Assembly (NCBI GenBank): GCA_965223325.1
Contig: CBDCWI010000001.1
Location: forward strand, 1,024,001 to 1,088,000
Direction of reading: 5' to 3'
DNA length: 64,000 nt
DNA from: Candidatus Multivoradales bacterium
GTDB taxonomy: Bacteria > Acidobacteriota > Thermoanaerobaculia > Multivoradales > Multivoraceae
In this document: one piece after another, positions 1 through 64,000 of the stretch
Position numbering within the stretch: the stretch's first letter is position 1
Layout: the number at the start of each line of letters is the position of its first letter
The notes under the pieces: generated by a model
What the model saw: the letters and a program-made list of their open reading frames with translations, nothing else
Told to the model about the DNA's origin: nothing
Database searches by the model: none
Translations under genes and position numbers: made by a program

Positions 1-1474
1 GCAACGCCGCCAGGCGAGACGACACGTTCTCGGTCTGGGCACGCAAGCCACCGAGACCCAGCCGGACCGGCACTGCGACCGACTCGGGAGTCGCCGCCGC
101 AATGAGCGAGCGCTGATCTTCCGGCGAGAGGCCGAAAAGCTGCTCGCAACCCTCGGCCAAGGCACCTTCGGCCGATACACAGGCCTTGTCGAGCGCATCG
201 GCGAACGAAGCTTCGTTGGGGGAGGTCGCGGCATCGAACAGTGCTGCGCTGGCTCCTTCGACCCGGATGGTGAAGGTAATGACCTGGCCAGTCGCTAGGA
301 CGGTCAGGGTCACGGTGTAGTCGCCGGGGACCGGGCCCAGCAACACCGTCTGACTTACGTGGCCACTGGCGTCGCTGGTCGTGCGAGCACCGTTCTCGAG
401 GTTCGCACCCGGCGCGTCCCACAGCACAGCACTGTTTGGAATCGGTTCGCCGAAGGCGTTGACCAGATCCGCTTCGAGAACGACCGTGCCGTTCGCCCTG
501 GCCGTTGGGATCTGGACGGTCGTGTCGGGGGCCGGTGGTCCAGGGCCGCGGCTGGGGGTGTTTCCGCCGCCAGCGCTTCCGCCGTCATCGCCACCGTCGT
601 CACCGTCGCCACCGTCATCGCCGTCACCGTCATCGCCGTCATCTCCACCGTCGCCGTCATCGCCGCCGTCATCGCCGCCGTCGTCACCGTCATCGCCGCC
701 GCCGTCACCGCCGTCACCGCCGTCATCGCCGCCGTCACCCCCACCGGCATCGCCACCGTCATCGCCGTCATCTCCACCGTCGCCGTCATCGCCGCCGTCA
801 CCACCGCCGTCACCGCCGTCATCGCCGCCGTCGTCACCGTCATCGCCGCCGCCGTCACCATCATCGCCGCCGCCGTCACCATCATCGCCGCCGCCGTCAC
901 CGCCATCGCCACCATCATCGCCGCCGTCACCCCCACCGTCGTCACCGCCGTCGCTACCGTCATCGCCGTCATCACCACCGTCGCCGGCATCGCCGCCGCC
1001 GTCACCGCCGTCGCCACCGTCATCGCCGCTGTCACCCCCACCGTCGTCACCGCCGCCGCTACCGTCATCGCCGTCATCACCACCGTCGCCGGCATCGCCG
1101 CCGCCGTCACCGCCGTCGCCACCGTCATCGCCGCTGTCACCCCCACCGTCGTCACCGCCGCCGCTACCGTCATCGCCGTCATCACCACCGTCGCCGGCAT
1201 CGCCGCCGTCGTCACTGTCATCGCCGCCGTCGCTCGCTCCACGCGCAACGATTCCGAGCACGGGCCCTTCTTCTCCTCTCAGCCCGCCTGTCGTGATCTC
1301 AAAAGCGGAAGTAGCGGAACCCTCCTCTGCCGCGCCGAGGGCCGCAGCACTCACTGCGGTGAACAGCACCACGAGGGCCCAAGACAGAAGAGAGCGAACC
1401 AATCTGTCGTGTGCCGAAGCTCGATTCGCGGCGAGGGCAGAGTCGGGACGGCATAGCGACGTGGCATTGGGCAT
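1..1474 (-). CDS. Secreted Gly/Asp-rich repeat protein, probable autotransporter (3' part runs off the window)
   Basis: Not in the ORF track because it has no stop inside the window; read manually. ATG at 1474, signal-like segment (LVRSLLSWALVVLFTAVSAAALGA), ~215-aa GDGGDD tract, and an Ig-like segment (VLEADLVNAFGEPIPNSAVLW...GDYTVTLTV). Then ALDKAC..C..L...ATPE...Q.ENVSSRLAAL, a linker typical of what precedes autotransporter beta-barrels. Confidence 0.75.
   Translation of the reverse strand, partial: MPNATSLCRPDSALAANRASAHDRLVRSLLSWALVVLFTAVSAAALGAAEEGSATSAFEITTGGLRGEEGPVLGIVARGASDGGDDSDDGGDAGDGGDDGDDGSGGGDDGGGDSGDDGGDGGDGGGDAGDGGDDGDDGSGGGDDGGGDSGDDGGDGGDGGGDAGDGGDDGDDGSDGGDDGGGDGGDDGGDGGDGGGDDGDGGGDDGDGGGDDGDDGGDDGGDGGGDGGDDGDGGDDGDDGGDAGGGDGGDDGGDGGDGGGDDGDDGGDDGGDDGDGGDDGDDGDGDDGGDGDDGGDDGGSAGGGNTPSRGPGPPAPDTTVQIPTARANGTVVLEADLVNAFGEPIPNSAVLWDAPGANLENGARTTSDASGHVSQTVLLGPVPGDYTVTLTVLATGQVITFTIRVEGASAALFDAATSPNEASFADALDKACVSAEGALAEGCEQLFGLSPEDQRSLIAAATPESVAVPVRLGLGGLRAQTENVSSRLAAL
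582..1232 (-). repeat. Low-complexity Gly/Asp-coding tract containing ~3 copies of a 105-bp (35-aa) unit
   Basis: CCCCACCGTCGTCACCGCCG recurs at 931, 1036 and 1141 (105-bp period), within degenerate GCC/GTC/ATC/ACC triplets. Confidence 0.95.
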
Positions 1475-1684
1475 GAGCGAGCTCCAGAAGAGGTCGATGG
1501 GAGAATTCGGAGGGCGCCAAAGACGCCGTCAGAAAGAGGAAGAACGGAAAGTCTTCCATAGCAATGAGCACATTCCCTTCCGATCCGGAAGGAAGCGCCA
1601 CTTTGCTCTACCCAGGTACCAGCTATCCCACGAAAGCCAGTTTCAAAACCGCCAAAAACGCACCCGGGTCCCCTACTGCTTCCT

Positions 1685-2740
1685 CTACGGCTTCGCGAAG
1701 CGCGACGAAGACATAACCGAGTCGGGCTCGGTAGCCAGGAAGCCGAGGATGTTTCCGTCTGGGTCGCGCCCGAAGAGAATCGTTCCACCGTCCATCGGCT
1801 CGGGCCCCGTCTCGACCGTGCCACCTGCCTCGACCAACAGTTTCTTGGCCGCGTCGAGATTCCAGGTATCGAAGACGATCATGTTGTAGCCGGGTGCATC
1901 GACCGGTCGTGGCGCGGCAGGTTCGGGTGGGTGGCTCAGGTACTCGACGATCTCGAGCTCGAGATTCCGCACCGAGAACCAGGCCATGAGCAGGCGCGTT
2001 CCTGGAAGGCCAGAGACCTGGTCGAACGGTTCACCCGCGAGGCCATTCTCACCACCGGCACGACGCGGTGACGGCGTCTCGAGAAGCTTGGAGTAGAACG
2101 CAACGGCGCGATCGATGTCAGGACTGGCGAGTGAGACGTGACGAATGCGGTAGAAACCCTCGCGCGCCGTCTCGGCAGCCGCTACATCGATGTGTTCGAC
2201 CTCGAACATGATCCCATCGGGATCGTGCGCGTACGCATAGACGACCGGATTGCGCGGGCTCAAGACCACCAGTTCGGGGTTACCTCGGGTCTTCGCGCCC
2301 GCGGCGATGAACTTCTGGTAGGTCTCGAGCTTTCCGTCGGACTGGTAGCAGACATGCGCGACTCCTGGCCCGTTGACCGGAACCGGGCCTGGAACGCTGC
2401 TCTCCGATACGTCGTCAAACTTCATCAACCGCGTCTGAGCGTTGGTGCTGGCAAGCAGGACGGACTCCACGGCGACACCTTCGCGACCCGCCAGAACGTC
2501 CAACGCTGCGCTTTTCTCGAGTCGGTCCCGGGCAACCTCTTCGAGCCTCGCCGCCTCACCGTAGAATGCGGCCGACTGGTCGACGTCGCTCACTGCAAGG
2601 CCAACGTAGCTGACGCCTCGAATGACTTTTGCATCCATGGGCTTTGCCTCCTGGGCGACGACCGAACTGACCGACGCCACAATGGCCGACAACACACAAA
2701 GGATGGCAGCCAACAGCAGAACGAGCCGTCTTGCGTCCAT
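1685..2740 (-). CDS. Exported two-domain VOC (glyoxalase/bleomycin-resistance) family protein
   Basis: GGGAGA RBS before ATG 2740; signal peptide MDARRLVLLLAAILCVLSAIVASVSSVVAQ. Two VOC modules: YVGLAVSDVDQSAAFY...HDPDGIMFEVE and RHVSLASPDIDRAVAFY...RDPDGNILGF. Confidence 0.85.
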   Translation of the reverse strand: MDARRLVLLLAAILCVLSAIVASVSSVVAQEAKPMDAKVIRGVSYVGLAVSDVDQSAAFYGEAARLEEVARDRLEKSAALDVLAGREGVAVESVLLASTNAQTRLMKFDDVSESSVPGPVPVNGPGVAHVCYQSDGKLETYQKFIAAGAKTRGNPELVVLSPRNPVVYAYAHDPDGIMFEVEHIDVAAAETAREGFYRIRHVSLASPDIDRAVAFYSKLLETPSPRRAGGENGLAGEPFDQVSGLPGTRLLMAWFSVRNLELEIVEYLSHPPEPAAPRPVDAPGYNMIVFDTWNLDAAKKLLVEAGGTVETGPEPMDGGTILFGRDPDGNILGFLATEPDSVMSSSRFAKP

Positions 2741-2810
2741 GAAATTCTCCCGGGGAGGTGTACGGCGGAGGGTAGCAGAGCAAGGGCCGCCGCACCGGTA
2801 CAGTGCCGGC

Positions 2811-4664
2811 ATGCAACGCAACCTCGCCGCCATCGCCCTCGCCCTCACGATCGCCCTGCCCGTTGCTGACGACAGTCGGCTCGGCGCGCAGGAAACTCCT
2901 TCGCTCACCGGCGAGGCACTGTTTACGAAACACTGCGGAGACTGCCATGAGCCCTCGATTGGCGGAGCACCGACCATCGAGTCAATGAAGGCGATGTCCG
3001 CCGAGCGGCTGCTCGCATCACTGCGCTCGGGCGTAATGCAAGAGCAGGCTGCAGAGCTCAGTGACGAAGAGATGCGGGCCGTGGTCGGCTTCCTGGCGGT
3101 CGACCGGCGGGCCGGCCGGGTGAGCGTCGATCGCAACAAGTGGTCGTGCGAAGGCGTTTGGCCTTCGCGCGGTGCTTCGTACTGGGTACGCTGGGGCCGA
3201 GATGCGAAGAACAGCCGCTTCACGCCCGCCGACGCGCATCGCTTCGACCGTTCCAACGTTGCCGGCCTGCGCCTCGCGTGGGCGTTCGGGTTTCCCGACG
3301 CTGTAAGGGCCCGATCCCAGCCCGTCATTACCGAGAACATGATCTACCTCGGCAGCCAGGAAGGGACGGTGTTCGCGCTCGATCGCGAACGCGGCTGTGT
3401 GTGGTGGACCTTCAGCACCAAGGCCGAGGTGCGTAGCTCTCTGACTCTGGCAACCGACGCCAGCGGAGGCACCGCAACGCTCTACTTCGGTGACTTCGAA
3501 GGCAACGTCTACGCTCTTGACGCCGACAGCGGGAAACCGCGATGGCAGAGGAGCGTCGCCGACCACCGGGATGCAACGATCACCGGCTCGATCGCCCATC
3601 ACGACGGGATGCTCTTCGTTCCCATGTCCTCCACCGAGATCATCAGCGCCTACTACAAGGAGTACGAGTGCTGCACCTTCCGCGGCGGCGTGCTCGCCCT
3701 GCGCGCCGAGGACGGCGAAGCGCTGTGGCGGATGTACACCACTCGCGAAGCCACCAAACAGAAGCGCAACTCCCATGGCGTGCAACTCTGGGGGCCGTCT
3801 GGTGCACCCGTCTGGTCGGCACCGACGGTCGACTCGAAACGCGGCCTGCTCTACGTTGGAACCGGCGAGAACTACAGCACCCCCGCCAACGACAAGAGCG
3901 ATGCCATCATCGCGCTCCATCTTGCGACCGGCAAGATCGAATGGGTGCAGCAGACCATCGCCGGCGACGCCTGGAACGGTGCCTGCGTCGGACCGAAGAT
4001 CAACTGCCCCGAAGAAGACGGGCCAGACTTCGACTTCGGTGCTCCCCCGATTCTCGCCACCGTCGACAGCCGGGACTACGTGCTCGCCGGCCAGAAGTCG
4101 GGAATGATCTTCGCGATGGACCCAGACGACGGTGGCAAGATCCTCTGGCAACGCCGCCTCGGTATGGGCGGCTTCAACGGCGGCGTGCACTGGGGCATGT
4201 CGGTTTCGGGCAGAACGTTGATCGTGCCGATCACCGACACGCCCGGCAGTCGCTTTGCCACCGGCGACCCACGGCCGGGATTGCACGCGCTCGACGTTGC
4301 CACCGGCGAAGAGAAATGGAGCACGCTCCATCCCGCGACCTGCACTGGCAAACGGAGTTGCTACTTCGAGGGCCTCTCGGCAGCCGTCACCACAACCGAC
4401 GAGCTGGCCTTCGCGGCGAGCCTCAACGGCGTACTCAGCGCGTACAACATAGAGACCGGCGAGCGCATCTGGTCCTTCGAAACCCGCCGCGAGTTCGAAA
4501 CCACCAACGCTGTCGAAGCAGCGGGCGGCAGCATCGACTCAGCCGGCGCAGTGATCGCAGGCGATGACCTCTACATCAACTCTGGTTACGACAAATGGGG
4601 CCAGTTCGCGGGCAACGTCTTCCTCGCCTTCGAGCTCGCCGCCGAAGCAAATGTTGGTGGTTAA
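2811..4664 (+). CDS. Quinohemoprotein PQQ-dependent dehydrogenase (polyvinyl-alcohol dehydrogenase-like) with N-terminal cytochrome c
   Basis: Signal peptide, CGDCH heme motif, PQQ propeller repeats (FALDRERGCVWW, YALDADSGKPRW), YECCTFRG, GAPVWSAPT, GPDFDFG, GGVHWG. Confidence 0.88.
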   Translation: MQRNLAAIALALTIALPVADDSRLGAQETPSLTGEALFTKHCGDCHEPSIGGAPTIESMKAMSAERLLASLRSGVMQEQAAELSDEEMRAVVGFLAVDRRAGRVSVDRNKWSCEGVWPSRGASYWVRWGRDAKNSRFTPADAHRFDRSNVAGLRLAWAFGFPDAVRARSQPVITENMIYLGSQEGTVFALDRERGCVWWTFSTKAEVRSSLTLATDASGGTATLYFGDFEGNVYALDADSGKPRWQRSVADHRDATITGSIAHHDGMLFVPMSSTEIISAYYKEYECCTFRGGVLALRAEDGEALWRMYTTREATKQKRNSHGVQLWGPSGAPVWSAPTVDSKRGLLYVGTGENYSTPANDKSDAIIALHLATGKIEWVQQTIAGDAWNGACVGPKINCPEEDGPDFDFGAPPILATVDSRDYVLAGQKSGMIFAMDPDDGGKILWQRRLGMGGFNGGVHWGMSVSGRTLIVPITDTPGSRFATGDPRPGLHALDVATGEEKWSTLHPATCTGKRSCYFEGLSAAVTTTDELAFAASLNGVLSAYNIETGERIWSFETRREFETTNAVEAAGGSIDSAGAVIAGDDLYINSGYDKWGQFAGNVFLAFELAAEANVGG

Positions 4665-5452
4665 GGAATCGTCAGTTGCGAGGTGTTCGGTTCGGCCGTC
4701 GGGAGTGATGGTGGTGATGCCGCCATTGGCGATGGTGGCAACGCAGACGTTGCCGGAACTGTCGACGGCGAGAGAGTCGAGTAGTTGGAGGCCCGGGAGG
4801 CCGGAGAGCAGGTAGCCGGCCTTGGGTAATCGGGGGTGGGAAACGATCTCGCCGGGGCCTACGAGGTTCCAGTACCAGACGCGGCCGGTATGGGTTTCGG
4901 CTACGTAGAGGCGAGTCTCGTCTGGGGAGAGGCCGATGCCGTTGGGAGCGTTGAGCGGGAAGATCTTTTCTTCGATCGATGAGCCGCCTGGTTGGGCGTA
5001 GAAGACACCCGTTCGGTCCTCGTCGCGCTCGCGGGTCCTGCCGTGGTCGGCGAACCAGAAGCCACCTGTATTGTCGAAGATGAGGTCGTTGGGGACCCGG
5101 AGCGGAATGTCCCCTGCACGGGTGTAGAGCGTCTCGACCTCGCCGGTGGCCAGATCGACGGCCTGAATCGAGCCGCCCCGGTAGTCGCTGGCCTGTTGCC
5201 GGGGAATAAGCGCTCGCCCACCTTGCGCCCCTCGAAGCCCCCGTTGTTGCAGAGGTAGCAACGGCCATCCGGGCCGATGGCGCCGCCGTTGGGGCCACCG
5301 CCGGGTTCGGCGACGGTTTCCTTCGAGCCGTCCGGCCGGACGCGAGTGAGACGACCGGCGGCGATCTCGACCAAAAGAGCCGAGCCATCCGGCATCCAAA
5401 CGGGGCCCTCAGGGAAGTGCAGCCCTTCGGTGACGATTCCCTACTGCGTCAT
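4635..5452 (-). pseudogene. SMP-30/gluconolactonase/LRE family pseudogene
   Basis: RBS then ATG ACG CAG TAG (stop at codon 4) ahead of GLHFPEGPVWMPDG. Frameshift at ~5195: ...LFPGN continues as QASDYRGGSIQ in another frame. Later PNGIGLSPD and DSLAVD; homology stops abruptly after TTNICFGGE. Confidence 0.85.
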
Positions 5453-5654
5453 ACCCTTGTTCTCCCGAATGGCTCTTTCTTGGGTCGGTGCTAGCCCGCA
5501 GTACAGAAACGAAAGGTCTCCTCTCCGCCCTCTGACCCGCCTCTGGGGTCATGCCGAATCTCAGTGCGGCTATGATCGCCCCGCGCAAGACGCTGCCGGA
5601 GGCTCCGACGATCCACGGCGAGAAGACGAACCGCGCCCGCGGCCCTCCCCCACC

Positions 5655-7073
5655 ATGGCAGACGACCACACCCTCAAAGCTCGCCTGACGGAAGGCTCGG
5701 TCAAGGGACAGCTGACGCGAATGACGCTTCCGATGGTGGGCGGCATCTTCGCGATGATGGCCTTCAACCTGACGGACACCTACTTCGTCAGCCGGTTGGG
5801 AACCGAAGAGCTGGCCGCAATGACCTTCACCTTTCCAGTGGTGATGCTCTTCTTCTCGATGTCGATCGGTCTCGGCGCCGGTACGTCTTCGGTTCTAGCC
5901 CGCGCCTTGGGCGGTGAGAGCGACCGCTCGATTCGGCGCATCGCAACCGACAGCCTCCTGCTCTCGGTTCTAGTGGTTGGCGCGTTCTCGGCAATTGGCC
6001 TTCTCTTGTGCGACCCGATCTTTCGCTTGCTCGGTGCCGACGAAGTAACGCTCCCGCTTGTGCGCGAGTACATGATCCTCTGGTTCTCGGGCGCCATCCT
6101 GGTGATCGTGCCAATGGTCGCCAACAGCGCCATCCGCGCAACCGGCAACACCAAACTACCCAGCCTGTTCATGGTCGCGGCCTCGATCATCAACATCGCG
6201 CTCGACCCGATTCTGATCTTCGGCCTTCTCGGCTTCCCGGCCCTGGGTTTAAAGGGCGCGGCCATCGCAACTCTCGCGTCGCGCTCGATCACCCTGGTGC
6301 TTGGCATCTGGGTTCTGTGGCGTGTCGAACGGCTGTTGACTTTCGAAGTGCCTTCCCTGCCAGAGCTGATCACTTCGTGGAAGCGCATCTTGCACATCGG
6401 CCTGCCGGCGGCAGCGACCAATATGATCATCCCCGGCACGATGACCGTGATCACGCCGATGATCGCCGCCTTTGGCGCCCAGGCAGTCGCCGCCTTCGGT
6501 GCCGCATCGCGCATTCAGTCGATGGCACTGATCCTCTTCTTCGCCATCTCGGCGGTCATTGGCCCCTTCGTGGGCCAGAACCAGGGAGCGGCCATGTACG
6601 ACCGCATTCGCGAAGCGGTGCGGGTGACCTATGTTTTCTGCTTCGCATTCGGTGCCGTCGCCGCCATCGCCCTAATGCTCGCTGCCCGGCCGCTCGCCGC
6701 GATCTTCAGCCAGGATCCCGAGGTCATCGACATCGCGGTGCGCTATCTCATGATCATGCCGATCGGCTTCGGCCTCTACGGCATCGTGATGCAGGCCAAC
6801 GCAATCTTCAATGCGCTCGACCGCCCGCTGCGCGCCACCGTTCTCTCGGTCACTCGCATGGTGGGGTTGTTCCTACCGCTGGCCTGGATTGGTTCCGAGG
6901 TCTTCGGCCTGCACGGAATCTGGATTGGTGGCGCGACCGCGAATGTCCTTGCCGGGATCCTTGCCCTCGTGCTCACCCGGGCGATGGTGAAAGACGATGC
7001 CCTGGCCGCGGTGGGCGCGCCCGCCCAGGCACCACCCGCACCGCATCGGCGGGCTGCGGTTGGCCAGCAGTAG
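5655..7073 (+). CDS. MATE family efflux transporter
   Basis: LTEGSV..L..MTLPM, DTYFVSRLG, LDPILIFG, ~12 hydrophobic segments. Confidence 0.93.
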   Translation: MADDHTLKARLTEGSVKGQLTRMTLPMVGGIFAMMAFNLTDTYFVSRLGTEELAAMTFTFPVVMLFFSMSIGLGAGTSSVLARALGGESDRSIRRIATDSLLLSVLVVGAFSAIGLLLCDPIFRLLGADEVTLPLVREYMILWFSGAILVIVPMVANSAIRATGNTKLPSLFMVAASIINIALDPILIFGLLGFPALGLKGAAIATLASRSITLVLGIWVLWRVERLLTFEVPSLPELITSWKRILHIGLPAAATNMIIPGTMTVITPMIAAFGAQAVAAFGAASRIQSMALILFFAISAVIGPFVGQNQGAAMYDRIREAVRVTYVFCFAFGAVAAIALMLAARPLAAIFSQDPEVIDIAVRYLMIMPIGFGLYGIVMQANAIFNALDRPLRATVLSVTRMVGLFLPLAWIGSEVFGLHGIWIGGATANVLAGILALVLTRAMVKDDALAAVGAPAQAPPAPHRRAAVGQQ

Positions 7074-7082
7074 AACCCTTCT

Positions 7083-8735
7083 TCAGGAGAGCGTTGGCAC
7101 GAACGTCGGCGGCCGACGATGCCGGGTGTGCTGTTCGTAGCCGAAGGCGATGGCGAGCAGCCGCGGCTCGCTCCAGGCCGGGCCGAAGATCGAGATGCCG
7201 ATAGGCAACCCTTTGATGAACCCAGCGGGCACGGTGATGTTGGGATACCCAGCAATCGCCGCCGCGCTCGAGCTCCCGAGCCCGAAGCTATCGCCGTTGA
7301 TGTGGTCGGTCACCCACGCGGGGCCGCCAGTGGGCGCAACCAACGCATCGAGTCGATGCTCCCCCACCAGCTGGTCGATTCCTTCCTCGCGGGCCAGGCG
7401 TAGAGCCTTCTCGCGCGCGGCGAGATACGCCGGATCGTCCAGTTCACCCTTGGCAATCGCGGCTTCGAAGATTTCCTGGCCGAACCAGGGCATCTCGGTC
7501 TCGGCGTGCTCCTCGTTGAAGGCGGCGAGCTCAGCCAGCGTTCTGGCCGGTGCGGCCTCGCCGAGCTCCGCCAGGTAACTCGCCATCCCGGCCTTGAACT
7601 CGAACAACATCACCTCGTAGGAGGCGCTACTCATCGCGCGGGCGTTCTCGAAGGTCAACTCATCCTGGATCTCGCAGCCGAGCTTCCGCAGGTCTTCGAT
7701 CGCCGCCAGCATGAGCTCATCGACCCGGTCGTCACGACCGAAGGCGTCACGCACAACACCAACTCGAGCCCCCGCGAGGACGCCACTCGGGTTGTCCTGG
7801 TCGAGAAACTGCAGATAGTCGCGGTGCCCGTTCCGGTCGGCGGCTGAGGTGCTTGAATCTCTCCCGTCGACTCCACAAAGCGCACCCAGAACGATGGCCG
7901 CGTCGCGCACCGACCGCGTCATCGGGCCGGCGGTGTCCTGCGTCGAGGAAATGGGCACGATCAGGTCGCGCGACACCAGGCCCACCGTGGGCTTGAGGCC
8001 AACGATGCCATTGGCCGACGCGGGGCACACGATCGAACCGTTGGTCTCGGTGCCGATCGCCGCCGCCGCGAGGTTGGCCGACACCGCCACGCCAGAGCCA
8101 GAACTCGAGCCGCAAGGATTGCGGTCCAGCGCATAGGGGTTGCGGCACTGGCCACCGCGGGCGCTCCATCCTGAGGACGAGCGCGTCGAGCGGAAGTTGG
8201 CCCATTCCGAGAGGTTCGCCTTACCGAGCAGCACCGCGCCAGCTGTTCGCAGCTGCGCCGCCACGAACGAATCACGCGGCGGAATCGAGCCCGCAAGCGC
8301 CAACGAACCGGCAGTGGTTGTCGTGCGGTCGTGAGTGGCGATGTTGTCCTTGAGCAGCACCGGAATGCCGTGCAGCGGGCCCCGAACTCGGCCCGCGGCG
8401 CGCTCGCGATCGAGGGCAGTGGCGAGGTCGACGGCGTCGGGGTTGGTTTCGAGCACCGAGCGCAGGGCGGGGCCGCGACGATCGAGCAACTCAATGCGCT
8501 CGAGGTAGGCGCGCACCAGACTCTCGGCGGTCAGGCGACCGTCGGCCATCGCGGCACCGAGCTCCTCGATGGAGCGTTCTCTGATCTCGAAACCCGCCTG
8601 GGCACCCGCCTGTTGACCGCCGATGGCTCCTCGTGTCAACGCACCGGACAGAGTCTCTGCGGCGAGATTCATCGCCCCCGCCGCGGCCGTCGCCTTCAAG
8701 AGGTCGCGCCGCTTGATTCCGAAACCTTCACTCAC
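7083..8735 (-). CDS. Amidase-signature family enzyme with Tat signal peptide
   Basis: KRRDLLK twin-arginine motif; LLKDNI, GSSSGSG, GTETNGSIVCPA, GLKPTVG. Confidence 0.92.
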   Translation of the reverse strand: MSEGFGIKRRDLLKATAAAGAMNLAAETLSGALTRGAIGGQQAGAQAGFEIRERSIEELGAAMADGRLTAESLVRAYLERIELLDRRGPALRSVLETNPDAVDLATALDRERAAGRVRGPLHGIPVLLKDNIATHDRTTTTAGSLALAGSIPPRDSFVAAQLRTAGAVLLGKANLSEWANFRSTRSSSGWSARGGQCRNPYALDRNPCGSSSGSGVAVSANLAAAAIGTETNGSIVCPASANGIVGLKPTVGLVSRDLIVPISSTQDTAGPMTRSVRDAAIVLGALCGVDGRDSSTSAADRNGHRDYLQFLDQDNPSGVLAGARVGVVRDAFGRDDRVDELMLAAIEDLRKLGCEIQDELTFENARAMSSASYEVMLFEFKAGMASYLAELGEAAPARTLAELAAFNEEHAETEMPWFGQEIFEAAIAKGELDDPAYLAAREKALRLAREEGIDQLVGEHRLDALVAPTGGPAWVTDHINGDSFGLGSSSAAAIAGYPNITVPAGFIKGLPIGISIFGPAWSEPRLLAIAFGYEQHTRHRRPPTFVPTLS

Positions 8736-8757
8736 ATCGCACCTAAGCCTTCTCTCG

Positions 8758-9780
8758 TCATGGACTCTTCTTCCCGCTGGCCTCTTCCGGAGTCACGCCC
8801 AGGAACTGCGACAGAACCTTTCGGGCAGCTCGGGTCGCCGGGACACGCCGGTGGACGACTTCCTCCTCGAGCGACTCGAGCAGCTGACCTACCGCCGGGT
8901 CGCCTTCGAGTGCATCACGCAAGCCGTCGGCGATGAGCGCGTGCATCCAGTCGAGCTGCTGCTGTTGGCGGCGCGCCTCGAAGTCTCCACTTCGTTCGCT
9001 GAGCTCGCGGTGCTCCAGCATCTTCTTCCACACTTCCTCGAGCCCGGTCCCCTCGAGCGCACTCACCATGACGACCGGCGCTCGCCAGGATTCGTCACCG
9101 GCCGCGAGAATATGAAGCGCGGCTCGCAGGTCGGCGGCGGCGCGGCGAGCGTTGGCGACCTGCTCGCCATCGGCCTTGTTGACCGCGATCATGTCGGCGA
9201 GCTCGAGGACGCCCTTCTTGATGCCCTGCAGCTCGTCGCCGGCACCGGGAAGCATCAGCACCAGGAAGAAATCGACCATCTCGAAGACCTGTGTCTCCGA
9301 CTGGCCCGAACCCACGGTCTCAACCAGGATGACGTCGAAGCCCGCCGCCTCAGAGATCAGCATCGACTCGCGGGTGCGACGCGCCACCCCACCGAGGGTT
9401 CCCGATGTCGGCGAAGGACGCACGAAAGCTCTGGGGTCGTTGGCGAGTTTCGCCATCCGGGTCTTGTCGCCCAGAATCGAGCCGCCGGTCCGCTGACTCG
9501 AAGGATCAACCGCGAGCACCGCAACGCGCTTCCCTCTGGCAGTGAGCGACGTGCCGAGGGCTTCGATGAAGGTGCTCTTGCCAACTCCGGGGACCCCGGT
9601 GATCCCGATGCGATGTGCGCCACCGGTTCGTGGCAGGAGTTCGGCGAGGAGCTGCTCGGCTTCCTTCTGGTGCTCGAGTGCGCGCGATTCGATCAAGGTG
9701 ATCGCACGCCCAAGAGCCGCGCGATTGCCCGCCAGGACGCCCTCGACAAGCTCCGCCGCACTGGTTCCCGACACCGGCAA
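8758..9780 (-). CDS. meaB: Methylmalonyl-CoA mutase-associated GTPase MeaB
   Basis: GITGVPGVGKST, AVDPSS..TGGSILGDKTRM, ETVG.GQSE, NKADG; directly downstream of the mutase genes. Confidence 0.96.
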   Translation of the reverse strand: MPVSGTSAAELVEGVLAGNRAALGRAITLIESRALEHQKEAEQLLAELLPRTGGAHRIGITGVPGVGKSTFIEALGTSLTARGKRVAVLAVDPSSQRTGGSILGDKTRMAKLANDPRAFVRPSPTSGTLGGVARRTRESMLISEAAGFDVILVETVGSGQSETQVFEMVDFFLVLMLPGAGDELQGIKKGVLELADMIAVNKADGEQVANARRAAADLRAALHILAAGDESWRAPVVMVSALEGTGLEEVWKKMLEHRELSERSGDFEARRQQQQLDWMHALIADGLRDALEGDPAVGQLLESLEEEVVHRRVPATRAARKVLSQFLGVTPEEASGKKSP

Positions 9781-9784
9781 GTGC

Positions 9785-11941
9785 CTATTCGATACCGAGC
9801 TGCTCGAGCAGCGCCCCAGCAGCTTCAGAGATCACCGTGCCGGGCGGAAAGATCGCCGCGGCACCTGCCTCACGCAAGGCATCGAAGTCCTGCGGCGGAA
9901 TCACGCCACCCACAACGATCATCACGTCTTCGCGACCGTGCTTTCTGAGCTCGTCGCGCAAGGCGGGCACGAGGCTCAAGTGACCGGCGGCGAGCGAGCT
10001 GACGCCCACGATGTGCACGTCGTTCTCGACGGCCTGGCGCGCGACTTCTTCGGGGGTGGCGAACAAGGGGCCTACGTCGACGTCGAAGCCAATGTCCGCA
10101 AACGCCGAGGCGATCACCTTCTGGCCGCGATCGTGCCCATCCTGCCCCATCTTGGCGACCAGGATACGCGGCCGCCGGCCTTCGCGCTCTTCGAAAGAGG
10201 CGATCTGATCGGCGAGCGCCTGCAGCGTTTCACTGTCGCCCACTTCGCCCCCGTAGACTCCCGAAAGCGTTTTCACCGATGCCTGATGTCGACCGAAGCA
10301 TTGCTCGAGAGCGTAGCTGATCTCACCTACCGTGGCGCGCTCGCGGGCTGCATCGACGGCCAGGGCCAGTAGGTTTCCGTCGCCGGTCTCGCCGGCGCGG
10401 GTGAGCGCTCGCAGTTTCTCCTCGACGGCACGTTGGTCGCGCGAGCGGCGCAGGTCCTCGAGGCGTGCGAGCTGTTGCTCGCGCACGGCGCGATTGTCGA
10501 CCTTACGCACCGCGATGGGTTCCTCGTGTTCGGGGCGGAACTGATTGACGCCAACAACCACTTTGCGCCCCGAGTCGATGCGCGCCTGGGTCCGCGCCGC
10601 GGCTTCTTCGATGCGCAGCTTCGGTAACCCCGCCTCGATGGCTTTCGCCATGCCACCTTCGGCTTCGACCTCGTCAATGTGGGTGAGCGCACGCAGGGCC
10701 AGATCGCGGGTGAGCTTCTCGACGAACCAACTGCCACCCCAGGGGTCGATCAACTGGCAGGTGTCCGTCTCCTGCTGGAGAAAGAGCTGGGTGTTGCGGG
10801 CGATGCGGGCTGAGAAGTCACTCGGTAGAGCCAACGCTTCGTCGAAGGCGTTGGTATGCAGCGACTGGGTGCCGCCCTCGGTCGCCGCCATCGCTTCGAT
10901 CGCCGTCCGCACGACGTTGCAGTAGACGTCTTGCGCGGTGAGGCTCCAACCCGACGTCTGGCAGTGGGTGCGCAGTGAGAGGGAGCGCGGCTCCTCGGGT
11001 GAGAACTGTGCCATCAACTTCGCCCACAGGAGGCGCGCGGCGCGCAGCTTGGCGACTTCCATCCAGAAGTCCATGCCAATGCCGAAGAAGAACGACAGCC
11101 GCGGCGCAAAGGCGTCGACAAGAAGACCCGCGCCGATGCCGGTGCGCACGTATTCGATGCCGTCGGCCAGGGTGTAGGCGAGTTCGAGGTCGGCGGTCGC
11201 TCCGGCCTCTTGCATGTGGTACCCGGAGATCGAAATGCTGTTCCAGCGCGGCATGTTCTCCGAGGTGTACGAGAAGATGTCGGCGATGATGCCCAGCGAA
11301 GGCCCGGGCGGGTAGATATAGGTGTTTCGTACCATGAACTCTTTGAGGATGTCGTTCTGAATGGTGCCGGCGAGGGCACTGGGGGCCACGCCCTGCTCCT
11401 CGGCAGCAACGATGTAGAGCGCCATGATCGGCAGCACCGCACCGTTCATCGTCATCGACACCGACATGCGATCGAGCGGAATACCTTCGAACAGAATGCG
11501 CATGTCGAGGATCGAGTCGATCGCCACCCCGGCCATGCCAACATCTGCCGCGACCCGCGGATGGTCCGAGTCGTAGCCCCGGTGGGTAGCAAGATCGAAC
11601 GCTACCGACAGGCCGCGCTGACCGGCAGCGAGGCCGCGACGGTAGAAAGCGTTCGACTGCTCGGCTGTCGAGAAGCCGGCGTACTGCCTGACCGTCCAGG
11701 GCCGAGTCGCATACATCGTCGGGTAGGGCCCGCGCACGTAGGGAGCGGCACCGGGAACACTGTTGAGGTGATCGACCTCAGAGAGCGCTTCGGGCCCGTA
11801 GATCGGTGCCAGGTCGATTCCCTCGGGGGTCTCGAAGCTGGCGCTCGTTCCGTTCCGGCCAGGCGAGCACTCGCTGACCGGCACGTCATCCCAGGCGACA
11901 TCGAGTCGCGCCGGAACACGAGGGCGCTGAGTCTCAGGCAT
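9785..11941 (-). CDS. scpA: Methylmalonyl-CoA mutase, large (B12-binding) subunit
   Basis: [41 protein letters not shown] (DxHxxG cobalamin motif). Confidence 0.97.
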
Positions 11942-14054
11942 GGTCCTCTACTCCCAGAGCGCTCAGCACGCCGGCAAGTGTCTTCTCGACATCAATGCCG
12001 AGATGGAACGCCTGATCGAACAGCCCGGCGACCTTCTCCTCAGATGGCTGGCCCTCGGCCGCGAGGGCGCTCGCGCGACCGGCGAGGTAGAGCGGCGCGG
12101 CCCCGGCAGCGGCCAGCGCCTCGGCTGCTGCTCTCCCCCGTCGTTCGTAGAGCTCATCGCTCGAGCACAGAACTGCTGCCTGGCAGCCACTGCTCGAGAA
12201 GGCCTGCGCGAGCGCCGACGCATCGGGGTACCCGTCTTCGCCCACGGTCGCGATGCCGGCAGCGCCCAGCAGGTTGCGCGTGAACCCGGCGCGCGCACTC
12301 CATGCCGCACCGGGGCCGAGATTGGCCAGGAACACCCGCGGCCCGGAGCCCTTGGCAGCACGGTGGCGCTCGGTGCGCGCGCGCAGTCGCTCGAAGGGCT
12401 CGGCGAACCTCTCTGCCGGGAGTGGTGAGATGGTGGTCGGGTTGGGTTCGCTAGACAGCAAGCCGAGCGTCGCGCCCGCTGCCATGGCCTCCACTTGAGC
12501 CTCGAAGGCTTTTCGACTCGTGCACTGTGGCCGCCCACCTCCCCAGGAGCGAGCGGCTCGTTCGGAGGCACGACGGGCATGGTCGCGGGTTCCGAAAGCA
12601 GGCGGTTCAGGCGGCGGCTGGGTGGCGAGGGCGGCAAACTCACTGACACCGGTGAGTGGCACCTTCCGCCGAGCGATGGCCTCCTGCCGGCGCTCGCTGA
12701 CATCACGTAGGCGCGAGGCCAGGGAACCGTCAGACAGTGCTCTTTGCATGCCGCCGGAGGCTTCGATCGCGAGCAGTTCCTGCCAGGCACCGCGCCCGAG
12801 CTCCTCCGTATACGCCTCGATCGCGACCGCGCCCCCGGCGGGATCGAAAACGCGCGCCATGCCGCTCTCGGCGATCAGAATGTGTTGGGTGTTGCGCGCC
12901 ACCCGGCGCCCGAGATCGCTGGTCGCGCCGCCGCTGTTGGCCAGCACCGAATCAAACGAGAGCGTCGTCAAGCGATCGGCACCTCCAATTGCCGCCGCGA
13001 GCCCAGCAGCCGTCACCCGCAGCAGATTCACCCAGGGGTCGACGCGGCTCAGCATGCGCTCAGACGATAGAGCTTCGATGGTTGCGCGCCGGCCATCGCC
13101 ATCGACCCCGCACACCGTGGCGAGTTTCTCCCACAGCAGGCGGAGCGCCCGCAGCTTGGCGATACTTCCGAAGAGCTCGGGGCCAACCGAGACCCGCAAG
13201 GTGATCTGGCGCAGCGCGCGTTCTACCGGCAGGCCGCCGTCGACCAGCACGCGCAGGTAGGAAAGCGCGGTGGCAGCGAGGCAACCCAGCTCTTGCGCGT
13301 CGCCAGCCCCCGCCAGGTGGTAGGGCGCTGAACAGGCCCGCACCGCCTGAACGTTGGGGCGTAGAGAATCAGCGAACACCGCCAGCGCCGCCATCTCCTG
13401 GCGCGCCCGTTCGATTCCCTGGGCCAGCTCGCCGGTACGCGCCAGCTCGCCCAGCGGGTCGGCATTCCACGAACCGCGACGATCTTCCGGGGCAATGCCG
13501 CGCTCCGACCACACGGCCTCGAGCATCGCGGCAGCGGGAGCGAAGGCGGAGCCCGCATCGAGAGCGATCGCCGCCGCCTCGACGTAGACGCCTTCGAGCA
13601 CCCGGCCCAGCGACGATACGTCGTAGACCGGCGCACCGACTCGAGCGCGCTTCTCCCCCGGCGCCGACACATGCAGGTCGCGACCCGCGCGCAAACCGTC
13701 GTCCAGGCGGAGCTCGATCGAGGTCACGCCACCCTCGAGATCATCGAGCACAGCCTGTGCCAGTGCGTCGAGATCGCCAGCGGCGTGCACCTGGCGGATG
13801 TCCCAGCCGTTCGCGGCTCGCCCGGCGACCGGCTGGCGCCATTTGGCGGGCCCGCGATCGGTCGCCGCTCCGGCCTCCAGGAGCGCTGGAACCTCGAGAC
13901 CCTCGAAGGTCTGGGGACCGAGCGTCGCTGGATCACGGCCCGCGAGAGTCTCGCTGGCCATCCGCCGCCAGTCTTCGAGAGACGTGTGTGCGAATTCCTG
14001 CGCCAGCGGAACGGATTCCTTTTGTCGGCCTATCTCGTTCGCTTCCTGAGTCAT
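11934..14054 (-). CDS. mutA: Methylmalonyl-CoA mutase small subunit
   Basis: [43 protein letters not shown]; lacks DxHxxG; overlaps the scpA start. Confidence 0.92.
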
Positions 14055-14323
14055 ACATCTATCTTAGGGTCACCGGAGGACGCTTGGGGTGTGAAAGTCG
14101 TTGCATCCCGCATCGGCCAGGCCCTATATTCGGCTTCTCGAATGCCCACCGTGTGACCACGTGGCCTGTGGCCTGTCCCACGCTTCCATGCCGAGTGCTC
14201 GGCGTCGCCCGTTCGGGCACCGCGCTCCCGCTACTCGAGCTCTCCACCACCACCGAAGACCTTGCAGAAGGGGTTTCATGGCCCCTCGGGGGCTCGTGCG
14301 TGCAGCGAAACCCAAGGGTTAAA

Positions 14324-14371
14324 CCGCGAGATGTTGTGGTATTCATTGACCGACACCACAACCTGTTGTAC
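14324..14371. promoter_or_regulatory. Tandem NrdR boxes
   Basis: CCGCGAGATGTTGTGG (14324-14339) and CCACAACCTGTTGTAC (14356-14371) resemble the acaCwAtATaTwGtg consensus, are 32 bp apart and lie upstream of nrdAB. Confidence 0.8.
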
Positions 14372-14374
14372 CCT
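14346..14374 (+). promoter_or_regulatory. Sigma70-type promoter for nrdAB
   Basis: TTGACC (14346-14351), 17-bp spacer, TACCCT (14369-14374); the second NrdR box overlaps the spacer and -10. Confidence 0.7.
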
Positions 14375-14379
14375 GCAAC

Positions 14380-14967
14380 TTCGTCCACCGGGCACGCGAG
14401 TTTCCGCCGCAGAGGTTGGCGGAGACCCCTCGAGAGAGGCGGATTCCAGCTCACGTTGCCCTCTGGCAAGTCCATGACCGCGAACGCCATCCGGCCGAGC
14501 AGGAATGGTCACGCTGCGAAAAGCAGGGATGCGAAAAGCAGGGAGTAGGAGAAGCGGAGAGTAGGGAGACCTTCAGCAGCATTCAAGCGGGTCTCTTTCT
14601 TCGCTCGGGGAGCGGCGCGGCTTCGGCCGAGCTTCTTTCTGTTCCTGCCGCGCGGCACCGACTTTTGATTCCTTTCATGCGCCCGATCCATGAGGCACCG
14701 ATCGACCCCCGGCGTACCTCGGGGCGGAGCCTGCCCACACGAGCCTGCAATTCCAGAAACCCGCAGCCTCGAGGTTGGCAGCCCCGTCATGAGAAACGGC
14801 GAGGCGCTCGGAACCTCACTTTCTTCTCGTCATTCGTCTGCTTGGAGGACTGCGCCGGAATCCCCGCGCGTCTCTCCTCTTTCCATCGAAGTGTCGCCAT
14901 GGGCAACACCCCCAAAGTCCGAACGTGAGTTGAGAACCGACGCCAGGCGTCGGAGGAAGGGAAGCAA
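14380..14967 (+). ncRNA. Long structured 5' leader of nrdAB (candidate cis-regulatory RNA)
   Basis: Successive hairpins: TTTCCGCC/GGCGGAGA, CCTC-GAGA-GAGG, TTGCC-CTCT-GGCAA, TGACC..GGTCA, AGG-GAGA-CCT, and GAGACC..GGTCTC followed by TTTCTT. No convincing ORF. Confidence 0.4.
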
Positions 14968-17871
14968 GTGAGAGTAGTCAAGCGCACCGGAGAGATCGTC
15001 GACTTCGATCGTGATCGCATCGCGCAAGCCATCATGGCGGCCGTCTCTGCCAACGGCTCGAGCGTGCCGCGTACCGATATCGACACCATGAGCGAGAACA
15101 TCGTCGACGAGGTCGGCGCTCGTTTTCAGGAGTTCTTTCCGAACGTCGAGAACATCCAGGACATCGTCGAGAAGCACCTGGTGCTCGCCGGCCACTACGA
15201 AGTCGCCAAGTCCTACATCCTCTACCGCGCCGAACGTCAGAAGGCGCGTAGCGAGGCCAAGGAACGAGCCATCGAAGACGCGCGCATGGGCAAGCTCACG
15301 GCCACCACGCGCGACGGCCGCACGGTGCTGTTCAACGTGCGCGAAGTCGAGTCGACGCTTGCCAAGGCGGCGCGCGGTCTCGACGACATCGACCTCGACA
15401 TGGTGCTGCGTGAGGTCGTCCACAACGTCTACGACGGCATTCCCACACGGCAGATTCAGCAGGCGATGGTGCTGGCCACCGCCGCCTTTATCGAGCGCGA
15501 CCCGGAGTACAGCCGTCTGGCCGCGCGCCTGCAGCTCGACGCCGTCTACCGCGAGGTCATCGGCCGCTCGTGTGGCGAGGCCGAGCTCGATGCCATCTAT
15601 CGGGAGAGTTTCAAGGACACGATCACGAACACGGTCCGGCGCGGTCGCCTCGCCGAGGGCATGCTCGCCTTCGATCTCGAGCTGCTCGCCAACAGCCTGA
15701 AGCCCGAGCGCGACGACCTCTTCCAGTTCCTCGGCGCACAGACGCTGTACGACCGCTACCTCCTGCGCAACGACCAGGCCGAGTGTCTCGAGCTGCCGCA
15801 GGGCTTCTGGATGCGCGTCGCCATGGGCCTGGCGATCGAAGAACCCGACCGCAACGAGCGCGCGCTCGAGTTCTACAACACCCTCTCGCAGCTGCACTAC
15901 GTCGCTTCGACTCCAACCCTCTTCCACGCCGGCACGTCGCACCCGCAGCTGTCGTCGTGCTACCTCACGACCATCGACGACCACCTCTCACACATCTTCA
16001 AGAGCCTCGGTGACAACGCGCAGCTGTCGAAGTGGTCGGGTGGCATCGGCAACGACTGGTCCAACATTCGGGCGACCGGCGCGCACATCCAGAGCACCAA
16101 CGTCAACAGCCAGGGTGTCGTTCCGTTCCTCAAGATCGCCAACGACGTCACCATGGCAATCAACCGTTCCGGCAAGCGTCGCGGCGCCACCTGCGCCTAT
16201 CTCGAAACCTGGCACTACGACATCGAAGACTTTCTCGATCTGCGCAAGAACACCGGCGACGACCGTCGTCGCACGCACGACATGAACACCGCCAACTGGA
16301 TTCCAGATCTGTTCATGAAGCGCGTCGCGGCAGACGAAGACTGGTCGCTGTTCTCGCCCAACGAGGTCCCGGAGCTGCACCACACCTTCGGGCGCGAGTT
16401 CGAAAAGCACTACAAGCAGTACGAGGCCGCCGGAGAACGCGGCGAACTACGCCTCCACAAGAAGGTGCGGGCGCAGGACCTGTGGCGCAAGATGCTCACC
16501 ATGCTCTTCGAAACCGGGCACCCCTGGATCACTTTCAAGGACCCGTGCAACATCCGTTCGCCGCAAGACCACGTGGGCGTCGTGCACAGCTCGAACCTGT
16601 GCACCGAGATCACGCTCAACACCTCGGCAGACGAGACCGCGGTGTGCAACCTGGGTTCGGTCAACCTCTCGCTCGCCGTACGGGAAACGGCCGACGGTGG
16701 CTACGAGATCGACGAGGAGCACCTGGCGAAGACGGTGTCGACGGCAATTCGCATGCTCGACAACGTCATCGACATCAACTTCTACCCCACCGAGGAAGCA
16801 CGCAACTCGAACCTGCGCCATCGCCCGATCGGGCTTGGCTGCATGGGTTTTCAAGACCTGCTCTTCAAGCTCAACGTGCCGTTCGCCAGCGAAGAGGCCA
16901 TCGAGATCGCCGACCGTGTGCAGGAGGTCATCTCGTACCACGCGATCCTGACGTCGTCGAAGTTGGCGGCCGAACGGGGCTCGTACCCGAGCTACGAAGG
17001 CTCGAAGTGGAGTCGCGGCCTCTTCCCCATCGACACTGTCGACCTGCTCGAGAAGGAGCGCGGCGTGCCAATCGAAGTGTCGCGCACCCAGCGTTTGGAC
17101 TGGCAGTCGGTGCGCGAGCACGTTCGGGACCACGGCATTCGCAACTCGAACATGATGGCGATTGCACCCACCGCGACAATCTCCAACATCAGCGGCTGCT
17201 TCCCCTGCATCGAGCCGATCTACAAGAACATCTACGTCAAGGCCAACATCAGCGGCGAGTTTACGATCGTCAACTCCTACCTGGTGCAGGACCTCAAGGC
17301 ACTCGGCCTGTGGAACCAGGACATGCTCGATCGTCTCAAGTACGCCGACGGCAACCTCGAGGTGATTCCTGAAATCCCCGAGGCCTTGCGCACCAAGTAC
17401 AAAGAGGCTTTTGAGATCGACGCCATCCACTGCCTACGGCTGACCGCTGCACGCGGCAAGTGGATCGACCAGAGCGCCAGCCACAACGTCTTCTTGAAGG
17501 GCACCAGTGGCAAGAAGCTCGCCGAGACCTACATGGCCGCCTGGCGCATGGGTCTCAAGACGACGTACTACTTGCGTTCGCTGGCCGCGACCCAGGTCGA
17601 AAAGTCGACTCTCGATGCCAAGAAGTTCGGCTACACCCAGAAGCGTGAGTACGGAGCACAGCCGGCAGAGGTGCCGAGTGCGGTAGCGGTGGCGGCGGCG
17701 ATCGAGGGCGCCACACCGAGTAATCCAGCCCAGATCAGTCCAGCCCAGATCAGTCCAGCTCAGCGTCATGGCGCGCTGGCCTCGCCATCGGCAAAGGCCG
17801 GCCTGGCTGCCGTTCCAGAAGAGCCCAAGCTCTGCCGCATTGACGACCCCGACTGTGAAGCCTGCCAGTAG
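14968..17871 (+). CDS. nrdA: Ribonucleoside-diphosphate reductase alpha subunit with two ATP-cones
   Basis: VVKRTGEIVDFD and TTRDGRTVLFN cones, TPTLF, LSSCYL, SNLCTEI, APTATIS, LKTTYYLRS, C-terminal CEACQ; GTG start after GGAGG. Confidence 0.97.
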   Translation: MRVVKRTGEIVDFDRDRIAQAIMAAVSANGSSVPRTDIDTMSENIVDEVGARFQEFFPNVENIQDIVEKHLVLAGHYEVAKSYILYRAERQKARSEAKERAIEDARMGKLTATTRDGRTVLFNVREVESTLAKAARGLDDIDLDMVLREVVHNVYDGIPTRQIQQAMVLATAAFIERDPEYSRLAARLQLDAVYREVIGRSCGEAELDAIYRESFKDTITNTVRRGRLAEGMLAFDLELLANSLKPERDDLFQFLGAQTLYDRYLLRNDQAECLELPQGFWMRVAMGLAIEEPDRNERALEFYNTLSQLHYVASTPTLFHAGTSHPQLSSCYLTTIDDHLSHIFKSLGDNAQLSKWSGGIGNDWSNIRATGAHIQSTNVNSQGVVPFLKIANDVTMAINRSGKRRGATCAYLETWHYDIEDFLDLRKNTGDDRRRTHDMNTANWIPDLFMKRVAADEDWSLFSPNEVPELHHTFGREFEKHYKQYEAAGERGELRLHKKVRAQDLWRKMLTMLFETGHPWITFKDPCNIRSPQDHVGVVHSSNLCTEITLNTSADETAVCNLGSVNLSLAVRETADGGYEIDEEHLAKTVSTAIRMLDNVIDINFYPTEEARNSNLRHRPIGLGCMGFQDLLFKLNVPFASEEAIEIADRVQEVISYHAILTSSKLAAERGSYPSYEGSKWSRGLFPIDTVDLLEKERGVPIEVSRTQRLDWQSVREHVRDHGIRNSNMMAIAPTATISNISGCFPCIEPIYKNIYVKANISGEFTIVNSYLVQDLKALGLWNQDMLDRLKYADGNLEVIPEIPEALRTKYKEAFEIDAIHCLRLTAARGKWIDQSASHNVFLKGTSGKKLAETYMAAWRMGLKTTYYLRSLAATQVEKSTLDAKKFGYTQKREYGAQPAEVPSAVAVAAAIEGATPSNPAQISPAQISPAQRHGALASPSAKAGLAAVPEEPKLCRIDDPDCEACQ
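17726..17763 (+). repeat. 15-bp tandem repeat (PAQIS x ~2.5) in the NrdA C-terminal linker
   Basis: CCAGCCCAGATCAGT CCAGCCCAGATCAGT CCAGCTCAG. Confidence 0.85.
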
Positions 17872-17993
17872 GAGCCTGCAGGAGCTCGGTCGCCGCCCGA
17901 AGACCCGACTCGAGCCAACAGATCAGAACCATAGGCCACCGAAGCAAACCGCCCAGAAGGGCACCTGTCCCCGAGACCGTGGAGTAAGAGAAC

Positions 17994-18989
17994 ATGCCGA
18001 TCATCAATGCGTCCAAGACCGACCCGAACAAGATCCTTCCGATCACCTACCCGTGGGCGCGGGAGTACTACAAGAACGGGATCGCCAACAACTGGACGCC
18101 CGAAGAGATCTCGATGCAAAAAGACGTCGAGCAGTGGAAGTCCGACCACGTCCTCTCAGACACTGAGCGCCGCCTGATTCTCTGGAACCTCGGCTTCTTC
18201 TCGACGGCCGAGTCGCTGACCGCCAACAACATCGTGTTGGCGGTCTACAACCACGTCACCAACCCCGAGGCGCGCCAGTACCTGCTGCGCCAGGCCTTCG
18301 AAGAGGCGGTACACACCGACACCTTCATCTACTGCTGCGACACGCTCGGACTCGACCCCGACTACATTTTCAACATGTATAAGACCATCCCGTCGATCCG
18401 CGAGAAAGACGACTTCGTCGTCGACCTCACCAAGTCGGTGTTCGATCCCAGCTTCACGACCGAAGGCATCGAGAACATGCAGCGCTTCGTGCGCGACCTG
18501 ATCGGTTTCTACGTGATCATGGAAGGCATCTTCTTCTACGCGGGGTTCGCCATGATGCTCGCCCTGCGTCGCCAGAACCGCATGGTCGGCATTGGCGAAC
18601 AGTTCGAATACATCATGCGCGACGAGAGCCTCCACCTGGCGTTCGGCTGCGACCTGATCAAAACCATCTGCGCCGAGAACCCGGGCGTTTGGACCCAGGA
18701 GTTTCGCGACGAAACCGTCGAGCTCGTGCGACGCGCGGTCGAGCTCGAGGCGATCTACGCCCGCGATGCGTGCCCCGAAGGGGTGCTCGGAATCAACGCC
18801 GAGAAGTTCTGCCACTACGTCGAGCACGTTGCCGACCGTCGTCTCGAGCGACTCGACCTCCCGAAGATCTTCAACCGCGAGAACCCGTTCCCCTGGATGT
18901 CACAGTCGACCGATCTGTCGAAAGAGAAGAACTTCTTCGAGACCCGGGTGACCGAATACCAGACCGGTGCAAGCCTCAGCTGGGACTGA
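17994..18989 (+). CDS. nrdB: Ribonucleotide reductase beta subunit, class Ic (R2c, Mn/Fe) type
   Basis: FSTAESL (E73), EEAVHTDTF (F111 at the radical-Tyr position), MEGIFFY, RDESLH, EKNFFETRVTEY. Confidence 0.95.
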   Translation: MPIINASKTDPNKILPITYPWAREYYKNGIANNWTPEEISMQKDVEQWKSDHVLSDTERRLILWNLGFFSTAESLTANNIVLAVYNHVTNPEARQYLLRQAFEEAVHTDTFIYCCDTLGLDPDYIFNMYKTIPSIREKDDFVVDLTKSVFDPSFTTEGIENMQRFVRDLIGFYVIMEGIFFYAGFAMMLALRRQNRMVGIGEQFEYIMRDESLHLAFGCDLIKTICAENPGVWTQEFRDETVELVRRAVELEAIYARDACPEGVLGINAEKFCHYVEHVADRRLERLDLPKIFNRENPFPWMSQSTDLSKEKNFFETRVTEYQTGASLSWD

Positions 18990-19095
18990 GAACAGCCAAC
19001 CCACAAAAGCGAGCAGGTGAACCCTGAAGAGCAGAGGAAGTCGTTTCGCTGAGTCATGGCCCGCGCGACCGTCGGCCGCCCTGGCCGCACGGTCG

Positions 19096-19557
19096 GTGCT
19101 GGCTCTTTTGGCCGGCGGCATCGTCCTTGCCATTGCGCTGGCGCCCGCACTTCGCCAGCAATCCAACGGCCTGGCCGAATGGATCTACCTGGCCTTCGCG
19201 CCGACCTGCCATCAGATCGCCGAGCGCAGCTTCCATGCGTTCTCGCACCCACTCGCGGTGTGCCACCGTTGTTTCGGGATCTACATCGGCCTGTTGGTCG
19301 GCGTCCTGGCGTGGCCGGCAGCCCAGCGCGCCAAGGCCTGGCTCCAGCAGGACCTCAGGCGGGTGGTCTGGCTCTTCGTCCCCACCGTCGTCGACTGGCT
19401 GCTCTTCGGGTGGAACACGCCGACCAGTCGCTTTCTGACCGGCGCCGTCGCCGGTCTCGCGCTGGCACTCCTGGCTTCTATCGCGGCGCAACAACTCGCC
19501 GCTACCTTTGATCGAACGAGTCAGGCGGCATACGCGGCTCGGGGAGAAACGTCATGA
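19096..19557 (+). CDS. DUF2085-like membrane protein
   Basis: CHQIAERSF...AVCHRCFGIYIG motif and several TM segments; start uncertain. Confidence 0.8.
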   Translation: MLALLAGGIVLAIALAPALRQQSNGLAEWIYLAFAPTCHQIAERSFHAFSHPLAVCHRCFGIYIGLLVGVLAWPAAQRAKAWLQQDLRRVVWLFVPTVVDWLLFGWNTPTSRFLTGAVAGLALALLASIAAQQLAATFDRTSQAAYAARGETS

Positions 19558-20075
19558 ACGATCGTCTGCAACCAGTATTGATCGCCGGCGCCGTGATCGG
19601 CGTCCTGGGCGGCATTCCACTGCTCAACTGCGGCTGCTGCTTCTGGGGCCTGGGTGGTGGCATGTTGGCGTCCTGGCTCTACCTACGCAATCAGAGCCCG
19701 GTCTTCGTTGGGGCGCAACCCGATGTCGGCCAAGGGGCCCTCCTCGGAGCTGGCGCCGGTGCCATTGGGGCGGTGATCGCGGGCGTCATGGGCTGGGGCT
19801 TCAGCCTCGCCATGGGGTCGATGTTCGACAGCTCATCCATCGACTTCAGCGAGATCGAAGGCATCCCACCCGAACTCGCCGACAGCATGACCAACATGTT
19901 TGCCAGCGGCGGCGCGGGCTGCATCGGGCTGGCCTTCAACATCGGCGTCGGGCTGTTCGGCTATGGCCTCCTCGGAGCCCTGGGTGGCATGTTGGGAGCG
20001 GCGTTGTTCACCCCCAAGGCACCGCCTTCGGCCCCGGTCGCACCGCCGCCGCCACCAGATCCAACCACCACGTAG
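19554..20075 (+). CDS. Membrane protein with CGCC motif and Pro-rich tail
   Basis: ATGA overlap with the upstream gene; ~4 Gly-rich TM segments; LNCGCCFW. Confidence 0.8.
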   Translation: MNDRLQPVLIAGAVIGVLGGIPLLNCGCCFWGLGGGMLASWLYLRNQSPVFVGAQPDVGQGALLGAGAGAIGAVIAGVMGWGFSLAMGSMFDSSSIDFSEIEGIPPELADSMTNMFASGGAGCIGLAFNIGVGLFGYGLLGALGGMLGAALFTPKAPPSAPVAPPPPPDPTTT

Positions 20076-20093
20076 ACAGCAGCTCGTCCTACC

Positions 20094-20146
20094 AAAAAGG
20101 CGGCGCCCCCACCACTTTTGTGGTTGAGGCGCCGCTTTTTCTTTTC
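20094..20146 (+). terminator. Intrinsic terminator (potentially bidirectional)
   Basis: AAAAAGGCGGCGCC...GGCGCCGCTTTTTCTTTT stem with inner ACCAC-TTTT-GTGGT hairpin. Confidence 0.85.
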
Positions 20147-20263
20147 GCTCATTAGGTGGAGAGGCGTGGGCCGAACGCCAGGAACCCGCGGCCCGCGGCA
20201 TTCTTTCAGGGATCTCGGGTGCTCCCCGAAGCAGCGGGCCGTCACGCCGACAAAAAAAAGCGG

Positions 20264-20279
20264 TGGCACACAACTCGCA
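20264..20279 (+). promoter_or_regulatory. Sigma54 (-24/-12) promoter of the subtilase gene
   Basis: TGGCAC-ACAAC-TCGCA matches TGGCAC-N5-TTGCW with exact GG-N10-GC spacing, ~95 bp before the ATG; preceded by an A8 tract. Confidence 0.8.
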
Positions 20280-20288
20280 CTACTGGTC

Positions 20289-20338
20289 TGTCGACAGTGT
20301 TCTGTTGACAGCCGTTTGTCGACACCGGTTTGTCGCCA
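20289..20338. repeat. Four TGTCGACA-like palindromes with exact 14-bp period
   Basis: TGTCGACA 20289, TGTTGACA 20303, TGTCGACA 20317, TGTCGCCA 20331. Confidence 0.85.
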
Positions 20339-20373
20339 CCCACTTCCGCCCGCGCACTTCTGGAAGACCACCC

Positions 20374-23300
20374 ATGCCACGCACCCTCCGCAAAGCGACC
20401 ACCCGCCCCACGCCGTACTCGCTGATCGGCCGCGTCACGGTCGTCCTACTCCTGGCAGCCTCGTTGGCCACCCTCTCGAGCGCCGAGGAACCGTCGAGCT
20501 ACATCGTGCAGGCATTGAGCGACCGCCAAGCAGCGCTCCAGGTCGAAGCCCAGGGCGGCACCGTCGATCAACGGCTTGCGATCATCGATGGCGTCGCCGC
20601 CAGCCTGACCAGGGAACAGGCCGCGGCGCTCACCCTTGTTCCTGGAATCACCCTCCAGCGGAACGCCGCGGTCGAGGTCGAGAGCACAGAGCTCATTCGG
20701 CGTCGCTTCGAGATCACGAGCGGTTCCGACGACGCGATGGAGACCATCGACACTGGCTATGCCAACACCCGCTATGACAAGCATTTCGTGGGCGGCAACT
20801 ATAGTTCCGAGCGCCTCGTCGGGCTTCGATTCCGCAACCTCGACGTGCCTCCGGGAGCCAAGATCGTCAGGGCAATGCTCGAGGTGGAACTGGTATCGCT
20901 CTCCTGGAACCAGACCGAGGTCGATGTGTTGGCCGAGGCCACAGGCCATGCCGAAGCGTTCGCCGACGAGTACTTCAACCTGTCGTCGCGTCCGGTCACT
21001 GCCCACAAGGTGCGCTGGCAGTTGGCCGGTACCGCAACCCCGGGAGTTCGCACCCAGAGCGCTGACCTCTCACCTGTTGTCCAGTCGATCGTCGATCGCG
21101 AAGACTGGCAAGCGGGAAATGCGCTCGCTCTCCTTTTGCACTCCCGCGCCAGCGGCGTTCGCCCGATCGCCGCCTTCGAGGCCTGGGGCAGCGGTCAACC
21201 GGTTCTTCATCTCGAGTACCAGCTCGCCGACGCCGCCTGGCCCGTCGTGAGCTCGAGCGTTCGGCGCGGTAACGCCGATGCACTGCAACGCCAAGACAAC
21301 GGTGTCGTCTTGATGAACACGTCCGATCTCGACTTTTCGGCCGCTGACCAGGACGCGGAGATGGCCAGCACCCAGGTTGGCCTCCACTTCGAGGACCTGG
21401 CCATCCCAGCAGGCACAACGATCCTCTCTGCGAGCATCCAGTTCGAGGCAGCGGCGGCTGCCGCCGGAACAGCCTGGGTCGAGATCCACGCGGAACACAA
21501 CGCCGACGCCACTGCTTTCTCGAGCACCTGGTTCGATCTCACCAACCGACCCCGCACCCGCAGCAATGTGGTCTGGCGGCCAGCGTCATGGCAGGCACCA
21601 GGTCAGCTGCAGTTCACCGACGATCTAGGTGCGCTGGTCCAGGAGGTCGTCGATCTGCCCGGCTGGCAGCCCGGCAACGGCATGTCCTTCTTCTTCGAAG
21701 GCCTCATCGGCACACGGCCCGTCCGTTCAAGCGAGGGCGGCGGCGAGATCCAGCTGCTCGTCGAGTATGCCGGGGACTACGTCGACATCGCGGTCGACAA
21801 CTCGCACGCGGGCGCATGTCAGCAGCCGGTCGGCTCGAGCAACCTGAAGATCGTTGCGGCCTCTCTGAGCGGCGTCGACAGCGCCACGATCGAAGTCGCC
21901 GGTGGCGCGCCCAACGCTCCACTCTCGCTCGACGGCAAGGTCGTCGGTTGCCTTGACGACCATGGCTCGTGGTACGGCGAGCTCTACGGGCACCACTTCG
22001 ACACCTGCGAAGTCACCATCTCGGACGGCCTGTCCAGCATTGGCGTTACGGTTTCCGACTGCGTCGCCTGGCGCGACACCCACTTCCCTCTCCAGACCGG
22101 TGCGCGTGAGCTCCACCGCCAGGGCCTGACCGGCAGCGGCGTGGGCATCGCCTTCATCGACACCGGCATTCAGGGACGCCTCGACTGGGGATCGAACGTC
22201 TTCAAGATGGCAGCCCACTACGACGTTCTGCAGAATCGGGCCCTGCACTTCTGGACTCGCGACGCCGATCGGAACGGCCACGGGAGCCACGTCGCTTCGG
22301 TCGCCGGCAGCCAGGGTCAAACGCCAAACGGCGACTACAACGGGATGGCGCCGGAGGCCGACATCATCATGGTGCGCGCCTTCGATCGTCACGGCCGTGG
22401 CAGCTACGCCAACGTGATCGAAGGCATCGAGTGGGTGATCAACAACCGCCACGCGCTCAATATTCGGGTCCTCAACCTCTCGTTCTCCGCCCCCGCCACC
22501 TCGCACTACTGGCAGGACCCCCTGAACCAGGCGGTGATGGAAGCGTGGCGGGCCGGCATCGTCGTCGTCAGCTCGGCCGGCAACTCGGGCCCCGACCCGA
22601 TGACCATCGGCGTGCCGGGCAACAACCCCTACGTCATCACCGTTGGCGCGATGACCGACAGCTACACCCCGAACGACCCAAGCGACGATCGCATCGCCAG
22701 CTTCTCGGCCGCCGGGCCGACCTTCGAAGCCTTCGCCAAACCAGAGCTCGTCGCCCCCGGCGGGCACATGCTGGGCCTCATGAACTTCGACGCTCAACTG
22801 GCGCTCGACCACCCGACCTTCCACGACGGTCCGACGGCGGTGCCCTATTTCGTGATGTCGGGTACTTCACAGGCTGCCGCGGTCGTCAGCGGCGCAGCCG
22901 CCTTGCTTCTCCAGTCAGAGCCTGGGCTCGAACCGGACGACGTGAAGTGTCGACTGGTCGCGACCGCGAAAACGGCGACACTCGAGAACGGCGACCTCGC
23001 CTTCAGCATCTTCCGCCAGGGCGCCGGCATGCTCGACATCAAGGCGGCGGTCGACAGCAGCGCCCACGACTGTGCCAACAGCGGCCTCGACATCGACCGT
23101 GACCTCGCCGACATCGAACACTACGTCGGCCCGGTGCGATACGACAGCGCCAGCGAACAGTTCTACCTCGAGGGGCCCGACAGTTTCCTATGGAACGTCT
23201 CTGGCCCCGAGAGCGAGAGCATGCTTTGGAACGTCAGCATGCTCTGGAACAACAGCTTCCTGTGGAACGTGAACGACGTCAGTAACGAGAGCTTCTTGTG

Positions 23301-23460
23301 GAACGTCACCTACTCGGCGAACGAGGTCGATCTCGGAAGCTCGAGCATGCTGTGGAACAACAGCTTCCTCTGGAACGTCAGCATGCTCTGGAACAACACC
23401 TACACCGGCGACGCTCTGGATTCCGCGACGGCGGTCAACACCTGGGTTCCCCAGGAGTAA
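20374..23460 (+). CDS. Secreted S8 (subtilisin-like) serine peptidase with duplicated insert domain and Trp-repeat tail
   Basis: Signal peptide, I9-like prodomain (SYIVQA...LAIIDGVAASLT), triad motifs FIDTG / NGHGSHV / MSGTSQA, SAGNSG oxyanion motif, terminal VNTWVPQE. Confidence 0.93.
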   Translation: MPRTLRKATTRPTPYSLIGRVTVVLLLAASLATLSSAEEPSSYIVQALSDRQAALQVEAQGGTVDQRLAIIDGVAASLTREQAAALTLVPGITLQRNAAVEVESTELIRRRFEITSGSDDAMETIDTGYANTRYDKHFVGGNYSSERLVGLRFRNLDVPPGAKIVRAMLEVELVSLSWNQTEVDVLAEATGHAEAFADEYFNLSSRPVTAHKVRWQLAGTATPGVRTQSADLSPVVQSIVDREDWQAGNALALLLHSRASGVRPIAAFEAWGSGQPVLHLEYQLADAAWPVVSSSVRRGNADALQRQDNGVVLMNTSDLDFSAADQDAEMASTQVGLHFEDLAIPAGTTILSASIQFEAAAAAAGTAWVEIHAEHNADATAFSSTWFDLTNRPRTRSNVVWRPASWQAPGQLQFTDDLGALVQEVVDLPGWQPGNGMSFFFEGLIGTRPVRSSEGGGEIQLLVEYAGDYVDIAVDNSHAGACQQPVGSSNLKIVAASLSGVDSATIEVAGGAPNAPLSLDGKVVGCLDDHGSWYGELYGHHFDTCEVTISDGLSSIGVTVSDCVAWRDTHFPLQTGARELHRQGLTGSGVGIAFIDTGIQGRLDWGSNVFKMAAHYDVLQNRALHFWTRDADRNGHGSHVASVAGSQGQTPNGDYNGMAPEADIIMVRAFDRHGRGSYANVIEGIEWVINNRHALNIRVLNLSFSAPATSHYWQDPLNQAVMEAWRAGIVVVSSAGNSGPDPMTIGVPGNNPYVITVGAMTDSYTPNDPSDDRIASFSAAGPTFEAFAKPELVAPGGHMLGLMNFDAQLALDHPTFHDGPTAVPYFVMSGTSQAAAVVSGAAALLLQSEPGLEPDDVKCRLVATAKTATLENGDLAFSIFRQGAGMLDIKAAVDSSAHDCANSGLDIDRDLADIEHYVGPVRYDSASEQFYLEGPDSFLWNVSGPESESMLWNVSMLWNNSFLWNVNDVSNESFLWNVTYSANEVDLGSSSMLWNNSFLWNVSMLWNNTYTGDALDSATAVNTWVPQE
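23182..23397 (+). repeat. 8 copies of the hexapeptide S-[FM]-L-W-N-[VN] in the subtilase tail
   Basis: SFLWNV x4, SMLWNN x3, SMLWNV x1, with synonymous codon differences between copies. Confidence 0.95.
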
Positions 23461-23600
23461 CTCTCGAGAAACGGAACCAGAAGATTCACAACCAGGTCGC
23501 AGCGGGACAGTTCCTTGCGGCCGCAACGTAGACGACGAACCCCGCCCGGCTGTTTCCTCTTCAACTCGGGTTCTTCCCCTCACCCCCTTCATTTCCTTTT

Positions 23601-23637
23601 GCCCCGGTGACCTTCTGGTCGCCGGGGCCTTTTCTTT
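23601..23637 (+). terminator. Intrinsic terminator after the subtilase gene
   Basis: GCCCCGGTGACC-TTCT-GGTCGCCGGGGC followed by CTTTTCTTT. Confidence 0.8.
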
Positions 23638-23653
23638 GGGGAAGGGCTCTCCT

Positions 23654-26600
23654 TCAGAGTGCGGCGAGGCGATCGGTATCAGAGAGGTTGGTGTCGCCAT
23701 CCGTGGGTTCTTCCTCCGGGGCGAACGAATCGTTGGCCGCCACCTGCGGTGGACCCAGGCGCTCGAGACGGCGACGATAGGTCGTCGTCGTCACACCGAG
23801 AATCGCGGCGCCGCTGCGCCGGTCAACCTCCGGGCGGCGCGCGACTTCTTCCAGCAGGAGACCTTCGAGCAGACCATCGAGGTCAACGCCTTCGGCCGGT
23901 CCACCGTAGCCCGGTCCGGCGATCACCCGCAGGCGGGATCGAATCGCCGTCCACCACGGCGGACGCGGCGACAGACCAGCATCGGCCCGCAGGTTGGCTT
24001 TGCTGCGCCGACGGCGGAAGGTCGTCTCTGCCATACCCAGACGCGCCGCAGCACGGCTCGCCGTGCCGTTTTCGGCATCGTCGGCGGCGAGCACCAGGTC
24101 ATCGGCAAGCCACTCGCCCAGCGGCAGGAGCGGATGCTCGCCGGCCACCATGCCGTCGATGCGCTGTGCGAGCAGTTCACGAATTGACGAAACAGCCTCG
24201 CTGCGGGTCACCGGTTCTTCTTCGTGCCCCTCGGCACGGTTGACGGGCGCACCAGGGGGCGCGCCCTCGGTCGCTCCTCCTATGACCGGGCCCCCAGAGG
24301 CGATCATGTTCTCAGTCTCTCTGCCGTCGAGGCGCAGTGCTTCGGGTCCGATGGCGCTACCTTCAGCCAAAATCACCGCCTGCTGCACCCGGTTCTGTAG
24401 CTCACGTACGTTGCCGGGCCACGAATGGCCCACCAAGAGCGCCTCGGCCTCGGGCGTCAAGGAGACCACCGGCTTGGAGTAGAGCAGCGAGTAGGTCCTC
24501 AGGTAGTGGTAGGCGAGATGCAGAATGTCGTCGGGACGCTCACGCAGAGGCGGCAGTCCGAGGCGGACGACGTTGAGACGATAGTAGAGGTCCTCGCGAA
24601 AGCGACCGGCCTTGACCTCGGCCATCAAATCGCGGTTGGTCGCCGCCACCACGCGCACGTCGACGGAGCGAGTTTCGGTCGCACCGACTCTACTGAGTTC
24701 CTTCTCCTGAACGAAACGCAGCAGCTTCGACTGCACCTCGAGCGGCAGCTCGCCGATCTCGTCAAGAAAGACGGTCGCGCCGTCGGCCTGCTCGAGGCGA
24801 CCAATACGGCGCTGGTCGGCGCCCGAGAATGCCCCCTTCTCATGCCCGAAGAGCTCGCTTTCGATCAAGGTCGCTGGAATCGCCGCACAATCGACGACCT
24901 GCAAGAGCCGGTTGCGACGGCCGCTCGAGCGATGCACGGTACGTGCAACCAGGTCCTTTCCGGTCCCGCTCTCGCCGGTGATCAAGACCGTCGCGTCGGT
25001 CGGAGCGACGCGGCGCACGGTCGCCATGACACTCTCCATCGACTCAGAGCGGTATTCGAGATTGGCCTCTTCGACCGCCTGGCGCAGTCCCTCGACCTCG
25101 GCACGTAGTCGTTGGGCCTCGAGCTCACGCCGCTCCTGCTCGAGCGCTGACAACTTGGCGCGATCGAGCGCGACGGCGAGCTGCGAGGCCAGCGAACGGA
25201 AGAACACCACGTCGGTCCCGTCGACGAGAAAGGTCTCCGTGCTGCCTTCGAGATAGATGGCGCCCAGGCAGCCTTCGCCGACCGACAGCGGAATGGCACA
25301 ACAGCTTCGTGCGTCGCCGACGCCGACACCCCCGTCACTCGCCACCAACTCGACGGTTGGTCGCCCCAGCGCGACGGCGCGCTGGGCCAGATCGGGCGAG
25401 GACACGATGAGCTCGTCGGTCTCTTCTTCGTGACCGCGGCCATGGATCAGGTGCAACTCGAGAGGATCGGAATCTTCGCTCGAGCATTCGAACAGCCCGA
25501 TCTGATCGGGCTTGAGCCCTACCTCGAGACGCTCGACCGCCAGCCGGGCGAGGTCGTGGTAGCTGCTACTCGCCGCGACCACTTTGACGATCTCGGCGAG
25601 CAATTGCATGTTTCGATAGTCCTTCGCCATGTTGCCGGTGAAGACACCGCTCAGTGCATCGGGATCGCCTGCCTTCTCGAGATCTGGCGACCAGTGCACG
25701 ATGGTCTGGCCACTCGAACGACGCGCCTGGAAGAGAGCCTCTTCGGCCTGGACGGTGAGCTCGAGAGGCTGTTTGATCAAGCCCGACTCGGGATCGAGCG
25801 TCGCAATGGCTGCCCGGAAGCGGAGGGTCAACGACTCGCGGTGATACCGCCGTCCCTGCAGCTCCTTGACCAGCTTCTCGGCCACCAGGGCGCTGGCGTC
25901 GCGATTGGCGTCTTCGAGCACCGCGGCAAAGATCGCACCGCCGTAGCGGGCCGCAAAGTCGGACTTGCGTAGCGCCGAACGGAAGGTGAGAGCGATCTCG
26001 CGCAAAACCCGATCGCCCTTCTGATGACCGAAACGCTGGTTGACCATCGCAAAATCATCTGGGCTCACCAGCAGCAGACTCAGCGGGAGATTGCCCTTTG
26101 TGGCACGCGAGAAGGCACGGGCCAGCCGACCCTGAAGCTGCGCTCGACCACCGACCCCGGTCACCGGGTCGCTCAGCACACCCACGACTTCACGCACCTG
26201 GGCCGCCAGTCTGGCCGTCGAACCAATCGAGAAGCGCCACCACAGAAGGTCTGGGTTGGCCTCGATCTGGCTGTCGAGGTCTTTGTCTCGCTCGAGCGGA
26301 CAGGTGCCCGGCGCGAAGCGAAGCCCGATGAGTACCGTCGTCGACGCAATCAGAAGCTCGACCGAGTCACCGCGCCGGCGCCCCCGCGCCTCGGCATCGT
26401 CTCCTGACGCGCGGCGCGGCCGCACGACCTTCCGGAGGATGCAGCAGTCCGGGTCACTGCTCGGCAACACTTCGATGCGCTGTGCAGCGCCGATTGAATC
26501 CAACCCGCTGGGCAACCCTTCGGGACCTCCCTGAGCGTTGCTCTCCGAGGCCAGTTCGGGCGGCGGTGCGCCGCCACTGTTGAGCCACAGCGCATCGAAG

Positions 26601-26701
26601 CCGGCGCCCTCTCCATTGGGTACCCAGACCGTCACCGACAAGACCTTGCCGTGGTCACGCACCGCGCCGAGGTAGCTCCGAAGAATGTCAGCTGGGCCCA
26701 T
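23654..26701 (-). CDS. Sigma54-dependent enhancer-binding protein: degenerate GGDEF - GAF - AAA+ - two HTH-like motifs
   Basis: SDPVTG...RKSDFAARYGGAIF; GAF (AIPLSVGEGCLGAIYLE); GESGTGKD, GAFSGA, LDEIGE, FREDLYYRL, WPGNVRELQN; AAARLGMAETTFRRR and GAAILGVTTTTYRRR. Confidence 0.93.
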   Translation of the reverse strand: MGPADILRSYLGAVRDHGKVLSVTVWVPNGEGAGFDALWLNSGGAPPPELASESNAQGGPEGLPSGLDSIGAAQRIEVLPSSDPDCCILRKVVRPRRASGDDAEARGRRRGDSVELLIASTTVLIGLRFAPGTCPLERDKDLDSQIEANPDLLWWRFSIGSTARLAAQVREVVGVLSDPVTGVGGRAQLQGRLARAFSRATKGNLPLSLLLVSPDDFAMVNQRFGHQKGDRVLREIALTFRSALRKSDFAARYGGAIFAAVLEDANRDASALVAEKLVKELQGRRYHRESLTLRFRAAIATLDPESGLIKQPLELTVQAEEALFQARRSSGQTIVHWSPDLEKAGDPDALSGVFTGNMAKDYRNMQLLAEIVKVVAASSSYHDLARLAVERLEVGLKPDQIGLFECSSEDSDPLELHLIHGRGHEEETDELIVSSPDLAQRAVALGRPTVELVASDGGVGVGDARSCCAIPLSVGEGCLGAIYLEGSTETFLVDGTDVVFFRSLASQLAVALDRAKLSALEQERRELEAQRLRAEVEGLRQAVEEANLEYRSESMESVMATVRRVAPTDATVLITGESGTGKDLVARTVHRSSGRRNRLLQVVDCAAIPATLIESELFGHEKGAFSGADQRRIGRLEQADGATVFLDEIGELPLEVQSKLLRFVQEKELSRVGATETRSVDVRVVAATNRDLMAEVKAGRFREDLYYRLNVVRLGLPPLRERPDDILHLAYHYLRTYSLLYSKPVVSLTPEAEALLVGHSWPGNVRELQNRVQQAVILAEGSAIGPEALRLDGRETENMIASGGPVIGGATEGAPPGAPVNRAEGHEEEPVTRSEAVSSIRELLAQRIDGMVAGEHPLLPLGEWLADDLVLAADDAENGTASRAAARLGMAETTFRRRRSKANLRADAGLSPRPPWWTAIRSRLRVIAGPGYGGPAEGVDLDGLLEGLLLEEVARRPEVDRRSGAAILGVTTTTYRRRLERLGPPQVAANDSFAPEEEPTDGDTNLSDTDRLAAL

Positions 26702-26711
26702 CAGAATCTCC

Positions 26712-29700
26712 TCAGGTCCACACCAGTTGACCGATGTCGAGCGACGAGCTCACTTCGATACGTTTCTCGGCGGCGAGGTCACGCAGGCAACCGGTGTCGA
26801 GATCGGAACTCACGATCCAACCGCCGTCCTCTTCTTGGGTGCCACGAACGCCAACCCAGGCGTTGCGTCCGCTGGTCTTGGCGACGTATAGCGCTCGGTC
26901 GGCGATGTTGACCACCTGCTCTGGCTCGACCACCGCCGGCATCTCGGGATGGAACGGGAAGAAGGCGTATCCGATCGAGCAGCTCAAGCTGCAGTGGCTG
27001 CCGTCGGCCATGACCAGTTCCTCACCGGTAAAGGCAGCGCGCAAACGCTCAGCCATCGACTCGGCGTCCGCGGGCGAAACATCGCGACTGACCACCAGGA
27101 ACTCGTCGCCGCCCCAGCGAATGAGGGTATCGCTCTTTCGGCAGACTCCCTGGAGGACATCCCGCATCTGCAGAATGGCCCGATCACCTGCCGCATGGCC
27201 ATGGTCATCGTTGATCTTCTTGAGGCCATCGAGGTCAATCATCAGGAAGAGAAGGTCCAGCTTGCCCTGACTCTCGTCCACAGCTCGGCGACCGTCGGCG
27301 TAGCCCCGGCGAAGCTCCTCGAAATCCTCCTCGAGGCGACTCATCAGGTAGCGCCGGTTGCGCAAGCCGGTCAACGCATCGCTATTGGCCGCTTCATGCA
27401 GGTCCTGGGTGCGGAGACGGACCTCCTCTTCGAGCCGACTGCTGTACTCCTTCTCGCGCATCATCTTGCGTCGGTGGGAATGTAGAACCCCAGCGAAGAC
27501 ACCGCAAACAGCACCGAAGTAGAAGAGATAGGCCCACCAGGTCTTCCACGGCGCCGGCACGACACGCACTCCCAGCGATGCACCCTCCTCGTTCCACACA
27601 CCATCGTTGTTCGCAGCGCGCACTCTCAAGGTGTAGTGACCGCCGTCGAGGTTGGTGTACGTCGCGCGGCGCTCGTTGCCAATCGATATCCACTCGCGAT
27701 CGAAGCCCTCGAGCTTGTAGGCGAATTGATTGCGCGACGGAGCGAGGTAGTCGAGTGCGGCGAACTCGAACGAAACGACGTAGTCTCGATAGTCGATTTC
27801 GACCTCGTCGGTGAGCCAGATCGGTTGCGGCAGTTCCACCTCACGGTTGAGCTTGCGAAACGAAGTGATCATCACCGGCGGCACGTGGCGATTGGCGTCG
27901 ACCTGGTCGGGCCAGAAGGTGTTGAACCCCGCACTGCCGCCGAAGAACATCTCGCCGCTGGCAGCGCGGTGATAGGCGCCGAAGTTGAACTCCTCTCCCT
28001 GCAGACCGTGCTCACGGCCGTAGTTGGAGAAGTGCTCGCTCACCGGGTCGAAACGCGACAAGCCACCGTTCGAACTGATCCACAAGTAACCCTGGTCATC
28101 TTCGAGCAGACCGTAGACCGTCTGGTCGGCGAGGCCATCTTCGGTGGTGAAACGTCTGAATACCGGTCGTCCCGCCTCGCGGTCGCGCCTCGACCAGGCC
28201 GAGAGCCCGAACTGTGACCCGATCCACAGCGTGCCGGTTCGGTCGATGAGCAGCGACGTCACGCGGTCGTCGCTCAGGCTGTAGGGGTCGTCGGGATCGT
28301 GACGAAAGTGCTGCGTTTTGCCGGTGCGCGGGTCGAACAAGTCGAGGCCTCGGCCCATGGTTCCCAGCCAGAGGCGACCGTCTCGGGAGGCCAGGATGTC
28401 GGCAACCAGGTCGGAGCCCAGGGTCGTTTCGTCTAGAGGGTCGTTCAGCCACGACTCGAAGGTCTCACTGGAACGCTCGAAGCGACTCAAGCCGCCACGG
28501 AACGTTCCGACCCAGAGGTCGCCGTGCGGATCTTCGTAGAGGGACATGACGCCGTTGGCCGGTAGCTGGCCACTGCCCGGCGGCCCGGCAACGAAGCGGT
28601 CGAAAGACCTGCCGTCGGAACGCAACCGGTTGAGGCCATGATCAAACGTACCCACCCAGAAGTCGCCTCGACGATCGGCAAGTAGCGCCATCGTGCGATT
28701 GTCAGAAAGGCTCGCCGGATCTTCCGGATCGTGCCTCCATACCGCCGTGACGTCCCGCTCGTCGTTCATGCGGTTGAGACCACCGCCGAGAGTTCCGATC
28801 CAGAGGTCTCCCGAGGCGTCGGTAGCAAACGATGTCACCGCATTGTGGGACAGCGACCCGTCCTGGGCGGGATCATGCGTGTAGTGGGCGAAAGCGTTGG
28901 TGAGCGGCGCCGTCCGATCGAGGCCGCGCTGGTGAGTTCCAATCCACACCACGCCACCCCGATCCTGATAGAGGCGCTTGATCAGGTCTTCGGCGAGGCT
29001 GTTGGCACGGTTCGACTGGTGGTAGTAGCGCGCGAAGCCCGTGGCTCCAGCCGATCGCAGATTCAGGCCGCTATCGGTTCCGACCCACAGTGCGCCAGCT
29101 CGGTCCTCGAGAACCGCGTGAACGGCGTCGTTGCTCAGGCTGGTCGGATCGTCGTCCAGGTGGCGAAGGTTTTCGACCACCTGGCCTGCCCGGTCGAGGA
29201 CGAAGAGTCCGTGGCCAACCGTGCCGACCAACAGCCGTCCGTCTTCGCTGGCGAACAGGGAGCGCACTTCCGTCGCTCCCTCGAGGCGCACCGCTTCGAC
29301 CACACCGTCGCGCGAGTCCAGGCGGAACAGACCGTTTCGAAGCGTGCCCACCCACAACGTGCCGCGCCCATCCTCGAGTAACGCAAGCACGTGTGGCCCG
29401 CGGTCGAAGCCCGGAATCGCGACGGCTTCGCACGCCCGCGTCCGCGGATCGAGACGGCTGAGCCCGAGCTCGCTTCCGATCCAGACGTCTCCACTCGCTC
29501 CGACTTCGACGGCGCGGACGTCTTGCGGAGCTTCTGGATCACGGTTTCCAATGCGCTCGAAGGAGTCTGTCGTCGGATCGAAACGGTTGAGTCCGCCCTG
29601 GTTCGTGCCCACCCAGAGTACTCCGTCGTCCCCTTCGTCGATCGCCCACACCCAGTTCTGACTGAGACTCGTCTGGTCGTCGGGGCGGTGCTCGTAGACC

Positions 29701-29990
29701 CTGAACTCCTGACCGTCGTAGCGGTTGAGGCCATCCTCTGTACCAATCCACATGAAGCCCAGGCGATCTTGATGCAGCGCCATGATCGAGAGCTGCGAGA
29801 GGCCGTCCTCGTTGGTCAGGTGATCGACGCGCAGCGCCTGCCCTTCGACCGTCGGCACGATGACATTGCTGGTGGCAATCGCCGCAACCCAGAGCATCAC
29901 CCAGCCCAGGAAACGCAGCATGGTCGCGGCGGGCCCCGAGAGGCCCGAGGCTCCGCGCGATGCGGGCGAAGGAGTGGCGAGTCGATGCAT
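26712..29990 (-). CDS. Membrane sensor diguanylate cyclase (Reg_prop beta-propeller repeats + Y_Y_Y + TM + GGDEF)
   Basis: Signal segment, ~14 D..G.LW.GT..GL repeats, YKLEGFD.EW...YTNLDGGHYTLRVRA, PWKTWWAY TM, DLDGLKKINDDHGH, RKSDTLIRWGGDEF; alternative start ATG 29921. Confidence 0.94.
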   Translation of the reverse strand: MHRLATPSPASRGASGLSGPAATMLRFLGWVMLWVAAIATSNVIVPTVEGQALRVDHLTNEDGLSQLSIMALHQDRLGFMWIGTEDGLNRYDGQEFRVYEHRPDDQTSLSQNWVWAIDEGDDGVLWVGTNQGGLNRFDPTTDSFERIGNRDPEAPQDVRAVEVGASGDVWIGSELGLSRLDPRTRACEAVAIPGFDRGPHVLALLEDGRGTLWVGTLRNGLFRLDSRDGVVEAVRLEGATEVRSLFASEDGRLLVGTVGHGLFVLDRAGQVVENLRHLDDDPTSLSNDAVHAVLEDRAGALWVGTDSGLNLRSAGATGFARYYHQSNRANSLAEDLIKRLYQDRGGVVWIGTHQRGLDRTAPLTNAFAHYTHDPAQDGSLSHNAVTSFATDASGDLWIGTLGGGLNRMNDERDVTAVWRHDPEDPASLSDNRTMALLADRRGDFWVGTFDHGLNRLRSDGRSFDRFVAGPPGSGQLPANGVMSLYEDPHGDLWVGTFRGGLSRFERSSETFESWLNDPLDETTLGSDLVADILASRDGRLWLGTMGRGLDLFDPRTGKTQHFRHDPDDPYSLSDDRVTSLLIDRTGTLWIGSQFGLSAWSRRDREAGRPVFRRFTTEDGLADQTVYGLLEDDQGYLWISSNGGLSRFDPVSEHFSNYGREHGLQGEEFNFGAYHRAASGEMFFGGSAGFNTFWPDQVDANRHVPPVMITSFRKLNREVELPQPIWLTDEVEIDYRDYVVSFEFAALDYLAPSRNQFAYKLEGFDREWISIGNERRATYTNLDGGHYTLRVRAANNDGVWNEEGASLGVRVVPAPWKTWWAYLFYFGAVCGVFAGVLHSHRRKMMREKEYSSRLEEEVRLRTQDLHEAANSDALTGLRNRRYLMSRLEEDFEELRRGYADGRRAVDESQGKLDLLFLMIDLDGLKKINDDHGHAAGDRAILQMRDVLQGVCRKSDTLIRWGGDEFLVVSRDVSPADAESMAERLRAAFTGEELVMADGSHCSLSCSIGYAFFPFHPEMPAVVEPEQVVNIADRALYVAKTSGRNAWVGVRGTQEEDGGWIVSSDLDTGCLRDLAAEKRIEVSSSLDIGQLVWT

Positions 29991-30271
29991 CGAGGCAGAA
30001 ACGGCAGGAGGGGACGAAACAGGGGAAAGGTGGTGTCGACCCAAGGCTCGGGTCGAGCAAGGACCCTAAATTTTAGCGAAAAACTAGTTTTAAAACAATA
30101 CGAATCATGACAAAGCGGCCGAAAAAGCGGCTGAAGGCCTTCTCGGCGCTCTCCGGACCAGGAAGCGATTCCTGGGGAGGGATGACTCACCATTTACATG
30201 GATGCATGAAGGTCTCTAGACTGGGGCGTTCTCTTTTGATGACTTTCCCCGCGATCCCAGGAGGTCCCCCT

Positions 30272-30724
30272 ATGTTCCGCCGCGACACTTCCGAGCCCGA
30301 TACCGAGCCCACACCGCCCCCGACCACCAACAAGGCTCAGGCAACCTCCACCCCTGCTACGCCCACCACCCCAGCGGTCCGCACCACGGCATCACCGACA
30401 GCGACCGCCCGCCTCGGGCCATCGCTGCGCTTCAAGGGCGAAGTCCACGGAGATGAAGACCTCCTGATCGAAGGCAAGCTGGAAGGCGAGGTCCGGCTGA
30501 GCGGGCAGCGAGTCACCATAGCGCCGCAAGCCCGCATCGAAGGCGACGTTCACGCCGAAACCATCGACGTTCGCGGCGAGGTGAAAGGCAACCTGTTCGG
30601 CAAGAGCGAAGTGATCGTCGAACCCGAGGCGAAGGTCGACGGCAACCTCACCAGCCCGCGCGTCAACCTGCAGGAGGGTTGCCGGTTCCAGGGTTCGATC
30701 GACATGAGCGGCACAAAACCCTGA
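30272..30724 (+). CDS. Bactofilin (polymer-forming cytoskeletal protein)
   Basis: GGAGG RBS; Pro/Thr-rich N-tail; LGPSLRFKGEVHGDEDLLIEGKLEGEV...GCRFQGSIDM. Confidence 0.93.
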   Translation: MFRRDTSEPDTEPTPPPTTNKAQATSTPATPTTPAVRTTASPTATARLGPSLRFKGEVHGDEDLLIEGKLEGEVRLSGQRVTIAPQARIEGDVHAETIDVRGEVKGNLFGKSEVIVEPEAKVDGNLTSPRVNLQEGCRFQGSIDMSGTKP

Positions 30725-30761
30725 CGCAACCCGAGGAATCCCAGAACCACCCCAGTCGATT

Positions 30762-30811
30762 GCCCGGGAAACGCCCGGGAACTGCCCGGGAAACGCCCGG
30801 GGATTGCCGGG
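30762..30811. repeat. Five GCCCGGG units with 11-bp period
   Basis: Units start at 30762, 30773, 30784, 30795 and 30806 (last GCCGGG); intergenic. Confidence 0.85.
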
Positions 30812-31018
30812 CGTGTTTCTACGAAAACTCGTGGACTTGACTGTTTTCAGCGAGCTGAACCATCTGACAACTGCTGATTTGTGGCAAACTGGCTTTATCT
30901 GCACTCCCTGATATCCAGAGGACCACTCGATCTACGAGTGGCCCCGACCCGCTTCCGGCCCTCCTGCAGGGGTACTCGAAGCATCGATCGCGCCGGCAGA
31001 TCGGCGCCTGGTTCTTCT

Positions 31019-33916
31019 ATGACGCCTTCCTTGTCGCATCTCGAGGATAAGTACGAGATTCTCGGCCGCATTTCACAACGCGGCATGGGGGCTGTCTATC
31101 GCGTGCGCCACCGGCTGCTCGACGAGGTGCGTGCGGTCAAGATCCTGCGCCCCGACCTGGTGACGACCGGCGCACTGCGCGACCGCTTCCTCTACGAGGC
31201 GCGCACCGCGACCCGTCTACGCCATCCGAACGTCGTTCAGGTCCATGACTTCAGTATCGACGAAGAGGGAGCCGGGCTGATCATCATGGAGTACATCTCC
31301 GGCTGTACCCTCGAAGACCTGGGCCGGCGCTTCGGCACACCGCCGATTCCTCTCGCCGTCGAGGTCGCACGCCAGAGCCTGCGTGCACTCGGGTACCTGC
31401 ACCGTCGCGGCACCGTGCACCGTGACGTCTCCCCCGACAATTTGATGTTGACCCGCGACGTCGACGGTGAGCCGCTGATCAAGCTCATCGATCTCGGCAT
31501 CGCGCGCAACTCACGAGACGACGCAGTAGAAACCGACGGGCTGTTCATCGGCAAGGTGCGTTTCGCCTCACCGGAACATTTCTCCGACGGGGAACGTGGC
31601 GGAAACCCGATTGATGAGCGCAGCGATCTCTACTCACTCGGCGTGGTGCTCTTCCAATGGCTGACCGGTGTCTGCCCGATCGAAGGCAGCTCCCTGGAAG
31701 ACCTCGCCAACGGCCACCTTTACTACCCGCACCGTGCGTTCGACTCGGTCGACCCCGCCGGCAACGTCCCGGCAGAGCTTCGCCAGCTGATCGAGCAACT
31801 CCTGATCAAGAACCCCGATCGCCGGCTACAAACCGCCGAAGAAGCCCAGGCGCTGCTCGACGAGTTGACGGGACGCTTCACGCACATTCCGCTGGTTCCG
31901 CTGACCGAGGAGCTCCTCGGCCCGAACCCTCGCGACGAACCGGCCGTCGAACTGACCGAAGTGTTCGACCGCGACGACAGTCTCAACGGAGCCCGCCAAC
32001 GCGAAGACACCCTCCCCGACCCGCTCTGGCCGTCGCAGATCGGGGGCTGCTTTCCCGAGACCGAAGTCACCGCACATCAGCCACGCACACGAGCCCCGCT
32101 CGAGGGAAATGCTCACGAGTACCTGGCCGAAGCCCACGAGGCTCTCGAGAGCGACGAGCTCGAGCAAGCCGAAACCAGCATTGCCGCCGCCCTCGACCGA
32201 GCTCCCTTCGACGAAGAAGCCGTCCGCCTCATGCAGGAGGTCGCCGTCTGTCTCCATCAAGCCGAGCTTCAATCCGCTGTCGAGCGCAGCTTGACCGCCA
32301 TCGAAGGGAGCATCATGTCGGGCGAACTAGGCAGGGCGCACTTCCAGATCGCCGCTGCGAACCTGCGCTATCCCGACGACGATCGCTTCGCCTTTCTGGC
32401 CAGCTACCTCGAACACGTCGCCGCCGAGCGCGCACGCCAACTAGAGAGTCGCCCCTTTGAGCTGCCGCCATCGGAGGAGCCTGATCCAGCAAGCGAGCGG
32501 GCTCGGGAACTCACAACCACAAGCGACTCTGCCAAGCCCCAATCCAAGCAGTGGGCAATCGTCGGCCAACCAGTCGATCACCAGGCCACATCAGGCGTCC
32601 TGGGAGAAGCGCCGCTTGAAGCCAGCGCCGCCCGCGCGACGCCCCCTGTCGTCAGCGAGCGTGCCCACCCGAACGAGCCAACCGAGATCTCGGCCCGCGA
32701 CCCCAATGGCGGCCTCGACGACGGCCCCATCGACCTCGAAGAGGTCGAGCTCAGACCGCTTCACACCACCGGCGAGCGGTTGATCAGCGGCTTCGAACCA
32801 GCCGACGCTCCCGCGACCTGCAGCCTGCCGGTTACCCTGCGCGATGCTCTCGAAGAGATGCAGCGCGCAACGCGTCCCCCCGACCCTCAGGCAATTCGTG
32901 CGCGCCGCATCAGCACCCTCCTCGTCGATAGCGAAAAGGCGCTCGAAGCCGGTGACCTCGAACGCGCACGCGGCCTTGGTCACATCGCTCTGTCGATGGA
33001 CGAAACCAATCCGGCCGCGACGAACCTCGCGCAACGCGTCGAAAGAGCGCTACTCGCCGCCGAGGAGGAGCGACAAGAGGCACTCGAGTGCACCATTCAA
33101 TCCGTCGCACTCCCGCAGGCCACCGAGCGCGGAGCCCCCGAAGCCACTGGAGCCGCTGGATCTCCGGGTGAGCTCCTCACCACCGAGGAAAAGCCACCCC
33201 CAGTCCAACAGATCACTGTTTCCGAGCTCGCCGCCCCACCGCAACCCAAACAAGAAGCGAGCAGCGAACCAGCCCCCGAGCTGCAACCAACGGCCAAGCA
33301 TCGACTCGAGGACGTGCCCACCGCCGAGGTCCCGCAGGCGCGCGCCGAAGAAAACGCCAACCTCGACCAACGTCGACACGCCATCAAACGAGCTCTGGCC
33401 GTCGGCGACCTCTTGACCGCTCGCGCCGCCATCGACAGCGCCAGAAGAGAGCACGGTCCAAACGCCTTCGAGGCTCTCGAACAGGAGCTAGAAAAGCAAA
33501 CCCACCTGGAAAGAACCCAGGCCGCCAACGAGTGCATCGAGCTCGGCCGCACCGCAATGATGCAGGCACGCCATGAACGCGCCGTCGACGCCTTCGAACG
33601 CGCAGCCCGTCTGGCGCCAGGAAACCGTCAGGCCCTGGAGCTCCTTTCCAGGTCCCGCCAGCTCCTTCTCATGGACTACGTAGAGTCCCGCGGGCAGAGC
33701 TTCCTGCGCACGATCCGCAAGATAGAAAAGCTCGCCGATCGCGGCCGCCTGGACCGCGCCCTCGACCTACTCCGAACCGTAGAGGAACAAGACCCCGAGT
33801 CCAACCGCTTACGCCCCCTACGCACCCGCCTCGAGCACCAGATGCGCGTCGAACGCGGCGCCCAACAGAGGCCGAGCGGCGCCGCCTCACGCCTGGCAGC
33901 CTGGTTCCGCCGCTAG
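31019..33916 (+). CDS. Hanks-type Ser/Thr protein kinase with TPR-like repeats
   Basis: RGMGAVY, AVK, HPNVV, HRDVSPDN, IDLGIA, ASPE, SDLYSLG; C-terminal TPR-like helices and Pro-rich linkers; no TM evident. Confidence 0.92.
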   Translation: MTPSLSHLEDKYEILGRISQRGMGAVYRVRHRLLDEVRAVKILRPDLVTTGALRDRFLYEARTATRLRHPNVVQVHDFSIDEEGAGLIIMEYISGCTLEDLGRRFGTPPIPLAVEVARQSLRALGYLHRRGTVHRDVSPDNLMLTRDVDGEPLIKLIDLGIARNSRDDAVETDGLFIGKVRFASPEHFSDGERGGNPIDERSDLYSLGVVLFQWLTGVCPIEGSSLEDLANGHLYYPHRAFDSVDPAGNVPAELRQLIEQLLIKNPDRRLQTAEEAQALLDELTGRFTHIPLVPLTEELLGPNPRDEPAVELTEVFDRDDSLNGARQREDTLPDPLWPSQIGGCFPETEVTAHQPRTRAPLEGNAHEYLAEAHEALESDELEQAETSIAAALDRAPFDEEAVRLMQEVAVCLHQAELQSAVERSLTAIEGSIMSGELGRAHFQIAAANLRYPDDDRFAFLASYLEHVAAERARQLESRPFELPPSEEPDPASERARELTTTSDSAKPQSKQWAIVGQPVDHQATSGVLGEAPLEASAARATPPVVSERAHPNEPTEISARDPNGGLDDGPIDLEEVELRPLHTTGERLISGFEPADAPATCSLPVTLRDALEEMQRATRPPDPQAIRARRISTLLVDSEKALEAGDLERARGLGHIALSMDETNPAATNLAQRVERALLAAEEERQEALECTIQSVALPQATERGAPEATGAAGSPGELLTTEEKPPPVQQITVSELAAPPQPKQEASSEPAPELQPTAKHRLEDVPTAEVPQARAEENANLDQRRHAIKRALAVGDLLTARAAIDSARREHGPNAFEALEQELEKQTHLERTQAANECIELGRTAMMQARHERAVDAFERAARLAPGNRQALELLSRSRQLLLMDYVESRGQSFLRTIRKIEKLADRGRLDRALDLLRTVEEQDPESNRLRPLRTRLEHQMRVERGAQQRPSGAASRLAAWFRR

Positions 33917-33932
33917 CGCACAGCCCCTTCAT

Positions 33933-34474
33933 CAAGAGTAGCGTCGGTTGAACCCCGATAGAGCGAAGAGGTGGAGCGCGCTCGGCGCGCCCAGAGCAGT
34001 CAGCCTCCGGAGCAACCTCTCCGACGCAAGCGCGAACGCGCGAGCATCAATGCGCGATGTGCGAAGCACGAGCGCACAACCCCTCTCACCAAGAGTAGCG
34101 TCGGTTGAACCCCGGCAGGGGCGAGGCGGTGGAGCGCGCTCGGCGCGCCCGGAGCAGTCAGCCTCCGGAGCAACTTCTCCGACGCAAGCGCGAACGCGCG
34201 AGCATGAATGCGCGATGTGCGAAGCACGAGCGCACAACCCCTCTCACCAAGAGTAGCGTCGGTTGAACCCCGATAGAGCGAGGAGGTGGAGCGCGCTCGG
34301 CGCGCCCGGAGCAGTCAGCCTCCGGAGCAACTTCTCCGACGCAAGCGCGAACGCGCGGGCATCAATGCGCGATGTGCGAAGCACGAGCGCACAACCCCTC
34401 TCACCAAGAGTAGCGTCGGTTGCACCCCGATAGGGCGAGGAGGTGGAGCGCGCTCGGCGCGCCCGGAGCAGTCA
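33933..34474. repeat. Intergenic tandem array of ~3.5 structured 157/158-bp units
   Basis: CAAGAGTAGCGTCGGTTG starts at 33933, 34090, 34248 and 34405; copies near-identical, with multiple internal palindromes. Confidence 0.95.
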
Positions 34475-34722
34475 GGCGGGAAAGGCGCAGGATCCAGCTT
34501 GGCGCGCTGGACGGCCCGGGGCGGATCAGGACGCGCAAGTGTCTGAGCGAAGCCACCCTCTAGCATCCAAGTCCATCCAAACGTCAACGGCCCCCCAGCC
34601 GGCACTCCACCCTCAAAAAGGCGCAGCGAGTTTTGCGCGGCCCCGCCCCGGGCCGTCCAGCGCGCCTAGCTGGATGCGCCGGCCGCCGCTCCGGGGAGCC
34701 GAGCGCGCTCCGCCTCCTGCCC
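34433..34722. repeat. Long imperfect inverted repeat (REP/MITE-like)
   Basis: 34484-34524 pairs with 34643-34680; 34433-34458 pairs with 34698-34722. Confidence 0.85.
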
Positions 34723-34789
34723 GGCGCAGTCCACCACCATCACAATCCCGCCCGCCTCGCTTCTCGACACCGTCACCACCCTCATCCAA

Positions 34790-34884
34790 ACCCAGGACCC
34801 AGAACCCAAGACCCAGAACCCAAAACCAAGACCAAAACCAAAACCAAGACCAAAACCAAAACCAAAACCAAAACCAAAACCAAA
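34790..34884. repeat. Simple sequence repeat: (ACCCARR)5 then (ACCAAR)10
   Basis: Read directly; immediately downstream of the stop of the cNMP-FHA gene. Confidence 0.95.
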
Positions 34885-34901
34885 AAAAATCAACCAAAAA
34901 A

Positions 34902-35675
34902 TCAACCAGAACGATTCCTGAAAACAAACCGCACGCTACCGAACGCCACCTCGCAGCCATCGACCAGAGGCGTCGGCGTCTCCGCCGCGATCCGTGTCCC
35001 AGCAACCAACGAGCCGTTAGACGCCCCCTCCTCTTCAATCAACCACCAGATGTTCTGGCGATGCTCCAGCCGCGCATGCCGCCGCGACACCGTCCGCTCC
35101 CCCTGAAGCCCCGTCAGATCGATGTCCGGCAGGATTCCGCGGTGTGCGCTGGCCCGTCCAATGGTCAGTTGGTCACGGTCGCCGAGCTCGTAGACCTCGC
35201 CAGTCATCGCCACCAACGCAGCCTGCAAAGGAGCAGGAGCCGGCGGCACCGCCGACACACTCTCGGAAGTCTCGACCGACTTGCCACGCGTCGTCCCACC
35301 GACCTCACGTGACCAGGCCCGCAGATTGCGAGCGCGGACTGCCAACGTATGGAGCATCTTGAAGGGCAGATCAGCATCCTGTTGCGCCAGAGAACGTAGC
35401 GTTTCGCGAGAGATCGGCAACGCGCGCACCGGTTCGAGCGCCCGCGCCGAGAAGACGTAGGCGTCTTCACACAAAACTCCCACCTCGCCAACGAAGTCGC
35501 CGCGCGCCGCGATTCCGAGGGCGAGAGGCGTGCCGTGTTCGCGCTCGATCAGGATCTCGAGCGAGCCTGACTCGACAACGTAGAGCCCCCGACAAGGATC
35601 ACCCTCGCGCACCAGCCACTCGCCTTCGGCGCATTCGACCGGCTCGCCACCGAGAGGGCCTCGCTCCTCCGTCAT
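34902..35675 (-). CDS. Cyclic-nucleotide-binding domain + FHA domain protein
   Basis: LVREGD...LYVVESGSLEI...GDFVGEV...SARA; FHA motifs IGR, TVSRRHA, ASNGS. Confidence 0.88.
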   Translation of the reverse strand: MTEERGPLGGEPVECAEGEWLVREGDPCRGLYVVESGSLEILIEREHGTPLALGIAARGDFVGEVGVLCEDAYVFSARALEPVRALPISRETLRSLAQQDADLPFKMLHTLAVRARNLRAWSREVGGTTRGKSVETSESVSAVPPAPAPLQAALVAMTGEVYELGDRDQLTIGRASAHRGILPDIDLTGLQGERTVSRRHARLEHRQNIWWLIEEEGASNGSLVAGTRIAAETPTPLVDGCEVAFGSVRFVFRNRSG

Positions 35676-36916
35676 ACGCCGTGATCGGCAGAACGGTACT
35701 CGAACAACCAGGACCCGATCAGAATCTGATCCCCGGGCTCGAGGTTGGCACGGACCCGCGGCTCACCGTTGATCAGCACACCGGCCGAGGATGAGACGTT
35801 CTCGATCTGGTGACCTTCCCCATAGGGTCGAATGATCGCGTGCTCGCGAGAAACCGTTTGCCCCGGTATGACGACGTCATTGCGACGACTTCGGCCGAGC
35901 CGGACGGCTCCACCTTCGAGCGTCCAGCTCTCGCCGTCTGGGCGGGTGCGAACGAGGCGCGCGAACTTCGCGCTCGTGACCGGGGCCAGCGCCGGACCGT
36001 CTGGCTTGGCGATCGCGGCGTTACCCCGTGCGCCCGCCTTGTCGATCGGTTCAGGGAGCACCACACCGGGCAACTCCTCCTCCATCGCCGCGGTCGTATC
36101 CGAGGCGGAATCCACCCCGAGGTCAAGACTCTCCGGTTCGTCGCCGAGCTGCGTAATCGCAGTTGCATCATCGTCCCACGTAGCCCCCGTACTCTCGGAT
36201 CCAGGGTCGGCGTCCGCGGTAAAGGAGGCGGGCCGGGAGGTCTCGCTGGTGCCATCTGGCACCTCGCCCCGCCCGTCGAGCAGAGACTCTGGATCGACGA
36301 GCAGAACTCTACGCGCATCTTCGAAGGCACTGTCACACAACTCGACCTTGAGCATGATCTCACGGCGATCGACGTCGAGAGCCTCCACGCGCTCGGCCAG
36401 CTCGGCGTCGGAGAACTCACCGACTTCGTGACGGAACCGGATCTCTTCCGCCTGATCGCCAATCACAGACAAGGCATCGCGTAGACCAATCCCCTCATGG
36501 CGAATCGAACTCAAACGCTCGAGTACCTCCGCCTCGAGGGGGTCGTAGTTCGCCTCCAACTCTTCGAGCCGGGCGCGATAGTCGCTCGTGACGCGCTGAT
36601 GAATCTCGGGCTTGATCTGGTCGGCCCGTTCGATGGCGCGCTCGAGCAACTCTCGTGTTTCACGCACGCGGGCACTGGCTTCTTCGACCTTCTCGAGCAG
36701 TTCCACAGGCAGCACCAGGCCATCGATCGCTGCGGCCTCGTCGGCACCGATCTCGAGGGTGGCTAGAGGTGAGTCGGCCAGTTTCCCTAGCGACCGCAGA
36801 TCGGTCTGGTCGCGCCCACGGGCTTCACTGCTTCGCCTTCTGGGCTGGCGCGAACGCAGCTTACGACGAGGTCGATCGGACTCGGGGGTCCGGGAGCCGG
36901 AGGGTTTCTTGGACAT
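35672..36916 (-). CDS. Coiled-coil + acidic linker + C-terminal FHA domain protein
   Basis: Helical N-region (EEIRFRHEVGEF); FHA motifs LGRSRRNDVVI, VSREHA, LEPGDQILIG; ATGA overlap with the downstream gene. Confidence 0.87.
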   Translation of the reverse strand: MSKKPSGSRTPESDRPRRKLRSRQPRRRSSEARGRDQTDLRSLGKLADSPLATLEIGADEAAAIDGLVLPVELLEKVEEASARVRETRELLERAIERADQIKPEIHQRVTSDYRARLEELEANYDPLEAEVLERLSSIRHEGIGLRDALSVIGDQAEEIRFRHEVGEFSDAELAERVEALDVDRREIMLKVELCDSAFEDARRVLLVDPESLLDGRGEVPDGTSETSRPASFTADADPGSESTGATWDDDATAITQLGDEPESLDLGVDSASDTTAAMEEELPGVVLPEPIDKAGARGNAAIAKPDGPALAPVTSAKFARLVRTRPDGESWTLEGGAVRLGRSRRNDVVIPGQTVSREHAIIRPYGEGHQIENVSSSAGVLINGEPRVRANLEPGDQILIGSWLFEYRSADHGV

Positions 36917-37094
36917 GGGAATCCCAGATTGCTGGTTCCCGAGCGCAGCTCGGGGAGAACCCGGCGTCAACCCGCCGGGCAAGAATCTTGGAATTCTATC
37001 CTCTGAATCCCTCTTTTGGTAGGTCTGCGCTGCCACGAGTCTCCTCGACCAGGGCGGACCGCCTGGCGGTTGCTCGCCTGACTCAGGCGGCCAG

Positions 37095-37547
37095 TCAGCC
37101 AGCCAGGTGGTCGAGGCGCACGATCTCCACCGGCGGCCGGAAGAGACCGGTCTGGAAGGCCTCGCGCAGCTTGGCCAGATGCGGTTGCTGCCCGTGTGCC
37201 TCGAGCGCAGCGGCGTTTTCGTAGACCTCGAAAAAGAACAGCTTCGACGGTTCCTCGGCGACTCGGTAGATCGCATAGGTCAAAACGCCCGGCTCATGCT
37301 CCTCGACGGCGCCAGCCAAGGCCTCGAGCGCCGCAAGGGCTTCGTCTTGGCGCTCTGGGTCGAGAGCGAAGGAGGCGGTCTGGGTGATCGCATCGGCACC
37401 CGCCCGGGCCGCCGCCGGGCGAACGAAGCCGAGCGTCGCCGCTCCCAGGCCGGCAGTGCCGATCCCGGCGATACGAAGCGCCACACGCCTCGAAAGCACG
37501 GAGCCCGATGAGTTGGAAGGTCCGGGGGACAGAGGAGGGTTGGACAT
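37095..37547 (-). CDS. Antibiotic-biosynthesis-monooxygenase (putative quinol monooxygenase) family protein with Tat-like signal
   Basis: LSRRVALR + hydrophobic stretch + ARA; EPGVLTY, FFEVYENAAALEAH..QPH; GGAGG RBS. Confidence 0.85.
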   Translation of the reverse strand: MSNPPLSPGPSNSSGSVLSRRVALRIAGIGTAGLGAATLGFVRPAAARAGADAITQTASFALDPERQDEALAALEALAGAVEEHEPGVLTYAIYRVAEEPSKLFFFEVYENAAALEAHGQQPHLAKLREAFQTGLFRPPVEIVRLDHLAG

Positions 37548-37660
37548 GGTGGTTCCTCCGCTGCATCGCCAGGTGGGCCGACGCAGACGCTCAGTGGACG
37601 TGTGTTCTGATAGGGCCGTTGCCGCCGCAAGCGTACAGGAAGCGCTCTTTAGTGCGCGGC

Positions 37661-39910
37661 TTAGTGCGCGGCGAAGCGAATCCCGAGCCCGAACGTTCGA
37701 CCGGGTGCCGCGAGAGCACGATCGTCACTCGAGCTCCACCAGGTCTCGTCGAGCAGGTTCGCACCCCACAGTCGGAGCGCCAGACGCTGGCTCAGCTGCC
37801 GCTCCCAGGTGAGATCGAGCAGCCAGGCGTCTGGAATCGCCTGTTCGCCCGAGGCCACTTCGTCCGCCGTGCGCTCGGCGCGATAGCGCAAAACGACGCT
37901 CGTCGAACCGCTCGCCGCGCGTCGCCTCAAGCCGGCTTGCACGCGCCAGGGAGGCAGGTCTGCCAGGTTCAGGCCGTTCTGCGCTTCGCCCTCGATCCAG
38001 TGGCCGCTCGCTTCGAGTTGCAGATCGTTCCCCAGCGTGGCCAGCAGATCGAGCTCTGCGCCACGTAGCTCACCCTCGACGAGGTTGACAAAGGTGCGCA
38101 GCTCCGGCGTGGTATCGATGCGCTCGATGAAATCATCGATCGTGGTTTGCCAGACATAGCCGGTCGTCACCACGCGCCGACCGGAGTGTTTGAAGCCTGC
38201 TTCGAGCTCGAGCGACCGCTCGGGCCGAAGATTGGGGTTCCCGATCACCTGACCGCGCCCGGTCGTGCCGGTGAAGAAGCGTTCGCTCAGGGTGGGTGAG
38301 CGAAAGCCCGTTCCGGCACTCGCTTTGAGCACCAGCCCTCTCGCGACCTCGACGGAGGCGCCGAGGAAACCGCTCAGGGCCTCACGTTGATCGCTGGTGG
38401 CGGCCGGTATCGAACCAGCAACCACCGCACTCGAGGGTTCGTTCGACTGGCGAATCGCAGTGGCTCGCAAGCCCGTCTCGAGGCGCCAATGCGAGAACGC
38501 GCCATCGACCAGAACGAAACTCCCGATTTCGTCAGACGCTCCGTGACGGAGGGTCTGGGTGGAGGGACCGAGGCGCATGCCGCTCGAGTCATCGAGGGTG
38601 CTTTCGACCGCTTCGACGCCCCGGCGAGCGGACCACTCACCACCGAAGAGAACCTGCCAGTCGCCCTCTCCACGGTGCGAAAACGTACGGGAGTGTTCGA
38701 AGCCGAGCCCTGCATCATGGGTCTGGTTCTCGACCCGGTCGACCGCGGACCGATCGAGCGTTCGTACTTCGGTCACCAGATCCGACGGGTGCCACCAGGC
38801 GCGAGCGGTCGTATGGTCACGAAAAGCTATCGACCCCCGCAGCAGAAGATGGCGCTCACGCGGGTAGATCGTCGTGCGCTCCGGAACGTCCGAGGCAGGC
38901 TTTCCGATGTTGCGCCCGACGGAGGGTACGGCCAGCAGCCGGAAGCGCCGGCGGTCGTTGACGTGACTCCACTCGACGGTGCTCGAGATCTGCTCGAAGC
39001 GATCGAAACGGCGGATGCCGTCGGCAGTTTGGCGATCGGAGCTAGCCCGTCGCGCGACACCCAACGACAGATTCCGCGACCCCCAACCGGCGGTCAACGC
39101 GTGCAGGTCACCCTCGCTTTCGAGTGCCGCTTCGAGTCGCAGACGGTCGAACACCTTCGGCGCTTGAAAGAGGACTCCCCCGATAGCACCCGAGCCGTAG
39201 TGCGTCGACGCCGGACCACGGAAGACGTCGAGCTGCCCAGTCAGGTTCGGATCGAGAAACGACCCCGAGACACCAGCCCGACGCTCGCTCGAAAGCGGCA
39301 CGCCGGCGAGGAGTGTCAACACACGATGGCGTGAGACTCCACGAATTGAAACCACCCCGAAGAGCCCACCTTGCCCGTTCTCGGATACCCCCGGTGCCCG
39401 AGTGGCCAACTCCGCCAGGTTGGCTGCCGGTGCGACCAGTGCTTCCCGCGGCCGCAGAGCGGTAACCGCGATACTCACCGGAGCGACTGAGCGCCCCGGC
39501 CGTTCAGCAAACACCACCAACTCCTCGTCGAGCGCCGCGACAGCCAGACGCACGAGCCCGTCGTCCGCAGCGACTGCCTCTAACTCGGCGCGGGTGAGTA
39601 CGCGGTTCTCGAAAGTCGGATGTTCGACGAGCAACGCAGCCTCACCTGACGCGAGCTCGAGGTCGACGCGACCGTCGTTCGCAATCGCAAACCGCCGCCC
39701 GGTTGGCAGCACTTCGACCACCGCCCCGGCGACCGGTCGTTCGAGCGAATCCACCAATCGGAAGGCGACCGCTTCACTCGAGCCACCTGGTTCCTGAGCG
39801 ACAAGCGCGCCGGTGTTGACCGTGACGATCAAGAGGATCGCTGCGATGCCAGAGCCGATCAGAGACGCGGGGAGAAACTCTCGCCTGAAGCGAGCGCGCG
39901 ATGCACTCAC
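37661..39910 (-). CDS. TonB-dependent receptor
   Basis: GTG start overlapping the kinase stop (GTGA); signal peptide; carboxypeptidase-regulatory-like N-domain, plug (VSIRG, RGPASTHYGSGAIGG), GFRSPTL.ER, NPNLRPE, ANLLDE, PGRTF. Confidence 0.92.
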   Translation of the reverse strand: MSASRARFRREFLPASLIGSGIAAILLIVTVNTGALVAQEPGGSSEAVAFRLVDSLERPVAGAVVEVLPTGRRFAIANDGRVDLELASGEAALLVEHPTFENRVLTRAELEAVAADDGLVRLAVAALDEELVVFAERPGRSVAPVSIAVTALRPREALVAPAANLAELATRAPGVSENGQGGLFGVVSIRGVSRHRVLTLLAGVPLSSERRAGVSGSFLDPNLTGQLDVFRGPASTHYGSGAIGGVLFQAPKVFDRLRLEAALESEGDLHALTAGWGSRNLSLGVARRASSDRQTADGIRRFDRFEQISSTVEWSHVNDRRRFRLLAVPSVGRNIGKPASDVPERTTIYPRERHLLLRGSIAFRDHTTARAWWHPSDLVTEVRTLDRSAVDRVENQTHDAGLGFEHSRTFSHRGEGDWQVLFGGEWSARRGVEAVESTLDDSSGMRLGPSTQTLRHGASDEIGSFVLVDGAFSHWRLETGLRATAIRQSNEPSSAVVAGSIPAATSDQREALSGFLGASVEVARGLVLKASAGTGFRSPTLSERFFTGTTGRGQVIGNPNLRPERSLELEAGFKHSGRRVVTTGYVWQTTIDDFIERIDTTPELRTFVNLVEGELRGAELDLLATLGNDLQLEASGHWIEGEAQNGLNLADLPPWRVQAGLRRRAASGSTSVVLRYRAERTADEVASGEQAIPDAWLLDLTWERQLSQRLALRLWGANLLDETWWSSSDDRALAAPGRTFGLGIRFAAH

Positions 39911-42900
39911 TGTGTCCCAGCCTCGTGGGCAACCGGGGCGAGCCCAAAGCCGGCCTCGGGCGGCCGCGGGGTGCCCCGCCACCAGCGCGCACCCTGGGAC
40001 GTCCCGGCAACCAGGACGTGGCCGTCGCGGCTGAACCGCGCCGTGCTTACAGTGGTGTCCTCGGGTGGACGGAGTGTGAGGAGTGCCTCGACCCGTGCCG
40101 TGCTCCATACTTTGAGACTGGGCCCGGCGATCGTCACCAGGCGGGTCCCGTCGTGGTTGAGAGACAAGAGGGGCCCACCGAAGTCGCCACGCAGGACCTC
40201 TCCGGTCTCGAGATCGATCAGGACCCCGCCGACCGATGTCCCTGCGGCCAGAAAACGGCCGTCCTCGGAAATGTCGAGCACCTCGACGGGTCGTTCCAGG
40301 CCGGTCTCGAGGGTCCTGCTCGGTGCGTCGGCGTCGAGCTCGAAGAGCAGTACGCTGCCATCCGCGAGACCCGCGGCATAGAACGCATCGCCCGGACCGA
40401 AGAGGAGCGACGTCGTCGCCGGCCCGGTATTCAAGGTGCCAGCCGGCGTCATGCTCTCGGTGCTCCACAGGCGCAACGCGCCATCGCGAGACGCCGTGGC
40501 GAGCAGTGGCGATGTGCGTGCAAAGCGCAAAGCGGTGATGTCCTGTTCGTGTGCAACCAGCGGTTCCTGCGTGCGGCCAAGGGCGGTAGTCCAGAACAAT
40601 ACTCTTCCACGCCAGGTGGTGTTGTCGGTTGCCACCATGCCGGCTGAGCGATCGGCACCGATGGTCGCCGCCAGCAATCGACCGTCGGCACGCATGGTGA
40701 GATGCCGCACACCGGGTGCCGGAACTTTCCACGACGTCTGTAGCTGACCGTTCTTGGCCTGGTAGACGACCACCCGTTGATCGACCGTAGCAGCGGCAAT
40801 CCACTGTCCCTCCGGGTCCAGGGCCAGCTGCGTCACGCCGGCCAGTCGACCGAGGGAGCGGTCGGCACCGAGCGCACCGGCCTCCCAGACCGTCACTTCG
40901 CGCGCCGACGCCGCAAACAAGCGGCCGTCCAGGTCACTGGCCATCGAGATCAGCGGCACCGAGGACGGCGATGGGCCAGGCAGGCTGGTCAGGTGGAGGC
41001 GCGAGGTGGTCTCTCCGACATGCATGACGCCATCTTCGCCGATCGAGAGGGTCGTCGCGCCGTTCTCTCCAAACGCCACGCCGGCGACCGGTCCGCGGTG
41101 CGAGGTCAGCGAGCCGAGCAGGTCGAAACCACTCGCCCGCCAAAGCTTGACCGTGCCATCAACGGCTCCGGTGAGAATCAGGGTACCGGTGGGGTCGACC
41201 GCCAGAGCGCTGACCCGGGCCTCATGCCCCTGGTGCTCCAGGCGCCGGCCGTCGGACAAACGCCAGATGGCGACCACACCACTCCAACCACCGGCGGCGA
41301 GGAAGCGCCCGTCGGGAAAGAAGTCGAGCGGTCGGCCGGCGCGGCCGGGAGCTTCGAAGAATCCGCGCGCGGCGCGTTCGAACTCGAGGCTCATCTGCTC
41401 TCGACCCTCGGCGTCGAAAACCCGAATCGGCGCCCCGCCGCGATCATCGAACGCCAGATCCGCCGCCACCGGGTAGGTGGCCAACAACCTGCCGTCGGTG
41501 CTCCAAGTCGCGTGTTCGATCGCCCGCTCGCCGGTTCCGAGGGCCACCGCCGAGCCGCTACGGGTGGTCGGCAGAAGCGTGACCCCGCCGCCGCCCCGCA
41601 GGAGCTGGCGGGCGCGGGCCCGGCGCGTGTCGGCGACCGGCACCGGCCACAGCGCGACCGCGGTTCGATGGCCGTCCGGTGAAACCGCCAGCGGGTAGTT
41701 CTCGAACCCCTCACGTGCACCGTCGATCGGTAGGGCCCGTTCGACGGCCAGCGACTCGAGGTCGAGAAGCTCGTAGGTATCGGCTGAAAGCACGCGCAGG
41801 AAGCGTTGGTCAGGCGAAACGCTCAGGTTCTTGATTTGACCGCTTGCCAATCGAGCTCGCCGGGCGCTCGAGTCGTAGACCAGGGCGAGATGACGCCATT
41901 CCCAGCCGCGTCGGTCTTCGGGGCTGCGCTCGAGCTGCTCTCGCGCGTCGGGCCATTCCCTGAAGCGCAGGGCGGTGTCGGCTGACTTGAGGTTGGCGAC
42001 GTAGCTCTGCCACTCGGCCTCGGTGCGCTGCGTCTCGGCTTCGCTGCGCGCGCGCTGTTCGCGCAGCAAAAGACTCGTCGAGGCGACCGCGGAGCCCAAG
42101 AGCGAAGCCGCCACCACAGCACCAGCGATTACCGCGACGCGGTAGCGCCGGGTCATCTTCCACAGCCGATAGGTCATGCTCGGTGGACCCGCGAGGACCG
42201 GCTCGTCTTTGAGATGACGCAGAACATCGGCGCGCAGCTCGGCCGCCGAAGCGAACCGGCGCGCCGGATCCTTCTCGAGCGCCCGCATGGTGATCCAGTC
42301 GAGCTCACCGCGAACCCGCCGCACCAGGTGCGCCGGATCGGTGCCGCGACTCGCCGCAACCTCATGGGCTTCTTCATCTTCGAGGAGCTCGTAGCGCGCA
42401 CTGGGGCGCTGCGGCTCGCGCTCGCGCAGGGTGCGCAGCATGTCGTCCAGCGACCGTTTACGCAGGTCCTCGCCGTCGAACGGCAGGACACCAACCAACA
42501 GTTCGTAGAGCAGGACTCCGAGCGAGTAGATGTCCGTGCGTGTGTCGACGGCACCTGCACCACCGCCGGCCTGCTCGGGGCTCATGTATTCGGGAGTGCC
42601 GATGACCAACCCCATCTGCGTCTGCAGGGTCTGATCCGTCAACCGACGATCCATTGCCTTGGCGACGCCGAAGTCGATGACTTTGACCTGCGGTCGGCCA
42701 CCCTGGTCGGTGACCAGCAGGTTCGAGGGTTTGAGGTCTCGATGGATGATGCCTTTCTGGTGGGCGTGCTGGATCGCATCGCAGGCGTCCATGAAGAGAT
42801 CGAGACGAGCCGTGATTCCCAGACGACGGCGATTGGCGTACTCGCTGATCGGCTGCCCGTCGACGTACTCCATGACGAAGTACGGCCGCCCGTCGTCAGT

Positions 42901-43314
42901 GACACCAGCGTCCAGCACGCGCGCGACACCCGGGTGCGTCAAGACAGCCAGCGCCTGGCGTTCGATCTCGAAGCGGGCAATGACCTCGCGCGTGTCCATG
43001 CCGAGCTTGATGACCTTGAGCGCAACCCGACGACGCACCGGCTCCTTCTGCTCCGCCAGGTAGACCATGCCCATGCCACCTTCGCCGAGCACGCGCAGAA
43101 TCTTGTAGCGCCCGATCGCCTCCGGAAGCTCGACCGGCAGTGCGCCGAAGACGTCGAGGTCGGTACTGTCGGCCTCGTCCAGGCCGACCGCCAGGAAACA
43201 GGCCGGACAGGGGTCACCGCGCTTGATCGCCTCGGCGGTGCGCACCGCTCCGCAGGTCGGACACGGCACACCGTCTCCTTGGCCGTCTGAGACTGTTTTG
43301 GCAGGTTCCATCAA
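39907..43314 (-). CDS. Membrane Ser/Thr kinase with N-terminal Cys motif and C-terminal WD40 repeats
   Basis: CPTC..CPAC, LGEGGMGMVY, HRDLKPSN, DFG, GTPEYMSPE, TM after RRYR, RRGWEW, GH...KLW repeats. Confidence 0.95.
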   Translation of the reverse strand: MMEPAKTVSDGQGDGVPCPTCGAVRTAEAIKRGDPCPACFLAVGLDEADSTDLDVFGALPVELPEAIGRYKILRVLGEGGMGMVYLAEQKEPVRRRVALKVIKLGMDTREVIARFEIERQALAVLTHPGVARVLDAGVTDDGRPYFVMEYVDGQPISEYANRRRLGITARLDLFMDACDAIQHAHQKGIIHRDLKPSNLLVTDQGGRPQVKVIDFGVAKAMDRRLTDQTLQTQMGLVIGTPEYMSPEQAGGGAGAVDTRTDIYSLGVLLYELLVGVLPFDGEDLRKRSLDDMLRTLREREPQRPSARYELLEDEEAHEVAASRGTDPAHLVRRVRGELDWITMRALEKDPARRFASAAELRADVLRHLKDEPVLAGPPSMTYRLWKMTRRYRVAVIAGAVVAASLLGSAVASTSLLLREQRARSEAETQRTEAEWQSYVANLKSADTALRFREWPDAREQLERSPEDRRGWEWRHLALVYDSSARRARLASGQIKNLSVSPDQRFLRVLSADTYELLDLESLAVERALPIDGAREGFENYPLAVSPDGHRTAVALWPVPVADTRRARARQLLRGGGGVTLLPTTRSGSAVALGTGERAIEHATWSTDGRLLATYPVAADLAFDDRGGAPIRVFDAEGREQMSLEFERAARGFFEAPGRAGRPLDFFPDGRFLAAGGWSGVVAIWRLSDGRRLEHQGHEARVSALAVDPTGTLILTGAVDGTVKLWRASGFDLLGSLTSHRGPVAGVAFGENGATTLSIGEDGVMHVGETTSRLHLTSLPGPSPSSVPLISMASDLDGRLFAASAREVTVWEAGALGADRSLGRLAGVTQLALDPEGQWIAAATVDQRVVVYQAKNGQLQTSWKVPAPGVRHLTMRADGRLLAATIGADRSAGMVATDNTTWRGRVLFWTTALGRTQEPLVAHEQDITALRFARTSPLLATASRDGALRLWSTESMTPAGTLNTGPATTSLLFGPGDAFYAAGLADGSVLLFELDADAPSRTLETGLERPVEVLDISEDGRFLAAGTSVGGVLIDLETGEVLRGDFGGPLLSLNHDGTRLVTIAGPSLKVWSTARVEALLTLRPPEDTTVSTARFSRDGHVLVAGTSQGARWWRGTPRPPEAGFGLAPVAHEAGTQ

Positions 43315-43350
43315 AGGACCAGGCTGTGGCGCGCGGGCAACCGAGGCTTG

Positions 43351-44061
43351 CTAGCTCGAGAGGATACCGATGAGGTGCTTGAGCTCTCCGTCGACGTCAC
43401 CATCGTCGGCGACGGTTTCGGCGACCTCGGCGCGCAGTTCTTTTCCGAAGCGCTTGCGGAGCCGATGCACCGCGACCCGCAGAGCACCCTCGGTCTGGCC
43501 AGTGGTCAGAGCGAGCTCGGCATAGGGAACCGCATCACCGCCGCTCACCAGGTAGGGGCCCAACTGTTCGAACAGCTGTGAGCGGCCCGACTTCTTGGCC
43601 TCGAGGCGCAACCGGTCGAGCGCCCGGTCGAGAACCAGGAGCGCCCAGCGGCGCTCGTACTCCTTCTCCGGCGAGCGGTCGCTGGTGGGCTCATGGCGGT
43701 AGCGGTTCTCGGCCTGTTCTGCATCGAGCGAGACGGCACGCATGTGGCCGCCGCGCTTTAGTGCCTGGCTCTTTTCGTACTCGTGCGCGAGGTAGTACTT
43801 GAGAGTCGCCAGGAGAAACGTCCTGAAGCGTCCCGCCTCGGGCTCGAACTTCTTGACCAGCTTCTTTTCGAGAAAGCCTGCAAAGAACCCCTGAATCGTG
43901 TCCTCGGCCTTCTCGGGTGCCATTCCGCGTCGACGCACGAAAGCGTAGAGGGGGTACCAGTAGTTCTGGCACAACGTATTGAGCGCGTCGTAGGCTTCGT
44001 CTTCGTTCTCACTGCCGGCGGTGAGAATGAGGCTCCAGCGGGTCGTCGCGAATCGACTCAT
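43351..44061 (-). CDS. ECF sigma factor of the kinase-associated type
   Basis: FATTRWSLI, LCQNYWYPLYAFVRR, AEDTIQGFF, GRFRTFL, region-4 HTH (YAELA...ALRVAVHRLRKR); directly upstream of the kinase. Confidence 0.92.
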   Translation of the reverse strand: MSRFATTRWSLILTAGSENEDEAYDALNTLCQNYWYPLYAFVRRRGMAPEKAEDTIQGFFAGFLEKKLVKKFEPEAGRFRTFLLATLKYYLAHEYEKSQALKRGGHMRAVSLDAEQAENRYRHEPTSDRSPEKEYERRWALLVLDRALDRLRLEAKKSGRSQLFEQLGPYLVSGGDAVPYAELALTTGQTEGALRVAVHRLRKRFGKELRAEVAETVADDGDVDGELKHLIGILSS

Positions 44062-44266
44062 GGGTGGCGTCGTCCGAAGGTTTCTAAGGGGGGCGCTTTC
44101 GACCGAAAACGAAAAGAAGGGCACCGAGTGAGAGGAACCCGCAGGCGCGCGGGGCTACGGGCTATTCTACAATTAACTCGTAATCAAGAGAAATCTAGCC
44201 AATGTGCTCTATCGTCATCGCCCCATGAAGGCCGTGGCCGGGGCCCCCAGACTCCCCCATGCCGCT

Positions 44267-44293
44267 TGAAACCCGGTGCCTCCAGCCCTCGTA
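44267..44293 (+). promoter_or_regulatory. ECF-type promoter
   Basis: TGAAAC-N17-CGTA, ~70 bp upstream of the small membrane protein gene. Confidence 0.6.
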
Positions 44294-44360
44294 GGTCTCA
44301 CCAGGTACAGCAACGCCCCGCGGCCTCTGACCCCACACCTTCTCTGCGGAGATCCCGAGA

Positions 44361-44636
44361 ATGTTCGAACTGCTGGCTCTCGTCTTCCTGGCCTTTATCG
44401 CCATCAGCATCCTCTCGGTGGTGATCGGGCTCTTGAAAGTCGCCTTCAAAGTCGTCGTACTGCCGATCAAACTGGTCGTAGGCGTCGCCGGCGCAGTGAT
44501 AGGCCTGGTTGTCTTTCTCCCGCTGGCCCTGGTCGCCGTCCCGGTGGTGGCGGTGGGCGTCGTAGTCCTCCTGCCGCTCCTTCTCTTGACGGGCATTGCC
44601 TGCGTCGCCTGGAAGACCCTGGTCTTTATCTTCTAG
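44361..44636 (+). CDS. Small hydrophobic membrane protein (91 aa)
   Basis: GGAGA RBS, almost entirely hydrophobic, GC-biased third positions. Confidence 0.8.
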   Translation: MFELLALVFLAFIAISILSVVIGLLKVAFKVVVLPIKLVVGVAGAVIGLVVFLPLALVAVPVVAVGVVVLLPLLLLTGIACVAWKTLVFIF

Positions 44637-44662
44637 CCCGGGTCCCGCCGGGTGCGCTCTCT

Positions 44663-46330
44663 CTAGTGCCAGGCCTCTCTGCCACCACTCTCGAAGGAGT
44701 CACAGAACAGGCAGCTGCATCCGCCTGGCTGGCATACCTCGTCGGCTCCGATATCGAACCCAGCACCCTGCGGACGCCCGTCGCCGTCATAGTCACGGCC
44801 CACGCCGAGCCCACCGACTCCACGGTCGACCGCGCAGGTGTCCAACGCGTGCAGTCGCAAGGTCTCCTCATTCTGGAAGCTCGGCGAACAGACTCTCGAT
44901 TCGACATCCTGGCCGAACGCAGAGCGCCAGTCACCGATGGTGTTCTCATCCGGCCAGTAGACCCTGAGGCCGGGCGCGATGGCGTTCGAGTCTGAACGAA
45001 AATCGCGCGGCCGCTGGTTACCCCAGCCTCCGAGGGTCAAGCTGTAGAGCGCATCGAGGTCCGAGAAGATGTTGTTGCGCACATCGACGCCGCGCAATGT
45101 CTTGGTGAACCCTCCGTTCTCGCACCGATCGAGCCGAAGCCCCCAGCGCCCACCATCGAAGGTGTTGTGGGTGATTTCGATGTCGTTGTGGAACTCATGC
45201 GGGTGACCAGAGGCCAGCCGAATCGCTCCCCCCTGGCGACGTCCGGTGCGATCGGAAAAGACGTTGTTCTGCACTCTGAGGTTGCGGACCTCGATGTTGG
45301 CGCCGGTCTCCCCCGAAGGTCCGCTGCAGTCGCTGACCATCAGGTGAGGCTCCCAGGGGTTGCACACCTTGTTTCCACTCTCCATGAGATTGCTTTCGAC
45401 CAGGTGGTTGGCATTGTCGCGCGTGCCAAACGACTCATTGGTGGCGAACAAAACCGACACGACGCAGTCCGAAAAGCGATTGCGCGCTATGACACCGTCC
45501 TGTGCGTCGTTGGTGAACGCCACGGCAAACTGCACCGCACAGCCGTCGCTGTTGGGCTCGCGGCCGTTGCCATCGCAGCGGAACTCGTTGTCGGTCACCT
45601 CGAGGCGGTCGAGGGCTGGACCCCAGGCTTTGATGCCGACACTGTCGATCTCGATCGAGTTGAACCGCACCTTGATGTCCGGCCCGTCGAAATAGCGCAT
45701 GACGTAACCGCCGATGTCCTCGATGGTGTTGTGCTCGATGAGCATGCGCGGCGCACCCGAAGGACTGACCGCAATGATCTCGCCGCTGTCCTCCCAGTCA
45801 CACCCCACCGCCAGACGGCGGAGGTGGTTGTGATGAATCCACCAGTCGGCACCACCGGCTCCGTAGGGAATCTCGATAAAGCGGGCCGAACCTTTCGAGC
45901 ACCCGACGTCGGGCGCGAAGTCTTCGATGGTCAACCACGAGATCTCAACGTTGTCGGGCTTCGGCGCCCGACTCGAGGAGATCGCGTGCGACAATCGATT
46001 GCGACCGTCGAGGGTGAACACCTCATCGTCGAGACGGCCATCGCCATCGCTGTCCCAGGCGCTGATCTTGTTGCGCTGGGAGGCGCTTGGGCCACCGTTC
46101 TCGATGGTGACTTCCTCGGAGAAAACGCCCCGGCCAAGGCAGTGAACCCAGCGGGCGCCACTCCACAGATCGACGCAGGCCTGCAGCGTCGCCAGCGGCT
46201 GAGCGAGGGTACCCGGGTTCTGGTCGCTCCCGGCAGAAGCGTCGATGTAGACGGCATCCTGCGCTTCGAGATTCGCCGCGGCGAGAAACGCCAGGAGAAG
46301 AATCAGCAGACAACCGGTCGCAGGTCGCAT
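44663..46330 (-). CDS. Secreted right-handed parallel beta-helix protein with choice-of-anchor-Q-like end and FESG tail
   Basis: Signal peptide, GSDQNPGTLAQPLATLQ, I.HN/V..N repeats, DYDGDGRPQG.GFDIGADE, LFCDSFESGGREAWH. Confidence 0.85.
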   Translation of the reverse strand: MRPATGCLLILLLAFLAAANLEAQDAVYIDASAGSDQNPGTLAQPLATLQACVDLWSGARWVHCLGRGVFSEEVTIENGGPSASQRNKISAWDSDGDGRLDDEVFTLDGRNRLSHAISSSRAPKPDNVEISWLTIEDFAPDVGCSKGSARFIEIPYGAGGADWWIHHNHLRRLAVGCDWEDSGEIIAVSPSGAPRMLIEHNTIEDIGGYVMRYFDGPDIKVRFNSIEIDSVGIKAWGPALDRLEVTDNEFRCDGNGREPNSDGCAVQFAVAFTNDAQDGVIARNRFSDCVVSVLFATNESFGTRDNANHLVESNLMESGNKVCNPWEPHLMVSDCSGPSGETGANIEVRNLRVQNNVFSDRTGRRQGGAIRLASGHPHEFHNDIEITHNTFDGGRWGLRLDRCENGGFTKTLRGVDVRNNIFSDLDALYSLTLGGWGNQRPRDFRSDSNAIAPGLRVYWPDENTIGDWRSAFGQDVESRVCSPSFQNEETLRLHALDTCAVDRGVGGLGVGRDYDGDGRPQGAGFDIGADEVCQPGGCSCLFCDSFESGGREAWH

Positions 46331-46466
46331 TGCGACTCCTTGGAACAGAACAGCAGAGAAAGAAGGTCGTTGAGTGCCCTTTCAAGGCCACCGCGGCGGA
46401 ACCCACGGCAGCGAGCCTCAAACCATCGTCACTTTAGCATATCGCTATTTAACTGTGCGCTCTGGC

Positions 46467-48479
<2,013 letters not shown>

Positions 48480-48728
48480 GGCCGCGACTCTACCGGTAGC
48501 TGTGCCCGCGCGTCCTCTTGCCGCATGAAGTGCCACTTCGCAGGCCACTCCTCGCTGCTACTCCTGCTAGTCTGGCGCCGCCCCTCTCGACCCGTTCGCC
48601 ACCACGCTCGACCCGCCTTGACCAGCGGGGGAACGCCGTTCGTCGGCCTCCCGCCCCCGAGGGCTGAGGGGAACAGAACCGCCATCCCCCGTGGCAAACG
48701 AGTACCGACTGCCCTGGAAGCTTCAACC

Positions 48729-50255
48729 ATGCGACCCGACGACCTGAGCCTCGACGAAGTCCTCAGAGAGTGTGCCCGCCGAGGAGGCGATCGCACCGCA
48801 GCAATCAGCGAAGACGATACCGAGATTTCATGGAAGGACCTCGAGAAACGCACCGCGCAAGGAGCCTCGGGACTCGCCGCGGCCGGCATCGAGCACGGCG
48901 ACCGCATAGCCCTCCTCGGGCACAACTCACTCGGTTACTTCGAGCTCTTGCTGGCGATCATGCGCCGCGGCGCGGTCGCCTACCCGATCAACTGGCGGCT
49001 CAAGCCCGAAGAGATCGAGCGTCTGCTGGCGCGCGCTCGACCCAGGGGCATCGCGGTCGATGCGGCTGGCCTGGAACTGCTCACCGAAACCGCTCTCGCT
49101 TCGGTCGGCGGGTTGCGGCTGGCTCTCGAGGAGAACGTCGCCGGCGGTGCCTGGAAGAGCGCTGCAGCGCTCACCGCCAATGACCCCTACAACCCACCAG
49201 GGTGGCGAGACCCGGCGGCCATCATTGCCACCGCGGCCGTCGAAGCGGTTCCGCGAGGAGCGCTGCTGACACACGGCAACCTCCTCGCTTCCAACCTCCA
49301 GGAGATCGCCGCCCTCGGACTGGGCGCCGACGACACCACCCTCGCCGCACTACCGCTTTTTCACATCGCCGGGCTCGGCCACACCCTCTCCGTCTTGCAT
49401 GCGGGGGGTTCGGTGGTGATTGCACCGCGCTTCGACGCTCGGACGGCCGTCGAGGCAATCGATCGACACGCTGTGACTCACATCAGCAGCTTCCCGCCGG
49501 TGCTCTCATCGCTGCTCGATGCAGCGGGTGAAAGAGGCTCGAAGCTCGCCAGTCTCCGCCATGTCACCGGACTCGACGGTCCGCCAACCATCGAACGCCT
49601 CAACGAGCAGACCGATGCCCACTTCTGGATTGGCTTTGGCCAGACCGAGACTTCGGGCTTCGTCACCTTGCAGCGCGCCGACGAACGCCCGGGTGCCGCC
49701 GGCCGGCCGGGCGAGCTTTGCGCTGTACGGGTCGTCGATGAGTTCGACCGCAACGCCCCAGTCGGCGAAGCGGGCGAGATTCTAGTGCGCGGCCCGCTCG
49801 TCTTTGCTGGCTACGCCGACGAGCCGGAAGTCACCGAATACACCTTTCGGGGCGGCTGGCACCACACCGGCGATGTCGGCCGCTTCGACGACGACGGCTA
49901 CCTCTGGTACGTCAAGCGTATGCCCGAAAAGGAGCTCATCAAGCCCGGCGGCGAGAACGTCTACCCCGCCGAAGTCGAAAGCGTCATCGTCGAAATGCCG
50001 GAGGCCAGAGCGGCCTGCGTCTTCGGAGTGCCACACGAACGCTGGGGCGAAGGTATCCTCGCGGTGGTTGAAACGACAGAAGACCACCAGCTCGACGAGC
50101 CTGCCGTCATCGAATATGTTGGCTCGCGCATCGCGCGCTACAAGAAACCGCATTTCGTCCACTTCACCACCGCGCTGCCACGCAACGAGGACGGAAACAT
50201 CGACCGGGACGCTGCACGTGCGACCTGGGGGTCTCTCGACCGGGGAACAGAGTGA
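48729..50255 (+). CDS. AMP-binding acyl-CoA ligase
   Basis: LPLFHIAG, GFGQTE, GEILVRGP, HHTGD, IKPGGENVYPAEVE. Confidence 0.92.
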   Translation: MRPDDLSLDEVLRECARRGGDRTAAISEDDTEISWKDLEKRTAQGASGLAAAGIEHGDRIALLGHNSLGYFELLLAIMRRGAVAYPINWRLKPEEIERLLARARPRGIAVDAAGLELLTETALASVGGLRLALEENVAGGAWKSAAALTANDPYNPPGWRDPAAIIATAAVEAVPRGALLTHGNLLASNLQEIAALGLGADDTTLAALPLFHIAGLGHTLSVLHAGGSVVIAPRFDARTAVEAIDRHAVTHISSFPPVLSSLLDAAGERGSKLASLRHVTGLDGPPTIERLNEQTDAHFWIGFGQTETSGFVTLQRADERPGAAGRPGELCAVRVVDEFDRNAPVGEAGEILVRGPLVFAGYADEPEVTEYTFRGGWHHTGDVGRFDDDGYLWYVKRMPEKELIKPGGENVYPAEVESVIVEMPEARAACVFGVPHERWGEGILAVVETTEDHQLDEPAVIEYVGSRIARYKKPHFVHFTTALPRNEDGNIDRDAARATWGSLDRGTE

Positions 50256-51259
50256 GCGACTTTTTCGACACTGAACATCATGGCCGCAAGATCGACATCA
50301 CGGGCATCGAGAACGCCATCCTCGACCTGCTGGTGCAGGTCAAGGACTACCTCATCGATGACCTCGGGCTCGACAAGGGAACCATGCGCCTGGTGGATAC
50401 CGAACAGCAGGGGCAGATTCTCGACACCATCGGCGAGCTCAAGCCCGAAATCACCCCCGGCGGCTCCTGCGCCAACGTGCTGCGCAGCGCGGCCTCACTG
50501 GGCGCGCGCACCTGCTACTCCTCAGCCATTGCCGACGACGTCTTCGGCGAAGCCTTCGAGCGCGGCCTCGAGCGTCACGGTGTCAAGGATCAGCTCGTCC
50601 GGCTGCTCGGCGCCACCGGCACCTCGGTCATTCTCGTCACTCCCGACGGCGAACGCACGATGAACACGCACCTCGGCGTCTGCCGCGACTACAACGCCAA
50701 CTGTGTGCCCTCAGACGACATCCGCGAGAGCCGCATCTTCTTCACCACGGGCTACATCTGGGACACCCCCAACCAGATCGACGCCATCGAGCAGGCGATC
50801 GCGACCGCGCGCGAAGCCAACTGCCGCATTGCCATCGACCTCGCCGACCCCTTCGCCGTCAGCCGCTCGAAAGAGCATCTCGAGCGTCATGCCCGCCGTG
50901 GCCTCGATCTGGTATTCGCCAACGCGGAAGAGGCCCTGATGATGACCGAGTGGGCCGGCGCTGAGGCGTGCCGCGCGCTGGCGGAGACGGTTCGCATCGC
51001 GGTGGTCAAAGACGGCGCTAACGGTGCGTTCATCGGGTCTGGCGGCGAGCTCATCCACATCCCGTCGCGAACGGTCAAGGTCGTCGACACGACTGGCGCC
51101 GGCGATTGCTTCGCCGCCGGCTTCCTCTACGGTTTGGTGCGCGACCAGCCGCTCGACCGCTGCGGCGAGATCGCCAACCTGCTCGGCTCTGACACCATCC
51201 AGCAACTCGGCGTTCGGCTCTCGCCCGACATCGCCGACCAGGTTCACGCCATCCTCTGA
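50252..51259 (+). CDS. PfkB family (adenosine kinase-like) kinase
   Basis: GGSCAN, TPDGERTM, FANAEEA, VDTTGAGDCFAAGF. Confidence 0.93.
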   Translation: MSDFFDTEHHGRKIDITGIENAILDLLVQVKDYLIDDLGLDKGTMRLVDTEQQGQILDTIGELKPEITPGGSCANVLRSAASLGARTCYSSAIADDVFGEAFERGLERHGVKDQLVRLLGATGTSVILVTPDGERTMNTHLGVCRDYNANCVPSDDIRESRIFFTTGYIWDTPNQIDAIEQAIATAREANCRIAIDLADPFAVSRSKEHLERHARRGLDLVFANAEEALMMTEWAGAEACRALAETVRIAVVKDGANGAFIGSGGELIHIPSRTVKVVDTTGAGDCFAAGFLYGLVRDQPLDRCGEIANLLGSDTIQQLGVRLSPDIADQVHAIL

Positions 51260-51272
51260 GGTTCTTTTCTCT

Positions 51273-51710
51273 GTGAGAACGTTCGAGTGCAGCGCACGCC
51301 GTGGTGTGCTTAGGGTCGCGTGTTGCGTGCTGGCTGCTCTGGCAGTCTCCGCCTGCGACAACGACGCGAAGAAAACACCGATGGAGCTCGGCGCCAAGAT
51401 CTATCGCCAGCAGTGCTCCACTTGCCACCTGGCAGAAGGTCAAGGTTCCCCCGGGCAGCAGCCGGCCCTCCGCGGCAGCCCGATCGTCAACGGACCAACA
51501 GCGCCGCTGGTCGAGGTGATCTGGTTGGGTTCGAACGCACCGACGGTGCGGGATCGCGAGCGCCTCGAGACTTCGATGGCCGGTTTTCTTCACCTCAGCG
51601 ACCGAGAAGTCGCAGCCGTCGCCACCTACATTCGGGCCAGCTTTGGCAACCAGTCTCCGGGCATCAGCGAAGAGAGCGTGCGGACTCTGCGTCAGGGTCC
51701 TCCCAACTGA
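51273..51710 (+). CDS. Monoheme cytochrome c lipoprotein
   Basis: Lipobox AVSAC, CSTCH, distal M (SMAGF), YIRASFGN; start uncertain (51273 or 51306). Confidence 0.85.
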   Translation: MRTFECSARRGVLRVACCVLAALAVSACDNDAKKTPMELGAKIYRQQCSTCHLAEGQGSPGQQPALRGSPIVNGPTAPLVEVIWLGSNAPTVRDRERLETSMAGFLHLSDREVAAVATYIRASFGNQSPGISEESVRTLRQGPPN

Positions 51711-51840
51711 CAGCCAGACCCGCTTCGCACCCCTTCGCGACCCGGCGCCGCTGGTAGGATCCCGCCAAGTCCTCCCACCCTTCGGACGTTGCCGCACACC
51801 GCTTCCGCGCGGACGTCCGCTATGTCGAAAGGTGTCCCTC

Positions 51841-54003
51841 ATGTCTCGAACTTCCTGGATGGCCGTGTCTGCTGCCGTTCTAGCCCTATCCTTCGTTGGA
51901 TTCCCCGCTCCAGCGGCACATGCCGCACAGCCGATCGAACCCTGGCAAGTCGCCACCACGAAGAACATCAGCTCGGCCGTGGTTTCACCCGACGGGCAGT
52001 GGGTGGCCTACACCGTCTCGGTGCCGCGCAAGCCCATGAAGGACGACAACGGGCGCTCCTGGAGTGAACTGTGGCTGATGCCGGCCGACGGCGGCACCGC
52101 CCGCCCCTTCATCACCGGCGAAGAAAACGTCTCGCGCGTGCGTTTCACCCCCGATGGCGAGGCGATCTCCTTTACCGCCCAGCGTGGCGACGATGACAAC
52201 ACGGCTCTCTGGGTTATTCCCATCGCCGGCGGCGAGGCGCGCAAGGCCTTCGAGCATGAAGGCAGCATCTCGTCGTACGACTGGAACAGCGATGGTTCGA
52301 AGGTCGCCTTCCTCTCGCGGGCTGAGCGCTCGAAAGAAGAGAAGAAGGCGCGCGAGCAGGGCTTCAATCAGAACATCTACGAGGAAGATGGCCTTTTCAC
52401 CCAGGCGTTCGTCGCCGTGGTGAGCGCGCCCGGAAGCGACGACGAGTCGGAACCCGACCAGGTGGAGGTCGAAGGGTCGGTGCGCACGATCAGCTTCGGT
52501 GCCGACGGCGAGTCGGTGCTCGTGACCACGACGCCAACACCCCTGGTCGACGACACCTACACCAGTCTCGCCATCCTCACCGTCAATCTCGAGAGCGGCG
52601 ACATCGTACGGACTCCCCACACCGGCAAGCTCGGCACCGTGCGCGTCAGCCCCGACGGCCGTCACCTGGCGATGATCGGCGCCGAGGACACCAACGACCC
52701 GGCCGCCGGCCGGTTGCAGGTGACAGAGCCGGGCAAGAAGGCCCGGGACCTCCTCCCGGGCCTCGAGGGCCACGTGCAGAGCTTCGCCTGGAAAGACTCC
52801 GAACACCTCGTCTATGTCGCCGCTCTCGGTGCGGAAACGAGCATCGGCCTGGTCGACCTCGACGGTCACAACACCCCGCTCATCGAACCCGGCGTCGGCA
52901 TCTGGGGCGGCCTGCGAGAGTTCTCAGGCGACGTCACGACAATGATCGGCCAGAGCCCGGCTCACCCCTCCGAGGCCTTCCAACTGGCAGTCAAGAACGT
53001 CGCCGGGAAACCCACGGCGACGGTGACCCGCCTCACCGACACCAACCCCTGGCTCGACGACGTTTCGTTCGCGCGCCAGGAAGTCGTGCGCTACGAAGCG
53101 CGCGACGGGCTCGACCTCGAAGCAATCGTCGTGCACCCGCTCGAGAACGGTCCTCATTCCTCCGCCGGTCCCCATCCGCTGCTCCTGGTCATCCACGGCG
53201 GCCCTGAAAGCCACTACAGCAACGGTTGGTTGACCGGCTACTCGAGCTTTGGCCAGCTCGCCGCGGCGCGTGGCTTTCTGGTCGCCTACCCCAACTACCG
53301 CGGCAGCACCGGTCGGGGGGTCGAGTTCTCGAAGATCTCCCAGGCAGACGCCGCCGGCCCCGAGTTCGACGACTACGTCGACCTGATCGACCACCTGGTC
53401 GAAGCCGGTCTGGCGGACAACGACCGGGTCGGCATCACCGGCGGATCGTACGGCGGCTACGCCTCGGCCTGGGCGACGACCTACTACTCCGACCGCTTCG
53501 CCGCCGCCGCTCCCTTCGTCGGTATCAGCAACAACATCTCGAAGGTCGGCACCACCGACATCCCCCGTGAGATGTACGACGTGCACCATCGCAAGTGGCT
53601 GTGGGAAGACTGGGACTACTTCGCCGAGCGCAGCCCGATCTACTGGGTCAAGCGCAACAAGACGCCAACGCTGATCCTCCACGGCGCAGAAGATCCACGG
53701 GTCCATCCCAGTCAATCGCTGGAGCTCTTCCGCCACCTCAAGGTCCTCGACCAGGCGCCGGTGCGTCTTGTGCTTTACCAGGGCGAGGGCCACGGCAACG
53801 CGCGCTCCGCCTCACGCTTCGACTACATGTTGCGTGTCCTGCGCTGGATGGAGCACTTTGTGCGCGACGGCGAAACCGAGAAGCCGCCGTACGCGATCGA
53901 CTACACCGAGTGGCTGCCGTGGGTCGAAGAAGAAGACGAAGACGGGGAAAGTAGCGACAACGCCGCGGGTGGTGGCGAGCCAACGGGCAGCCGTGCGGGC
54001 TAG
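51841..54003 (+). CDS. Secreted S9 family peptidase (prolyl oligopeptidase/acylaminoacyl peptidase)
   Basis: Signal peptide, SPDG propeller repeats, IHGGP, NYRGS.GRG, GGSYGG, HGAEDPRV, EGH. Confidence 0.95.
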   Translation: MSRTSWMAVSAAVLALSFVGFPAPAAHAAQPIEPWQVATTKNISSAVVSPDGQWVAYTVSVPRKPMKDDNGRSWSELWLMPADGGTARPFITGEENVSRVRFTPDGEAISFTAQRGDDDNTALWVIPIAGGEARKAFEHEGSISSYDWNSDGSKVAFLSRAERSKEEKKAREQGFNQNIYEEDGLFTQAFVAVVSAPGSDDESEPDQVEVEGSVRTISFGADGESVLVTTTPTPLVDDTYTSLAILTVNLESGDIVRTPHTGKLGTVRVSPDGRHLAMIGAEDTNDPAAGRLQVTEPGKKARDLLPGLEGHVQSFAWKDSEHLVYVAALGAETSIGLVDLDGHNTPLIEPGVGIWGGLREFSGDVTTMIGQSPAHPSEAFQLAVKNVAGKPTATVTRLTDTNPWLDDVSFARQEVVRYEARDGLDLEAIVVHPLENGPHSSAGPHPLLLVIHGGPESHYSNGWLTGYSSFGQLAAARGFLVAYPNYRGSTGRGVEFSKISQADAAGPEFDDYVDLIDHLVEAGLADNDRVGITGGSYGGYASAWATTYYSDRFAAAAPFVGISNNISKVGTTDIPREMYDVHHRKWLWEDWDYFAERSPIYWVKRNKTPTLILHGAEDPRVHPSQSLELFRHLKVLDQAPVRLVLYQGEGHGNARSASRFDYMLRVLRWMEHFVRDGETEKPPYAIDYTEWLPWVEEEDEDGESSDNAAGGGEPTGSRAG

Positions 54004-55267
54004 GTCGGGTTTCTGGGCAGCGACCGTTCTGGCCGCAGTGCTTGCTTCTGGCTGTTCGCCGGAGAGTGCCACTTCTGGCACGCCACAGGTCGCTGGCTAT
54101 GAGCCCGGCACCGTCCGCGTCGGCCTCTTCAACATTCGCGAACTGCGAGCCGCCAAGCTCACCGGGCTCGAGGCGCTGACGGCTGGGACAACCGACGCCT
54201 CGAGTCCTGCGGACGACGAGGGCATCGCGCAGGTCACGGCAGCGATCTCGATCGTGCGGGCCATGCGTCCCGACATCCTCATTGTTCAGGAGATCGACGC
54301 CCCTCCCGAAGATCCGGCAGTGAACGCGCGCCGGTTGCGCGACCTGCTTCGTGCGGAGCTCCCATCGTCGACGGTGGACAGTGAAGGTGCCCCGGGTGAG
54401 CCCATTGACTATCCGCACGTCTACTCCGCCACCACCAACACCGGAACCCTGAGCGGCCATGACCTCGACGGCGATGGACAAGTCGCCACCAGTGCCGAGG
54501 AGGGTAGCCGCGAACACGGCGGCGACTCGTGGGGCTACGGCACCTATCCTGGAGAGTACGGCATGGCCGTCCTGTCGCGGTTCCCCCTGGGCGAAGAGGC
54601 AGCGCGCACCTTCCAGAACTTCCGTTGGGCAAACCTGCCCGGCCACCACCAGCCCATCGACTTCTATGACGATTCCGAGCTGGCGGCGCTCCGCCTGTCG
54701 AGCAAGTCGCACTGGGACTTGCCGGTAACCCTCGGCGAGAACACCCTGCACCTGCTCGTTTCCCACCCCACCCCGCCGGCGTTTGACGGCGACGAAGATC
54801 GCAACGGTCGGCGAAATCTCGATGAGATTCGTCTCTGGGAGCTCTACCTCGACAACCGCTCCGTCCTCACCGACGACCAGGGGCAAAGCGGCGGACTCGA
54901 AGAAGGTGCTTTGTTCGTCATCGCGGGTGATCAGAACGCCGCCCCCACGGACGATGTGGTCTACGGCGATCAGAACGCCATTGGCCACCTGCTCGAGCAC
55001 CCTCGAGTTCAGAACCCGAGCTGCACCAGCAGCGGTGGCCTCGCCGGTCGTGAGCCCGGCCCGCCGAACTTCTGGGAGGAGGCGACCGCCGGCTTCCGTG
55101 GCGGACGCAGGTGGGACTACCTCCTGCCGGCGCGAGCACTCACGGCTCTAGAGTGCGGAGTGTTCTGGCCAACCTCCGAAGAGAACGCTGCTGGTGCAGC
55201 AATGGCAGAGCGAGCCTCCGACCACCGCTTCGTCTGGCTCGACATCTCTCTAGCTGCGACTCGGTAG
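53993..55267 (+). CDS. Endonuclease/exonuclease/phosphatase family lipoprotein
   Basis: Lipobox LASGC, FNI, PDILIVQE, LSSKSHWD, SHPTPP.FD, AGDQNA, DYLLP, ASDH. Confidence 0.9.
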   Translation: MRARSGFWAATVLAAVLASGCSPESATSGTPQVAGYEPGTVRVGLFNIRELRAAKLTGLEALTAGTTDASSPADDEGIAQVTAAISIVRAMRPDILIVQEIDAPPEDPAVNARRLRDLLRAELPSSTVDSEGAPGEPIDYPHVYSATTNTGTLSGHDLDGDGQVATSAEEGSREHGGDSWGYGTYPGEYGMAVLSRFPLGEEAARTFQNFRWANLPGHHQPIDFYDDSELAALRLSSKSHWDLPVTLGENTLHLLVSHPTPPAFDGDEDRNGRRNLDEIRLWELYLDNRSVLTDDQGQSGGLEEGALFVIAGDQNAAPTDDVVYGDQNAIGHLLEHPRVQNPSCTSSGGLAGREPGPPNFWEEATAGFRGGRRWDYLLPARALTALECGVFWPTSEENAAGAAMAERASDHRFVWLDISLAATR

Positions 55268-55274
55268 CGCGCTG

Positions 55275-56795
55275 ATGACGAACGAGACGCGGGCGCCTCT
55301 GGCCGAGAGCGAGAGGGGCGCCGCCGCTCTCCTTGTCGTTGGCGTTCTGGTGCGTATTCTCGGTATCAGGCGGCAGAGTCCGAGTCTCGACGAGATTTCA
55401 GAACTCGGTCTCGCCAGGCTCCCCAGTGTTCCGGAGCTGGTGCTAGCGGGCGACGGCTTCCCGCCTCTCTTCCAGCTTCTTCTTCGTACCGGGCTCGGGG
55501 TGTGGAACAACGACCTGGTCGCGCGCCTCCTGGCGCTCACCTTCGGCTGCCTTCTCCTGCCGGTGATCTGGAAGCTGGCCCGTGATACCGCCGGCAGGCG
55601 CGCCGCGATGTTCACGCTCGCGCTCGCGGCGACTTCACCCTGGTTGGTGCAGGCGTCGCAGGATGGCCGTTCGTATTCGCTCTTCTACCTCGCCAGCGCT
55701 GTAGCGCTCCTCGGCTTCTTTCGGCTCCTCCGACAACCAGCGATCGACCAGTCCTCGCGATGGGCCACCGCCTGTTTGTCTCTTGGTCTTCTGGTAGCAG
55801 CCTGGACGCACTACTACACCGCAATCCTGGTTCTGGCGATGGTCGCGGCCGTCCTGTTCTCGCGCGAAGCCCGGACCGAGTGGCGCAGCTGGCTCACGCG
55901 TTTCGCCGCCATCGCCCTCACTTTCTTGCCACTCCTTTTCATTCTGCACAGCGACCTGTCTCATCAACAGGCCTACGCCGACTTCTTCATCGTCAACTTC
56001 GACTTCTTGGCGCTCGGCTACAGCTTCTGGAGCTTCCTGCACGGGCAAACAATCGGCCTGTCGACCGCCGAACTGCACGCGGTCTCGAAAAGCTCGGCGC
56101 TCACCGCGTACCTTCCCTACATACTCTGGAGCCTGGCGGCGCTCTTGCCACTCTCGATTGCACTGGTGAAGACCTATCGCGGGGCGGGCCGCGAGAAACG
56201 GGCGACGGTTCTCCAGCTGTTGACCTTGGCGCTCTTGCCAGTCTTGATCGCCGGGCTCCTTTCGACCGCGCTCGGCTTGACCTTCAAACCCAGCTACGCC
56301 GGCTGGTGCGCCCTCCCACTCCTTCTGCTCGCCGGCATCGGCCTGGCGGCCAGCAAGCGACAAACGGCCTCCCTCGTTCTCAGCGCCCTTCTGGCCCTCT
56401 CGTTCCTCGGGCTCTACAACCGCTTGGCACTAGAACGCTTCGCCAACGATGACCTCAGAAGTCTTGCCGGCTGGCTGACTGAAAACGCCGGCCCCGGCGA
56501 CACCGTCATGGTCTCGGCGCCCTACATGGCAGCACCGCTTCGCCACCACCTCCCAGGTTGGGACCTACCGGCCATCCCCTATGCCGACTGCACCGAAGAA
56601 ACCCTCGCAGCCGCGAACCAGCGCGTTCTAGAGGAGCTTTCCAAAGCCGACACCGAGCAGTCCTGGTTGGTGTTCTCCCGGCGCTTCCACGGCGACCCCT
56701 GCGGGCACCTCGCTGACAGTCTCGAACGAGGCTGGGACCTCGAGGCAAGAGCGCACTTCGCTGGCATCGACGTCTATTCCATCGGCCACCGGTAG
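55275..56795 (+). CDS. GT-C fold membrane glycosyltransferase (GT39/PMT-like)
   Basis: SLDE, PPLF, SP...SQDGRSYSL, THYY; many TM segments. Confidence 0.82.
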   Translation: MTNETRAPLAESERGAAALLVVGVLVRILGIRRQSPSLDEISELGLARLPSVPELVLAGDGFPPLFQLLLRTGLGVWNNDLVARLLALTFGCLLLPVIWKLARDTAGRRAAMFTLALAATSPWLVQASQDGRSYSLFYLASAVALLGFFRLLRQPAIDQSSRWATACLSLGLLVAAWTHYYTAILVLAMVAAVLFSREARTEWRSWLTRFAAIALTFLPLLFILHSDLSHQQAYADFFIVNFDFLALGYSFWSFLHGQTIGLSTAELHAVSKSSALTAYLPYILWSLAALLPLSIALVKTYRGAGREKRATVLQLLTLALLPVLIAGLLSTALGLTFKPSYAGWCALPLLLLAGIGLAASKRQTASLVLSALLALSFLGLYNRLALERFANDDLRSLAGWLTENAGPGDTVMVSAPYMAAPLRHHLPGWDLPAIPYADCTEETLAAANQRVLEELSKADTEQSWLVFSRRFHGDPCGHLADSLERGWDLEARAHFAGIDVYSIGHR

Positions 56796-56805
56796 TCGAC
56801 TGGCC

Positions 56806-57870
56806 TCACTGACCACCACTTGGCTCGTCGACGGGAAGAGCAGCCAACCCATCGAGAAACGGCAGAACGCGTTCGCTGTAGTGAGGCTCCTCGGTACCCC
56901 AGAAGATGTAGTCGAGGCGAAGCTCAGACCGGGCAAACCGATCGAGCGTTTCGACGGTGATGCTCTTTCCGGTCGCGGGATCAGTCTCTGAAAGGTTGCC
57001 ATCTTGCACCGCTGCGCCGGCGACGACTCCAGGAGTCCGAGCCGCGATGAGAGGATAGCTGTGGCTCAGCTGGCCGCGTCTGAAGGGCAAGAGATCCGGG
57101 CCACCAACACCCACACCGACTTCCGCCGCGTGAGCGTGGACCGCACGCAGGTACCCTTTGTCGGTCCAGGGAAGCCACTCGCCCGGCATGAAATTGGCGT
57201 ACTGCATCGTCTTCGAAACCTCGAAGAGACCACCGAGTGCGGTCATCTGGTCCTTTACCGCTCCGAGATAGAGCTCTGGACTGAACCCGTCTGGGTTGAA
57301 CTCTCCGTTCTCGCCAAAATCGATCGCCGTCTCCGGCAGGTTCACACCTTCCAGCTTTCCGTCGAACTCTCGCGCGATCGCAGCGAGCAAACGAGTGAAG
57401 CGTTCTCGAACGGCCGGGTCCCACCGGCGTGCAACCCAGCCGTCGCTCTTCGTATCGCCACCGTCTCTTAGGAACTTCTCTGCGACGCCACCGGAGTAGC
57501 GCGGGTCTTCGGTGAGGTACGCGGGAACAGGAATCGTTTTCTCGAAGAACGAAACGTCCTGCACCTGAATGAACAAGCGCTTTGTGTGGGCCTCGAGAAA
57601 GCGCAGGTCTTCTGCGATCAACTCGAGCGCGTAGTCGCCCGGCGCAGGTTCCAGCTGCCGCCAGCTGTACTTCAACTGGGCGCCGACCAGGGCAGGGGTC
57701 TCGAGGAAACTCTCCTCTCGGATGCGCTCGCGGTCGTAGCCAAAGAAGACGAAGTGCATGGGCTCGGAGGGTTGCGCGACGGCGGGCCATGCCAGCGTCG
57801 CCATAAGGCCAAACAAGGCCAGGCGAAGAGTAGCCGTCGCCTGAGGATGTCCCGAGCTCCTTCGCTTCAA
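56806..57870 (-). CDS. Secreted hypothetical protein, glycoside-hydrolase-like TIM barrel
   Basis: Signal peptide; YSWRQLEP..GDY, RRWDPAV, GVNLPET; start uncertain. Confidence 0.7.
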   Translation of the reverse strand: MKRRSSGHPQATATLRLALFGLMATLAWPAVAQPSEPMHFVFFGYDRERIREESFLETPALVGAQLKYSWRQLEPAPGDYALELIAEDLRFLEAHTKRLFIQVQDVSFFEKTIPVPAYLTEDPRYSGGVAEKFLRDGGDTKSDGWVARRWDPAVRERFTRLLAAIAREFDGKLEGVNLPETAIDFGENGEFNPDGFSPELYLGAVKDQMTALGGLFEVSKTMQYANFMPGEWLPWTDKGYLRAVHAHAAEVGVGVGGPDLLPFRRGQLSHSYPLIAARTPGVVAGAAVQDGNLSETDPATGKSITVETLDRFARSELRLDYIFWGTEEPHYSERVLPFLDGLAALPVDEPSGGQ

Positions 57871-57891
57871 CAGGAGAATCGTGCTACCTCC

Positions 57892-58482
57892 CTAGCGGCC
57901 GTTGCGCTCGTCTACTGCAGCGGGCCGTTCCGGCGGGCGGCACGGCAAGAAGATCGACTCCGCACCGGCGGCCGCCCATGTCCCTCGGCCTTCTCGCACC
58001 GCGTTCGCCTCGAGGTCCATGAAGCGAAGCGATCTTTCGTGCCCAGGACAGGAGCGAGCGAGACCAGCTGACACCAAGAGCTCGCGCACATCGAGACCCT
58101 CCCGGCCGGTTGCGACCAGCTCGAGCGACCCGTCGATGGGTTTCACGACCGCGCCTCTGCGTTCTGCAACGAGCTGGCGAGCCTCTTGAAACTGGGCGCT
58201 CCCGTGCCAGGGCAATGCAACGCCCCGAAGGGCAACCCACAAGAGACGGTCACCGTTGAGCCGCAGCTCGAGATGCCCCTTCTCTGACAGGCCCTCCAGC
58301 CGAAGCTCCTGCCCCATCCTCCCGGTGGCGTCGTCGCCCACATAACGGTCAATGAGCAGCTTGTCCCAGACCGGGCGCTCCGTACTCTCCTGCTGGACCA
58401 CCGGCTGGGCCAACACCACGATCAACGAAAGAAGCGCAGGTGCGAGCAAATCCCCTCCAAGAAGGGTCAGGACAGAGTTCAA
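57892..58482 (-). CDS. Exported thermonuclease (SNase)-like protein, divergent
   Basis: VALRGV..P, DVRELLVSAGLA, EANAVREGRGTW; catalytic motifs look degenerate. Confidence 0.6.
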   Translation of the reverse strand: MNSVLTLLGGDLLAPALLSLIVVLAQPVVQQESTERPVWDKLLIDRYVGDDATGRMGQELRLEGLSEKGHLELRLNGDRLLWVALRGVALPWHGSAQFQEARQLVAERRGAVVKPIDGSLELVATGREGLDVRELLVSAGLARSCPGHERSLRFMDLEANAVREGRGTWAAAGAESIFLPCRPPERPAAVDERNGR

Positions 58483-58488
58483 ACCCAG

Positions 58489-58887
58489 CTACTCCGGCCA
58501 TTCGTCATGGTGTAGCGCCTCCTCGGACTCGCGATCCCAGTCCGCCCGCGAGCCACAGAAGATGTGGACCTTGATGTCTGTTCCGAGGTCATCTTCCATC
58601 AGCCCCGCCGGAACCCAGACGCGCTTCTCGTCGTGGCTGTCGGGCAACGGGCTACCGCACGTCTCACACCGCAGCGCAGACCAGCCGCTCGGCAAGGAGA
58701 AACGAGGCGGCTCCGCGCCCTCGGCTGTCCACCGAAACTGCTCCTTCGGAACAATCACCATCGAGCAGCCGTTCGACCCAGTGACCTTGCGACACTGCGA
58801 GCAGTGGCACTGACCCACGCCGGCGACAGCTCCGACGAGCTCGAAACGGTAGGTCCCGCACAGGCATCTGCCACGCATTTCAGTCAT
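58489..58887 (-). CDS. GFA / CENP-V family protein
   Basis: GRCLCG, CHCSQCRK.TG, CETCGSPL, HIFCGSRADW. Confidence 0.93.
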   Translation of the reverse strand: MTEMRGRCLCGTYRFELVGAVAGVGQCHCSQCRKVTGSNGCSMVIVPKEQFRWTAEGAEPPRFSLPSGWSALRCETCGSPLPDSHDEKRVWVPAGLMEDDLGTDIKVHIFCGSRADWDRESEEALHHDEWPE

Positions 58888-58951
58888 CTCAACCTCCGCA
58901 CCGGCCTGTTTCGGCCGGCAGGCCAGACCGATTGGTTCACCGCAGCACCGG

Positions 58952-59839
58952 TCACTTCTCGCCTCGAGAGACTTGCAGGTGCCCGTGCTTTCGCGATCTC
59001 AGACGGGGATCCGTTCGAACCATGAGCTGGCCGATCCACCGTCTTCCACTCTCTTCACTCACCGAGACAGCTACCGACGCCACCCCCAGGGCGGCTTGTG
59101 GCGCACCGACGGTCCACCCGCTGTTCTCGAGATCAAGTGAGAGATCCTCGAGAAGTCGTAGGGCCGGCAAGTGAGATTTCATTGACCAGTTCCAATCCAA
59201 GTAGTTCTGGCCGTATTGTCCGCCACCAGAACGAAACCTGTCGAACAGGTTCCTCGTGAACGCTTCGAGCGGCCCACCATCCCCAGAGAAAGGCTGAAAC
59301 TTCGTGGCTGGCTCCGCACAGCCATCATCACTTCGGTAGAACCGGACGAGAACCCGAAGGCCGGCGTGAACCTGGCGACCCTTCGAGATACAGGCGCGCC
59401 CCACACCTCCGCAGTAGCAGGCCGTCTGCCCTCCAACGTCTCCCGCTCTCCAGGTTGATTTCGATGCCTCGGACCAGCCGAGTTTGAGTAGACGTGCCGC
59501 GAGCTCATCCAGCCGGGCATGCCCGCCTTGAAGATTCAGCACGGCAGCGCCCCAACTACCGTGGTCCACAGACACCAGAACCTCCACTCCCTCGACCTTG
59601 GGGACAAAGGCTCGGGCGAGCGGTGGCAGACCGCCGACCGTGAGCCGTTCCGCATCCCAGTACAGATCTGGATTCAGGAGCAGGAGCAGATCGTCGCTCG
59701 AGACGAAGTCGACATTTCGAACATCCTGGCCGAAGGAGGGCTTTCCCATGAGGATCACGGTTAGCAGGAGGACGAGCCGCGACAGAGCCCGCGCTGGAAT
59801 CGACTGGCTTGTCGAAAGACAGAAAGGGCCGAGAGACAC
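58952..59839 (-). CDS. Hypothetical protein
   Basis: 295-aa ORF co-oriented with neighbours; no recognisable motif; true start unclear. Confidence 0.5.
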   Translation of the reverse strand: MSLGPFCLSTSQSIPARALSRLVLLLTVILMGKPSFGQDVRNVDFVSSDDLLLLLNPDLYWDAERLTVGGLPPLARAFVPKVEGVEVLVSVDHGSWGAAVLNLQGGHARLDELAARLLKLGWSEASKSTWRAGDVGGQTACYCGGVGRACISKGRQVHAGLRVLVRFYRSDDGCAEPATKFQPFSGDGGPLEAFTRNLFDRFRSGGGQYGQNYLDWNWSMKSHLPALRLLEDLSLDLENSGWTVGAPQAALGVASVAVSVSEESGRRWIGQLMVRTDPRLRSRKHGHLQVSRGEK

Positions 59840-60108
59840 GTTCAGAAAGCCATCCAGCTGAAGATCAATGCGGTACTCACCGTGACCCCAAGCTCGATGT
59901 AGGCAAACCCGTCGCGGTTGCCAAGCACGACAAGGGGCCGAACCCCCTCCTCACGCTTTCGGACGGGCACACTCCAACGGTGGCCCCCGGCAAGGGCCAG
60001 CACTCTACATCAATCACCAGGACTTCGACGCTCTCGTCAGACTCGCCCGGTCCTGCCACAAGCAGGCCGGGGCCGAAGAAGATCGCCTGGAGCAAGAAAG
60101 TCTTCATC
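59760..60108 (-). pseudogene. Frameshifted carboxypeptidase-regulatory-like (beta-sandwich) domain remnant
   Basis: Three consecutive frames give VLVIDVECWPLPGATV / VLGNRDGFAYIEL / GEYRIDLQLDGFLNVSLGPF, which together form the typical pattern. Confidence 0.5.
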
Positions 60109-60156
60109 AACCTGCCGGGCGGACGATCCGCGCGAAGCGACAACGGGTTCGCCGCT

Positions 60157-60621
60157 TCATTCGCATCGGCGTGAAGCCCGTTCGAACGCACCCAGAAACC
60201 GTTTAGCGTTCTTCGTGTCAACTTGATCGAGCATCGACAGGCCTTCGCCAGATCGGCCAAAGACGACAAGCGCCCGCCCCAGATCTTCGAGGACCTTCGG
60301 GTTCGTTGGCTCAATGGACAAGGCCGACTCGAGGTGTGAAATCGCCTGCGCCCAGTCACCGAGTTGGCGACCGTAGTAGTTGAACCCGAGGCGCCGATTC
60401 GCTTCAGCCATCTGGGGGCGATCTGAGCCCGCTTCAACGGCGGCCCGCCAGGCCTCGAGCTGATCATCCTCGATCGGCATCAGCGAAGAGAACGCTCGCG
60501 CCGATTCCAGCCAGGTTGAAACGAATTCTCGCTCAGCCTCGCAGTAGACACCAGCAGGCTGCGACCAGCTCGGCGGGTTAACGAACAGAACCCCCATAGC
60601 GATCAACGAAAGAAGTCTCAC
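60157..60621 (-). CDS. Small exported TPR protein
   Basis: Signal peptide; AISHLESALSIEPTNPKVLEDLGRAL; AAGGGG RBS before GTG. Confidence 0.75.
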   Translation of the reverse strand: MRLLSLIAMGVLFVNPPSWSQPAGVYCEAEREFVSTWLESARAFSSLMPIEDDQLEAWRAAVEAGSDRPQMAEANRRLGFNYYGRQLGDWAQAISHLESALSIEPTNPKVLEDLGRALVVFGRSGEGLSMLDQVDTKNAKRFLGAFERASRRCE

Positions 60622-60747
60622 CTCAGCCCCCTTTTGTCGTGTCGGGCTACTGTACCTTTCCTAGCTCCTCAGAACCCACCGCCTGCGGGTAGCGCCGTCG
60701 GTCGCGTGGATAACAATCGGAAGCTGCGCCCGGTTCTCAGCGAGGAC

Positions 60748-61551
60748 CTACAGCCTGGATCCCGAAACGATATGCGCCGGTGAATTGAAGGCCACTTCAC
60801 CATCTGCAGAAACGTACTCCGCGAGCGCGGTCTCCGCCTCCTCCAGGATCTCCCGGATCTGTTCTTCGTTCAGCGAAACTCCCATGACCGGCAGCCAACC
60901 CCTCAGATCCGCTTCGACCATCGTTCTGATGCTCGGAAAGCGGGCGGTACCGTTCACGGTTTCGACGCTTACCGACTCCACTCCGGAGTCTTCAAACAAC
61001 GCGACCAGCGCGGCTTTATCGCCCAACACAAAAGGAGCACGCAACGCGTTGGCGGCAGCATCACCGGCCAGTCGCTCGAGCAGTCCCACCTCGACCGGAT
61101 AAGCCTCGGAGTTCTCCAAACTGTCCCACACCGCCACAGCCAGCCTGCCACCTGGCTCGAGAACACGAATCATTTCGCGAATCGCCTCAGCGCGATCAGC
61201 GAAGAACATCAAGCCGAACTGACTGACAACGGCGTCAAACGACTGATCGGGGTACGGAAGTGACTCCGCTACACCCTCTTGCCACTCCACATCTGGAGCC
61301 AACTCAGCTGCCACTGCCAGCATGCCCGGCCCGGAGTCGATGCCCGCGACACGCCGCTCTGACCCGACACGGATTGCTGCTTCTCGAGCCAGAACCCCAG
61401 TGCCGCACGCAACGTCCAGCACCCGCTGCCCCGGCTCCACACCGGCCGCATCAAGCACGCGAGGGCACCACTGTTTGAATATCGCGGGCACATGAAGGGC
61501 TTCGTAGGCCCGTGCACCGGCGATCTGATCCTCGAGGTTCGGTTCGTTCAT
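60748..61551 (-). CDS. Class I SAM-dependent methyltransferase
   Basis: RVLDVACGTG, AESLPYPDQSFDAV, RVLEPGG; GAGGAG RBS. Confidence 0.93.
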   Translation of the reverse strand: MNEPNLEDQIAGARAYEALHVPAIFKQWCPRVLDAAGVEPGQRVLDVACGTGVLAREAAIRVGSERRVAGIDSGPGMLAVAAELAPDVEWQEGVAESLPYPDQSFDAVVSQFGLMFFADRAEAIREMIRVLEPGGRLAVAVWDSLENSEAYPVEVGLLERLAGDAAANALRAPFVLGDKAALVALFEDSGVESVSVETVNGTARFPSIRTMVEADLRGWLPVMGVSLNEEQIREILEEAETALAEYVSADGEVAFNSPAHIVSGSRL

Positions 61552-61652
61552 CGTCAGCTTCTCCTCGGTTCGTTTAGGAGCTGTGGTCCATTCGCGGAAC
61601 TGGGGAGGCGATGTGAGCGACTTCGATTATCCGCGGACGCGCCCGATCAGCG

Positions 61653-61871
61653 TCAAAAGCGTGTCTCATGAGTAAAGGTCTCAACGGGGACGCCTAGCCA
61701 GCCGACGAGCGCCAGGACGCCATCGACTTCCATCCTGCCTCCGTGCTGGGTTCGGGAGATCGTCGAAATACTTACACCGGTCTCCTTGGCGATCTCTTTC
61801 CAGGTCACACCGCGAGAACGGCGCTCCACATCCAGCGCTGCATAGAGAGCCTTCGGATTGAACCTCCGCAT
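61653..61871 (-). CDS. Small XRE-family helix-turn-helix protein
   Basis: LYAALDVERRSRGVTWKEIAKETGVSISTISR. Confidence 0.85.
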   Translation of the reverse strand: MRRFNPKALYAALDVERRSRGVTWKEIAKETGVSISTISRTQHGGRMEVDGVLALVGWLGVPVETFTHETRF

Positions 61872-62078
61872 GTCTTTACCCCGTGATGAAAAGTGCGGCA
61901 GTAGGGTGTGCGCGTCGCTTTCAAACCCCATGATCTCAGCCTCCAACCGTGAACCGGCTTGTTCTCTCATCCCACCTTGGAGGAGCGTTCCATCTGAGCC
62001 CGGCCCTTCTCTCGACGGATTGAAACCTCGATTGTAGGACGACCCCCAAGAGGGGATTGTCTCGCTAGACTGGGGCTC

Positions 62079-63032
62079 ATGGTCGCCAGCCGATCTCCTT
62101 ACCGAGCCTCAGACGAGCGTACCGCCCATCGGGCCCGATTCGCTTTACGTTGTTGTTTCGCGCTGGCGCTTTCGGCCGTCGCCCTCGCTGTCGCCGGGTG
62201 CTCGCTGATTGCCCCGTCGACTCGTCCTACCCCAGAAGCGCCCAGGAATCTCTACTGCAAGCTCGAGTACCGCCCGGGTGGACCGGACTCCGCTGGCCCC
62301 GACATTCTCTTCCTGGCGGCTGCGAACCCGTACAAGACGGAGGAGGTCGCGATGAGCCTGCCCGACGGAATCGTCCACCGTGCACTGGCGCCGGGGCGGC
62401 ATCTCACCGAACCCGCGAGCCTGAGCGGCGCAACGTGCGAGACCAGAGCCTGGTCCAGGGGTCACCGGCTTCCCATGATTTTTTCGCCGCGCAATCACCT
62501 CCTCTGTAGGCGCCATGGAGATGAGCGCGTCGAGTTCAGCTTGAAGACCAAGTACGGAAGCTGCTCCGAGATCATCGAAGCTGCGGACATGACTCCCCGC
62601 TGCAGTCTCCCCTGGAAGCGTATCCACAGGCTCATCGACCGTCTGCCACCGGGTGCCTGCCCAGACATTCCCACAGCGACGGCGGAGTCACGCCGACTAT
62701 CGCGCCCCGGCGCGCTGGCCATCGTAATCCGCGAAGGGTCTGGTGCTGTAGCCGAGGCGACCGACTGGCTCACGCTCGAGGTCAACAGCGTCAACCGACG
62801 CTCCGCCGTCACCTCGAGTACCCCGTTCGATGGCCAGCCCTGGAGACTCCGGCTCAACGACGGCACGCTGCCAGCAGCACTCTCGACCGCCATCGAAGGC
62901 ATGCGCACCGGTGAGCGACGGCGAATCTATGCGGCTCCAGTCCAGTCAACACACGTGCCAAGGGACGTCTCCTCGGACGTCTTGTTCTGGGACGTCCAGC
63001 TCATCGCGACCTCGAAAGCCGAAGAGGAGTAG
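62079..63032 (+). CDS. Lipoprotein with degenerate C-terminal FKBP-type PPIase domain
   Basis: Lipobox AVAGC; ALSTAIEGMRTGERRRIY...LFWDVQLI. Confidence 0.7.
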   Translation: MVASRSPYRASDERTAHRARFALRCCFALALSAVALAVAGCSLIAPSTRPTPEAPRNLYCKLEYRPGGPDSAGPDILFLAAANPYKTEEVAMSLPDGIVHRALAPGRHLTEPASLSGATCETRAWSRGHRLPMIFSPRNHLLCRRHGDERVEFSLKTKYGSCSEIIEAADMTPRCSLPWKRIHRLIDRLPPGACPDIPTATAESRRLSRPGALAIVIREGSGAVAEATDWLTLEVNSVNRRSAVTSSTPFDGQPWRLRLNDGTLPAALSTAIEGMRTGERRRIYAAPVQSTHVPRDVSSDVLFWDVQLIATSKAEEE

Positions 63033-63095
63033 GGCCGCCCGTTCGAGAGGCCCTCACCGAGTCTCGGGGCGAAAGCGCCGCGACAGAACGCGGAC

Positions 63096-64000
63096 TCACT
63101 CCTCTGCCAATGCGTAGAGATGGCCAGGGGTGCGAACGAAGAGCGTTCCGTCTGACACCGCAGGGGTCGCCATGAGCGGCTCGTCGAACTCGTTGATCGC
63201 GACTTCCTTGTACTCGGCGCCAGCCGCAAGGACGTACATCTGACCTTCCTCGGTCGCGACGTAGAGATGGTCATTGACGACCACCGGTGAGGCCGTAAAG
63301 GTGCCGCCCTGGCTGAAGCGCTTCTTGTAGAGGGCATCGCCGGTCAGGGCATCGTAGGCCACCATGCGGCCGTTGTGGTGCACCAGGTAGAACAGACCTT
63401 TGTAGAGGAGCGGCGTGGGCATGTAGGCACCGCCCACTCGATGGCTCCACGCCACCTGTTCGCTGGCCTCCCCCGGAGACAGTTCGATCTTGCCGCGGCT
63501 CCCTGAACGCACCGCGTAGATTGGCTTGATCGGGGCGTATCCCGCCGACACGTAGACGACCCCGTCGCCGACCACCGGCCGCGCAATCACCAACTCGGAG
63601 TTGGGCCCCAGACTCCACAGCTCCTTGCCGGTTCCAGGGTCGTAGCCATGGATGGTGGAGCCATTGAGCACCAGCTCGTCGCCGGAGGCGGCGCGCAGGA
63701 TGCTCGGGGTCGAAAAGGACGGCGCAACGTCACGCGGCACCTTCCACACCATCTTGCCAGTCGCTACATTCCACGCCGCCATGTACGCACCTTCGTCGAC
63801 ATCGCTCCTGGACACATCGACCTGGAGGATCACGGTGTCGTTGTAGAGGATGGGAGAGCTGGAGTAACCCCATTCGAGTTCAGGGTCCATGAAAGCGCTG
63901 GCATTGAGACCACCTAGCGGGTGATGCCAGAGAACGTTGCCGTCCAGGTCGAGGCTGGCAATGCCAGCGGTCGGGAAAACCACCACCAGATGTTCGCCGT
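63096..64000 (-). CDS. PQQ-like beta-propeller repeat protein (5' end outside the window)
   Basis: SLDLDGNVLW, WGYSSSP, GYDPGTGKELW, YMPTPL, FTASPV, MATPAV. Confidence 0.9.
   Translation of the reverse strand, partial: GEHLVVVFPTAGIASLDLDGNVLWHHPLGGLNASAFMDPELEWGYSSSPILYNDTVILQVDVSRSDVDEGAYMAAWNVATGKMVWKVPRDVAPSFSTPSILRAASGDELVLNGSTIHGYDPGTGKELWSLGPNSELVIARPVVGDGVVYVSAGYAPIKPIYAVRSGSRGKIELSPGEASEQVAWSHRVGGAYMPTPLLYKGLFYLVHHNGRMVAYDALTGDALYKKRFSQGGTFTASPVVVNDHLYVATEEGQMYVLAAGAEYKEVAINEFDEPLMATPAVSDGTLFVRTPGHLYALAEE

Follow-up and report, generated by a model that had tools for sequence, protein, structure and literature searches.

What switches on the gene of an exported protease whose C-terminal tail carries Trp-centred repeats, and does the tail itself take part in the switch? 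The question is raised by a locus in the window (the whole stretch of 64,000 nucleotides that was analysed), in which a subtilase gene converges on two genes encoding a propeller-type sensor diguanylate cyclase and a sigma-54 activator. The locus represents one instance of a gene module that is widespread and in which, judging from comparative sequence analysis, the propeller sensor and the sigma-54 activator control exported Trp-tailed proteases. As far as we could find, the module is apparently new to the literature; our search returned no account of a Trp-tailed subtilase combined with a propeller sensor and a sigma-54 activator.

Results

The subtilase and its tail

The subtilase gene (20374..23460, + strand) encodes an exported protein of 1028 aa with a signal peptide, a propeptide-like segment, two unassigned N-terminal repeats, a catalytic domain and the Trp-repeat tail. 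The catalytic domain (approximately 22132-22977) matched Pfam Peptidase_S8 with an E-value of 4.6e-48, the motifs DTG, HGSH and GTSQA are readable in the sequence, and the D/H/S/N catalytic columns (construct D94, H134, S330 and N235) are invariant in the homologue alignment A1. By its predicted fold, Asp-His-Ser triad and oxyanion Asn, the protein is a member of peptidase family S8. The closest solved catalytic domain is that of the subtilisin-like protease Tk-SP (3afg, 9ues; E 1e-45), but the match is limited to residues 575-881 and the tail is covered by no solved structure. For the N-terminal half of the subtilase, a Pfam search with a cut-off as permissive as E 0.1 found no family.

The tail (23182..23457, + strand), as read from the sequence and from comparison with homologues, contains eight S[FM]LWN[VN] units with irregular spacers between residues 937 and approximately 1010, and ends in VNTWVPQE, the last seven residues (NTWVPQE) forming the C-terminus of the protein. 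The eight hexapeptide repeats that the first-pass annotation had described are thus present. Trp-centred repeats together with an [IV]NxWVxQE end were found in 103 of the 120 best homologues and in 102 of 116 genes from 76 loci, the end motif being the most conserved part of the tail (102/116). Proteins carry from 4 to 19 units; the unit core runs from position -4 to position +2 relative to the Trp, and cores either abut or have variable spacers. The four SFLWNV units of the window tail are encoded by four different DNA versions. Over 107 tails the units keep the same peptide sequence while their synonymous sites are scrambled (pooled pS 0.56, pN 0.094), with all-identical unit DNA in only 2 of the 107. 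This pattern of selection probably points to a specific partner for the tail. AF2 gave pLDDT values of 25-45 from residue 433 of the construct onwards to its C-terminus, the tail beginning at construct residue 435; the tail is accordingly modelled as disordered, a prediction for which low pLDDT is not in itself proof.

S8 proteins account for 54 of the 65 long matches to the tail profile. Six of the other 11 were inspected by eye and proved to be one trypsin-family protein and five proteins without an S8 domain, all six with other repeats and without the end motif. By this profile evidence, with six of the 11 non-S8 matches inspected, the tail is restricted to S8 proteins. The profile also matches unrelated hexapeptide repeats; it gave matches in 26 of 151 genomes from the phylum (a tally that includes unpublished G054), only about eight of them reaching the end motif. 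A search for a gene encoding the tail alone found none, and three tail-profile matches of 44-140 aa considered as such were rejected as gene fragments.

The promoter region

The sigma-54 (-24/-12) promoter-like site TGGCACACAACTCGCA (20264..20279, + strand) has one mismatch to TGGCAC-N5-TTGCW, which bears out the near-consensus promoter previously proposed in front of the subtilase gene. It ends 95 nt before the ATG at 20374 and falls within the longest subtilase ORF, which begins with GTG at 20263; this location argues that the real subtilase start is the ATG at 20374, which is followed by a signal-peptide-like N-terminus. With its GG-N10-GC frame, its TGGCAC/TTGCW elements, its place upstream of a gene and a single rpoN copy in the genome, TGGCACACAACTCGCA is a predicted sigma-54 promoter. 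The paralogous subtilase gene has a sigma-54-like site, TGGCAAACCATTTGCT, in the same relative place.

Taken by itself, the pattern is not rare: the whole genome contains 179 sites at ≤1 mismatch compared with 274 for a reversed-pattern control, and the window contains 13 sites at ≤2 mismatches compared with 23 expected. The weight given to TGGCACACAACTCGCA therefore comes from its position and orientation, from the second such site at the paralogue and from the enrichment in relatives, where sigma-54 sites precede 37 of 109 subtilase genes in sense orientation as against 4 of 109 in antisense. Moreover, the 2.28 Mb scanned on both strands contain 11 perfect sites, and 7 of them fall in the 54 kb of sequence taken from in front of these genes.

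Four palindromic TGTYGMCA octamers with 14-nt spacing (20289..20338) start at the predicted transcription start and are a candidate operator or activator site; the octamer gave 6 matches over both strands against 0.02 expected and is unique to this place in the window. The motif CGCCATWWTTT was found 27 times over 1.16 Mb; a count by eye puts about 22 of these sites ≤300 nt upstream of subtilase genes. No CGCCAT-type UAS was found upstream of the window promoter, the sole candidate site being the TGTYGMCA array downstream of it. The fold of the leader RNA was not significant (z -1.2).

With regard to the terminators said to bracket the protease gene, the hairpin between the convergent genes (23601..23628) stands as a strong one, with 12 pairs, 10 of them G-C, and a T-run. 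The hairpin with a T-run after the upstream gene (20094..20135, + strand) was read in the sequence and recovered by the scan only in pieces, as partial stems at 20120-20135 (+) and 20115-20100 (-); it is predicted to insulate the protease promoter.

The sensor cyclase and the sigma-54 activator

The sensor gene (26712..29990, - strand, starting at ATG 29990 or ATG 29921) encodes a membrane anchor, a periplasmic domain made up of a double propeller and Y_Y_Y (residues 68-832), a TM helix, a coiled coil and a GGDEF domain (Reg_prop, E 1.3e-57; Y_Y_Y, 1.5e-19; GGDEF, 1.3e-31). As the first-pass annotation had stated, the GGDEF domain of this propeller/Y_Y_Y sensor is intact, reading RKSD...RWGGDEF with RKSD five residues upstream, and the genome's second sensor likewise has RWGGDEF. 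The intact A-site (GG[DE]EF) predicts diguanylate cyclase activity. The AF2 model of the sensor (pLDDT 92.4) has its best PDB match in the periplasmic domain of BT4663 (4a2l/4a2m; TM 0.84-0.86, 28% identity), a Bacteroides HTCS, and the sensor profile matched PDB with E 1.9e-181. As in HTCS, two seven-bladed propellers and a Y_Y_Y domain lie between two membrane segments, but the fused kinase-receiver-AraC output of those proteins was not found in the sensor, whose output is GGDEF and which has no AraC domain.

The activator (23654..26701, - strand) comprises an N-terminal region, a degenerate GGDEF domain, a GAF-like domain, an AAA+ domain and two HTH-like C-terminal motifs. Matches were obtained to GGDEF (1.4e-25), Sigma54_activat (1.1e-68) and AAA_lid_14, and the GAF_2 match (E 2.4e-6, 28.2 bits) is just below the curated cut-off of 28.6. 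The motifs GESGTGK, DEIGEL and GAFSGA are readable, and with its AAA+ domain, Walker A/B motifs, GAFTGA-type loop and DNA-binding C-terminus the protein is a predicted enhancer-binding protein. Its GGDEF domain (residues about 170-340) carries RKSDFAARYGGAIF, with a preserved I-site and a dead A-site (RKSD...GGAIF), confirming the earlier description of an activator with a dead GGDEF that keeps RxxD. This combination makes the protein a putative c-di-GMP receptor. In the activator family, the R and D of RxxD are invariant and the A-site is degenerate in 12 of 12 members, and the two HTH-like motifs are conserved; the window protein is the genome's only full-length member. Only 10 nt separate the sensor stop (26712) from the activator ATG (26701), in line with the convergent, tightly coupled operon with a 10-bp gap between its two genes that had been reported.

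Distribution of the module

A search of representative genomes from 185,579 species found relatives encoded in 587 stretches, and the sensor, activator and subtilase occur together repeatedly in several phyla. The co-occurrence that the first-pass annotation had put forward was found: W-tailed S8 genes are associated, across several phyla, with Reg_prop/Y_Y_Y sensors, with sigma-54 promoter-like sites and with one family of degenerate GGDEF-AAA+ activators. A Reg_prop match occurs in 41 of the 76 subtilase loci. Sixty-one loci have 1.5 kb or more of flank, and in 31 of those the gene immediately downstream of the subtilase encodes a Reg_prop/Y_Y_Y sensor. Apart from Reg_prop, every recurrent neighbour family is limited to at most 9 of the 76 loci; malate synthase, a hydrolase and MFS were rejected as module members, their recurrence being clade synteny.

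In the genome of the window there are just two Y_Y_Y sensors and just two W-tail subtilases, arranged as two pairs; the second subtilase, the only paralogue of the first, is encoded elsewhere in this genome and has QGFAWD units in its tail. Elsewhere one sensor may be common to arrays of up to 8-10 subtilases, and single subtilases are also found beside two sensors; the relation of sensor to tail type is not one-to-one. In a sensor-side test of five genomes with a seemingly orphan subtilase, 9 of 12 Y_Y_Y proteins scored 852-1016 bits on the linked-sensor profile, and of these nine, five adjoin another W-tail subtilase and three adjoin the same activator family. Genome-level co-occurrence in the phylum was discarded as uninformative, Y_Y_Y being present in 102 of 151 genomes (a tally that includes unpublished G029).

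In some loci a hybrid kinase replaces the cyclase sensor, and the activator is then REC-bearing or plain NtrC-type. The exchange of kinase for cyclase, together with the receiver domain added to the activator, gives good support to the wiring from sensor to activator to protease.

Discussion

We consider that the locus encodes a self-contained circuit for inducing exported proteases, with a probability of about 0.85 when the tail is not required to be the ligand. By sequence, the sensor and activator are predicted to be co-transcribed. In this circuit binding of a periplasmic ligand would turn on the sensor cyclase, c-di-GMP at the activator I-site would free the AAA+ motor, and the motor would open the sigma-54 promoters of both subtilase genes. 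Phosphorelay variants of the module lend credibility to the proposed relay in which c-di-GMP from the sensor cyclase acts on the I-site of the activator. The first-pass interpretation is thereby supported in part; self-cleavage of the tail by the protease, peptide sensing by the propeller and a quorum-sensing role are its putative steps.

FleQ, VpsR, FlrA, Nla24 and BerB bind c-di-GMP at their AAA+ or REC-like region, and PelD and PopA are degenerate GGDEF proteins acting as I-site receptors. The window activator resembles the former, as far as the excerpts of the published accounts go, in that c-di-GMP is proposed to govern an AAA+ activator of the NtrC family, but differs in that a degenerate GGDEF domain, distinct from the AAA+ domain and with RxxD invariant, is fused N-terminally to the latter. 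It shares the dead A-site and conserved RxxD with PelD and PopA; unlike these, it is fused to a sigma-54 AAA+ motor and genetically paired with a dedicated sensor cyclase. Our literature search found no paper on a degenerate GGDEF domain fused to a sigma-54 AAA+ activator. As with the Bacteroides HTCS, the sensor gene lies beside secreted degradative enzymes presumably under its control, although these are proteases here and glycanases there, and the signal passes from a GGDEF cyclase (in other loci a hybrid kinase) to a sigma-54 activator instead of a fused AraC domain.

The most likely ligand would be the disordered tail of the protease itself, or pieces cleaved from it. The sensor would then report exported active protease and give rise to positive feedback, within one envelope or between cells. 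For the whole chain with the tail or its fragments as sensor ligand, we would put the odds somewhat short of even. Counted against it are the 72 of 109 subtilase genes without a sigma-54 site at ≤2 mismatches, the 30 of 61 loci with flank in which a directly adjacent sensor is absent, the numerical mismatch between subtilases and sensors, the missing CGCCAT-type UAS upstream of the window promoter, and the glycan nature of the sole characterised ligand seen for the sensor fold. The co-variation of tail units with sensors that had been anticipated did not exceed that due to shared phylogeny (partial r 0.11, p 0.15, 30 pairs, by a crude metric and with three pairs, including the window's own, dropped for a missing alignment anchor). 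A more elaborate version is doubtful: the disordered tail would be a polyprotein of identical Trp hexapeptides, cut by the enzyme or a sibling, the propeller would have been re-tooled to bind peptides, and c-di-GMP or a phosphorelay would act through the sigma-54 activator to yield more protease. Multi-copy peptide precursors cut by subtilases are known from yeast alpha-factor with Kex2, cyanobactin PatE with PatA/PatG and Bacillus Phr. The tail resembles these in its tandem identical short peptides under peptide-level selection and in the S8 protease, but here precursor and protease would share one polypeptide, from which release is putative; against PatA/PatG the window subtilase scored 46 bits, the cut-off being 421.

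The strongest competitor, to which we give distinctly less than an even chance, keeps the same circuit with another ligand, a glycan or peptides of foreign proteins, following the logic of polysaccharide utilisation; the tail would then anchor the enzyme to a surface or substrate, or keep it latent until trimmed. The sensor fold is that of BT4663, whose ligand is heparin by the title of the PDB entry, and the other literature on the sensor domain concerns, in the excerpts available, glycan sensing or A-LPS. The missing tail-sensor co-variation speaks in the same direction, as do the tandem protease batteries, which resemble an output more than a signal source, and the periplasmic domains, whose identity of 28-47% across phyla fits a single conserved ligand. 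Such a ligand leaves unexplained, however, why the units are peptide-identical with saturated synonymous change, why cores abut or have free spacers, and why the sensor subfamily adjoins these proteases in the sensor-side search; nor were glycan-active enzymes or transporters recurrent across the 76 loci.

It is improbable that the tail serves as a C-terminal propeptide, or as a signal for secretion or sorting with NxWVxQE as its tag, unrelated to the sensor and adjacent to it through shared regulation only. The conservation of the end motif would suit a tag, and in P0155, which is also cited for this explanation, the tail is internal with further domains behind it. Yet the W-tail proteins (window subtilase and paralogue) already carry N-terminal signal peptides, no sorting enzyme or secretion gene recurs near the subtilases of the 76 loci, and a tag needs no 4-19 identical Trp units under selection. 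Identical repeated cores with variable spacers also resemble multi-core RiPP precursors, but that the tail requires chemical modification such as Trp cross-linking before it acts is very unlikely: the 76 loci share no recurrent maturase family, be it radical-SAM, P450, cyclase or another, and no such dedicated modifying enzyme lies beside the subtilase gene in the window. Chance neighbours with a fortuitous promoter match are hardly credible; the promoter pattern alone is indeed not enriched in the genome, but linkage, promoter enrichment, the pairs in the genome, the activator family, the CGCCATWWTTT motif and the sensor-side search all oppose this explanation.

The induction circuit of sensor, activator and exported proteases offers a testable rule by which such bacteria would decide on protease production. 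Hundreds of species have the module, among them Acidobacteriota, Gammaproteobacteria, Chloroflexota and others, many from sediments and marine settings in which the turnover of nitrogen and carbon is driven by extracellular proteolysis. The module is also a natural case of one sensor-to-activator link that would run on phosphotransfer in some lineages and, in others, on a private relay through c-di-GMP; its activator represents a putative new class of c-di-GMP-responsive sigma-54 activator, and the Trp-repeat tail an uncatalogued protein module. Were the sensor to be the partner of the tail, the module would represent a new type of peptide signalling among Gram-negative-type bacteria. Should the polyprotein version be true, it would amount to peptide autoinduction in diderms with signal precursor and processing enzyme in one polypeptide, and paralogous tail-sensor pairs would be separate channels.

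Organisation of the three-gene region

Three large genes occupy nucleotides 20263-30044 of the window. The subtilase gene (20374-23460, + strand) encodes 1028 aa when read from the ATG at 20374, and its product begins like a signal peptide, continues with a propeptide-like segment and a stretch of about 450 residues that holds two internal repeats and matches no Pfam family, and then has a Peptidase_S8 domain (Pfam, E 4.6e-48) and a Trp-rich tail of 92 residues with eight S[FM]LWN[VN] units and NTWVPQE at its end. The minus strand carries the sensor gene (26712-29990; Reg_prop, Y_Y_Y and GGDEF domains) and, 10 nt after it, the activator gene (23654-26701; GGDEF, GAF-like, Sigma54_activat and AAA_lid domains). 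The sensor has the motifs RKSD...RWGGDEF and the activator RKSD...RYGGAIF. None of the three proteins reached the cut-off of an NCBIfam equivalog. A sigma-54 promoter-like site, TGGCACACAACTCGCA (20264-20279), ends 95 nt before the subtilase ATG, and a hairpin scan gave a strong terminator at 23601-23628 and a weaker hairpin near 20100-20135. The promoter, eight-repeat tail, 10-nt operon gap, dead GGDEF domain with RxxD and hairpins listed in the first-pass annotation were all confirmed on re-reading.

In the interval from the sigma-54 site to the subtilase ATG, four palindromic TGTYGMCA octamers follow each other with an exact 14-nt period (20289-20338). The array starts at the predicted start site and is unique in the window (0.02 expected); the octamers could be operator or downstream activator sites. 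Another sigma-54-like site, TGGCACAGGCTGTGCT (13747-13762, - strand), has one mismatch and lies inside the 5' part of a long ORF for a methylmalonyl-CoA-mutase-like protein. A bactofilin gene (30107-30724) adjoins the sensor operon, near which genes for Ser/Thr kinases and FHA, cNMP-binding and WD40 proteins are densely grouped (30881-43314).

The tail as a module of a subtilase clade

With the catalytic domain plus tail as query, 3097 proteins were found at E <= 0.001 (8000 candidates scored). Among the 120 homologues listed, 118 contain at least four Trp within the last 110 residues and 103 end in W[VIALM]x[QPEDN][EQHDN], the remaining 17 being cut inside the repeats, minor end variants or read-through. 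The units vary among proteins (GFLWSD, GYLWTD, ANPWTD, GSPWVS, GYIWNL plus an 11-residue period, and others) and are near-identical inside any one protein; the source annotations read solely 'S8 family peptidase' or 'serine protease AprX'. Out of 1.84 billion cluster representatives, a tail-only profile matched 336 (E <= 0.001). Among the best 150 of these 336, S8 was present in 54 of the 65 matches of at least 450 aa (44/55 newly scanned, 10/10 already in the previous search). Six of the 11 matches without S8 were inspected by eye, one belonging to the trypsin family and five having no S8 domain, and all six have repeats of other kinds and lack the end motif. Proteins of 44-140 aa gave only three matches, each a piece of a subtilase gene from a contig of about 1 kb. 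On these results the tail is a module of this subtilase clade and not a separate gene.

In Thiocystis violacea (L012, 7020-7190) a relic combines a signal-peptide-like start with, in another frame, three Trp units and VNVWVNQE; it seems to be what an internal deletion left of a subtilase gene.

An AlphaFold2 model of the catalytic domain plus tail (20-sequence alignment) was good for the catalytic domain, whereas everything from residue 433 onwards had pLDDT 25-45 and no secondary structure; the tail starts at residue 435. For the 107 tails that have four or more identical hexapeptides, the median share of copies with distinct DNA was 75%, and all copies were DNA-identical in only two; pooled pS and pN for period-6 units compared within a tail were 0.56 and 0.094. 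These values indicate that the units are old, their identity reflecting selection on the peptide and not recent duplication. In tails with spacers between the units, conservation inside proteins was 0.55-0.65 for positions -4 to +2 relative to Trp, compared with 0.38-0.46 for the spacers (109 proteins, near-duplicates among them). Taken together, the low pLDDT, the synonymous change and the core/spacer contrast favour a disordered chain of short linear motifs over a solenoid.

When tail and sensor alignments are compared, the common tail unit, D-G-[FY]-L-W-x, looks similar to the signature of Reg_prop blades, G-x-L-W-[VI]-G-T. This resemblance may be superficial, since the Pfam Reg_prop family gave no match in the tail.

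Three wirings of one module

To survey loci we used one representative genome per species (185,579 species), in which 587 of 636 pattern matches encode relatives. We kept 76 loci, from Acidobacteriota/Thermoanaerobaculia, several gammaproteobacterial orders, Chloroflexota and others, and searched the ORFs of these loci in all six frames with the domains of the window proteins. Reg_prop was found in 41 loci, Y_Y_Y in 37, the AAA+ domain in 15 and the C-terminal region of the activator in 11. Sixty-one loci had a downstream flank of 1.5 kb or more; in 31 of these, a Reg_prop gene begins no more than 1 kb beyond the last subtilase. When all neighbours of the 76 loci were clustered, no other family recurred in more than nine, and those checked were housekeeping genes. 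Subtilase paralogues often stand in tandem arrays, which hold up to eight complete genes (L059).

Three wirings were distinguished by Pfam searches of 42 of the 52 selected neighbours, 10 being left out for size. Type A, a propeller sensor with GGDEF and an activator with a degenerate GGDEF, GAF and AAA+ domains, occurs in the window, L008 and L012. In type B (L013, L018, L021, L030, L039, L041, L052, L053 and L076) the gene order is an activator of about 950 aa bearing a REC domain, the subtilase, a propeller-PAS-histidine kinase, often with REC and Hpt, and a REC-(PAS)-GGDEF-EAL protein. Type C (L010, L026 and L074) combines a propeller hybrid kinase with a plain NtrC-type REC-AAA+-HTH_8 activator. 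The three are variants of one module.

Twelve activators of types A and B aligned as a single orthologous family over their whole length, with two HTH-like motifs common to their C-termini. The Arg and Asp of RxxD are invariant, and every one of the 12 has a degenerate GGDEF A-site (GGAIF, GGAVF, TGSQL, AASYL and others). It is also evident that kinase sensors go with activators that have a receiver, whereas with cyclase sensors the receiver is absent and the c-di-GMP-site domain alone is left. This alignment and this swap are the strongest support for the earlier proposal that the I-site receives the signal, and a c-di-GMP relay via the dead GGDEF domain is probable.

In the type-A locus L008 (9015-9450) a small ORF lies between the sigma-54 site and the subtilase. 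By-eye reading of this ORF gave PilZ-like RxxxR and NxSxxG motifs, a further hint of c-di-GMP involvement.

Promoters and upstream sites

We scanned -350 to +150 of 109 subtilase ORF starts for sigma-54 sites (GG/GC fixed, at most two mismatches). Sites were found at 37 starts on the sense strand versus four on the antisense strand, and 7 of the 11 perfect matches in 2.28 Mb (both strands) fall in the 54 kb scanned. First or single genes gave 24/60 sense versus 3/60 antisense, and later array genes 13/47. As judged by these counts, predicted sigma-54 control is frequent among these subtilase genes, though a site was found at fewer than half of the starts.

Inverted repeats of the AAAATATGGCG/CGCCATATTTT type lie about 60-150 nt upstream of the promoter in all eight type-B loci inspected. 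The regular expression CG[CT]CAT[ATG][AT]TTT gave 27 matches in 1.16 Mb; a by-eye count put about 22 of them within 300 nt upstream of subtilase genes, some in loci without an activator in the fetched flank; the window has none. The A/T-rich repeat AAAATATGGCG/CGCCATWWTTT is conserved upstream of subtilase genes in L006, L013, L014, L018, L030, L036, L039, L041, L049, L052 and L076. It is likely the binding site of activators with REC, degenerate GGDEF and AAA+ domains.

Two sensor-subtilase pairs in one genome

The window's genome (6.69 Mb, two contigs) has one rpoN, one full-length member of the activator family, exactly two Y_Y_Y matches and exactly two W-tail subtilases. The second pair, on the other contig (L081, 7482-14223), consists of a Reg_prop/Y_Y_Y/GGDEF sensor, 40% identical to that of the window, and, divergently oriented, a 1026-aa subtilase with a (QGFAWD)x8 tail ending in INTWVPQE. 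A sigma-54 site, TGGCAAACCATTTGCT (L081 11061-11076), ends 67 nt before its ATG, and no activator gene lies alongside.

Two tandem copies of a domain of about 190 aa, with motifs like GxDDAxE...SSDLEx, were seen in both subtilases (window 20680-22000; L081 11400-12700). The domain lies in the N-terminal half, matches no Pfam family and is absent from most relatives (about 570 aa).

Five full-flank loci without a sensor were traced to their own genomes, all of which had Y_Y_Y matches (12 in total). Nine of the 12 proteins scored 852-1016 bits on a profile of 41 linked sensor domains, compared with a median of 984 bits for the linked set (n = 49); the other three scored 625, 409 and 135 bits. 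Five of the nine directly adjoin a further W-tail subtilase and three the same activator family, so the sensor subfamily is largely dedicated to the module. Phylum-wide tallies of Y_Y_Y and of the tail profile (151 genomes, with one unpublished genome included in each, G029 and G054, respectively) were uninformative because Y_Y_Y is common (102/151).

The periplasmic domain of the window sensor (AlphaFold2, pLDDT 92.4) superposes over its full length on the heparin-sensing domain of BT4663 (TM 0.84-0.86, 28% identity), and its sequence profile matched 4a2l with E 1.9e-181.

What the sensor may perceive

The first-pass annotation had proposed that tail peptides are sensed by the propeller, with co-variation of repeats and sensors as one check. 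In 30 adjacent pairs the correlations were 0.36 (tail, sensor), 0.46 (tail, catalytic domain) and 0.62 (sensor, catalytic domain), and the partial correlation of tail and sensor given the catalytic domain was 0.11 (permutation p 0.15); no co-variation beyond shared descent was thus found. Tail-type and sensor counts across loci gave no one-to-one match. The GFVWSD unit persists at 56% sensor identity, which fits a conserved partner and equally a structural or cleavage constraint. A role as ligand would account most economically for the tail's selection pattern, and we regard sensing of the tail or its fragments as plausible, if tentative; the intercellular, quorum-sensing version of the circuit is unlikely. 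A search of the main texts of articles found no account of W-repeat subtilases, of propeller sensors tied to proteases or of GGDEF-sigma-54 activator fusions.

The regulatory part of the proposal was strongly supported by the comparison of loci: we put at roughly 85% the probability that sensor, activator and sigma-54 control the W-tail proteases, as read from sequence. With one activator for two sensor-subtilase pairs, the single activator may integrate both cyclases, and it would then drive both protease genes.
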